A stretch of DNA of 63,934 nt, the filler included, from Conidiobolus incongruus B7586 (Eukaryota): the NCBI GenBank assembly GCA_000697335.1. It is 13 parts of 13 records of this genome, joined end to end, with 100 filler letters (N's around TTAATTAATTAA, not from the genome) between each part and the next. Parts side by side here need not be neighbours in the genome. Positions count along the whole stretch, not along the records: positions 31,440 to 55,104 come from JNEM01007171.1; 12 more parts are not named here. One strand, written 5' to 3'. The notes beneath the pieces are model-generated. The model had not been told where the DNA came from and made no database searches. It saw only the letters and a list, made by a program, of their open reading frames with translations. Positions 1 to 63,934 of this stretch are shown piece by piece (the first letter of the stretch is position 1; every line of letters starts with the position of its first letter). A program made the position numbers and the translations under genes.

Positions 1-427
1 TTTATATTTATTAAATATTATATTTAAGTTTTTTATAAATTAATCAAAAATTAACTTAAAATATTAGTTATATTAAAAATCTTTTGAAATTTCATAAATT
101 ATAATAATATTATATTGAAAATAATTAAAAGTTATTATATTATTTCATCATACCATTAAATATATTATATTAAGTATAATTGGTAATATTAATAATAATT
201 TATAAGTAACTAAATAAAAAAATATCAAAATTATATATATAATTAAATTTTTTAATAATAATTTAATTATTAAACTTGAATCATAAAAATATAAAGCTAT
301 TCAAAATTAAATCCTTTGATATTTCATCATACACTAATATTTTTATTAAATAAAAAATTATATTGATGAAATAATAATATTGAATATATGCCTATTGATA
401 TCAAAAATTATTCATTATATCATACTA

Positions 428-976
428 TTACCTTGAATTTGAAATAATGGGAAATTTTTTAATTTCTGATTTTTCAAACATATTATTAGTTTCATGAAGG
501 AAAATCAATTAATAGTAAACTATATATTGCTTTTTTAAATAAAAGTATTTCTAATTGGTGTTCTCAATATAATTTGAGAAGACCTATTATTTTGCATGAT
601 AATTGTAAAATACATAAATCTAAAGCTGTAAAAAACTTTCTAATTAAAAATAACTGGAAAGAACTACCACAACCAGTATATTCCCCTGATTATAACCTAT
701 ATGATTATAATTGCTTTAGGCAATTAAAAAACCAGCTTGCAGGAAAGAAAATTTCTGCAGGAAAATTTAATTAGTTTGTGAAATATCAAATTTCAGTCTT
801 TGATAAAAAGAAGTGTTTTTTAGGTGTTAGAAGTTTGCTAAAAGTATAGCAAAAAGTTATTATTAATAAAAGAAACTATTAAATTTATATTATATATTTA
901 TTTTTATATATCATATATTCAAATGTTTATTTATTTTTAATTGCAAAAAATTCCCAATATTAAAAATGCAGAGTAA
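428..976 (+). mobile_element. Internally deleted mariner (DD34D) element carrying the transposase C-terminal fragment (574..774)
   Basis: Imperfect TIRs TTACCTTGAATTTGAAATAATGGGAAATTTTT / AAAAAATTCCCAATATTAAAAATGCAGAGTAA with TA on each side (426-427, 977-978). The ORF has LHDN-x-H...YSPDYNLYDY with exactly 34 residues between the two Asp. Confidence 0.9.
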
Positions 977-1728
977 TATATTATATAATTTTTTTAATTT
1001 TCTAAAACATGATGATTGATTTTATTATAAGTGATCATTTTTTCAAGTAATCTTTTAAACAAAAAGAACAGCTTTTAAAACAATATTAATTCATATCAAT
1101 TTCATTTTAAATTTCTTCCTTGTTTTAAATTATATTTAACTGATATCTTATCAAATTTTGTATATGAATAAATTTTTTTTAAATGTTTGGTTATATTGAT
1201 TTAAATATGATGTGATGATTGTGTCAGAATAGAATTAAAAATCTAAATATTTTATTATTAATAAAACAATACAAGTATGTACATTATATATTTATTTTTA
1301 ATTATCAATTATTCAATATAAATTACTAGTTTATACTTATTGTATTATCATCACTCTTTGGTATACAATATAATATCAATTTTAATCCAAATTCACCACA
1401 ATTTTAGCTAATTATTAATTTATCAATATTTATTCAAGTTTGTCAACTCAAAAAAAATAAAATTGAAATTGTCAGTATCCACAATACACGCGAACTTTGG
1501 CAACCAATTAAATATTTTGTTAAATTCCTACTAAGCACTGATTGGTCAGTGATATTAAGCTTCAAGTTGCACCAATCCAATTGAAAATAAATATTTAGTA
1601 AAAATCATCAAACCCATAAATAACAACTTGAAAAATATTTTTTCCTCTTCAAGTTTTTATTATCGAATTGGGAACAATTAACCCAATACAAATTCATTAT
1701 TATTATTATTATTGTATATAGTATTAAG

Positions 1729-2860
1729 ATGGTAAGTGAAATGAATCAAAGAGATTAGGATAAAGTAATAATCCTTGGAAATAGCCAGGATACAATTATT
1801 TGAACCAATTATACTCATTTCTCGGTCTTCGCTTCGTGCCTATTCGAGGAGATGGCAACTGTTTCTACAGATCAGTATCGGATCAAATGTATGGGACTCA
1901 AGAACGCTACAATTATTTGAGAAACTTGACCGCCAAAAAGTTAGAAAGTAAAGCTTCCGAATACTGCGGTAGTCTGATGCCCAAACACGAATGGAAGCAA
2001 TTCTTGAGAAATGTCAGAAGGGATTGCAATTGGGCTGACTCTTTAGAGATCTTAGCCTTGGCCGAGGTTTTAAACGTCTATATTTTTGTCCATGATGATA
2101 GAGGCAATATTTATTCTTATCCTGACGTGGATCCTAAACAGAACAAGAGGACTATTCACGTTTGGTAATATTGTTTATTATCAAAACAACTGGATTATAT
2201 ATTGATTTTTGTTAGGTACGAGGGTGCCTCTCATTATTGCTCTATCAGAGGTGTCAATTCTAAAGTAACTAATGCATTTAAGGTAATGATCATATCATCA
2301 AAACATGCATACATTTTATTAATCAATCTATGTAATAGGCAACCAATGTCCCAGAATTCGCAGAATGGGAAAAATTAAGCTCTCAAGACAAGAATAAATT
2401 CAATCTCTTCCACCAACTTGGCAATATCTCAGATTTTGAAGGCATTTCATCCCTTCTCAAAAAATCCAGAAGTGACATGATGGTCGCATTGTCAAAACTT
2501 AAGAACAAGTCCTTCAAAAAGATTTCAGCTCCAGCTCCCATTCAAACGGTCAAACCTGCCAAGAGACCCCTTGAAGCTGAAGCTCAAGACGATGTAGATC
2601 AATCGTCCAACGAAGGTATTAATGACAATGACCAAAGAGTCAAAAAACTTGTCACTCAATTACCCAGAAGAAAGTCCAAATCTCCACCCAAACGCCCAGC
2701 AACTGCCAAGAGCATACCAGTGCCTTTGGATGGCTACAAGAACGTATTCAAAGTACCCGTCTCCAGGGAACAATTCGATCGTTTCGTAGCACCCCTCTTC
2801 AAATCCGTACCTCTTTCGAGTTATTTCACGCCAAGTGTCAAAAAGGTGCGCATTTTTTAA
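1729..2860 (+). CDS. OTU-domain deubiquitinase (OTUD3-like). Exons 1729-1731, 1785-2164, 2216-2282, 2339-2860
   Basis: Three GT-AG introns join ORFs 1800 and 2477 in frame. Catalytic motifs are IRGDGNCFYRSVS, WA..LEI.AL and, after splicing, WYEGASHYCS. The C-terminal tail is basic and low-complexity. Confidence 0.88.
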
Positions 2861-3892
2861 TTTTTTGTCTGATTCATTTGGCCTAGTGTGGACTTATTAG
2901 AGATATTATTACCGAAGTTTTATAATTTTTAACAAAGCTTACATTTATATATTCTATTTTTCATGTATTTTTTTTCTTCAATAATTATTCAATAGAATAA
3001 ACTTGATTTTTTTAATTTCAATACAATTTAGCAATCGTTTAAAGATTGACTAAACTTTAATTCTTTAAGGGATGATTCTATTTTAGGAGGGTGTTGTTAA
3101 TTATCGAGGAGTAATTATAAGTACCCAATTAACTTTATAAGTCATATTTTAAAATTTTGAATAATATTAAACAATATTTATATTTATTTATCAAAATATT
3201 TCAAGCATAGAATATTTTAATAATTTTTTCATATTTATAAAAAGAGTTATATTATTATTTTTAATATATTGTCAACTTATTATAATTTTATTATTATGAA
3301 ATAAAATCGTTATTCATAATTAAATCAATAAATGAATTAATAGTTAATTTTTTATTTTATTAAAATTGTTAAAATTATAAATATATTCTGTTTATTATCT
3401 TGAATGTTATATAATCAAGTTTAATATTATCAAATATCAAAATAATAATAACTTAAATTCACTTAAAGCTATATTTTAAAATAATTTATAAGTTAAGAAT
3501 TTAATGGTATTAATTTAAAAAAATATTAGTAAATTAAATAATAGCAAAATTTTAAAATTAAAATTGAATAAAAACATTGATATATGATTTATAAAAATTA
3601 ATATATTTTTTCATTATTCATAACTCTTTGCTATATTTTTAACAAGCTTCTAACACTTGAAAAAGTTTTTTTTATTAAAGAAAAAAATCAATATTATATA
3701 AATTAATTTGATTTTATTTATGGGAATTTTTTTATAATTATATTTTTTATTTTTTAAAATAATTATAATTTTATATATTATAATCTAGTGAATATAATAA
3801 ATATAATAAATAAATAGAATAGTTGTTTTTTAATTCCTTTATTTAAAATATAAAAAAATACTTGTTATTAATTAATTTACCTATATAAATTA

Positions 3893-4470
3893 TTAGATTT
3901 AATTTAAAATAATGGGAAATTTCTGATTTTTCAAATATATTATTAATCTTAAATAAATATATATATATAATATAAATAAGAAATTATATATAATTATCTT
4001 TTTGATTAAAAAAATTAACTTTATAAAATTGGTTGTTTAATTTAATTATATTTATATTAAATAATAATAATCAAAAGTCCTTTATTTTGGTATTAATAAA
4101 ACTTAATTATAAGTTATCTAAAATTATTTAAAATTTACAAACAACTTTAAATAATAAAATATTATCTTAATTAACTATTTATTATTAACTAAATTACTTT
4201 AAAGTTAAGAAAAAAATTATTTAAAACTTATTAAAATTTTAAAAATTAATTTTAATTAATATTTTTTTAAATATAACCTATAAAATATTATTAGAAATTT
4301 ACCCTTTTATAATAAATAATTATAATTAATTAATCTTAAATAATTCTATATAATCTTTTACTAAAACATAAATTAAAATATTAGATTAAGTTAAATCATC
4401 TTTTTTTTATAAATTTTTCTAAATAAATAATTTATTAATAAATAAATATTAACTATTATAATATATTATA
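3893..4470 (+). mobile_element. Degraded mariner 5' half, truncated by a gap
   Basis: Left-end motif AAATAATGGGAAATTTCTGATTTTTCAAA; colinear with the copy at 56989-58298. Confidence 0.75.
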
Positions 4471-4570
4471 NNNNNNNNNNNNNNNNNNNNNNNNNNNNNN
4501 NNNNNNNNNNNNNNTTAATTAATTAANNNNNNNNNNNNNNNNNNNNNNNNNNNNNNNNNNNNNNNNNNNN
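4471..4570. other. Assembly gap spacer N44-TTAATTAATTAA-N44 (others start at 8314, 10613, 19852, 21556, 22828, 29936, 31340, 55105, 59646, 60989, 62720)
   Basis: Identical 100-bp pattern 12 times; the linker gives stops in all frames. Artificial. Confidence 0.98.
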
Positions 4571-4840
4571 TAGGTTTTTCTTTTTTCCTCTTAATTCTTA
4601 CTATTTTTTACTTTTACACTATTTCTAAAATTGAGACTATATTCTATTGATATTGTAGGATATTAACACTACCTAATATAAATCTTAATATATTAGTGAC
4701 TCACCCTAGTTTGAAGCTTAATTAAACTTTGTTTACACTTACACACTACAGCTACATTATATTATTACATTCTATACCACACTACTTTTATATTAAGTCT
4801 TCCTCTACACTATATTAGTTTAACTACCACTATACTTATA

Positions 4841-4850
4841 TGGTAGCAAC
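4841..4850 (+). promoter_or_regulatory. Primer-binding site, probably for initiator tRNA-Met
   Basis: TGGTAGC directly after the LTR end, complementary to a tRNA 3' end GCUACCA. Copy 2 has the mutated form TGGTAAC at 13596. Confidence 0.7.
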
Positions 4851-5107
4851 AACAAAACTATTAAAAACCTACTAGAAATTAATAACTATCTGTATTAAAC
4901 TTAATTATTGTTATTTTAAATCTTATCTATAATTTATTTCATTTAAATTTAACACTATATACTATAATACCACTAAAAAAAGAGATACCCTTATATTATT
5001 TTAATGATGATAACAGCTTAATTACTAAGTAAATCTAAGACTTTAGTCTTTAAAAGCTTATTACCCTCTAAGAAACTTATATTAAACAACTTTTGATTGA
5101 AAAAAAC

Positions 5108-8100
5108 ATGTCTCAAAGAGTTTAAATCTAACAAGCCAGCTACTTCACTATAGTTAATATATTAAACCACCTCTTTAGTGTCTTTAAAGACAAATTAACT
5201 ACTTATGATAGTTTTAAAAACCTCTACAAACTTGAAAACTACTTTAAAAATATAAAGAATTATCTTGATTTAATCCTAGATAAAGATTTAGAGAATATCT
5301 TTAAATTAGCTATTTCTTTTTTAGAAAAATTTGTTTATACTTGGTAGTTAACTCATTACAAGCTTAATCCTAAAAAATCTTCAGGAGGATAACTTACTAC
5401 AAAAATACAAACTTTTAAACAATTAGAAAAAGCCTTTAAAGAGAAATATTACCTAAAAGATTAAGTTTGATTAATAAGAGAAAAGCTTTCCTAGCTTAAA
5501 TAAAAAACTTCTACAAGATAATTGATTGAGAAATTTAATGAGATATGTTTAAACATACTAAATATCACTGAAGAAGAATAAATCCACAAACTATTATAAT
5601 GCTTTAACTTTTAAGTGAAGCTCTAGTTAGTTAGTAAGGAACACTTTGATAATATGTTTTTTTCTAACAATTGTGATGTAGTAATTATAATTGATGATAT
5701 TTTTTACTCTATAACTAAATTTTCCCACCCTAAAAATTAATTTTTTAAACTTTACTCTAACCTACCTAAGTTTCAAATAATAAATGTTTCTGTTTTAAAG
5801 CTTCATGAGAAAACCTTTAGTAAAGAAGCTAAAGTTTACTTAAGAGCAAACAAAGGTTGTTATTACTGTTGTAGGACTTAAGTTAACTATAAAGATAACA
5901 AATACCCTTTAAAAAAGCAACATTTGTTTAATTCTCAACAATCTCAACTTACCAACCATAAATCAAACCTGAATAATATTAATATAAATTTAGAATTACC
6001 CTTTTTACAATTAGTTAGCAGATTTTAATCTAATTTACAAAAGTTCTAATAAACCAATAATTCCACAAATTAAACTATATATACTAGAGAAATCTAACTG
6101 ATTAAACCATTAGAAACTAGAAATATTCTAGTAACTAATCTACCTTATAATTCTTTACCTTTAACTATCACCCTATTATATATGTTAATTAATTTTTTTA
6201 TAAACACACTTGTTAGTGTTTTAATTAACTCTAGTTATTTTAGTTGTATTATCTCCTCTTTTATTATTTTAAAACTATCTTTACCTACCTAAAAAAGCAA
6301 CTTTATAATCAAATATACTAATAACTTAATAGAACAAGCATCTAACACTGTATCTAAATACCTATCATTACCTTTTAACTACTCCCAATATATTAAATTC
6401 CTAGTTGGTAATATTGGTTATAATTTTATACTAGGTTAAAATTAGTTTAAATATCACAGTTTTATATCTATGAATATTACCCTAAAAAGCTACAAATCTA
6501 TTTTTTTCACATTTAAAAAAAAATTAGTAGAATTAATCTTAAAAAATCTATATTACCTTACTATAAAACTATTAAATACTTTACCTAACACTAACTCTAT
6601 AATTATAACAAATAATTCTATTATTATAAGTAAAAATCAATGTAAAAAGCTAATCAAAAACTTAAATAATCTATAGGGATATATATTTGTTTATTATTCA
6701 TCTATTAACACTTCATCTGTTGATTTTAATAAAGTTATATCTAATAACTACTTCTTATACAATACAATAAGTTAATTTGCTAATGTTTTTGAACTTGTAA
6801 ATAGATTACCACCTAAATATAATATTAAACACAAAATTAAACTAATCCCTAGTACACAACTATACTTAAAGCTTACTTACCATTTATCTCCTGAACAATA
6901 CTAAACCTTAAAAGAAGAAATCTAAAAATTACTTGAAAATAGGTATATTAAACCTTTTTCCTCACTATAGAAATTTCTAATCCTCTTTATATAAAAGGCT
7001 AATGGTGGTTAAAGATTATACATTGATAATTGTGTTTTAAACTCTAAAACTATTAAGGATAAAACCCCATTACTAAACCTATATAATGTTAAGGATAAAC
7101 TACTTAAATCAACTATATTTACTAAACTAGATGTTAAGAATAGATATTACAACATTAAAGTTGAAGAAAATTCTATCCCTTTAACTATTTTCAATACTCT
7201 TTTAGGTTACTATAAATTTATTGTTATAAACTTTAGATTGTATAATACCCTTGTAACTTTTACTTAATTTATCAATTCCTTTTTCAACCCTATTTTTAAT
7301 AACTTTGTTATCACCTACCTTGATAATATCTTAATCCATTCAAAAACTAAAGAAGAATATATTTAACATGTTAATTAAGTCTTACAAATTATTTAAGAAT
7401 ATAAATTACTTTTAAAACTATCAAAATACATCTTTAGTACTTCTTCTGTCTTTTTCTATAGTTATATTGTTTCCTCTTAAGGAATTAATATTAATCTAAC
7501 TAAACTCAATGGTGTTAAAGCTTTTACTATACTTATAAATAAAAATCAACTTATATTTGTACTTAGATTATTAAATTACTTTAAAGATTTCATTGATTTT
7601 TTTGTTGAACTTATTACTTCTCTTACTAATCTCTTAAAGAAAAACTCTTTTTTTGAATAAACCCCACTACACACTTTCTATATAAATGCTTTAATTTTCT
7701 ATATTACCAATGTTTTTACTTTATCTATCTTTAATCTAAAACTACCTACCATTATTTTTACTAACTCTAGTTTTTTTACAATTGGTGGATAGTTAACCTA
7801 GTTTGAATTTAATTTATATTTTACCCTATAACTATAAGATAAAATAATAAATAAAAGAGAACAAGTTGAGTTTAACCTTACAAATGTTACCTTAAAACCA
7901 ATAATATTCTGGTTAAGAAAAATAAAACCAGTTGAATTGAAATACCTAGTCTATAAATAAAAACTCTTTACTTTAGTAGAAATAATCAAAAATCACTTAT
8001 ATTTCCTATCCTATAACCTTTTCTTAATATTTACAGATTACAAATCACTTATTTACTTAAATACTCAGAAGCATTTATTAAGAAAACAAGTTAAATAGAT

Positions 8101-10025
8101 TAAAACTATCTAAGCTTACCCTTTCTTTATTTAATATCTCCTAGGTTAATAAAACCATGTTGTAGATATTTTATTAAGAAATCTTACATACCTACCCTTT
8201 TATTCTAATTATAAAAATCCAGCAAATATTAACTTAATGATTATTAATGAAGGAAATAAAAAATTTATTAAACTACTTTAAGAAACACTGCTAAATAATG
8301 ATTTCTTTATTTTNNNNNNNNNNNNNNNNNNNNNNNNNNNNNNNNNNNNNNNNNNNNTTAATTAATTAANNNNNNNNNNNNNNNNNNNNNNNNNNNNNNN
8401 NNNNNNNNNNNNNTGTAGATACTTTGTTACGAAATCTTACATACCTACCCTTTTATTCTAATTATAAAAATCCAGCAAATATTAACTTAATGATTATTAA
8501 TGAAGGAAATAAAAAATTTATTAAACTACTTTAAGAAACACTGCTAAATAATGATTTCTTTATTTTAATTAAAGAAGAACTCTCTAAACCATTAGAAAAC
8601 CAACTAAAATATGTTAAAAGATTTAAAATTATCAATAACTTACTATATTATAATAATTGTCTATATATTCCTAACATTCTTAAGATCCAACAAATAATAT
8701 TTAATAAATGCTATAATTTACCTGTTGGAGGACATTAAAACAAATTAAAAACTGTTGAGAGAGTTAAAACAAGGTACTACTAACTTTCCCTAGTTAAATC
8801 AATTTAGAAATACACTAATACCTGTGATATATGCTAAAGAATTAAATATAATACTCAATTAAAATATAGTAAACTTATTCCCTTATAAGTCCCTAATGAA
8901 ACTTAACAACAAATCCAACTTAACTTCATGGAAATCCTTAAATCAACAAATGGTTATGATAACTTACTAATTATAATTGATTCATTTTCCAAATATATTT
9001 ATTTTATTCCTTGTTTTAAAACTTTTATAGCTAAAGATGTTGCATAATTGTTATTCTTTAATATCTTTACCTACTATAGAATTCCACAAACTATTATATC
9101 TGATAAAGACACATAATTCAACTCTTGATTTTAGAAGTCACTATCCTTTTCCTTTAAGATTAACCTAGCTATGTCTACTACTAATTATCACTAAACCAAT
9201 AAACTTGTTGAAAGAATTATTAAAACCTTGAAGTAAATGATTAGAGCCTATATTAACACTAATCAGTTAAATTAAGATGCTTATATCTACTAACTCTAAT
9301 ATTTATTCAACATCTTTATTAATAAATCAACAGGTTTTAGCCTTTATTTCATCAATTATAATAAACATCTTAATTTAATAATTACTTTAAAACTTTAAAT
9401 CAACTTACTTTTGGATATTATTGAATTTTAATCTAATAACAAATATATTAATTCCCTTGTTAAATTTAACTTAGAAGAAAATTAAAGGATCATGGAATAA
9501 CAATACTTAAAGTTATCTAGAAACCCTTTTAAATATAAAACTAGTATGTTTGTATACTTAGAACAATTTACCCTTAAACCTACCCTACTTAAATCTGGCT
9601 TAAATCCCAAATACTTACTATTATATTATAGTCCCTATAAAATTTAATCTATTGATTTAAATTTTGAAAATATTACCTTAGAATTACCTCTAACTTTAAA
9701 GATCAACCCTACCTTTCACATATCTAAAATTAAACTATACTTTGAAGATTTTAACACTTTTCTTAATTGATTAAAAACCCCAAAACTAGATCCAATTATT
9801 AATTAAGATAGAGAAGAAAAATACTATATTGATGATATAATTAAGTCTAAATCTATTAGGAATAAGCTTTATTTTTATATAAAATGGATAGGTTATCTTA
9901 TTGAAGAAGTTATATAGGAACCTCTAGAAAATATTAAGAATACTTTAGCTTATTATACCTATTTGTAAAAAATTAGGGAGTGTGTTTCTTCTAAGAGACT
10001 TACTAGGAAAGTATTAAAAGACTAG
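5108..10025 (+). pseudogene. Single-frame gag-pol polyprotein of family A, riddled with TAA/TAG stops
   Basis: ATG 5108, Zn knuckle 5858, PR 6218 and RT 7316 share one frame. IN 8919 and chromodomain 9813 share it too after correcting the 253-bp gap/overlap. End coordinate approximate. Confidence 0.85.
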
Positions 10026-10408
10026 TTCTTTAAATTCTTATATATACTTTCATATAATCCAATTAACTATAAATTATATAATTAATTTATACTTATATAG
10101 TTAAATTAATTGTATAAATAGTATTAAATTATCTAATAAATTTGGTTTTTTTTTCCTCTCAATTCTTACTATTTTTTATTTTTACACTATTTCTAAAATT
10201 AAGACTATATTCTATTGATATTGTAGGATATTAGCACTACCTAATATAAATCTTAATATATCAGTGACTCACCCTAGTTTGAAGCTTAATTAAACTTTGT
10301 TTACACTTGCACACTACAGCCACATTATATTATCATATTCTGTGCCACACTACTTTTATATTAAGTCTTCCTCTACACTATATTAGTTTAACTACCACTA
10401 CACTTACA
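10012..10408 (+). repeat. 3' LTR of family A (397 bp; TG start mutated to TA, ends CA)
   Basis: Matches 4571-4840, 13196-13595 and the reverse complement of 59746-60092. Confidence 0.93.
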
Positions 10409-10712
10409 AATATGATTATTTTAAATTATTATTTTAATTATATTTATATTAACATATTTAAATCCCATTTTAAAATTTTTTATTTATATATTAATTAATT
10501 TTATAATAAAAATAAACCAATATATAAGATTATCAGAATCACTAATATTAATTAATTTATTATAACTAAAGTTATTAGAAATTAAAATAAAAATATATTT
10601 AAATTTAAATTTNNNNNNNNNNNNNNNNNNNNNNNNNNNNNNNNNNNNNNNNNNNNTTAATTAATTAANNNNNNNNNNNNNNNNNNNNNNNNNNNNNNNN
10701 NNNNNNNNNNNN

Positions 10713-12149
10713 GATATATTTAGTAAACTATTAGCAAAAATATTAACCCTTAATATTTAACTAAGATAAGTTATAAATTTATAGGTTTTTAAGATAAAAG
10801 GATATATTTAACAATATATAACTATATCTTTTTTCTTTCTTTGCTATTATTTTATATAATATTTTATAGATATATTAAATTCTTTTTATTAATATTATTA
10901 TACTTAAATCCCTCTCTAAAATAATTTACTTGTATATTAATCAATTTTATAAAAAAGGTAAATCAACTTATAATATTGCTAGAATTACCAATGTTAGATA
11001 ATTTACTATAATTAAAGCTGTTAAAAATAACAATAAATATACATTTAAACTTAAATTTAAAGTTAATTATATTAAATTTCTAGATAAATATGATAAGAAA
11101 TATATCTATAAATTGGTTAATATACATAAGTATAGTATTATTATAGAAATACAACAGGAATTATAAAACTATATAAGAATATTAATTAACACTAATACTA
11201 TTATATATGTTTTATATTAATATAGATATTACTTATATCTCAAGAAAAAACACCTTTAACTAAAGTAATTTTATTATAAAGTTAGGTAGGAGTTTAAATA
11301 TTATTATTAATATTAAACTAAAACTAATTAAAATAAGGTTATTTAGTTTAATAAGATAAAAATATACTTTAGTAAATTTAATAATAAAGCTAGATGTTTT
11401 AGAAAAGATATAAAACTACTTTATAACTATTATGTTAATTTTACCTAAAAATATAATAATAGGTTAATTATTATTTAAGGATATATATTGTTTTTAGATG
11501 TAGAGTATTTTTATAAAGTTAATAATGGAATTAATATTAAAAAATACTAAAGTATTCTAAACAATAAATTGAAAAAAACTATTAAATAATATAGGTTAAA
11601 CAAATCTAATAATATTTTTTAGTAAGGTAATGTTTTTTATTATACTATAGTTTTTACTACCAAATAGCTTAAAAATAACAAGATAATAGTTATAAAGTAG
11701 ATTTTTTATTTTTTAACTTTAACCTAATTGAATACTATTAGGATTAGTTAAAAAAAGCTATTAAAGCTTTCCCTTTAATAAAAAATTTAAATCAACTTTA
11801 AAAATATATTTAAGAAGCATAGAATAAGATTAACCCTTTTTAGTATAAGAAGTTAATTGATTCTATACCCTACAAACTTAAAGAAGTTAGAAAAGCTAAA
11901 GATAAATATACTATGTTTTAATTTTTTTTATCACCAAAAACCTACAAATTTATAACTTATTTTAGGTAAAATTTAAAGATATATATTTTAACTAATTAAT
12001 AGCTAAATATCATTATTTAATGATATATATTATTAATAAATATAATAGATCATAATTATTTAATTTAAGTTTATTTTATTAAATATTAATTAAGTTATTA
12101 GTAAAATATAAGTGTTTTTGATTTTATAACTTACTTTTATAGGTTAGTA
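10713..12149 (+). mobile_element. Tc1-like (DD34E) transposon, hypermutated; left end in gap
   Basis: Colinear with the 61089-62584 copy; right TIR ...TTATAACTTACTTTTATAGGTTAGTA then TA. Confidence 0.9.
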
Positions 12150-13195
12150 TATAATTTTATTAATCTAAAAGATATTAGAATAAAAAAAAATAAGCTTAGA
12201 TAATTTTAATCTATTTAACTTATTTTCTTAACTAATACTTTTAAGTATTTAAATAAATAAATAATCTGTAGCTTGTAAGTATTAAAAAAATTATAAAATA
12301 AGAGATATAAGTGATTTTTAATTATTGCTACTAAAGTAAAAAATTTTTAACTATAAACTAGATATTATATTTTAATTAGTTTTTTTTCTTAATTTGAATA
12401 TTATTAACTTTAAAGTAATATTTATAAAATTAAATTTAATTTATTCTTCTTTATTTATTATTTTATCTTATAATTCACAAGTAAAATATCAATTAAATTT
12501 AAATTAAATTAATTATTTATTAATTATAAAAAAATTAAAATTAATAAAAATAATAGTAAAAAGTTTAAAATTAAAAATAAAAAATATAAGAGTATTAATA
12601 ATAGAAAAATTAAAATATTTATTTAAAAAATATATAATAGAGTTTATTTAAAAAGAGAGTCTTTTCTTAAAAGGTTAATTAAAAAAGTTTTAAGTTCAAC
12701 AAAAAATCAATAAAATTTTTAAAATAATTTAATAATTTAAATATAAATATAAGTTAATCTTTATAAGTATTGAGACCAAACAAATATAAATTGATTAAAG
12801 GTTTAGGGAGTTAGGAATAATATTCCCTTAAGCTATTAAATATATAAAATATCATCATAACTATTAATATCTTATATAGGAATCTAATCTTATTGCTAAC
12901 TAAAAATCCTAAGATATTATAAAAAAGGTTAATATAAATAGAAAAGTATAAAGCATTATATATAATATTAGAAGAAATAATAAAAAGTCAAGGTTAAATT
13001 AATTAATTATATTAAATATATATATAATGAAGAATTATTTCTATATTATTTAAGAAAGGTTATTTTTAACAATAATAATAATATATTAATTATTAATTGG
13101 TTTTACTAATAATTAATATAGATATTTTGCTTAAAATAAATACTTTAAATAAATAGGATAATTATATTAATTTAAAAAAAAAGGTTTATTAATCA

Positions 13196-16100
13196 TATTA
13201 AGAGATTAGTTCTTTAAATTCTTATATATACTTTTATATAATTTAATTAACTATAAATTATATGATTAATTTATACTTATATAATTAAATTAATTATATA
13301 TATAGCATTGAATTATCTAATAAACTAGGTTCTTCTTTTTTCCTCTTAATTCTTATTATTTGTTATTTTTATACTATTTCTAAAATTAAAACTATATTCT
13401 ATTAATATTATAAGATATTAACACTACTTAATATAAATCTTAATATATTAATGACTTACTTTAATTTGAAGCTTAATTAAATTTTGTTTATATTTGTATA
13501 TTACAGCTATGTTATATTACTACATTCTATACCACACTATTATTATATTAAGTTTTCTTCTATATTATATTAGTTTAATTATTACTATATTTATATGGTA
13601 ACAATAATAAAACTATTAAAAACCTACTAGAAATTAATAACTATCTGTATTAAACTTAATTATTACTATTTTAAATCTTATTTATAATTTATTTTATTTA
13701 AATTTAACATTATATACTATAATACTACTAAAAAATGAAATACCCTTATATTATTTTAATAATGATAATAGCTTAATTACTAAACAAATCTAAAATTTTT
13801 AGTTTTTAAAAGCTTATTACCCTCTAAAAAACTTATATTAAATAACTTCTAATTAAAAAAAATATGTCTCAAAGAGTTTAAATTTAATAAACTAATTACT
13901 TTACTATAGTTAATATATTAAACTACCTCTTTAATATCTTTAAAGATAAATTAATTACTTATGATAATTTTAAAAACCTCTATAAGCTTGAAAACTACTT
14001 TAAAAATATAAAGAATTATTTTGATTTAATCTTTAAAAAAGATTTAAAGAATATCTTTAAATTAGCTACTTTTTTTAGAAAAATCTATTTATAATTGGTA
14101 GTTAACTTATTACAAGCTTAATCCTAAAGAATCTTCAAGAGGATAACTGTTTATAAAGATATAAACTTTTAAATAATTAGAAAAAACCTTTAAAAAAAGT
14201 ATTACCTAAAAAATTAAGTTTAATTAATAAAAGAAAAGCTTTTTTAACTTAAATAAAAAACTTCTACAAGATAATTAATTAAGAAATTTAATAAGATATA
14301 TTTAAACATACTAAATATTACTAAAGAAGAACAAATCTACAAATTATTATAATGTTTTAATTTTTAAATTAAACTCTAATTAGTTAGTAGGGAACACTTT
14401 AATAATATGTTTTTTTCTAATATTTGTAATATAGTAATTATAATTGATAATATCCTTTACTCTATAATTAAATCTTTTTACCTTAAGAATTAATCCTTTA
14501 AAATTTACTTTAACCTATTTAAGTTTTAAATGATAGATGTTTTTATTTTAAAACTTCATGAGAAAATTTTTAGAAAAGAAGCTAAAGCTTACTTAAGAAT
14601 AAACAAAGGTTATTATTATTGTTGAAGGACTTAAGTTAACTATAGAGTTAATAAATATCCCTTAAAGAAACAACATTTGTTTAATTTTTAATAATCCTAA
14701 CCTACCAACTATAAATCAAGCTTAAATAATATTAATATAACCTTAGAATTATTTTTTTCACAATTAGTTAGCAGATTCTAATCTAATCCACAAAAATTCT
14801 AATAGACTACTAATTTTATAAATTAAACTATATATATTAGAGAAATCCAACTAATTAAACCATTAGAAACTAGAAATATTCTAGTAACAAATTTATCTTG
14901 TAATTCTTTACCTTTAACTATTACCCTATTGTTTATGTTAATTAATTCTTTTATAAACACATTTGTTAATGTTTTAATTGATTTTAGTTATTTTAGTTAT
15001 ATTATTTCTTCTTCTATTATTATAAAGCTATCTTTACCTATTTAAAAAAATAACTTGATAATTAAATATGCTAACAACTTAATAGAATAAATATCTAGTA
15101 TTGTATCTAAATACCTATTATTACCCTTTAGCTATTCTTAATATATTAAATTCCTAGTTAACAACATTAGTTATAATTTTATACTAGGTTAAAATTAGTT
15201 TGAATACTATAGTTTTATATCTACAAATATTACCTTAAAAGGTTACAAATCTAGTTTTTTTATATTCTAAAAGAAATTAATAGAATTAATCTTAGAAAAT
15301 CTATATTACCCTATTATAAAACTATTAAATACTATACCTAACACTAATTCTATAATTGTAGGAAATAATTTTATTATTATAAGTAAAAATCAATGTAAAA
15401 AACTAATTAAAAACTTTAATAATTTATAAAGATATATATTTATTTATTATTTATCTATTAGTACTTTATTTGTTAATTTCAATGAAGTTATATCTAATAA
15501 TTACTTTCTATATAATATAATAAGTTAATTTGCTAATGTTTTTGAATTTATAGATAAATTACCTTTTAAATATAATATTAAACATAAAATTAAACTACTC
15601 CCTAGTATATAACTATACTTAAAGTTTACTTACTATTTATCTCTTGAATAATATCAAACATTAAAAGAAGAAATCTAAAAACTATTTAAAAATAAGTATA
15701 TTAGACTTTTTTCTTTACCATAAAGATTTCTAATTCTCTTTGTAAAAAAGCTAATGGTGTTTAGAGATTATATATTAATAACTATGTTTTAAACTCTAAA
15801 ACTATCAAAGATAAAATTTTATTACTAAACCTATATAATATTAAAGATAAACTACTTAAATCAATTATATTTACTAAATTAAATGTTAAGAATAGATATT
15901 ATAATATTAAAGTTGAAGAAAATTTTATCTTTTTAACTATTTTTAATACTCTTTTAAGTTACTATAAATTTACTGTTATAAACTTTTAATTGTGTAATAC
16001 CCTTATAACTTTTATTTAATTTATCAATTCCCTTTTTAATTTTATTTTTAATAACTTTATTACTATTTACTTTAATAATATCCTAATCTATTTAAAAACT

Positions 16101-18336
16101 AAAGAAAAATATATTTAACATGTTAATTAAGTTTTACAAATTATTTAACAATATAAATTACTTTTAAAACTATCAAAATATATCTTTAGTACCTCTTTTA
16201 TCTATTTTTATAGTTATATTATTTCTTCTTAAAGAATTAATATTACTTTAACTAAACTTAATAGTGTTAAAGTTTTTACTATACTTATAAACAAAAACCA
16301 ACTTATATTTATACTTAGATTATTAAATTACTTTAAAAATTTCATTGATTCTTTTGTTGAATATATTACTTTTTTTATTAATCTCTTAAAAAAAAACTTT
16401 CTTTTTGAATAAACCTTATTATATACTTTTTACATAAATGTTTTAATTTTCTATATTACTAATACTTTTACTTTATCTATCTTTAATCTAAAACTACCTA
16501 TTATTATTTTTACTAACTTTAGTTTTTTTATAATTAGTAGATAATTAACTTAGTTTAAATTTAATTTATATTTTATCCTTTAACTATAAGATAAAATAAT
16601 AAATAAAAGAAAATAGGTTAAGTTTTACTTTATAAATATTACTTTAAAACTAATAATATTCTAGTTAAGAAAAATAAAACCAGCTTTATTAAAATACCTA
16701 GTTTATAAATAAAAACTCTTTGTTTTAGTAGAAATAATTAAAAATCACTTATATTTCTTGTTTTACAACTTTTTTTTAATATTTATAGATTATAAATCAC
16801 TTATTTATTTAAATACTCAGAAATATTTATTAAGAAGATAAATTAAATAGATTAAAATTATCTAAACTTATCTTTTTTTTATTTAATATCTTTTAGGTTA
16901 ATAAAATTATATTATAGATACTTTGTTAAAAAACCTTACATACTTACCTTTTTATACTAATTGTAAAAACCCAGCAAATATTAACTTAATGATTATTAAT
17001 AAAAAAAATAAAAAATTTATTAAACTATTTTAAGACACATTATTAAATAATAATTTTTTTATTTTAGTTAAAGAAGAACTTTTTAAACTATTAGAAAACT
17101 AATTAAAATATATTAAAAGATTTAAAATTATCAATAACTTACTATATTATAATAATTGTCTATATGTTCTTAATATTCCCAAAATCCAACAAATAATATT
17201 TGATGAATACTATAACTTATTTGTTAGAGGATATTAAAACTAATTAAAGATTGTTGAGAGAATTAAAATAAAGTATTACTAACTTTCCCTAGTTATATTA
17301 ATTTAAAAATACACTAATACCTATAATATATATTAAAGAATTAAATATAATACTCAACTAAAATATAATAAATTTATTCCCCTACAAGTCTTTAATAAAA
17401 CTTAACAACAAATCCAACTTAATTTCATAGAAATTCTTAAATCAACAAATAGTTATAATAACTTACTAATTGTAATTGATTTATTTTCCAAATATGTTTA
17501 TTTTATTCCTTGTTTCAAAACTTCTACAGCTAAAGATATTATACAATTGTTATTCTTTAATATCTTTACCTACTATCAAATTCCACAAACTATTATATTT
17601 AATAGAGATATATAATTCAACCTTTAATTTTAGAAGTTACTATCTTTTTCTTTTAAAATTAACCTAGCTATATCTACTACTAATTATTACTAAATTAATA
17701 AATTTGTTGAAAAAACTATTAAAACCTTAAAGCAAATGATTAAAGTTTATATTAACACTAATCAATTAAATTAAGATACTTATATCTACCAACTCTAATA
17801 TTCATTTAACATCTTTATTAATAAATCAACAGGTTTTAGCTTTTATTTTATTAATTATAGTAGACATCTTAACTTAATAATTACTTTAAAACTTTAAATT
17901 AACTTATCTTTAGATACTGTTGAATTTTAATCTAATATCAAATATATTAATTCCCTTGTTAAATTTAACTTAGAAGAAAATTAAAGGATTATAGAATAAC
18001 AATACTTAAAGTTATTTAGAAATCCTTTTAAATACAAAATTAATATGTTTGTATATTTAGAATAATTTACCCTTAAACCTACCCTATTTAAATCTAGCTT
18101 AAATCCCAAATACTTACTATTATATTATAATCCCTATAGAATTTAATTTATTCATTTAAATTTTATAAATATTACTTTAGAATTACCTTTAACTTTAAAG
18201 ATTAACCCTACCTTTCACATATTTAAAATTAAACTATATTTTAAAGATTTTAAGATTTTTCTTAATTAATTAAAAACCTTAAAACTAGATCTAATTATTA
18301 ATTAAGATAGAAAAGAAAAATATTATGTTAATTATA
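13196..18336 (+). mobile_element. Ty3/Gypsy chromovirus family A, copy 2, interrupted in its chromodomain by a Tc1 insertion
   Basis: 5' LTR 13196-13595, PBS at 13596, internal region colinear with copy 1 up to KEKYYV at ~18311-18330. More heavily mutated than copy 1. Confidence 0.93.
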
Positions 18337-19851
18337 GACTAACCTACAAAAGTAAGTTATAGAATTAAAAATATATATATATTAATTAATAACTAAAATA
18401 ATTATATATATTAGATTACTTAAAATTATAATATATAATTAAAGTATATTATTTAATAATAAATAAACATATTTAAATATATATAGTAAACTATTAGTAA
18501 AAATATTAACCTTTAATATTTAACTAAAATAAGTTATAAATTTATAGGTTTTTGAGATAAAAGGATATATTTAACAATATATAACCATATCTTTTTCCTC
18601 TCTTTATTATTATATTATATTATATTTTACAAATATATTAAATTTTTTTTATTAGTATTATTATACTTAAATCCCTATTTAAAAAAATCTACTTATACAT
18701 TAATTACTTTTATAAAAAAAGTAAATCAACTTGTGATATTATTAGAATCACTAATGTTAGTTAATTTACTATAGTTAAAGTTGTTAAAAATAACAATAAA
18801 AAACATTTAAACTTAAACTTAAGTGAGTTAAAATTATAAATAAATATAATAAGTATATTTATAGGTTAATTAATATAAGTAAATATAATACTGCTATAGA
18901 AATATAATAAAAACTATAAGATTATACAAGAATATTAATTAGTACTAATACTATTATATGTATTTTATGTTAATATAGATACTATTTACACTTTAAGAAA
19001 AAACACCCTTAATTAAAGAAATCCTATTATAAAGTTAGGTAAGAGTTTAAATGTTGCTACTAATATTAAATTAAAATTAATTAGAGTAAAGTTATTTAAT
19101 TTAATGAAACAAAAATATATTTTAGTAAATTTAATAAAAAAGTTAGATGCTTTAAAAAAGATATAAAATTACTTTATAACTATTATATTAATTTTACCCA
19201 AAAGTATAATAGTGGGTTAATTATTGTTTAAGGATATATATTATCTTTAGTTGTAAAGTATCTTTGTAAAGTTAATAAGGGAATTAATACTAAGATAAAT
19301 TAAAGTATTTTAAACAATAAATTAAAAAAAACCATTGAATAATATAGGTTAAAAAAATCTAATATTATTGTTTAGTAAGATAATACCTTTTATTATACTA
19401 TAATTTCTATTACCAAATAGCTTAAAAATAACAAGATAATAGTTATGAAATAGCTTCTTTAATCTTTTAACTTTAATCTAATTAAATACCTTTAAGATTA
19501 ATTAAAAAAAGCTATTAAAATTTTCCCCCTAGTTAAAAATTTAAATTAACTTTAAAAATATGTTTAAGAAGTATAAAACAAGATTAACCTTTCTTAGTAT
19601 AAAAAGTTAGTTGATTCTATACCCTACAAACTTAAAGAAGTTAAAAAAGTTAAAGATAAATATACTAGGTTTTAATTTTTTTTATCATTAAAAACCTATA
19701 AATTTATAACTTACCCTAGGTAAAATTTAAAAGTTTATATTTTAGTTAATTAATAGTTAACTATCATCTTTTAATAATATATATAATTAATAAATATAAT
19801 AGATTTTAATTATTTAATTTAAATTTATTTTATTAAATATTAATTAAGTTA
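18337..19851 (+). mobile_element. Tc1-like transposon inserted at TA 18335-18336; right end in gap
   Basis: Left TIR GACTAACCTACAAAAGTAAGTTATA (family consensus starts CACT); degenerate transposase colinear with other copies. Confidence 0.9.
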
Positions 19852-19951
19852 NNNNNNNNNNNNNNNNNNNNNNNNNNNNNNNNNNNNNNNNNNNNTTAAT
19901 TAATTAANNNNNNNNNNNNNNNNNNNNNNNNNNNNNNNNNNNNNNNNNNNN

Positions 19952-20064
19952 TAAGGTAAGTTATAAATTTGTGGGTTTTTGAGATAAAGGGATATATTTA
20001 ACAATATATAACCATATCTTCTTTCTCTCTTTGCTATTATTTTATATAATATTTTACAAATATA
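19952..20064 (+). mobile_element. Tc1 5' fragment (host of the next insertion)
   Basis: Inner DR AAGGTAAGTTATAAATTTGTGGGTTTTTGAG plus 5' UTR sequence, cut at TA 20063-20064. Confidence 0.8.
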
Positions 20065-21555
20065 CACTAACCTGTAAAAGTGAGTCATAAAATCAAAAAC
20101 ACCTATATCTTTACTAATAACTTAATTAATATTTAATAAAATAAACTTAAATTAAATAATTAAAATCTATTATATTTATTAGTTATATATATCATTAAAT
20201 AATAATATTTAACTATTAATTGGTTAAAATATAAACTTTTAAATTTTACTTAAGGTGAGTTATAAATTTGTAGGTTTTTGGTGATAAAAAAAATTAAAAC
20301 TTAGTGTATCTACCTTTAACTTTTCTAACTTTTTTAAGTTTATAGGGTATAGAATCAACTAACTTCTTATACTAAAAAAAGTTAATCTTGTTTTATACTT
20401 CTTAAACATATTTTTAAAATTGATTTAAATTTTTTACTAGGGGGAAAGCTTTAATAGCTTTTTTTAACTAATCCTAAAGGTGTTTAATTAGATTAAAGTT
20501 AGGAAATTAAAAAAGCTACTTTATAACTATTATCTTGTTATTTTTAAGCTATTTGGTAGTAAAAGCTGTAGTATAGTAAAAAATATTATCTTACTAAAAA
20601 ATAACATTAGATTTATTTAACTTATATTATTCAATGGTTTTTTTCAATTTATTGTTTAAAATACTTTAATATATTTTAGTATTAATTCCCCTATTAACTT
20701 TACAAAGATACCTTATACCTAAAAACAACATATATCCCTAAACAATAATTAACCTACTATTATACTTTTAGGTAAAATTAACATAATAGTTATAAAATAA
20801 TTCTACATCTTTTTTAAAGCATCTAATTTTTTTATCAAATCTACTAAAGTATATTTTTGTTTCATTAAACTAAATAACCTTACTTTAATTAGTTTTAGTT
20901 TAACATTAGTAGCAACATTTAAACTCTTACCTAACTTTACAATAAGATTTTTTTAATTAGGGGTGTTTTTTCTTAAAGTATAAGTAGTATCTATACTAAT
21001 ATAAAACACATATAATAATATTAGTGTTAACTAATATTTTTGTATAGTTTTATAATTCCTGTTATATTTCTATAGTAGTACTATACTTACTTATATTAAC
21101 TAACCTATAGATATACTTCTTATTATATTTATTTATAATTTTAACACACTTAAGTTTAAGTTTAAATGTTTTTTTATTGTTATTCTTAACAACTTTAACT
21201 ATAGTAAACTAGCTAACATTAATAATTCTAACAATATTATAAGTTAATTTACCTTTTTTATAAAGTTAATTAATACACAAGTAGATTTTTTTAGAGAGGG
21301 ATTTAAGTATAATAATACTAATAAAAAAAATTTAGTATATTTGTAAAATATTATATAAAATAATAACAAAGAGAGAAAAAAGATATAGTTATATATTGTT
21401 AAATATATCCTTTTATCTTAAAAACTTGTAAATTTATAACTCACCTTAGTTAAATATTAAAGGTTAATATTTTTGCTAATAGTTTACTAAATATATTTAA
21501 ATATATTTATCTATTATTAAATAATATACTTTAATTATATATTATAGTTTTAAGA
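20065..21555 (-). mobile_element. Tc1-like transposon, reverse orientation, nested in the same family
   Basis: TA|CACTAACCTGTAAAAGTGAGTCATAAAATC terminus; directly colinear with 61089-62584. Confidence 0.92.
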
Positions 21556-21655
21556 NNNNNNNNNNNNNNNNNNNNNNNNNNNNNNNNNNNNNNNNNNNNT
21601 TAATTAATTAANNNNNNNNNNNNNNNNNNNNNNNNNNNNNNNNNNNNNNNNNNNN

Positions 21656-22827
21656 GATTTTTCAAATATAATATTAGTTTCAAATAAAAAAATATATACA
21701 AAATAAATAAAAAAATTAATTATTTTGAATTATATATATATATATATAAATATATAATAATTTTTTTGATAGAATAAATAATTTTTTAAAATTTGTTTGT
21801 TTAATTTAATTATGTTTAAGCTAAATAATAACCATCAAAATTGATTAATTTTAATATTAATAAAACTTACCACAAATCCTTTAAAATCATTTAAAATTTA
21901 TAAGCAGCTTTTAGTAATATAATATTATCTAAATTAATAATATATTATTAGGTAAATTATTTTAAAACCAAGAGAGAAACTATTTAAAACCTGTCAAAAT
22001 CTAAAAGAATTAATTTCAACTATCATTTTTTTAAATATTAATATAATGAAAAAATATATTAAAAAGTATTTTTTTTATTTTAGCTAGAGAATTATTAAGA
22101 TATTTTAATATTAGTCATATAACTATTTTAAATATATTAAAGTTTAAATTAAAATTAATTAATAAAAATACAAAATTGGTACTATATAATTTAACTAAAG
22201 CTTAAAAAAAACTAGAGTAATAATTACTAAATTAATCTTATTAAAATATAATTAGAAACTAAGGCTTTTATAATAAATTATTATTATTGATGAATTTTAG
22301 GTTTTTTTATATAATTTTTTACTAGAACATAAATCAAAATATTAAATAAAATTAAATCAACCCTCTTTATAAATTTCTTTAAATAAATACAATATTAATA
22401 AATAAATGTTAATTATTTTGATGACTATAATAACATATTCTATTTTTATACAGTTTTTAAAAAAAATTTAATTAATAGTATATTTTATAAATCTTTTTTA
22501 AATTAAAATATTTTTAATTGGTTTTCTTAATAAAATTGAAAAAAAACTTATTAATTTATGTAGTAATTATAGAATATATAAATCTAAAGTAATAAAAAAC
22601 TTTTTAATCAAAAATAACTAGCAAAAATTATGCTATCTAATATATTCTTTAAATTATAACTTATATAATTATAATTATATTGAGTAATTAAAAACTAGCT
22701 TAAAAGAAAGAAAATTTCTATAAAAAATTTAATTGGTTTATAAAATATTAAATTTTTATCTTTAATAATAAGAACTATTTATAAAATATTAGATTTTTAT
22801 TAAATAAATAGCAAAATATTATTAAAA
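21656..22827 (+). mobile_element. Mariner, near full length, heavily mutated; both ends in gaps
   Basis: Colinear with 56989-58298, including IIIIDE (first catalytic Asp) near 22280-22293. Confidence 0.85.
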
Positions 22828-22938
22828 NNNNNNNNNNNNNNNNNNNNNNNNNNNNNNNNNNNNNNNNNNNNTTAATTAATTAANNNNNNNNNNNNNNNNN
22901 NNNNNNNNNNNNNNNNNNNNNNNNNNNAAAGGTTTTTA

Positions 22939-23048
22939 TACTAACTTGTAAAAATAAGTTATAAAATCAAAATTACTTATATATTTATTTATATTTTAAA
23001 TAATTTTTAATTAAATAAATTTAAATTAAAATATATAATTTATTTATA
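22939..23048. mobile_element. Terminal fragment of a Tc1-related element; an inverted partner lies at ~31230-31330
   Basis: TACTAACTTGTAAAAATAAGTTATAAAATC TIR variant; its reverse complement resembles 31230-31330. Confidence 0.6.
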
Positions 23049-26000
23049 TACTAACCTATAAAAATAAGTTATAAAATCAAAAATATATATATTTTATTAA
23101 TAACTAAAATAATTATATATATTAGATAATTTAAAACTATAATATATAATTAAAGTATATTATTTAATAATAAATTAATATATTTAAATATATTTAGTAA
23201 ATTATTAGTAAAAATATTAGCCTTTAATATTTAAATAAAATAATTTAAAATTTATAGGTTTTTAAGATAAGGGGATATATTTAATAATATATAACTATAT
23301 TTTTTTTCTCTTTTTGCTATTATTTTATATAATATTTTATAGATATACTAAATTTTTTTTATTAGTATTATTATACCTAAATCTCTATCTAAAAAAATTT
23401 ATTTATATATTAATTAACTTTATAAAAAAGGTAAATCTACTTGTGATATTGTTAAAATTACTAGTTTTAGCTAATTTACTATAGTTAAGGTTGTTAAAAA
23501 TAACAATAAAGAAACATTTAAACTTAAATTTAAGTATATTAAAATTATAAATAAATATAATAAGAAGTATATTTATAAGTAAGTTAATATAGGTAAATAT
23601 AATATTACTATAAGAATATAATAAGAATTATAAAACTATATAAGAATATAAGTTAACACTAATATTATTATATATACTTTATGTTAGTATAGATATCACT
23701 TATATTTCAAGAAAAAACACTTTTAACTAAAGAAATCCTATTACAAAACTAGGTGGGAGTTTAAATATTACTATTAATATTAAACTAAAATTAATTAGAG
23801 TAAAGTTATTTAATTTAATAAAATAAAAATATACTTTAGTAATTTTAATAAAAAAATTAGATACTTTAAAAAAGATACAGAATTATTTTATAACCATTAT
23901 ATTAATTTTACCCAAAAGTACAATAGTAAGTTAATTATTGTTTGGGGATATATATTGTTTTTTGTTACAGATTTATAACTATTCTTAAAATTCCTCTAAA
24001 TTATAATAAGAATCATTCTTTTATAAATAATTAAACAATGTAACTTTCTACTAATGGTAAACTTTAGTGTAATTAGTTTATTAATCAATCTTTTTTAGTT
24101 TAACTTCCTCTATACTTTAACTCTACTCTATTAGTTTAATAAATCTAATAAGTATCTAGTATATAATAATAGTGAGGTTATTACATTCCTTTTAATTTTT
24201 ATCTAATTTAAATATTTTCTTTAATCTTGTATCTTGTTAGTTTTTGTTTTATATTCTTGTTTTTCTCTTATTTTCTGTTTTTTTTTACCTATCTTATTTT
24301 TTATTTCTTGTACCCTAGTTTAATTTTACTAGTATTATAACTTATAATCATAACTCTCTTAGAAGAATTTACTAATGTTTAAGATACAACCACTTAACAA
24401 CTTTAATTTATCATATTTAGGGATTTAATTAATAAAGATAGTAGTTTGAATAAACTTTTCTTTAGAATAAATTACTTGAACTAAGCTTATATACTTTAAA
24501 AGTTAGTGAACTAATATTATTCTCTTTTTACTCTTTAAAAACTAATTGATTTAAATTATAGTGAAACTTCTATTTAAAAAGTCTTCCACAAAAATTTAAA
24601 ATAGTTTAATGGTGAACATTCTCTACTTAAACTTAATACATACAAATTATCATTTTGAGACTATTTCTGACATTGCTAGTTTGATAAAAATAATAAAATA
24701 AGTATCACTGTCTTTTATTTAACTAATATTATAAGAGATTGATGGGACAAACATAATTAAAATAATCTTAGATTATCTTCTAGTGAATAGCTTATTAAAC
24801 ATATTACTTTTTTTAACATGTTGATTTCCTAGTTAAAATCTTTCTTCACTCTAGTTGCTAACATCCCTAAAAATTTTTTGAAATTTATTTGTATAAAATA
24901 AACTAGTTCTATTAATAGTTTTATTAATACTTTAAGATATGTTAAGATTCAGTTACCACTTATTTCAAAATATCAACATAATATTATCTTCTTAAAAGAA
25001 CTTAAATTGTATATTACTAACTTATTAGTATTTTAGATTAATATCAAACTTGATAGATTTGAAGATGTATGTAGCAAAGTATTGTTGATCAAAAACACTA
25101 TATATCTTAACTAACATTCAAATTAGACCTTAGATAATCACATATATAACTTGAAAATTACCCCTAAGTTACCTTTTACACACAACTCTAATTTTAATCA
25201 CATGATTGTTAATTCAACTTAAGTTAAAAAATCCACTTTTTATATTATACAAGGTAAAATATTAAGTCCTAAAATTAAGAATTTCTTGAAAAAATAGAAT
25301 AGATGTTTTTATTACTATCACATACATATCAATTATATCACTAAAGATTATCCTTTAAAGTATTTTAAACTTGGTAACTATGATAATAATAAATATAACA
25401 GAATAAACTCAATCTAACTATTGTTTACCAAGTATATTTTATATCCTAATAATTCACCTTATGTTAACCCTTCTTCTTTTGTTATTAAAAATAGTATTAA
25501 TAATTATGAAATTAATGTCTTGATTAATATAAGTGCTACTAAATATTTAATTAATAGTACTTTAGCTGATAAACTCTATCTACTAAAAAATTAATTCATT
25601 ACCTTTATAATATTAGCTGATAAATTTAAATATTAAAGTGATAATCTAGTTAAGAATTTTTTATCTTTATCCCTAAAACATAACAAAGATATTTCTCTAG
25701 TAAATGCTTTAATTAACTATAATATCATCTTAAGTATAGATTAAATTAAATCATATACTTTATTTACTATTGATTACTCTAATAAAAATTTATCCTTTAT
25801 ATTCTATTATAAATCTACCCCTATTACTATTACTCAAACTACTATTATTGTTTTGTAAATTCTAAACAATTCTCACTTTAATCTTCTTACCAATTATAAA
25901 TTAGCTCCTACTATTAAACTTAATTCTATTATTATATCTCATAAAATATTCACTAAATAATTACTTGCTATTAATTTTATTTCTTCTAGTATAATTTTTG

Positions 26001-29000
26001 TTAACTTAATTACACCTCAATTAAACTCTAGCAATTTTAATCTCAACTCTATATCTTTAGATAACTTATTATATAATATAGAAATGTTATATTCAGATAT
26101 TTTCCAATCTTAAAACTTACTTCCTTTAAAGAAAAATATAGTTTATAAAATCAAGTTAACTTTTAGTTTTGTTTTTATTCATCACTTGATTTATTATATA
26201 TTTACTGAAGAAAATAAATTGTTAAAAAACACCATTACCTAATTTCTAGAAAAAAGTTACATCTATCCTTCTACTTCTTTGTGGGGATTTCTTGTTTTAT
26301 TTGTTAAAAAGAAAAATAGAGGTTTAAGATTTTATGTTGATTTCTGCACCTTGAATAAAATAACCATTAAAGATTATATACCATTGCTTAACTTATTAAA
26401 ATTACACAATTAAATCCTAGGTTGTAATTATTTCACTAAGTTAAATATATAAGATAGATACTATAATATAGCTATACACCTTAATTTAATCTCTTTAACT
26501 ATATTTAATACCTGTTATAACTATTTCAAATTTACAATTCTATTATTTAAACTATACAATGCTCTTGTTATATTTACTTGTTTAATAAATACAATTTTCT
26601 TCAAAACCTAGGATATCTTTGTTATTTTATATTTTGATGATATTCTAGTTTTCTCCAAAACTTTATTAGAATATTAAAAACATATTGAGCATATCTTCTA
26701 GATCTTCTATAAACACTTGCTACCTATTAAATTATTAAAATGTTATTTTATTATTTTAGAAGTTTTATTTTATAGTTATGTTATAACTTCTGATGAAATT
26801 AAAATTAATCTAGATAAAATTAAAGCTATGTAATTTTAGCTTATCTCTGTTGATAAACATTCCCTTATGTTATTTTTAGGTATAGCAAACTATTTCAAGG
26901 ATTTTATTGATGGTTATACAGAAATCATCTTACTATTAACTAACCTACTTTGTAAATTATTTTTATAGATATAAACTCTTTTAGAATATTTTACCTGTTT
27001 AACAATTATTAATGTTGTTTATAATACCCTTGTACTCTATAGTTTTAACTTTTTATTACTAATAATTTTATTCACAAATACTTTTAGCTTTGTTATTGGT
27101 GGTTAGTTAAGTTAACCTAATTCCTCAGATTATAATCTTACTTATTTAAATTAAGTTGAGAGGAAAGTAACACTCAAATTATTAGATTTGAAACACCTTA
27201 ATCTCTGTCCTATTATATTTTATTCTTGTAAAATAACTCTTGCAGAAATAAACTACCTAGTTTATAAATAAAAACTTTTTATTATTATCAAATGCTTTAA
27301 ATACTTCTGTTATTACACACTAGGTTAATTTGTCTATATACTCATAAATTATAAATTTATTATATAGATTAATGATTAACTTTATTTATCTAAACATTAA
27401 TCTTTATAGATTAAATTCTTCTAAGAATTTAACCTACATATTTATTATATTAAAGGAAAATTTAACACTCTTGTTGATTTTATCTCTAAATATCTTGATT
27501 ATGCTTTTATTTATAATAAGTGTAAATCAGCTTGTATTAAATTAAACAATGTTTTTTTAGAATAATCTTAGTCAACTATATAAAATAATATTTAAAATAC
27601 ACTTTTTAGTGATGATTATGCTTTAGAAATCATTAACTATATTTGTAACCTAAATACTTTTACCTTAGCTTATATAAAATGTTATTCATATAATAATAAC
27701 CTATTTTATTATAATTTATATATCTACATTCTTAATGTCCTAAGCATTAAATTACAACTGTTAAACTTTTATCATAACTCTACTATTTTAGGTTATTAAG
27801 GTTAATTCTATACATACTATAAATTCTCTTGTAACTTCTACTAGCTTAATATAGAAAAAGATGTATAAAAGTACATTTGCTCTTGTAATTAATATTAAAT
27901 CAACAAACCTCTTAATCAGTTCTTTTTTGGTAATTTTAATCCATTACCTATTCCCCAAATTTATTAGTTTGATATTACTATGGATTTCACTAAAGCACCA
28001 CAAACCCTAGATAGTTTTAACTATATTTTTATCATCATAGATTATTTGACAAAAATAATACATTTTATACTAACTAATAAGAAAGCTAACTTAGAAACTA
28101 TTGCTAAATTATTTATTAAGAATATCTTTAGATATTATAAACTCCCATTAACTATCATAACAAACTATAATATAAAATTTACAAGTAAATTCTGGTCTTC
28201 ATTTATAAAATTATTAAGTTATCAACATAACCTTATAACCTTTTATTATCAATAATCTAATGGTTAATTTAAATAAGTAATTTGTGTTTTAAAAGAAGTA
28301 CTTAAATCTTACCTCAATTATGATATAGAAAATTAGGTTGAGAATTTACTTCTACTTGAATTTACTTTTAATGATTTAATTAACTTATCCACTAATATAA
28401 CATTATTTTACTTAAATTATAACCAACATCCTACTTTAGTTGTAAATATAACATCTGATATTGATACTTTATCTAATGTTATAGACTTTATAAAGTATAT
28501 ATATTCTTTATTATCTGTAGCTTAAGATTACATCTTCTCTACCTTAAATAAACAAGCTTATTATTATAATTTGAATACCTAACCCACTTTAACTTTATCT
28601 TTTAATACTTTAGTACTATTATCTTTAGATAGAATTAATCTACTTTAAGACTCTAATTAACCTACTAATAAATTATTACCTAAATAGTTAAAACCTTATT
28701 TTGTTAAAGATAAAAAACTACATCCAGATACATATAAATTAATTTTGCCTCTTAACTTACAAATTCACCTTGTTTTCTATATAAAACTATTAAAGTTATA
28801 TCAAGATCCTAGAGAATATTTTTTTAAATATATTACATACTTTTAACCTTTTCTTATTGATTTACAACACAAGATATATATTGTTGATAAAATTGTAACT
28901 TATAAGAATTATTAAAATTAAGATGAATACCTTATACACTAGCAAAGTTATCCTTCTAATAAAGTTACTTAAGTGGATAAAGAAAATATTAAATATCTTA

Positions 29001-29935
29001 AAGCTTTTAGAAAATTTCTTAGTAAACAATCATAATTATTTTAAAGAGAGATTTTATTTTGTTAAAGTAAAGTTTAAGGAAAGTATTACAGATTCATAAC
29101 TATTTTTAAAATTCTTATAAACTATAATATGAATTATTCTTTTATAAATAATTAGATAATATAACTTTTTACAAGTAGTAGACTTTAGTATAATTAGTCT
29201 ATTAATCAACTTTTTTTAGTTTAACTTCCTTTATACTTTAACTCTATTCTATTAATTTAAAAAATCTAGTAAATATCTAGTATATTTTTAGATATAAAGT
29301 ATCTTTATAAAATTAATAGGGGAATTAATATTAAAATATACTAAAGTATTCTAAATAATAAATTAAAAAAAAATTATTAAATAGTATAGGTTAAACAAAT
29401 CTAATGTTATTTTTTAGTAAGATAATACCATTTATTATATTATAACTTTTATTATTAAATAACTTAAAAATAATAAAATAATAATTATAAAATAGTTTTT
29501 TTAATCTTTTAACTTTAATCTAATTAAATATCTTTAGGATTAATTAAAAAAGTTATTAAAGTTTTCCCCTAACTAAAAATTTAAATTAACTTTAAAAATA
29601 TGTTTAAAAAGTATAGAATAAGATTAACCCTTTTTAATATAAAAAATTAATTGATTTTATACCCTACAAACTTAAAAAATTAAAAAAGTTAAAGGTAAAT
29701 ATACTAGGTTTTAATTTTTTTTATCACTAAAAACCTATAAATTTATAATTTACCCTAGGTAAAATTTAAAGGTTTATATTTTAACTAATTAATAACTAAA
29801 AATTATCATTTAATGATATATATAATTAATAAATATAATAGATTTTAATTATTTAATTTAAATTTATTTCATTAAATATTCATTAAGTTATTAGTAAAAA
29901 TATATGTGTTTATAATTTTATAACCTACTTTTATA
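23049..29935 (+). mobile_element. Tc1-like transposon split by Gypsy family B (pieces 23049-23962 and 29285-29935)
   Basis: The two halves join seamlessly as GATATATATTG-TTTTT-AGAT.., matching the uninterrupted copy near 11480-11500. Confidence 0.92.
23963..29284 (+). mobile_element. Ty3/Gypsy chromovirus family B, complete (5322 bp), hypermutated
   Basis: 201-bp LTRs 23963-24163 and 29084-29284, 5-bp TSD TTTTT, purine tract AAGGAAAG. Zn knuckle 25304, PR (VLINISAT) 25517, RT YFDDILVFS 26630, IN (ORF 27980) and chromodomain (YIVDKIV, ~28877) are all in one frame. Confidence 0.96.
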
Positions 29936-30035
29936 NNNNNNNNNNNNNNNNNNNNNNNNNNNNNNNNNNNNNNNNNNNNTTAATTAATTAANNNNNNNNN
30001 NNNNNNNNNNNNNNNNNNNNNNNNNNNNNNNNNNN

Positions 30036-31136
30036 AAATTAAAACTTAAATATATTAAAATTATAGATAAATATAATAAAAAGTATATTTATAAATTAAT
30101 TAATTTAAATAAATATAATACTATTGTAAAAGTATAATAAGAATTATAAAACTATATAAGACTATTAATTAGTATTAATACTATTATATTTATTTTATAT
30201 TAGAATAGATATTGCTTATAATTTAAGAAAAAACACCCCTAACTAAAAAAATCTTATTATAAAATTAAATAAGAGTTTCAATGTTAATATTAAAGTTAAA
30301 CTAAAATTAACTAGAGTAAAGTTATTTAATCTAATAAAATAAAGATATATTTTAATAAATTTAATAAAAGAGTTAAATTTTTCAAAAAAGATAAAGAATT
30401 ACTTTATAACTATTATATTATTATAACCTAAAAATATAATAATAAGTTAATTATAGTTTAAAGATATATATTATCTTTGAATATAAGATATCTTTATAAG
30501 GTTGATAAAGGAATTAATATTAAGATATATTAAAGTATTTTAAATAATAAAATGAAAAAAAACTATTGAATAATATAAAATAAATAAATTAAATATTATT
30601 TTCTAACAAAATAATATCTTTTGCTATACTACAAATTTTATTATTAAATAGCTTAAAAATAACAAAATAACTATTATAAAATAACCTCATTAATCTTTTA
30701 ATCTTAACCCAATTGAAAATTTTTAAGATTAATTAAAAAAATTAATTAAAGTTTTCTCTTTAACTAAAAATATAAATTAACTTTAAGAGTATATTCAAAA
30801 AACTTAGAATAATATTAGTCTTGTTTAATATAAGAAATTAGTTAACTTTATACTTTATAAACTTAAAAATATTAGAAAAACAAAAGGTAGATATATTAAA
30901 TATTAATTTTTCTATCAATACTAAAATCTACAAATTTATAACTTATTTTAAATATACTTTTAATTTTAATATATTAATTAATAATTAATTAAATTTAACT
31001 TTATATATTATATTATAAATTAAAAATATATATTAGTTACATAGTTTAATATAAGTTTATTTAAATTATAATTGATTAAGATATTAATAGAAATATTTAT
31101 ATTTTTAATTTTATGACTTATTTTTACAAGCTAATA
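30036..31136 (+). mobile_element. Tc1-like transposon, second subfamily, 3' part
   Basis: Degenerate transposase (KKHP*L, F*QNN, NLNPIE) and right TIR; closest to 55205-56611. Confidence 0.85.
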
Positions 31137-31439
31137 TATAATATATTTTAGTTAAATTTTAAATTTTGATATATTAACTAATAGTTAATAAAAAATAATT
31201 AAATATACTTATATATTATTAAATGTTATAATCAAATTATATATTTTAATTTAATTTATTTAAAAATGAATAAAATTATAATTAAATATATAAGTGTTTT
31301 AATTTTATAACTTATTTTTATAAGCTAGTTTATATATATNNNNNNNNNNNNNNNNNNNNNNNNNNNNNNNNNNNNNNNNNNNNTTAATTAATTAANNNNN
31401 NNNNNNNNNNNNNNNNNNNNNNNNNNNNNNNNNNNNNNN

Positions 31440-32403
31440 AGTTAAAAAGAATATTTTTCAAAATTTAATTAAATTTAAATAATTAATATCTTTTATATAA
31501 TTTTCTTATTTAATAAAATATAAGAATATATTGAAAAATATTGTTTATTTTGTTTCAAAAATGACTTAAACAATTGAATATTATTTATATAAGTATTTTA
31601 CATAATTTAAAATTTAAACTTAGATTAATTAATAAAAATATTAAAGAAATACCTTATAATTTAATTAAAGTTAAAAAAATTAAAATATTAATAGCTAAAT
31701 AAAACTTATTAAAATATTACCAAAAGTAAGGGTTTTTGAATAAATTTTTATAATTAATAGATCTCATATTATTTCATAAAATTTTTTACTTAAAAATAAA
31801 ATAAATTATTAAATTAAACTAAAATAATCCTTTTTATAACTTTTTAATTTATCAATATTCTATTAATTAATATGTATTATTTATTATAATAAATTATAAT
31901 AATATATAGTTTCTCTATTTATTTTTTAAAATTAAACCAACTAATAATAAGTTTTATATTATTATTTAAATAAAATAATTTTTAATGGATATTTTTAATA
32001 TAAATTAAAAATACTTATTATTTTGCATAATAATTATAAAATATATAAAGCTAAACTTATAAAAAATTTTGTATATAAAAAAACTAGGGAATTACCATAT
32101 TTAGTATATTTACTTTATTATAACTTTTATGATTATAATTATCTTAAGTAATTAAAAAATATATTTACTAGAAAAATTCCTATCAATAAATTAAATTACT
32201 TTGTGAAAAATCAAATTTAAGTTTTTAATAAAAAGAACTATTTTTTAGATATTAGAAGCTTGTTGAAAATATAGTACAGAGTTATTAAAAATAAAAGAGT
32301 GTACTAATTTTATATTGTGTAATAAATTTTATATATCATATATTAATATTTTTATTTAGTTTTAATTTTAAAATTATGCCATTATTTAATTTCTGTATTA
32401 ATA
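31440..32403 (+). mobile_element. Old mariner-like remnant
   Basis: ILHNNYKIYKAK and N*RELPYLVYL-like motifs at ~32018-32115; 3' end resembles the other mariners. Boundaries approximate. Confidence 0.7.
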
Positions 32404-35400
32404 AATATAAATTTAATGATATTAAGTTACAAATAAAAGTTTTTATGGTACATAATTATTGTTTTTATATTTTCCAATTATTTAATCTTAACAAGAAATA
32501 TTTCAAGAGATATTAATAATACAAAATATCATAGCTAATTATAAATATTCAATGAATCAAAATATAATATAAATAGTGTTTATAATAATATATGGAAATA
32601 TATAGCTCTTTTGTTATTTCTCTGCAATAAAGATACGACACAAAACTTGAAATTGAGATAAAATATTTCATATAATAGTTTTTATTATAGATGTTAAAAA
32701 TATATTTTTTTAATATTTTATATCCAAAAATAGCTTTGATTTAGTTGTAAAACTAATAATATTTCAATTAACCTAAATTTGTTCATTTTTTGAACAGAAA
32801 TGTTGAATAATAACTGTTTAATACCTTTAATATATTTCCATACTATGAACTTGGACAAATAATATATTTTAAATCTTTAATTCTAAGTTTTCGCAAACCA
32901 AATATTTTTACATTTATATGGATTTAATCAGTTTTGTTAAAAATCATTATCAAAAGGAAATGCTTTTGCATATTATCAAAAAGTTGGAAATATATATTAA
33001 AGAAATCATGTTTTCCAATTCACCAAATCGCTGTGTTTGTAAATATTGTTTTTTATTTTTATATAGTATTTTTAAATAAAGTTAATTATTTAGGAACTGA
33101 TGTATTTATTATGCTTAATATCTAGGTTTACACATAGCCCAAAGATTAAGTTTTGCTGACTTCTAAATATATATGATTCAATCTATCATATAATTTTTTG
33201 GTATATCAGTTAATTTATAATTTCAAAAATAAATCTATAGAACTGTCATAACAATATTCTAAATTACTATAAATTCGATTTGAATACAAAGAATATCTGG
33301 TTTTGGTTGGAAAAATTAATTATTATATCCAAAAACTCAAAAATCTAATATAGATTCCTAATATTTGCGTTTTTTTGGCTGTGTAAGATTTAAAGTATTG
33401 ATGAAAACCATGTATATTTAACTTTGTAAATAAGTTCAATTTTTATATCCTTAGAGGATATTTATCCCTTAATTTCATATAATTATTACAAACTTTGTAC
33501 GAAAAATATATTAATAATTTAAATGAAATTAGTCAAAATCATATATTATCTCTTAGTTTAATTGATTGATTATTCAAATAAGTCTGCTATTTAAGAATGA
33601 TTAAAAATGCCAAAAGCCTCAGCTGAGCATATTGATATTCAGAAATTAGCAAATACATCGCATAATACAATCCCATTTGGGAATTATTTAGAGATATCCT
33701 TAAAGCTCTTATTATATTATTCTTTTATAAAGCGTATTAAATGAATTATGAATTAAATGTTGAATTTGTAATAAATTATATTTTTGATTAATTTTGTTTT
33801 ATAAATTTATTGGATTAGAAACATAAACATGTTTACTTATTTCTGTAAAAATGACTTTATCTGATAATTCAGATCAAAATTACCTCGCTGCAATTTAAAA
33901 CTATACATATTGAAATATCAAATATTTTGATATTATCCATTATTTTTTATAATTTTTTATTTTTCAATAAACTATTTTACTCTTTGGCAGTATTTGTGAA
34001 AATTCACATTTACTAGTTTTAAATAAATTATAAAGTTCTAATCCAAAATACAATAATTGTGATATGTAATTGAGCGAAGTCTAATTAGGTATAGATTAAC
34101 TATAACGAGTGGTTTCAACTAATATATTTTAGCAAATAGTATCAAACACTGAAAGTAAATGATAGGAAAAGCCTTATGATGAAAAAGATATAAGTGATTA
34201 ATAAATTAATCAACAAATAAATTAAAATCTAAGAAAAAAAAGAACCCAGTTTATTAACCAGTTGATTAAAATTTACACGAATATATTTGGATTAAAGACG
34301 AAATTAAATATGAAATCAAGTAAAATAATTAAATTATAAAATATAGTATATCAAGAACTTCATATGTTAACCACTTCAGATTATTATTCTATTCTTATAG
34401 TTAAATACTAAGTCTTATTCTTAAGTTTAAAACAATATTATTTTTATTTTTATTATTGTAATTAAGTTACCCAGATAAATAATTAAAAAAGATTTGCATA
34501 TATATATATATATATATATTGTTAAAAGAAGATATATAGGAAATGTCAATAAATTTAAAAAATACAATACAACAATTGCTTTAAGGTCTCGTATGTTAAC
34601 AAATTGTGTTTTTTATTGATATATCATTCACTCAATCATATGATAAACTTCAAATGATATCTTCACATTATTTAATATATCAATTAAAGTATCCATTGTT
34701 TGCTTGATCACGCCAACTGAGAATTACATCATTTTGAATCTCAATTATAATTCATTATGTCATTATAAAAATTAACTATATAAGCTAATTTGCTATTGTC
34801 ATGAACAAAAATAAAAAAATGACAATAGCTACGAGAATCATTAATAAACATATCGAAATGTTTTCAGTCCATTGGCTTTATTTTTTTAAAACAGTTTGAA
34901 AATTCAATGAAATGGTAGAAATAATATTGAAATCTTTTTGCAATTTTTTTCAAAAAAAGTCCAATTGAACAAATGCCTGAAATGAACATAAATAAATTGT
35001 AAATATACTTTTAAATTTGATGATTTAAAATACCAGATTGCGACTGCAGAGATCGAATTATTTATGATTTTACACTATAAAGATAATAAAATAGATATAT
35101 TGAATATGAAAGTTGGCAACATTAAAGCTTTATGGATAAAAATTACATTTCCATAACTTACAATTTTAGATTATCTTTTCATGTTAAAAATTTAATGTTA
35201 AGATAATCAAATATACCTGTCTTTTAATTATTCAAATATTAATATATTTTGCAAAGCTCAAATATTATTAAAAATGATTAATTGAAAATATTTATTAAAA
35301 ATTAGCTTCTAATTTAGTTATTCCACAGTTCGAATGACGCATACATGATTATTATAGAATAAATTAGATTGAAAAAAAGATGATTAAAATTACCCAATGA

Positions 35401-35501
35401 TATCATCGTTAAATCTGATATAAATAACTTAAATTTATTCAACAAGATTTAACAAATTTTATCATTGTTTATTTAAGTATTTTATCAAGTTATTCAGCTT
35501 A

Positions 35502-36605
35502 ATGTACAATAATAATTTTAATCCCCAGGGAGGTGGTGGATATCCACATGCTGGACCTAATAATAATAACAATAACATGTATCCTCCCCCTAATGCAAAT
35601 ATGGGGTTTGTATTCCCTAACAGTGGTCCCAATCCTGGAGGTAATTTTAACAATAACAATAACCCATTCCCTGGACCTAATGTAGGAGGATTCATATCAC
35701 CTAATTCAAGTCCTTATCCGCCATCTAATTATGGACCTTTCAATCCTCCTAACAACATGTACCCACCAAATAATAATAACAATTTTAGGCCACCTATATC
35801 CCCTGGATTCATGCCACCAGGTGGAGGACCCAATAATAATTTCAACCAAGGCTATCCAAATCCTGGTAACCACGGTTCTCCAAATCAATTTAATCCTGGA
35901 TATGGGAACCAAGGCCCGCCGAATCAATTTAATCCTGGATATGGGAACCAAGGCCCACCAAACCAGCATAGTTCTGGATATGGAAACCAAGGTCAGCAAA
36001 ACCAATATAATCAAGGGCAACAAAATTCGTGGAACCAAGGTCAACAAAACCAGAGGCCACCAGACCAATTTGGTCAAGGTCCACCATCCAACCAAAATAA
36101 CCAGCGCCCTCCCCAAAATCAACAACAGCAACCTCCCTCTGGTGGCCCTGTTAAACTAGAATGGCGTCCTAGCAACAGGGGTCAAGTACCCCCAGATGCA
36201 ATTCGAGGAGGTAAGGAAGCTGACGGTCGTCCACTTTATATTGCTCGCAAAAGAATGGAAGGAGGTCTCCAAGTTGGCAAAGTGGCGCCCCATCTTGAAG
36301 GATGTTTCATCCCCTATGACTGCAAAGAGAAATTCTTCTACGACTGTGAAGTGTTGTGCGGTGATGCAAGTAAACTAAGATGGGTTGAAGTGCGTGGAAG
36401 ATGCCAACCTAAAGGATGGGTTCCTGTCGAAGCTGGCTTTGAAAGAGATGGTACCAAACTTTGGATTGCTAGAATTATTGAAGGTGATGCCGAAATGTTG
36501 GGTAAAGTAGGATCCCATTTCAAATCTGGTATTGTGTATGGCTACGATCTTAAAGAGAGATATGCTAGGGATGGTGAGGTTTATCAAGTCCTTGCAATGC
36601 CTTAA
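35502..36605 (+). CDS. DM9-repeat (DUF3421-type) protein with an N-terminal N/Q/P/G-rich low-complexity region; intronless
   Basis: Two DM9-like repeats: W....GQVPPDAIRGGKEADGRPLYIAR....G...GKV..H..GCFIPY..KE..EVL and WV...G..P...VEAGFERDGTKLWIAR......GKV..H....YGY..KE..YQVL. The first ~215 aa are low complexity. Confidence 0.88.
   Translation: MYNNNFNPQGGGGYPHAGPNNNNNNMYPPPNANMGFVFPNSGPNPGGNFNNNNNPFPGPNVGGFISPNSSPYPPSNYGPFNPPNNMYPPNNNNNFRPPISPGFMPPGGGPNNNFNQGYPNPGNHGSPNQFNPGYGNQGPPNQFNPGYGNQGPPNQHSSGYGNQGQQNQYNQGQQNSWNQGQQNQRPPDQFGQGPPSNQNNQRPPQNQQQQPPSGGPVKLEWRPSNRGQVPPDAIRGGKEADGRPLYIARKRMEGGLQVGKVAPHLEGCFIPYDCKEKFFYDCEVLCGDASKLRWVEVRGRCQPKGWVPVEAGFERDGTKLWIARIIEGDAEMLGKVGSHFKSGIVYGYDLKERYARDGEVYQVLAMP
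35883..35999 (+). repeat. 39-bp coding tandem repeat x3 (NQFNPGYGNQGPP)
   Basis: Units start at 35883, 35922 and 35961; the third is diverged. Confidence 0.9.
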
Positions 36606-37634
36606 TTGTGATTATAATTAGTAGTAAGAATCTACTTATAATTGGTTTGCATATTGAAGTTTATCCAAAATATCGAGTTGTTTCATTTGATTAATAGCAA
36701 TAGTTATTTTTGTTAGCTTACACTAACTATATTTGATAATCAATCTGTTTACTGCTCTATACAAACAATTATAAACATCATTTTATACCAAATCTCAACT
36801 TTTTAATTAAATAAAATTCAATTGGTTTTATTATTAGATATACTATAATATAATACTTGAAATATTCAATAATAATTTATTTTTTGAACAGCTAGATATA
36901 TTTAGTATCTATTAGAATATATGAATTTTAACAGTTAAAAAACTGTAGTATTGAATCAATAAATGAAGGATTTTACATCTGATTATTATGCTCTTTTATT
37001 CTCTAATTATTATAGATAATATTTATTCTTTCAGGTTACCATCATGTTTAAGAAAATCGTTTAGTAATTCGTATCATTGCATTAATCTCACTATACTACC
37101 TAATACTAGTATTAAATTCTGGAATTTATTTTCCTCATATCTCTCCATGTTCTCACCAATTAAACTTCACAAAACAATCTGAACTTCAGAATATCCTCAC
37201 TAACTATGATTATCTTTAGTTTTTATCTTAACATATTTTTCGATTATCAAATATAATAACTGAATTTCGATATTAACTATAGTTACTAATAGAAACAATC
37301 TAACCTTGAACTATTCTCGCTTGCAAATTCCTCTGATTATCATCATATCCTTTCAATAGGTTCAAAGAAAATTCATGGACTTGATTCCCAATACTATATC
37401 TACTATTTCTTAATCTAATTATTCACAAATTTATTCCCATACAGTTCAATTAAAAAAATTATATTTATTTGTGAAAACATCAATTCATTATATAATAAAA
37501 ATGAGATACTGAGAAGTTGATAATTATTAAAATATACTATAAGATTGAAACGAATATAAAAAATTTTGATAAAGTAAGCTAAAGTTATGAATGAAATTTG
37601 AATTAATGAAAAAAGTGAACTTGAAATAGATATA

Positions 37635-37707
37635 CGCCCAATGTGGGGTTCGAACCCACGACCCTCAGATTAAAAGTCTGATGCTCTACCGACTGAGCTA
37701 ACCGGGC
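37635..37707 (-). tRNA. tRNA-Lys (anticodon UUU), intronless
   Basis: Reverse complement GCCCGGTTAGCTCAGTCGGTAGAGCATCAGACTTTTAATCTGAGGGTCGTGGGTTCGAACCCCACATTGGGCG: 73 nt, cloverleaf, A and B boxes. A T-run terminator lies at ~37609-37615. Confidence 0.97.
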
Positions 37708-37717
37708 TGTTGATTTA

Positions 37718-38014
37718 TGTCACAGTTCTCAGTGGCATCACCACTGAAATCATGATCTACAGGGAGTTGTCACCAATCCATAACCCGCACAACTAGAACT
37801 GTGCTGTATACTGGTGGATGAACCACTAATAAACAGAAATATATTAAGGTAAATAAGGTTTATTGTAGATATTGCACATAATAACAAGCTGAGGCTTAGT
37901 TATTGTACCAAAGATGGTATTTATATAGTAATACCAGTATTGAGATTGAGTCATATACACTTGGTATGATTCTATTGGCTGGATGGTAGGAGAAACAGGA
38001 TCAGATCTGTCACA
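37718..38014 (-). mobile_element. Solo LTR (297 bp) with 5-bp TSD ATTTA
   Basis: TGT...ACA termini; ATTTA at 37713-37717 and 38015-38019; higher GC than flanks. On the minus strand a TATATAAA box (~37920-37927) precedes AATAAA (~37859-37864). Confidence 0.88.
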
Positions 38015-39221
38015 ATTTAAGGAATAAGCATAAATATAATAACCTAATCACTTTTTATTAATTCATTGTCAATTTGAAATTATACTCCTTTAACAATATT
38101 TAATTATATAATATATATATATATATATATTTAAATATTTTAGTTTCTAATATATGCTATTATCATAGCTATATTATATTCAACTATTCCATCAATATTC
38201 ACTCAGTCGCAATAATTCAATATTTTATTACAGCAATAACAATAATAATAATAATAATAATAAAACCAGATATCAGAATCATTACATCAATAATTATTTT
38301 TTCTAATTTTTTATCATTTGTTAATATTTTGAAAAATTACTTGAAAGATAATTATTTATATATTACTAATTGAATCAATTTTTATATCATAATTATACTA
38401 TTAAATTATATGATAATTAAAATCAAATTAAACTCTTGTGCAAAATGAAGTCATGATTTTAGATTTATTATTTGTTTATAATTAAAATGTATTTTAGCTC
38501 ATAAAATACTTAATATTTTGTTTATTTATTTATTGTAAGTATATATCCAACATTGTAAATTGAATATCAAATGTCTCAGTGATTTAAATTATTTTGAAAG
38601 AATACTAACAAATTTCAATTCTAAACTAAAAATGAATATTTACAAATATTATTTACGAGATGAAAATCAAATTAAATGGTGAAAATAATATAAAAGCTTA
38701 ATCGGAATTTCGTTTTAATTTTTCATATTTCAAGTTTATTATACACACACCCTTAGACTTGTAACAATGAACACCTTTCACATTTCTTCATTTTAGCTTT
38801 AGTCCATAATTCCATCACTTTATATACTGTAATGCAAATGCAATATCCTCACTATCAAACCTGGAGTAGCATTCACCTTGTTCTATTTCTTGAGTCATTT
38901 TATTATCGAATTTCAACATAACGCCTCTTAATTCTAAAGAAATTCTTTAATTTATGTGCTATTTGACGTATTGAATTGAAAACAAATCTTTTATAAAACC
39001 ACTCCACTATAGTAGTCAAATTTCAAGTTTTTCACCATTTAGCTAATGTGAATTTAAATTCATTTCCTTAATAAATTTTATGGGACAACGATAATAGAGT
39101 ATAAATGAATGATACGTAATCAAAAATTACCTAAAATATAAATTTAATATTCTTAATCATCATTAACTATTCAATTAAATTTTTAAAATAATTCCAAGTT
39201 TAATAATTTAAGTATATTATA

Positions 39222-40220
39222 ATGAGTAGAGAAGCTGGTTACGATCGTCATATTACAGTATTTTCTAGAGAGGGCAGACTTTATCAAGTTGGTCAGTATT
39301 ATTAAATTATCCATTTGTCCATTAACTAACTCATTGTGTAGAGTATGCTTTTAAAGCTATTTCCAACTCAGGTCAAACTTCTGTAGGTGTAAGGGGTAAA
39401 ACTTGTTCAGTGGTAGCTACTCAACGTAAAATTCCCGTAATTTTTTTTTAAATTTTAGATATTATTATTGCAAATTGTTGATTGATAATTTAGGATAAGC
39501 TTTTGGACCCCAGTACCGTTACTCAATTATTTCAAATTACACCCAATATTGGGTGTGTGATGACTGGTTTAATACGTAAATACTTTCTAGAATAATATAT
39601 CAATAATTTATTTAATATAAATTTATCTAGCTGATTCAAGAGCTCAAGTTAGCAAGGCTAGAGAAGAAGCTGCCGATTTTCGTTATAAATACGGTTACGA
39701 AATTACTCCCGACATTTTAGCTAAACGTTTGGCAAATATCAACCAAGTTTACACTCAGCATGCTGCTATGCGACCCTTGGGTGTTTGTAAGTGATTTCCT
39801 AATTTTTTATATAGCCTATTAATATGTTTGCATAGCAATGATTCTCATTGGTATGGACGAAGAATTGGGTCCTAGACTATTTAAAATTGATCCTGCCGGT
39901 TACTACGTCGGATACAAAGCCACTGGAGCCGGTGCCAAGCAGCAAGATGTTTTAAATCACTTGGAAAAGAAATTGAAGAGAGAGTCTGAGCTCAATGACC
40001 AAGACACCATCGAGGTTCATTATACCCTAATATCGTAATATTATTACATATTAACATAGTATTTTAGTTGGCTATTACTACCTTATCTACTGTGTTATCA
40101 GTTGATTTTAAACCATCTGAGATTGAAATAGCTGTAGTCAGTGAATCTCAACCCCAGTTCACCGTGTTGAAGGAAAGTGAAATTGAAGCTCATTTACAGA
40201 GAATTGTCGAAAAAGATTAA
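39222..40220 (+). CDS. SCL1: 20S proteasome subunit alpha1 (PSMA6 orthologue). Exons 39222-39291, 39342-39436, 39494-39575, 39631-39786, 39836-40014, 40068-40220
   Basis: Signature [76 protein letters not shown]; five GT-AG introns. Confidence 0.96.
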
Positions 40221-41449
40221 TTAAATTCTATTGTCCATTTTTGCAAAGTGAATTTTTATTCTAGTTTATATAAATCTATCTAATAATTTAAATTTTATAA
40301 TTTATTTTAAAATATCTCAAAGCTTTATTAACATGATTTAAAGTATATAGTTTTTGGATATAAATTGGATTTAAAGTAATGACGAGAGTTTGATTAGTTA
40401 TATTTTTACGATTATTTAATATCTTGCTCAAATTTTTGAATATTTTATAACTACGGATTCATTTGATTAATTTATCAAAAAATCAAATCAAAATATAAAC
40501 AGGATTCATTTAAATCATAATTTTTAATATACCTATTAAATTCACCATATCTAACTTTTGTAAAATAAAATTGCACTCAAATTCACTTAAACTATTAACA
40601 AAATCTAACTTTCAATATATGAATGCTTAGAAATTTGCTATTAAAATAAAACCATAGTGGTTTGACTTTCTATACTCACATATTATATATTCCAAATTGT
40701 ATCGAATTGTATTGACCTATATTCACTTGTATTATTTTTTTACAAACAAGATTATAAAATCTAAATTAAATACCCAATACTGAAATTAATTGTATATCTG
40801 AAAATTAATTAGACCAATGTTTCTTATTAAATATATCAAATAAATTTTTATAATTTTTATAAAAAATATCTAATAAAATTTTAGTGAATGGATTCATTAT
40901 TATTTTTAGATAAGTGAACAAAATGGTTAATTAACAGAATAAATAATATTACTTTCCATGAAAATTAAATGATGAAATTTTTGATTATGTTCGTTGTATT
41001 TATTATTCATTCTTTAATAATTTTGGACGAAGACTTTAAATTATTAATAAGATTTACAATATTTGAAATAGAAATTGAAAATTTTAGACACATTTATTTC
41101 ACTGATAGTATTTATAAAATATTTTTTGAAATATATTGAAAATATATATAGAGCAAATGACATGTTGATGCGTGGTTAAATCATCGAAACATGAAGTTAT
41201 AAAAATTGGACACTTTAGCAATTAATGTAGTATAATTTGTATCTTTATTATAACATTTAATAATATTGATTATATTAAATTCAATTTATAAAGATCAAAA
41301 TTAAGTCAGATTATTACGTAATTAAATGAGTATTGTCTAATTTGAGATTTAAAAAGTAATATTTTATTGAAATGAAATGAACCAATTAAACCCAATATTG
41401 ACTCAAATCAATATCAGAACAACCTCTTCAAATTAAACATTGAATGGTG

Positions 41450-43353
41450 CTATAGTTCATCGTCTTCACTATAGGTCTTGGACTCTGATTTGGATTTACT
41501 ATCAGCTTCAACCAAAGGTTTGCAAGCAGCAGGGGTGAGCATACTGATGTGATATTCACACTTAGAGGGTTCTGTAACTGAGGTAATCTTTTCTTCAGTG
41601 CCGCATGACAAGTATAACTAAACAAACAATTAATATATTTGAGAACATTTGAAAGGAAATATAATTACTTTGACAGATCTACTGGGACCGTTCCAACAGG
41701 GAGTTCCATTGCTATATAGTTGAGTAGAGTAGTCGGATCCAGTCCATTCGGAGAAGGTTCTAAACATTTCAAAATGAGCAAAATATAACTCAATATTTGT
41801 TGCAAATAAATATTACCCTAAGCTGACACTGTCGCCATTCTTGTTAGATTTTTGCTTAGCTTCACCAAACATGCAAACGGAATAGACATATTCACCGTTA
41901 TCCAATTCGAAGCACTTGTCGCTGAGGGCGGAGTACTCTCCTTCTGGACCCATATCTCTGTTGATTTTAGCGTTCAGATCATCCAACTCATTCTTAACTT
42001 GGGAGCGTTCACTGTCCAAGTTCCAGTAGTCAGATCGAGCGTTCGAGGCGTCTATAGGAAATTTGGATAAGAATACTCTTTCTAATAAACTGCGAACAGA
42101 TGCTATCTGTTCCATAATTATATTGTAAAAATATAAACCTTGTCTGATTTTGGTGGCATTTTCATCCGAGTTACCCGATGTAGTTGACTCATAGCTAGAG
42201 TCGGTTGTGAGTCTAGGGTCGGTGTAAATATCCACGGGTTTGTAGTTGTCTTTGAATTCGTCATAGGAGGTGATGGCTCCTTTAACTGCCATATCATGGT
42301 AGTTTTGATTGTGGTGTTCTTTAAGATCTTTTAACACATCTAACAAGTGGTCAATATCCTTCTTTTGTTCTTCAATGATATTTTCCAAAGTAGAGATTTT
42401 ATTTTCAAGTTTGATAATGCGATTGGATTGTCTGGTAGCTAATAATCATCATTAATCAAGTGATATATTATATTAATTAAATATAATAAATACCTTCATC
42501 CTGCTTATTCAATTCATCCTCCAATTTTTCCTTCTCTTCTTTAATAACTAAAACAATATAAATAATTTATATTTCTATTAATAAATAAACTAAAAACCTC
42601 TCAATTCTTCTAATTTCTTGTCCAAATTGTCGAATTTAGCTTGAACTTCTTTTAATTTTTGTTCAGTCTCTGCTTTCCAAGTCTTAAATTGAGCAATATA
42701 TTTTGATTTGACAGATAAACCCTAATAAATAAAGTTAATAAAAGAGTAATTATTTTGTTGAATATTATTTACCATATCGATAATCTTTTGTTTTTCCTTT
42801 AATTTTTTGGTTTCATTAAGGGCAACTTGTTCACAAACGTTAGGACATTCAATTTTGCCGTCATATTCGTCAGTTCCATCACAACATTCGGGATCTATTC
42901 GAAATTTAATAGCTGAATACATAATTCTTTTAAAATATAAGCTTACCACAAATACCGTCATTAACCCTTGAAGATAAAATTTTAGCGGGTTTGTAACCTT
43001 TATTTTGGCAATAGAAAGTGAAATCACAAGCTGACGTACCTAAAACTCCAATGTTAATATTCAGTCATACTATATATAATAATTGATATAAATACCTGGT
43101 TCATCAGAGCCGTCGGGACAGTCACAATAATCGTCATTAACATCTTTCAAATCAATAGTTTTAGAACCATCGAAACAAGTAAATTTATCTTGAAAATAAA
43201 CTTCATGCACTAAAACCTAAAATTAATAAATTTGATTCAATTAATTTTATTGAAATTACATTCTGGAGGAGCTCCATACAAGGGATACAGCTGAGTAGCA
43301 TTAGCTACAGACAGAGAAATAATAAAACTTAATAATAAATTATTGTTCTTCAT
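41450..43353 (-). CDS. GTB1: Glucosidase II beta subunit (PRKCSH-like), about 9 exons
   Basis: Signal-peptide-like N-terminus; [49 protein letters not shown]; coiled coil; MRH domain ([28 protein letters not shown]); ends SEDDEL*. Confidence 0.94.
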
Positions 43354-44351
43354 TTTTTATTATTACTATTAATGATGATTCAATGAATTAAAGAATAAAT
43401 ATAATTATTTAAAATCAAAATAATTTAATGATGATATACGTCATTCAACTATTGGTTAATTTATTAGGAATTGGTTTTGAATTAAAATTCTTTAATTTTT
43501 TTGTAATAATAATTTTTTAAAAAAATTATATTTGTAATTAAGTTCTTATTATTATAAAAAATTTAACATATATAATTATTCATTTAATAAAATATATAAA
43601 AATAGATATTATCAAATTTTAATATTGAAGGTACATTGCTAACTTGATCAACATTAAAAATTTGAAATAATTCAAATTCTTTTGATAGTTATAATTGTTG
43701 AGCATGTATAATGTATAATTTATGATATAGAAAATTTATTAGCATTATAAAATTATCTTCTTCCAATAATCTATTGATTTAGTATCATTCAAATATTATT
43801 TATAATAAATATTCATCAATTTTATGATCAATTTGTTAGATTGCTAATAGAATTACTATATCTTTAATTTTAATAAAATATGAATTATATAAAAAAATAG
43901 AATCACATCAATCAATTTAAAACAAAATGATTTTTATTTCAAATGTTAATATTATTTCATTATATCATTATATTTTTTTATTAAAGATCAAAATTCAATT
44001 TTGTTTTTAAACTCATTAAGTCTTGCAATTTTATGTATCAATATTGTTATCTTATTAACTTAAGAATTGATCTTTAAAAAAGTAATTTTACAATATATTT
44101 CAAGAGTTATTTTATATTAAATATGAATAAAAATTATTATAATCATTTTATAAGTTTTAAATAAATTTACAGATCATTACAAAAGAAAATTCCATTGATT
44201 TTTATTTGAATTAAATCTATTATTTTAATTGGATACTATTAATCAACAATTATTTTCTTATACACGCTATTGTTAAATATATAGTCGTTAATAGTATTGG
44301 ATATGTACAGTATTATTTATATTTTCAATAAATAATGGACTAAAACTAAAC

Positions 44352-45190
44352 TTAATTCTTCACAATTTCTTTGAATTTGTCGTAGGCAGCCAAAATACTG
44401 GCACCCTTGAAAAGGGACTTGAATCCTTCAGTTTTAATGATTTGTCGGAAACGTTCCATGGATGATGAATATTTGATAGGTTGACCAGATGTCCGCATCA
44501 TCCTACGACTGACAGTATTAATAGGATAGGTGATCACATAAGAGGGTAAGAAGGTGCGCAAATCTAATATGAATGTATTAAATGGATTGTTTTTAGGTCC
44601 ATCAGTCTCTAGTATGGGTTTGATAGAGTGGAGTAAACCTAAGCAAAATCCACTGTTGATGATAATACCAACGCAGGAGATACTAAAACCACGATAAAGA
44701 CCCACAATACTATCTAATGAAAGGGTCTTTTTGTAACATTGATTAATCCTTCGAATTCGCGTTGACCAATTTTTTGGGATGTTATGATATCATTAGCCAG
44801 GCGAGTACGAGCATAGTCCAAAGGATAGGTGATTATGAGGAAGAGTGCACCAGCAGCACCACTGCAAGCTAAATTACCACCCAACCATTTCCAGTAACCA
44901 TCCCTATCTTCATCGTATCCAAACATGGTTATGAAATTTTCATTCAAAATCATACCAAGCGCTTGGGTACGAGAGCCGTTAATAATACTAGTTGTATTAC
45001 CTCTCCACAAGGAAATCACTCCTTCTTGCTTCACAACACAGGAGAAACAGTCTCCAATACCCTTGAAAGAAGTGACAAGACGACCTTGCTTAATAAGCTC
45101 ATTTTGATTTTGGATCAGCAGCTTAATGCGTTCAATAGGAGCAATGACAGTCAAAGAGATGGCAGAAGAGATACCACCAATCATATACTC
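44352..45190 (-). pseudogene. ADP/ATP carrier (AAC/ANT)-like copy with a frameshift and an eroded signature
   Basis: APIERIKLLIQNQ, SLWRGN, DGYWKW.GNLA, YPLDYARTRLAND. A 1-bp loss near 44735 splits the two ORFs. RRRMMM has become SRRMMR and the last helix is shortened. First exon uncertain. Confidence 0.82.
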
Positions 45191-46381
45191 CTATACCTGA
45201 ATTAATAATATTTTATTTTATTTTACTTCATATCGAGAAATAAAAGCAGTCATAAAATTTACCAATTCGATCACTATATTAAAACTAGTGAATTTTATTA
45301 CCTCCAATAAATTAGGCTGATTATTATCATTCATTTTATTTTAAGATAAAAAATCTCAATATTATTTCCAAATCTCCTTTCCAAAAATTAGTATATATAA
45401 CATATGTGACTATTCTAAACTAACCATCAATATATATTTTTTATAGTTTATATCCACAAAATTTTCTAAATATCAATTATTAAATTTCAAAATAACTGTA
45501 ATATTTTCTCCTATTCAAATACTGTTATTTATCAATAAAATTGCAATTATATTTAATTGTTTTACTTGAACCAACTATAATTGCGTTTACTCATAATTTA
45601 TATCTTAAAATTTGTCTTGAAAATTAATATTCTCGTGAAAATGTTGGATTATTGACAAATAATTAAGTTGATTCAATTTTGTGTATATATTTGAAATATC
45701 ACAATAACTATATATTTTATTGAATAATGTCATAGTGAAATGAATATTATATTTTCAATTACAATTAATTATACCATATTTTAAATATAATATACTCACA
45801 ATTTTTTATTAATTTTGACTAAAACTAAGTAACAATTAGTGAACAAATATTTAATAAATGGAAGAGACAATCCATCTTGTTCGTTTAAAAGCTCATTGTA
45901 AGTTTAAAACTCGTTATGAAAACTTTATATTATAAACTATCGTTAATTTAAAATATAATTTTGACGAATAAGATAACGTAATGGATTGTTGTTTCTGTGC
46001 ATCAAATTTTTATTGATATATTGTTAATTATAATGATTCATTGATACTCTTAGAGTCATTTGAAAAACAATTCTACAATAGAAATCAATTTAATACAAAT
46101 ATCATTCATTTATATCTATATTCTCCATGATATATATTGCTAAATATCACTTGAAAAGAAATTTTTATTAAAATATTAAACACCCAAATTTAGTTGACTT
46201 TATTTAATTAAATTACTTAATTAGTAAAATATATTGATCAATTATTAATATTTTCATATTTTATAAAAAGAAATTCAATTATTTAATAATATACAATCAA
46301 TTTTATAAATATTGTACAACTGTAAAAAACAATATAATTTTAATCAACTACCCGAGTATTAAAGTTTCATGTTTTATTATA

Positions 46382-46567
46382 TTACCTTGAATTTGAAATA
46401 ATGGGAAATTTTTTAATTTCCGATTTTTCAAACATATTATTAGTTTGAAATGAATAAATATATACAAAGTTAAATTTATATTATATATTTATTTTTATAT
46501 ATCATATATTCAAATGTTTATTTATTTTTAATCGCAAAAAATTCCCATTATTAAAAATGCAGAGTAA
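46382..46567 (+). mobile_element. 186-bp MITE derived from the mariner family
   Basis: Left and right ends nearly identical to those of 428-976; TA on both sides (46380-46381, 46568-46569). Confidence 0.92.
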
Positions 46568-47099
46568 TAATTATTATGATAATAAAAGCAAGGCAAGTTC
46601 AAAAGAGTTATAAAATTACGATCTTATCACCAAGATAATTCTCAATATTTAAATTAGTGTAATGACGATACAAATTCAATTAAGCATTTTGTGAAAGTAA
46701 TTTTGTATCAATATAATTATACATATTAATCGTCAACGAAGATATAAGGATAATATATTTGATCTGTTGCCATTTTTCCATATACCATAATAATGTATAT
46801 ATTTTTTACAGTTATATGATGAAATGTTATTTTACCATAAAAAATCAAATTGATTATCAAAAATATAATTAATTTTATAATATAAAAAAATCCATAATGT
46901 TAACCAAAATATTGTATTAGTTCTAAATATAATTTATTAAAATACAGAACTGGTTCAAATGATTTTGATAATTTGAGTAAAATTTCTTGTAAAACCTAAT
47001 AAGAATTATAAATATCACAATGATCTAAAATCACTAATTTGGTGATCTATGTGGATATTGGATTATAAATCATATGAAGCTGAGATTAGGAATTGAAGA

Positions 47100-47885
47100 T
47101 TTGTTGAAATTTATGACTGACACCGACACCTTTAAAGAGGGACTAGAACCTTTAGTTTTAATGATATATTCGAAATATTAGAGGAAACATGAATATTTCA
47201 CTGGTTAATCAGAGATTATCATCATTTAATGAAAGATAATGTCAATAGGACATGACATAGTGCCAGCAGCAACCGCATTGCTTCAATCCAAGAAAAGCAT
47301 CGCAAAATGTTTTCTTTGAGGTAATTATTGGTTAATATTGGATTTATTGAGTCAAGTATACCAAAATGCAAACCATGGTACACGAGTATATCGCCACAGA
47401 AGATTTTGAAACCACGGTATAAACAAATAATGTTATTGGAAACGATTGTCTTTCAATAAATGTCGATCAATTATTTGAATTGGCATTCACCCCCGTTTTT
47501 AGTGATTCGGAAGTTGTTGGCTAAACGAGTAAGGGAATAATCCAATAGATATACAAAAAAGAGGAAACAGCCATATTGGCATCGCCAGCGGCCATATTGC
47601 TAGCAAGCCGCTTCCGGTAACCATCCTTATGCTTATCGTTATCAAGCATTGCCATGTACTTGTCCTTAAGTGTCATAACACTAACAGCATTACATCTCCA
47701 TAAGGCAACAATACCTTCTTCCTTAACAATATATGCGAAGCAATTTATCATGCCTTTGCAGTGAGCGGAGATAAGGCCTCGCTCGATAAACCAATTCTGA
47801 TTTTTAATAATCAGCTTAATACGTTCAAGGAGGACAGTAGCAGCGATGACTATATAGGATGAAATACCGCCAAAAATAAAATTCT
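47100..47885 (-). pseudogene. Second, more degraded ADP/ATP carrier pseudogene
   Basis: FIFGGISS...LERIKLIIKNQ, IVKEEGIVALWRCN, KDGYRK.LASNMAAG, LYRGFK, SLFKGVG; multiple frameshifts and stops. Confidence 0.85.
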
Positions 47886-48226
47886 ATATTTAACAAGTGT
47901 AATGTTAGACATGCTACTTTTGTACATGAATAGAAAAAAGTAATCATATTTATTAAACTATTAATACTATATTTAATACACAATTCTTTAATTAATATGT
48001 CATATTTTTTAAAAAATTAGATGAATAATTAATTATCGTTTTTTAATTTAAGAAAAGTGATTATGTTCAATATTAACTTCAAAAATCATGCAATTTATAA
48101 CATATAACAGATTTTTACCTTTTTCTTGAAGATTTTTTCTTAAACAAATATCATATATATTATCAAATTGAAGAATCTCGAGATTATTGAATTTTTGATA
48201 TATCGTTCCCTCGATTATGTTTATTT

Positions 48227-48230
<4 letters not shown>

Positions 48231-48270
<40 letters not shown>
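48231..48270. repeat. (TA)20 microsatellite
   Basis: Read directly. Shorter (TA)n runs occur at ~21731, 34499, 38113 and 53830. Confidence 0.95.
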
Positions 48271-48272
<2 letters not shown>

Positions 48273-51108
48273 CAAATTATTTGAATCAATTCATAATTCA
48301 CAACTCTAATAAATTATCTTGTAAAAATTGCGAATTATTTAATCTTTTAATTAGTTTTGTTTTATTTTTCAATCTAATTATTTTAATATAAATAGAATTT
48401 AAAAAAAATATTAATTTTTAATTTTTTTTTCTATTGATCATATATTCAAAATTATAAAATGATTTCATTCATAAAGCCAGGTTATTAACCTTAAACAATC
48501 GAACCTAGCATCTATTGCTAGAATGTATCATAAAATAATAGAAATACTTATATTACTATAGAATAATATTTGGACCAATTGTCTATATTTTTGTTTAATT
48601 TTGAATCACTATAAATTCATAGATTTTAGAATTAAGCTTTGATTATTAAATCAAATATGATTATCGGCTATGATACTTACAGTTGAGTGTAAGAACAAAA
48701 TTAATCAATAAAGTATATCATTTCTTTAAGAATGACCAAAAAGTTTAATGTCTTATATAGTACAAATTGATCAAAAAATTTTAAAATAGGTATCAATTAC
48801 AATTTATTGCTTCAATTTTTTCAATAGCAAATTTAGAATTATGATATTATTTTTTTAAATCACGTATGTTAACAAATATATTAGAAATAAAATAACAACT
48901 ATTATTATTATTATAGATAAATTAAGGACAAACTCAATTAATAGTTAATTATTATTGGTTAATATATCAATTATTTATTTCAATTATAGTAATTCTTTAC
49001 TAAAATAAGAGATTAAAAATACTTTTATTATTATCTATGTCATTTCTCCAGTTGATATTTGGTAAAATAATTTATATAAATTAAAATTTATTTATCATTT
49101 TATTTCAAATAATAAGTTTATGATAATAAATATTGAATAATATAAAAATTTTATATTGAGATTAAGTCATTAATGAATGAACCAATGAATCTATGGAAGT
49201 TCATTTTCAGTATAGTAAATCATTCTCTGAATAACTATTAATAGCCATTCAGTAGAATGGATCTTTGCAAATCCCTGACTTTAATAATCTTTGGTGCATT
49301 TACTATACATACAAATATTGAGAATATCATTTGCTTTGAATTATAATCAAAATTTACCAAATATCAATTTTGTATTGATTTATATAATAAAATCCCATTT
49401 TTCGAAGTTTGCTGCAGGTGTTTCAGGTAACTACATGTATAATAATCCGAAAGTTATTGATTAAAAATAAGATTTTCAAATTTCAAATACATTATGTACA
49501 AACATTTAGTGAACAGTATGTATATATTATTCTCAGTATGTTTGATAAATTTGATTTATATAAAATAATTGAATGTATTTATTCAAATTTGATTAATTTA
49601 TTGAAAATTTCATGTAAATTAATTTCCAATATAAATTGAAGATAAAAAAGATCTAACACCAATTTTTGAATAAATGGTAGCTAATTCATATATCAAAATA
49701 GAATTGAAATTATATCATATCAGTATAAAGTTTTACAAGCTTAAATATTATTTAAGTGATTTCAAAAAACTCACTTTATAAGCACTGTAAGAATATTCAC
49801 CTATTTCATATGGTATTTTGTTATTAGTCTAGGTTATTATTAAAACTATTATATTATCATTCCATGATGTAATATGCGTACTTTTAAACTACATTTTATA
49901 CTATAATTATTATTATGTTCAAAAGGAGATTGATTGTTTGAAAGGCTTTTGGAATGTGATACTACACTATTGTTAAGGTAAAAGTAGAATGATTAGATAG
50001 CTCGGATATAGCCATTTATCTCCATAAAAATTAAATCAATATTATGAGTTAAGTAGATTATTAGAGATAATGAAAAGTATTATTATAAAATATTCTATTT
50101 TTTATAATGATTCAAAAAATTTTAATTTACTTATTTTTCATTATTAAATTGGTAGTGACTGTCAAGTTGAATAAATGATCGCATGACCAATTCTAAATTA
50201 CTTTGATTTCTCGCATAAATCCTGAATTGAATTAAAAACAAAATAATTACAAAAATGTTCATAAATAAATAAACATATTATAAATTGTTTTTAGAAGTAT
50301 GATATAATTTAAATAATTATAAAATACTTATATTAATATTTTCCATTTTAGTATATATTTCAATTTAACCATTATTCAAGCATTTTTAAAAGTTAAAATA
50401 TTATAATTATAGAAAATTATTTTCAAAAATAAATTAATATTAATTTTTGGGATTTTTAAATTATTTGTTATATAGTCTAATTAAATTACAGAATAATATA
50501 ATTTAATTTAGAATAGCATAAAAAATAATGGAAAATAAATTTTAATTATAAAGTATATTGATTTAAGAATTTAAATAATAATTAAATATGCTTCATTTGA
50601 TAATTGATTAGAGAAAATAATTTATTAATAATTGTTATTGAATAATATTATGTATTAAGTGATTTTAATAATTTTTTACTTGATAAAAAAATAAGTGTGA
50701 AAGTATTATAGTGATTTATGAATTATATATAATGTGTTTAAGATCGTATTGCAGGATATTGATTAAATAATATATTTTAATAACTGGAATATTGGATAAT
50801 CAGTATAATTTTATATATATCACGATAAATTGGATCAGTTTCATACTAAAATTTTACATCTATTAAGTTTAATCATCAAAACCAATCAACAACCAATTAG
50901 TTTACCTTTTCCAATTATTGTACAAATCAAAATGGATAATTCTAATTGATAGTAATTACCAGATTAAATTAATTCAAAACTTGGATTACAGTTTGATTCA
51001 TTTTGAAACTTAGTCACATGTTTTCAATATACAATTAATCAGTTATTTGTTTTTTTGTTCTTAAACTTTTATTATTAATTATAATAAATAATAGGTAATA
51101 ATTAAGAA

Positions 51109-52205
51109 ATGTCTAGTAATACTCATCATTCAACTCAACAGATTGCAATTAATAAGTCATTATCATCAAATCCTAGCTTTTTTATAAAATATGCTCCGTT
51201 CTTGGCAGGTGGGACGGGTGCTTGCTGTGCCGTGACATTTTCCAACCCTTTCGAAGTAGTTAAAACTAGGTTACAGCTCCAGGGTGAGTTGGTCAAGTCT
51301 GAACAGTTGACAAATCGTCCATATCGTAATTTGCCTCAAGCTCTAAGACTGATTTTTCAACATGAGGGAATTCGTGGACTTCAGAGGGGACTTGGTGCAG
51401 CGTACGGATACCAGCTCATTATGAACGGTACGCGCTTCGGGTTTTACGACGTGTTTAAGAGTGGATTAATTAACGGTTTTGACGTTACTTCTACCACAGG
51501 AACTCTCGTGTCCAGTATTGGCGCTGGCGCAATGTCTGGCATGTTGGCAGCATTTTTGGGATCGCCCCTATTCATGGTGAAAACTCGATTACAAGCGTAC
51601 TCGCCCCACCTATCTGTTGGTACTCAGCACAAGTACTCGGGAGTGTTCGGTGGCTTGAAGTCAATCCACCAGGAGAATGGGATCAAGGGCTGGTTCAGAG
51701 GAAGTGTGCCAGCGATGATACGTACTGGTGTGGGATCAGCGGTCCAACTCACATCTTATGATTTCATTAAGAAGAACTTGATCACTAGTGGCCTCTTCCA
51801 AGATGGATTCTATGTCCACGCAACTTCCAGTTTATTATGTGGCGTTCTAGTGTGTACGGCGATGAATCCTTTTGATGTAGTTACTACTAGAATGTACAAT
51901 CAACCTGTCGACCCTGCCACCGGCAAGGGTAAACTGTACAGAAACATGTTTCACTGCTTCTCGAGCACTGTGAAGACTGAAGGTATTCGAGGTTTACTAA
52001 AAGGTTTTACTGCTCATTACTTTAGAATTGGGTATATTATCATTATTATTCATACTCTATAATGATTAATTAATTAATTCAATTTTAGACCCCATACTGT
52101 CCTAACCTTTATCTTTATGGTAACTCATAGCATTATATTTATTAATTAATATATTAAACAATTGGATTTTAGGAAAAAATTAAATCAATCATTGTCAAAA
52201 ACTAA
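51109..52205 (+). CDS. OAC1: Mitochondrial oxaloacetate/sulfate carrier (SLC25A34/35-like). Exons 51109-52031, 52089-52119, 52173-52205
   Basis: AVTFSNPFEVVKTRLQLQGEL, GLQRGLGAAYGYQLIMNG.RFG.Y, GSPLFMVKTRLQAYS, GSAVQL.SY, MNPFDVVTTRMYNQ; spliced end YFRIGPHTVLTFIFMEKIK. Confidence 0.93.
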
Positions 52206-52269
52206 ACAAAAAACAAGAATTTTATATAAGAATAAATATCCTCTATATCTTTACAATTAGCTAATCTCT

Positions 52270-53560
52270 AAAATGTTCAATAATTGATAGAATATAGTAT
52301 CCACTAAAATTTTATTCAAGGAATTCGACTCTTAAACAGAATATGGCTTTTAATATTATTGAGTGAAGGGTTATACTCTTGATATAAATCCTGGAGATAT
52401 TGTTTTAATTGGGATTTTAGTTCATTATAATCCTAGAATGATTCAAATTAATCATCTATATAAAGTATGTTAGAAATTGCCTTATAAACTAATTTCTTAT
52501 CCCCAGTAGCTAACTCTTGATCCATTCTCTCACGCTCTAACATGATTTAGTATTGTTTCAGACCAAATCATAATAATTGAATCTACTATTAATTTTATGG
52601 ATAATAATCAATATATTATATTAGTTCAAAAGGATTCATCATAATATAATAATTAATTTACAATAGATAAATTAATATGCTATCCATTGGAATGAGTAAA
52701 ATGTCTGAAGTTTTGGGATTGCAATAGTGATATAATGGTGAAATTCATGAGGCTTGAAGAAATAGGAATTTAAATACCAATTCTATCGATCAAGAGTAAT
52801 AAATAGAGTTAATATTGATAAAATTGGTGTACTTTTGAATTGGTTATCAAACAAGCTATAGGTTATACTGCAAATCCAATTCTTCTTGTGGCTATTGTAC
52901 GTTGATTCATTTAAATCTATTATTAAAATTAGTGTGAATAACAAATTATAATAAATAATGAATTTACATGGGGTTTAGCGGTCTAACCAATTCTATTAAG
53001 TATAACGGTAACCAAATCTTTACATTAGTTATCGATATAACGATTGTAAACCCTAGGCCTAGGGTAGTTGAATTTGATAACTTGAACATGTTTTAACCAA
53101 TCAGCCAACATTTCATTAGCCATCATGATCATCACGGGAGAGACGAAGAAATTTCATACCGAATCAAAGTTCTTTGAAATAAGTTCAATTAAGGAATTCA
53201 ATCAAAATTCACTAAAGTGGGTTAAAGCAGTCCATGATTCCTATAATTCTAGGGAGTTGCGAACCATAATAATGGATAGAAGGAAATTTGAAACCTTTCT
53301 ACCATATTTTGACAGTATTTTTGAAATTTTCTCTTTCCTAGCTTTTGAATACTGTACTCTTAATTTCCACGAATTGATTACTCAATAGGAGGCTGAATAG
53401 GGAGTGTTCATGAGTGTTGATAGCTACATTCAAACACATCATTTGTTAGAATAGAATGGTAGCAAGGATGAAAATATACAACACATAATAAAGTAATGAG
53501 TCAAAGCTTTCATACTGAAAAATAGGGAATGTTTCCTAAAGTCAATTGGACGAATAAATA
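52270..53560. pseudogene. Possible decayed gene fragments of unknown identity
   Basis: Coding-like GC with CpG retained and short open stretches (e.g. 53125-53388), but no recognisable motif or consistent frame. Confidence 0.25.
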
Positions 53561-53824
53561 ATCTTATATATCTTCACCGAATAAACATAATAAATTATAC
53601 AATATCTACATTATATAATTTCTTTAATCAAAATTATTAGATAAATTATAATATAATTAATTACTTCTGTCATATTCAATATCATATATAATTTGATAAC
53701 AAATAGAATAATAAATTATTGAAGCATAGATCTCTCAATAACTAATAAGTCGATATTATTAGTCAAAATCATAATATATCTACACCTTCAGTCAAATTTA
53801 ACTTAATTAAATTTATTAATAATT

Positions 53825-53862
<38 letters not shown>

Positions 53863-54956
53863 CATGACCTTAATATTTGTAACTTTTCTCTAATCAAATG
53901 ATAATTTCAGAAACAATATATATATATATCAATACATAATAAAAATTCTCTGAATAGATATAATTTTTTTTAAAAAAAAAAGAATAATATTTTAATATGA
54001 ATCATATAAAGTTATTAAAATTAAAGCGTATTTTGATTATTTAAAATAATTCAAAAGTAAATAATCTAAATGAATATTCAAAATAAGATTTTGTATGCGG
54101 AAATATCTAATCAATTTAGTTTAATAATATCTAATTATCAAAATCAAATTTTAATTAGGATCGCATATAAACTTATGACTCAGATTAATTATTAATATTA
54201 ATATATTTTTATTTTAAAGAATTAAAAATTAAAAATTTTAAGAAAATAATAATGAGAGAGATTTTAAAGAAATATAATAATTATATTTAGAAAAGTAATA
54301 ATATTTTTCAAATGTTGATTCGTCTTAAGCGATGTTCAAGCCAACATTGTTGGAAAATATATGATATATGGATTTAATATTATATAGCAGTTAAATTTAA
54401 ATACCTTAATAATGATCTATATTGAAAAATCTTCTTTATATGATTAAAAAATTTTGATCAATTAGAATATGTTATTATAGAATGAAATTGGTCAAATTTG
54501 GAAATTTAATAAATTTAGTACAATTATGGAAATTTAATAATTTTGTCTTATTTTATTAATGTCAATAATTTATTCGATTTGTTATGGAATTTACCTTGTT
54601 TTTATATTGACTTTACCGAATTGAGTTCGGAAGTTACGGGTCAACAAGGATTACCTCATTATGGAGCCAATACAACCCGATACATCACGGCAAATAAACA
54701 TTATCATAATATAGTTAGCCAAGTTTGAAATTTTGGTTTGTATTAGACAAGATATAGTTATACCTCCAAATTAAATATTATTTATCTATTGTTTGGAAGT
54801 ATTTTATATGTACATTATTCAATTCTATGATTTTAAAATGTATAAAATAACATAGTAATATTTTTGAAAATGATGTTAACTATTGAATGAAATTGATAAA
54901 TTTAAAGTTGATTTAATTATTACTATATTTTTTTGTATGTAATACTTCCTATGGTT

Positions 54957-54988
<32 letters not shown>

Positions 54989-55204
54989 AAACTTAATAAA
55001 TTCAAACAAAAATCATAATATAAATTTTAATATCGAATAGTTATAAATTAAATCATGTTCATGTAAATATTAAAATAGTATTAATAAACTAATAATATCA
55101 ATAANNNNNNNNNNNNNNNNNNNNNNNNNNNNNNNNNNNNNNNNNNNNTTAATTAATTAANNNNNNNNNNNNNNNNNNNNNNNNNNNNNNNNNNNNNNNN
55201 NNNN

Positions 55205-56611
55205 GGTTAATATATCAAAACTTAAAATTTAACCAAGATGAGTTATAAATTTATAATTTTATATATTAAAAGGGTATAAATAACAAAACTTATATATATC
55301 TTTTTTTTCTTTTATTTTATTATATATATTATATAAAATTAAGTTAATATTTTAAAATTAATATTATAATATTTAAATCTCTCTTTAAAAAGTTCACTTA
55401 GATATTAATCAACTTCTTAATAAACATAAATCAACTCATGAAATTATTAGAATTATTAGTGTTAACTAATTTATTATAGCTATGGTTATTAAAAATAATA
55501 TTAAAGAAACATCTAAACTAAAGCTTAAATATGTTAAAATTATAGATAAAGATGATAAGGAGAATATTTATAGATTAGTTAGTACAGGTAAGTATAAGAT
55601 TACTATAGAAGTATAACAAGAGTTATAAGACTATATAAGAATATTAGTTAATATTAATATTATTATATATATTTTATATTAAAATAAATACCACTTATAT
55701 CTTAAAAAAAACACCCTCAATAAAAAAAGTTTTATTATAAAGCTAAATTAGAGTTTAAATATCAATATTCAAGTTAAATAAAAATTAAGTAAAGTAAAGT
55801 TATTTAGTTTTATTAAATAAAGATATATTTTAATAAATTTAATAAAAAAGTTATATATTTTAAAAAAAAATAAAAAATTACTTTATGACCATTATGTTAT
55901 TATAACTTAAAAATATAATACTAGGTTAATTATAGTTTAAGAATATATATTATCTTTAAATATAAGGTATTTTTATAAAGTTGATAAGGAAATTGATATT
56001 GAGATATATTAAAATATTTTAAATAATAAATTAAAAAATATTGAGTGCTATAAGTTAGATAAATCAAATATTATTTTCTAATAAGTTAATACCTTTTGTT
56101 ATATTATAAATTCTATTAATAAATGGTTTAAAAATAATAGAATAGTTATTATAAAATAACTTCCTTAATTTTTTAATTTTAACCTAATTAAATATTTTTG
56201 GGATCAATTAAAAAAATTAATTAAAGCTTTACCCCTAATAAAAAATTTAAATTAATTTTAAGAGTATATTCAAGAAAATTAAAATAATATAAGTTTTATT
56301 TAATATAAAAAGCTAACTGACTCTATTCCCTATAAATTTTAAGAAATTAGAAAAACAAAAAATAAATATCCTAAATATTAATTTTTCTATCAATATTAAA
56401 ATTTATAAGTTTAAAACTCAATTTAATTATACTTTTAGTCTTAATATATCAATTAATAATTAATTAAATTTATCTTTATAAATTGTATTATAAATAAAAA
56501 ATATATATTAATTACATAGTTTAATATAAGTTTATTTAAATTAGAATTAATTAAGATATTAATAAAAATATTTATATTTTTAATTTTATGACTCATTATT
56601 GCAGGCTAGTA
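55205..56611 (+). mobile_element. Tc1-like transposon, second subfamily; left end in gap
   Basis: Inner DR AAGATGAGTTATAAATTT, degenerate transposase, right TIR TTATGACTCATTATTGCAGGCTAGTA then TA. Confidence 0.88.
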
Positions 56612-56613
56612 TA

Positions 56614-59105
56614 TATTCAATTTTAATTATTTAATTAAAATATTTTGACTTTAAAATTTATAATTAAATTTAACTATATTTAAACTAAATAATGATTATT
56701 AAAAGGCTTTTATTTTTATATCTTTAAAACTTAAATATATATCTTTTGAATTAATCTAAAACTTATAAATAACTTATTAGGATTGTGATTTAACTAAAAA
56801 AAAGCATATATTATTAGATTTGGGATTTTAAAGCTAAAAAATATATTATTTAAAATTTATTATAGCCAAAAAGATTATTTTTTATTATTACTTTTTTATT
56901 TACTAATAAAATAAAAAATGTATTAGAATATACTTTTTTATTTTAGCTAAAGAACCATCAAAATATTTTAATATTAATTATATAAATTTTACCATGGAAT
57001 TGGAGAAATGGGAAATTTTTTATTTCTGATTTTTTAAATATATTATTAATTTCAAATAAAAAAATATATATAAAACAAATAGGAAAATAAATCATTTTAA
57101 ATTATATATATATAATAACTTTTTTGATTAAAAAATAATTTTTTAAAATTAGTTGTTTAATTTAATCATGCTTAAACTAAATAGTAACCATCAAAAGTTT
57201 TTTATTTTAGTATTAATAAAACTTAACTATAAACCCTCTAAAATCATTCAAAATTTACAAGCAGCTTTTGGTAATAAAGTAATATCTAAATCAACAATTT
57301 ATTGCTAGGTAAATTATTTTAAGGTTAGGAGAGAAACTACCCAAAACTTGCTAAAATCTAAAAAACTAATTTCAACTATCACTCTTCTAATTATTGATAA
57401 AGTAAAAAAAACATATTAAAATGCACCCTTTTATTTCAGTTAGAGAATTATCAATATATTTTAATATTAGTTACATAAGTGTTTTGTATATATTAAAGTT
57501 TAAATTAAAATTAATTAATAAAAATGTAAAATAGATATCTTATAATTTAACTAAAGCTTAAAAAAAAAGCTAGAGTAGTTATTGCTAAACAAAACTTACT
57601 AAGGTATAACCAGAAACCAAGGCTTTTACACTAAATTATTACAATTGATGAATCTTAGTTTCCTTTGTATAATCCTTTAATAAAACATAAATCAAAGTGT
57701 TAGATTAAGTTAAATCAACCCCCTCCACAAATTTCTTTTAAATAAACACTTTGTTGATAAATAAATATTAATTATTGTAATGGATTATAATGGCATATGC
57801 TATTTTTATTTAGTTCTTAAAGGAAAATCAATTAATAGTAAACTTTATATTTCTTTTTTAAATAAATCTATTTCTAATTGGTATTCTTAATATAATTTGA
57901 GAGGACCTATTATTTTGCATAATAATTGCAAAATACATAAATCTAAAGTTGTAAAAAACTTTTTAATTAAAAATAACTGGAAAGAACTACCATATCTAAT
58001 ATATCCCTTAGATTATAACCTATGTAATTATAATTTTTTTAGGTAATTAAAAAACCAGCTTACAGGAAAGAAAATTTTTACAAGAAAATTTAATTAGTTT
58101 GTGAAATATCAAATTTCAGTCTTTAATAAAAAGAACTTTTTTTAGGTGTTAGATCTTTGCCAAAAGTATAGCAAAGAGTTATTAGAAATAAAAAAAAGTA
58201 TTATTTCTATAATATATATTTATTTTTACTTTTTATATATTAAAATGTTTATTTTTTTTCAATCACAAAAAATTCCCATTATTTAAATTACAAAGTAATA
58301 TATTATATTTATTTAAATTTAAATTTAAATAAATTAATAAAAATATCAAATATATACCCAATAATATAATAAAAGCCTAAAAGACAATTTAAATAATTAT
58401 AGCTTAATTAAGCTTATTAAAGTATAACTAAAAACAAAGGTTTTTATAATAGATACTTATAGTTAATAAATCTTAAATTCCTTTATATAATTTTATCTTA
58501 AAATTAAAACAAGATGTTAAGCTAAATTAATCCCCTTTATAAATTCCAATGAATAAGCATTTTAAATATAAATAAATATTAATAATTATAATGGATTGTA
58601 ATAATATATAGTGTTTTTATTTAAAATCTTAAAAATAATAAATTAATAAAAAATTATATATTATATATTTAAATATAACTTTTTAAGAATAGTGTTGTAA
58701 ATATAAATTAAAGATATTAACTATTTTAAATAATAATTATAATATATATAAAATGAAAAATATAAAAAAATTTATATATAAAAATAACTAGAAAGAATTA
58801 CCATATCTAATATACTCACCTAATTATAATTTATATAATTATAGCTGTTTTAGATAATTAAAAAATCAGCTTATAAAAATAATTTATGCAAATATATTAA
58901 AATAATTTATAAAATATTAAATTTTTGTTTTAAATAAAAAAACTATTTGTAAATTATTAAAAACTTACCAAAAGTATAGAAAAGAATTATTAATAATAAA
59001 AAAGGCTATTAATTTTATATTATTTATTAAATTTTATATATTATTTTTTAATTTATATATTTAGTTTTAATTTTTAAATAATACCATTATTTAATTTTTA
59101 TATAA
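56614..59105 (+). mobile_element. Old mariner host split by a younger mariner (pieces ~56614-56988 and 58299-59105)
   Basis: The two pieces join into sequence colinear with the inner element. N*KELPYLIYSPNYNLYNYSCF at ~58785-58850. Outer boundaries approximate. Confidence 0.7.
56989..58298 (+). mobile_element. Full-length (~1.3 kb) mariner, hypermutated
   Basis: Both TIRs present; IITIDES*, ILHNNCKIHKS and NWKELPYLIYPLDYNLCNY motifs. Confidence 0.92.
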
Positions 59106-59226
59106 TATTTATTTTGCTTTATTATAATTTTCAAAATGATATATTTAATTATAATAAAATTATAGATGTTTTGATAATTGAAAATATATTCAATCAATAT
59201 TATAATTGAAATAAAACTTAAAAAAA

Positions 59227-59645
59227 TATAACAGGGCAATGTATACAAGTTGTTTCAATGTGAACAGTGTGGGAAAAAGTCCTTGTTTATTTGGCAATGG
59301 TTCCCATTTTTATATGTAAAAGTTGGTGAGGGTTCAGAGGTAAAATTAGACAAGATAAGATCAAGTAGATAAAAGAGATAAGATAAGGTAAGCAGATATG
59401 ATTGACAGTGTCACGATGATGACAAAGTGATCTGATCTATGACACTCCCCTCAGATTGAGGTGTCCTTATTAGGAGACGCTCTAATCTTTGAATGCTTCT
59501 CAGCGTAGGCATGATAGGCATTGGTCTTTTTAACGCTATTATAGCGTTCCCAAGTAGCTTCATTTTTAGGGTATCCTTTCCATTGGACGAGGTATAGATC
59601 TTGGTTATAATAGCGTCTATGGCCGAGGATTTTATCGACGATGAA
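59227..59645 (-). mobile_element. 3' end of chromovirus family C: intact chromodomain frame (59451-59645), PPT, ~218-bp 3' LTR (59227-59444)
   Basis: Minus-strand translation FIVDKILGHRRYYNQDLYLVQWKGYPKNEATWERYNSVKKTNAYHAYAEKHSKIRASPNKDTSI*, then GAGGGGAG, then TGTCATAG. The rest of the element is in the gap. Confidence 0.92.
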
Positions 59646-59745
59646 NNNNNNNNNNNNNNNNNNNNNNNNNNNNNNNNNNNNNNNNNNNNTTAATTAATTA
59701 ANNNNNNNNNNNNNNNNNNNNNNNNNNNNNNNNNNNNNNNNNNNN

Positions 59746-60092
59746 TAAAAGTAGTGTGGCGCAGAACGTGGTAATATAACGTGGCTGTAGTGTGCAAGTG
59801 TAAACAAAGTTTAATTAAGCTTCGAACTAGGATGAGTCACCGATATATTAAGATTTATATTAGGTAGTGCCAATATCCTACAATATCGACAGAATATAAT
59901 CTCAATCTTAGAAATAGTGTAAAGGTAAAAATAGTAAGAATTGAGAGGAAAAAGAGGAACCTGGTTTATTAGATAATTTAATACTATTTATACAATTAAT
60001 TTAACTATATAAGTATAAATTAATCATATAATTTATAGTTAATTGGATTATATAAAGTGTATATAAGAATTTAGAGAACTAGTCTCTTAACA
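59746..60092 (-). repeat. Family A LTR, the least mutated copy in the window
   Basis: Minus strand starts TGTTAAGAGACTAGTTC; keeps several CpGs lost in the other three copies. Confidence 0.92.
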
Positions 60093-60848
60093 AATTAATT
60101 AAGTCTGTATTTTAATAGCTACTTAATTCAAAAAATAATAAATAAGAAAAGTGGTGGATAATTCATATTTATGTTAATATTTAATTATATTAAGTATTAT
60201 TGAATATAAATAAAAATAATATATATATTGTATTATTATATATAATAATTTAATTAAAAAATTCTTTAATATTAAATACCATTTAATTAAAAGTTTAATA
60301 TAATTTATTTAATTTAAAGATAATTAGACTTAATTCATTAATTTTCAAAAATTTAATTAAATATGAATTTTCTAATATTTTAATCTATAATTATATATTT
60401 TAAGAATTAAAATTGAGTTATAATCATAATATATCCTTTTGATATATTATATTAATTATTGATCTTTATTTCAATCTTGAAATTTATTCAATATTATTTG
60501 GAATTTTTAAAACTAAAGTTTTATATATTTGATAAAATAGATTTTAGGTTTAATATAAATATTTTTAATCTAATAATTATATAATTTGGAATTAAAAAAT
60601 TTGATATTATATCCAGACTTTTTTAATTATTTAATATTTATATAATTAATATCTTAATTTATATTAATAAAAATTATATATAAAGCTAATATTATAAAAT
60701 TTAAAGTATTTAACTAATTATGATAGGATAATAGTGATTTATTGAATTTTATAATAATTATTAAATAATAAAATAAAATATAAAATGAATTTAATTTAAC
60801 TACATCTATTATTTAAATAAAATAATTAGGTTATAAAAAACAAATATA

Positions 60849-60988
60849 TACTAGCTTATCAAAATAAGATATAAAATTAAAAATATTTATATTTTTATTA
60901 TTATCCAAATTTTTATTTAAATGAATTTATAATAGACTATATAAAAAATATTAATTTTTTATTTATGATATAATATATAAAATTAATA
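60849..60988. mobile_element. Tc1-related terminal fragment
   Basis: TACTAGCTTATCAAAATAAGATATAAAATT TIR variant running into a gap. Confidence 0.55.
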
Positions 60989-61088
60989 NNNNNNNNNNNN
61001 NNNNNNNNNNNNNNNNNNNNNNNNNNNNNNNNTTAATTAATTAANNNNNNNNNNNNNNNNNNNNNNNNNNNNNNNNNNNNNNNNNNNN

Positions 61089-62584
61089 TAAACCTAAATT
61101 AAATAATTAAAATCTATTATATTTATTAGTTATATATATCATTAAATAATGATATTTAGCTATTAATTGGTTAAAATATAAACCCTTAAATTTTACCTAA
61201 GGTGAGTTATAAATTTGTGGGTTTTTGGTGATAAAAAAAAATTAAAACCTAGTGTATCCACCTTTAGCTTTTCTAACTTCTTTAAGTTTGTGGGGTATAG
61301 AATCAACTAACTTCTTACACTAGGAATAGTTAATCTTGTTCTATGCTTCTTGAACATATTTTTAAAGTTGATCTAAATTTTTTGCTAGGGGGAAAGCTTT
61401 AATAGCTTTTTTTAACTAATCCCAAAGGTGTTCAATTAAATTAAAGTTAGGAGATTAAAGAAGCCACTTTATAACTATTATCTTATTATTTTTAAGCTAT
61501 TTGGTAGTAGAAGTTGTAGTATAGCAAGAGGCATTATCTTGCTAGAAAATAATATCAGATTTATTTAACCTATACTATTCAATGGTTTTTTTCAATTTAT
61601 TATTTAGAATACTTTAGTATATCTCAGTATTAATTCCCCTATTAACTTTATAAAGATACCCTACACCTAAAGACAATATATATCCCTAAACAATAATTAA
61701 CCCATCACTATACTTTTAGGTAGAATTAACATGATGGTTACAAAGTAGTTTTGCATTTTTTCTGAAGCATCTAGCTTTTTTATCAGATCTACTAAAGTAT
61801 ATTTTTGTTTTATTAAACTAAATAACCTTACTCTAATTAGTTTTAGTTTAACTTTAGTGGTGACATTTAAACTCTTACCTAGCTTTACAATAAGATTTCT
61901 TTAGTTGGGGGTGTTTTTTCTTAAAGTGTAAGTGGTATCCATGCTAATGTAAAGCACATATAATAGTATTAGTGCTAACTAATATTCCTATATAGTTTTA
62001 TAGTTCTTGCTGTATTTCTACAGTAGTACCATATTTGCTTGTACTAACCAACCTACAAATATACTTCTCATCATGTTTATCTATAATCCTAGCACACTTA
62101 AGTTTAGGTTTAAATGTTTCTTTATTGCTATTCTTAACAACCTTAGTTATAGTAGACTAACTAACATTAGTAATTCTAGTAATATCATGAGTTGATTTAC
62201 CTACTTTATAAAGTTGATTAATGTGCAAGTGGATTTTTTTAGAGAGGGATTTAGGTATAATAATTCTAATAAAAAGAATTTAGTATATCTATAAAATATT
62301 ATATAAAATAATAACAAAGAGAGAAAAAAGATATGGTTATATATTATTAAATATATCCCCTTATCTCAAAAACCCACAAATTTATAACTCACCTTGGTTA
62401 AATATTAAGGGTTAATATTTTTGCTAATAGTTTACTAAATATATCTAAATATATTTATCTATTATTAAATAATATACCTTAATTATATATTATAGTTTTA
62501 AGTAATCTAATATATACAATTGTTTTAGTTATTAATTAAAATATATATATTTTTGATTTTATAACTTACTTTTGCAGGTTAGTG
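61089..62584 (-). mobile_element. Tc1-like transposon (best-preserved copy), inserted at a TA inside another Tc1 remnant (62587-62719)
   Basis: TIR TA|CACTAACCTGCAAAAGTAAGTTATAAAATC; inner DRs at ~61199-61226 and ~62368-62395. Confidence 0.95.
61242..62258 (-). pseudogene. Tc1 DD34E transposase, 339 codons, no frameshift, many TAA/TAG stops, start ATG mutated to ATA
   Basis: *SKVI*FNKTK (WSDETK-like), F*QDNASC, SPNFNLIEHLWD, KAKGGYTRF*; 34 residues between D and E. Confidence 0.93.
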
Positions 62585-62819
62585 TATAAGAATATTAATC
62601 ATTATTAATATTATTAAATATATTTTATATTATAATAAATATTGTTTATATTTTAAAAAAACACCTTCAATTAAAAAAGTTTTATTATAAAGTTAAGTAA
62701 AATTTTAAATATTATAATTNNNNNNNNNNNNNNNNNNNNNNNNNNNNNNNNNNNNNNNNNNNNTTAATTAATTAANNNNNNNNNNNNNNNNNNNNNNNNN
62801 NNNNNNNNNNNNNNNNNNN

Positions 62820-63934
62820 TATTTCAATTCAGCTGGTTTCATTTTTCTTAACCAGAATATTATTGGTTTTAAAGTAACATTTGTAGGGTTAAACTTAACC
62901 TATTCTCCCCTATTTATTATTTTATCCTATAGTTGTGGGGTAAAATATAAATTAAATTCAAACTAGGCTAACCATCCACCAATTGCAAAAAAACTAGAGT
63001 TAGTAAAAATAATAGTAGGTAGTTTTAGATTAAAGATAGATAAAGCAAAAGCATTGGTAATATAGAAAATCAAAGCATTTATGCAGAAAGTGTATAGTGG
63101 GGTCTATTCAAAAAGAGAGTTTTTCTTCAAGAGATTAGTAAGAAGAACAGCAAGTTCAGCAAAAGAATCAATGAAATCTTTAAAGTAATTCAATAATCCA
63201 AGTATAAACATAAGCTGATTTTTGTTTATAGGTATAGTAAGGGCTCTAACACCATTGAGTTTAGTTGGATCAATACTAATTCTTTAAGAGGAAACAATAT
63301 AACCACAGAAAAAGATAGAAGAGGCACTAAAGATACATTTTGATAGTTTCAAGGGTAATTTATGTTCTTGAATAATTTGTAAAACCTAATTAACATGTTG
63401 AATATATTCTTCTTTAGTTTTTAAATGGATCAAGATATTATCAAGGTAGGTGATAGCAAAGTTATTAAAAACAGGGTTGAAAAGGGAATTGATGAATTAA
63501 GTGAAAGTTACAAGAACATTACACAATCTAAAGTTTATAACAGTAAATTTATAGTGGCCTAAAGGAGTGTTGAAAGTAGTTAAAGGGATAGAGTTTTCTT
63601 CAACTTTAATGTTGTAATATCTATTCTTAACATCTAATTTGGTAAATATAGTTGATCTAAGTAGTTTATCCCTAACATCATGTAGGTTTAGTAATAGGGT
63701 TTTATCCTTGATAGTTTTAGAGTTTAAAACACAGTTATCAATATATAGTCTCTAACCACCATTAGCCTTTTGTACAAAGAGGATTGGAGATCTTTATAAT
63801 GAGGAAAAAGGTCTAATGTACCTATTTTCAAGTAGTTTTTAGATTTCTTCTTTTAAGGTTTGGTATTGTTTAAGAGATAAATGGTAAGTAGGCTTTAAGT
63901 ATAGTTGTGTACCAGGGATTAATTTAATTTTGTG
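62820..63934 (-). mobile_element. Family A copy 3, RT/RNase H segment, less mutated
   Basis: Reverse complement is colinear with ~6830-7940 (YLDNIL, FFAIGGWLA*, FWLRKMKPAELK). Confidence 0.93.

What the first reader, a model, noticed from the sequence alone, without database searches (positions are those of the whole stretch)
37635..38019. Solo LTR inserted 10 bp upstream of a tRNA gene: candidate Ty3-like Pol III-targeted retrotransposon
Seen: a 297-bp TGT...ACA element with perfect ATTTA TSDs. Only 10 nt (37708-37717) separate it from the 5' end of tRNA-Lys(UUU), and it appears co-oriented. It is the only LTR I recognised in the gene island; the other LTR elements sit in the TE graveyards. 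Known: yeast Ty3 integrates at Pol III start sites via TFIIIB/TFIIIC, and Dictyostelium DGLT-A also targets upstream of tRNA genes. Inference: a tRNA-targeting LTR family in this lineage, using a safe harbour outside heterochromatin.
Basis: partly seen in the sequence, partly recalled or inferred. Interest (0 to 1): 0.8.

Follow-up and report, generated by a model that had tools for sequence, protein, structure and literature searches.

The report
tRNA-targeting solo LTR in Conidiobolus
A 297-base repeat, most likely the leftover end of a retrotransposon, sits at the predicted start site of a tRNA gene in a Conidiobolus-like fungus, and the flanks of other copies carry a tRNA signature at the same distance, so this family likely aims at tRNA genes as yeast Ty3 and Tj1 do.

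Summary
A 297-bp TG..CA element (37718-38014) lies between two ATTTA copies, 10 nt from the 5' end of tRNA-Lys(UUU). CCAAT, TATA and AATAAA are in order on the tRNA's strand. The host is a Conidiobolus relative. One copy alone proves little: such spans occur 25 times in the window, and some copy near a tRNA has a 7-12% chance. Laying assembled contigs from one sample adds more. The element is a family of roughly 100-190 copies, and 13-15 contigs per run leave it exactly at 37718 into mixed flanks. The majority line of those flanks reproduces a tRNA A-box in the window's register (12 of 13 letters in the best run, 7-10 in the others) but not this tRNA's stem. Simulation puts this at about 4-6 of 14 flanks and never at 0. 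These may be duplicates of one locus, so at least two, perhaps 5-7, independent insertions. The target duplication abuts a TCAACA start motif, as for Ty3; spacing and orientation match Tj1. No coding region was recovered, so Ty3/gypsy membership and TFIIIB tethering are inferred. Verdict: a new member of a known kind.

The parts
37609..37614 (-). T6 run, likely Pol III terminator of the tRNA gene
   Evidence: sequence, 21-26 nt downstream of the tRNA 3' end; function inferred
37635..37707 (-). tRNA-Lys(UUU) gene, intact-looking; the target
   Evidence: ARAGORN; Rfam RF00005 72 bits
37708..37713 (-). TCAACA motif at -6..-1 of the mature tRNA; predicted Pol III start at the first A
   Evidence: same motif reported to span yeast tRNA start sites (PMC6673722 section 7); start not measured here
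37713..37717 (.). [quoted passage not shown]
37718..38014 (-). 297-bp solo LTR, U5 end towards the tRNA, co-oriented; member of a family of roughly 100-190 copies
37729..37747 (.). 7-bp hairpin near the U5 end
   Evidence: predicted fold, (whole element z = -2.8)
37859..37864 (-). AATAAA, likely polyadenylation signal of the LTR
   Evidence: function inferred
37919..37927 (-). TATA box-like sequence, likely LTR promoter
   Evidence: function inferred
37974..37978 (-). CCAAT box-like sequence in U3; many copies switch to another U3 variant beyond 37978
   Evidence: table 7 (9-12 contigs per run loose behind 37978, agreement 0.82-0.85)
38015..38019 (.). [quoted passage not shown]
38031..38041 (-). 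TATA-like AT tract at -32..-22 of the tRNA in the reconstructed empty site, now displaced by the insertion
   Evidence: weak, since the region is about 80% AT

Best explanation
The 297-bp element belongs to a multi-copy repeat family and is most likely the solo LTR of a retrotransposon, probably Ty3/gypsy, whose integrase would be tethered to the Pol III initiation complex (likely TFIIIB) and so likely inserts at tRNA transcription start sites. Inferred course of events: TFIIIC bound the A and B boxes of tRNA-Lys and loaded TFIIIB about 30 nt upstream. The intasome joined the element at -6 and -10 with a 5-bp stagger, directly against the CAA start motif and in the tRNA's orientation. Later LTR-LTR recombination removed gag-pol and left one LTR between the two ATTTA copies. 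Shown: the termini, duplication, spacing, copy family and the A-box signal in other copies' flanks. Inferred: LTR orientation (from signal order), the start site, superfamily, tethering factor and solo-LTR origin.
For: (1) Family and terminus: 164-180 contigs laid per run; summed depth is 100-190 times that of long single contigs (rough); 13, 14, 15 and 14 contigs leave exactly before 37718 with agreement 0.50-0.51. (2) The majority line of those flanks, compared by eye with the window's 30 nt before 37718, matches tRNA positions 8-20 in register at 12, 10, 8 and 7 of 13 letters (X4, X3, X1, X2; G/C letters 6, 4, 2 and 1 of 6). In X4 it matches only 2 of 7 acceptor-stem letters, so these are not this tRNA-Lys. 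(3) Simulation: with 0 of 14 tRNA-bearing flanks, 4 or more G/C matches never occurred in 20,000 trials; 4-6 of 14 fits the range seen. Random insertion gives even one in-register flank among 14 with P = 1-2e-4, using the tRNA count of C. coronatus. (4) The duplication's fifth base is next to the C of TCAACA, as for Ty3 (mean offset +0.46 to -1.41 nt; PMC6673722 section 7). (5) Tj1 inserts 5-11 bp upstream of mature 5' ends, always co-oriented, with a 5-bp duplication (PMC4600332). (6) All LTR elements listed as inserting within a few tens of bp of tRNA starts are Ty3/gypsy (PMC5911963 table 1).
Against: The four runs are one sample, possibly the source of the assembly, so they are one data set. 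Only the majority line of the flanks was seen, no single flank, and how the tool weights contigs is not known. Two of four runs show a weak signal (1-2 of 6 G/C letters). The line also has G at the place of tRNA position 1 in all four runs, and G beside the LTR end in two. Each has P of about 0.01-0.02 if the flanks share only the A-box, but both fit if 4-5 flanks are copies of one sequence; the independent insertions may therefore be as few as two. About 8-10 of 14 flanks do not show a tRNA in this register; they may be other spacings, the opposite orientation, internal sequence or untargeted sites. No gag/pol, primer site or polypurine tract was found, and no related LTR in the window, even allowing for C-to-T erosion.
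Confidence: 0.75

Rival explanations
1. Weak or partial targeting. The family is an LTR retrotransposon that mostly inserts in AT-rich or repeat DNA; only a minority of copies sit at tRNA starts, and the A-box signal comes mainly from one LTR+tRNA locus that was later duplicated, or from a tRNA-derived repeat family.
For: Extra shared G letters outside the A-box fit 4-5 flanks sharing all 30 letters; most flanks show no in-register tRNA.
Against: Even one further locus in exact register and orientation, with a different tRNA stem, has P of about 1e-4 by chance.
Confidence: 0.14
2. Composite unit. Full-length or non-autonomous members carry a captured tRNA gene 10 nt after the 5' LTR, in place of a normal primer-binding site, so the A-box seen in the flanks is internal to the element.
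For: The shared letters extend into the spacer in two runs. On the element's strand the first flank letters form a pyrimidine tract, like the PPy signature of Skipper (PMC5006619 passage). Some U5-side flanks are expected to be internal sequence.
Against: In the window the tRNA lies outside the duplication and has a different stem, yet the same 10-nt register. A capture in that register would itself derive from a targeted insertion.
Confidence: 0.06
3. Not an LTR: a short non-autonomous DNA transposon or other repeat with TG..CA ends that prefers tRNA starts.
For: No internal region or paired copy was seen.
Against: The terminal inverted repeat is only 8 bp with a mismatch; the duplication is 5 bp; CCAAT-TATA-AATAAA are in order on one strand; subfamily variation is concentrated at the U3 end.
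Confidence: 0.04
4. Chance: a randomly inserting family, one copy of which happens to lie beside a tRNA gene.
For: With 150 copies and about 1300 tRNA genes, some copy within 5-35 nt is expected with 7-12% probability.
Against: It cannot explain the in-register A-box in other copies' flanks.
Confidence: 0.01

Closest known systems
Tj1 of Schizosaccharomyces japonicus (Ty3/gypsy; PMC4600332, passages and Results section read)
   Same: Inserts 5-11 bp upstream of mature tRNA 5' ends, most often -10/-11; all mapped Pol III insertions co-oriented with the gene; 5-bp duplication; short LTR (244 bp).
   Different: Tj1 is a complete, self-priming element with tested transposition. Here there is only a 297-bp LTR from a different phylum, with no protein to compare, and fixed orientation is suggested only from the U5 side.
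Ty3 and its solo sigma LTRs, Saccharomyces cerevisiae (PMC6673722 section 7; PMC5911963 passages; bioRxiv 10.1101/2021.07.27.453949 abstract)
   Same: 5-bp duplication whose tRNA-proximal end abuts the CAA/TCAACA start motif; solo LTRs left at tRNA genes.
   Different: In budding yeast the start lies near -13, so Ty3 sits further from the mature 5' end, and it inserts in both orientations. TFIIIB binding is shown for Ty3 and only inferred here.
DGLT-A (Dictyostelium), beta/Tca8 (Candida albicans), Tyl3/Tyl6/Ylt1 (Yarrowia) (PMC5911963 table 1; PMC5006619 passages)
   Same: Ty3/gypsy LTR elements found just upstream of tRNA genes.
   Different: DGLT-A lies 13-33 bp upstream in either orientation and Tca8 6-30 bp upstream; no sequence comparison was possible.

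Membership tests
LTR retrotransposon solo LTR | TG..CA termini with short inverted repeat and 4-6 bp target-site duplication | tested here: met
   left terminus confirmed by 13-15 divergent flanks per run
LTR retrotransposon solo LTR | dispersed multi-copy family with different flanks | tested here: met
   rough depth ratio 100-190
LTR retrotransposon solo LTR | U3-R-U5 signals (promoter, then poly(A) signal) on one strand | tested here: met
   motif match only
LTR retrotransposon solo LTR | paired copies flanking an internal region with primer site and polypurine tract | tested here: inconclusive
   none in the window; single flank sequences not shown
Ty3/gypsy (Metaviridae) | pol order PR-RT-RH-IN and RT phylogeny | not testable with these tools
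   no internal region recovered; no genome held; pattern scans empty
Pol III start-site-targeted elements (Ty3/Tj1/DGLT-A type) | independent copies at a narrow distance upstream of different tRNA genes | tested here: met
   window copy plus in-register A-box with a different stem in other flanks; number of independent sites unresolved, at least two
Pol III start-site-targeted elements (Ty3/Tj1/DGLT-A type) | tRNA-proximal end of the duplication within about 1 nt of the start motif | tested here: met
   one locus only; start predicted from TCAACA
Pol III start-site-targeted elements (Ty3/Tj1/DGLT-A type) | majority of copies at Pol III genes genome-wide | tested here: inconclusive
   about 4-6 of 14 U5-side flanks in one register, from a filtered and partial sample
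Pol III start-site-targeted elements (Ty3/Tj1/DGLT-A type) | integrase interaction with TFIIIB or TFIIIC | not testable with these tools
   no integrase sequence
Chromoviruses of the window's TE graveyards | LTR sequence shared with the graveyard elements | tested here: not met
   no blastn similarity; erosion-tolerant best score 73 against 63-92 for 6 shuffles

The most novel reading that the evidence does not exclude
This is one member of an old, undescribed lineage of Pol III-start-targeting LTR retrotransposons spread across early-diverging fungi (here Entomophthoromycotina; unchecked scan notes report the same in Basidiobolus, Dimargaris and gut fungi). It inserts in one fixed orientation like Tj1 and survives beside tRNA genes, while chromodomain-guided elements in the same genome are eroded by heavy C-to-T mutation. 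Some members may move as LTR+tRNA composites.
Probability: 0.3. Interest if true: 0.65.

Novelty: new member of a known kind. Interest (0 to 1): 0.45.

Why it matters
Precise Pol III-start targeting by LTR elements is in print for ascomycete yeasts and dictyostelids (PMC5911963 table 1); seven paper searches listed no title or abstract start that reports a case in Zoopagomycota. A family in Conidiobolus would extend the habit to an early-diverging fungal phylum. It would help decide whether Ty3, Tj1 and these elements share one ancestral tethering module or converged, and whether fixed orientation (called unique to Tj1 in PMC4600332) recurs. The solo LTRs also mark Pol III start sites in a lineage where these are unmapped. 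The mechanism itself is well known, so the interest is moderate.

Tried and rejected
No genome is held for this window, so the genome-wide distance test could not be run. Exact-pattern scans for the LTR end found 0 matches in metagenome contigs and 0 in viral contigs. A search for a Conidiobolus-like carrier locus in metagenome contigs, meant to show an empty site, returned one unrelated locus at 28% identity (L001). No RNA holder was listed; this says nothing on expression. Zero depth over 38021-38090 is taken as a filter effect, not a finding. A primer-binding-site reading of the flank signal was rejected: the A-box is in the sense orientation of the element's strand, starts 17 nt from the LTR end, and the flank does not end in CCA. 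Relationship to the graveyard LTRs was rejected. Earlier scan notes had nothing for this genome or this sequence. The 3 loose ends behind 38014 and the 7-8 before 37727 were too few or too short to show or exclude a tRNA. No supplementary files were read; repeat tables in the supplements of PMC12387763 or PMC10515909 could name such a family.

Full report
Setting. The window is about 18% GC, with eroded repeat blocks at both sides and a gene island from about 33 to 53 kb. The carrier protein at 51109-52059 is 79% identical to one of Conidiobolus coronatus; the next named fungal hits are at 55% or less. The host is therefore a Conidiobolus relative (Entomophthoromycotina); the species was not determined. 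No whole genome is held. The tRNA lies between a DM9-repeat gene and a proteasome alpha subunit-like gene (read from the sequence; not searched).

Observation. tRNA-Lys(TTT) is at 37635-37707 on the minus strand and is the only tRNA in the window. The element 37718-38014 is 297 bp, with TG..CA ends, 7 of 8 terminal letters complementary, ATTTA on both sides and 10 nt to tRNA position 1. Its GC is 0.37 against 0.22 and 0.20 in the flanks. On the minus strand CCAAT, TATA and AATAAA follow in LTR order; the plus strand has no TATA match. So the U5 end likely faces the tRNA and the two are co-oriented. These features alone are weak: 25 TGT..ACA spans with identical 5-bp flanks occur in the window, 4 with 7-8 of 8 terminal complementarity. 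With 150 copies and the 1294 tRNA genes reported for C. coronatus (PMC12387763, passages), some copy would fall 5-35 nt from a tRNA with 7-12% probability.

Other copies. Four DNA runs of one sample hold the region (4 of 7 listed). Their contigs were laid on 37709-38090 at 80% likeness. 164-180 contigs per run lie on the element, mostly 80-95% alike, with transitions dominating. Summed depth is 100-190 times that of long single contigs; the tool warns that this is no copy number, so it is an order of magnitude only. In the four runs 13, 14, 15 and 14 contigs leave the element exactly before 37718 into mixed sequence (agreement 0.50-0.51), which fixes that terminus. A further 7-8 leave before 37727 with a variant terminus. 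On the U3 side 9-12 contigs per run switch to a variant sequence behind 37978, and only 3 loose ends behind 38014 are listed, in one run; 154 further rows of that table were not shown.

The targeting test. Table 7 prints a 30-letter majority line of the flanks before 37718. I compared it by eye with the window's own 30 nt at that place. Over tRNA positions 8-20 it matches in register at 12 of 13 letters in X4, 10 in X3, 8 in X1 and 7 in X2 (G/C letters 6, 4, 2 and 1 of 6). G10 is matched in all four. Over the acceptor stem X4 matches only 2 of 7, so the flanks are not this tRNA-Lys. In simulations of 14 flanks drawn from the window, 4 or more G/C matches never arose in 20,000 trials with no tRNA-bearing flank, and about 4-6 such flanks fit the observed range and agreement. 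Random insertion would give one in-register flank among 14 with P = 1-2e-4.

Limits of that test. The runs are one data set, possibly the assembly's source. No single flank was seen, and the weighting of the majority line is unknown; one deep contig could count as several. The line also shows G at the place of tRNA position 1 in all runs and G beside the LTR end in two. This is unlikely (0.01-0.02 each) if the flanks share only the A-box, and fits if they share the stem or all 30 letters. The tRNA-bearing flanks may thus be one tRNA type that begins with C (tRNA-Tyr does, recalled), a tRNA-derived repeat, or duplicates of one LTR+tRNA locus. Some flanks may be internal sequence beginning with a pyrimidine tract. 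The safe statement is at least two independent insertions in the same register and orientation, perhaps 5-7 in this sample. About 8-10 of 14 flanks show no tRNA in this register. Against that, the laying drops human-like contigs, which should remove tRNA-bearing ones, and the window's own right flank has zero depth.

Geometry. In the reconstructed empty site the duplicated 5 bp are -10..-6, directly followed by CAACA and the mature 5' end; -6..-1 reads TCAACA, and an AT tract lies at -32..-22. TCAACA spans yeast tRNA start sites, and Ty3's fifth duplicated base lies on average within about 1.5 nt of its C (PMC6673722, section 7 read); here the distance is 1. The motif occurs at 0.0005 per strand position in the gene island. 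Tj1 insertions in S. pombe lay 5-11 bp upstream of mature 5' ends, all co-oriented, and Tj1 has a 5-bp duplication (PMC4600332, passages and Results read). Ty3 is positioned by integrase contacts with TFIIIB (PMC5911963 passages; bioRxiv 10.1101/2021.07.27.453949 abstract).

Mechanism. Most likely a Ty3/gypsy intasome was tethered to TFIIIB on the tRNA-Lys promoter, joined at the start site, and was later reduced to one LTR by recombination. The internal promoter, predicted start motif and terminator remain, so the tRNA is probably still transcribed, although its upstream AT tract was moved 302 nt away. The superfamily is inferred from the known cases; no coding region was recovered.

Graveyard elements. 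The eroded element at about 4.6-10.2 kb has RT, integrase zinc finger and weak SH3 and chromodomain matches, and another chromodomain lies at 59454-59693. These are chromovirus-like, and their LTRs show no similarity to this one. Two targeting habits in one genome are therefore plausible. The 'safe harbour' claim is not shown: the solo LTR is CpG-depleted (0.10), and a graveyard piece is equally GC-rich. RIP-like signatures have been reported in related Entomophthorales (PMC10515909 passages).

Novelty. Searches listed no title or abstract start on tRNA-targeted LTR elements in early-diverging fungi. The fungal LTR survey PMC3248453 has no occurrence of 'tRNA' (passages); PMC7175516 (passages) and PMC5006619 (passages) cover yeasts and dictyostelids. 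Subscription papers and repeat databases were not searched. Unchecked notes of this scan report like cases in Basidiobolus, Dimargaris, a gut fungus and another early-diverging fungus. These are leads, not support, and they make this one of a series rather than a lone case. Verdict: real, probably targeted (0.75), a new member of a known kind, interest 0.45.

Noticed in passing
window 4571-10186 and 13326-17065: Heavily eroded Ty3/gypsy chromovirus-like elements (RT E 8e-14, integrase zinc finger E 5e-10, weak SH3 and chromodomain), with CpG observed/expected 0.0 and CA also depleted (0.63; 0.46 in the repeat at 18419-19851): a RIP-like or methylation-driven erosion.
   Followed up: partly
window 59213-59693: Less eroded chromodomain-coding piece (E 1e-11; GC at least 0.36) inside a repeat block.
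   Followed up: partly
window 1785-2860: GC-rich stretch coding an OTU-like cysteine protease domain (E 2e-16) and an unassigned 173-aa frame, next to a DDE_3 transposase fragment (490-771); possibly cargo of a DNA transposon.
   Followed up: partly
window 23965-29285: Eroded element with about 200-bp direct repeats at its ends (87.5%) and a weak integrase core match near its 3' end (27968-28252).
   Followed up: partly
window 44352-45190 and 47521-47883: Two ADP/ATP-carrier-like mitochondrial carrier copies; the first changes frame at about 44714-44789 and the second looks truncated, so both may be pseudogenes or assembly errors.
   Followed up: no
window 35502-36605: Single-exon gene with an Asn/Pro/Gly/Gln-rich N-terminus and DM9 repeats (E 2e-26), about 1 kb from the tRNA.
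   Followed up: no
window, 12 places, e.g. 4471-4570: Scaffold gaps written as 44 N, a 12-base tag and 44 N; the repeat blocks are joined across such gaps, so their layout is uncertain.
   Followed up: no
window 45497-45703 and 46794-47425: Two more TGT..ACA spans with 5-bp direct flanks in the gene island (GC 0.20 and 0.27), probably chance; copy number not tested.
   Followed up: no
contigs laid at 37795-37861 and 37842-37900: One contig per run skips 65 nt inside the LTR and another replaces 37843-37899 by 20 letters: internally deleted LTR variants.
   Followed up: no
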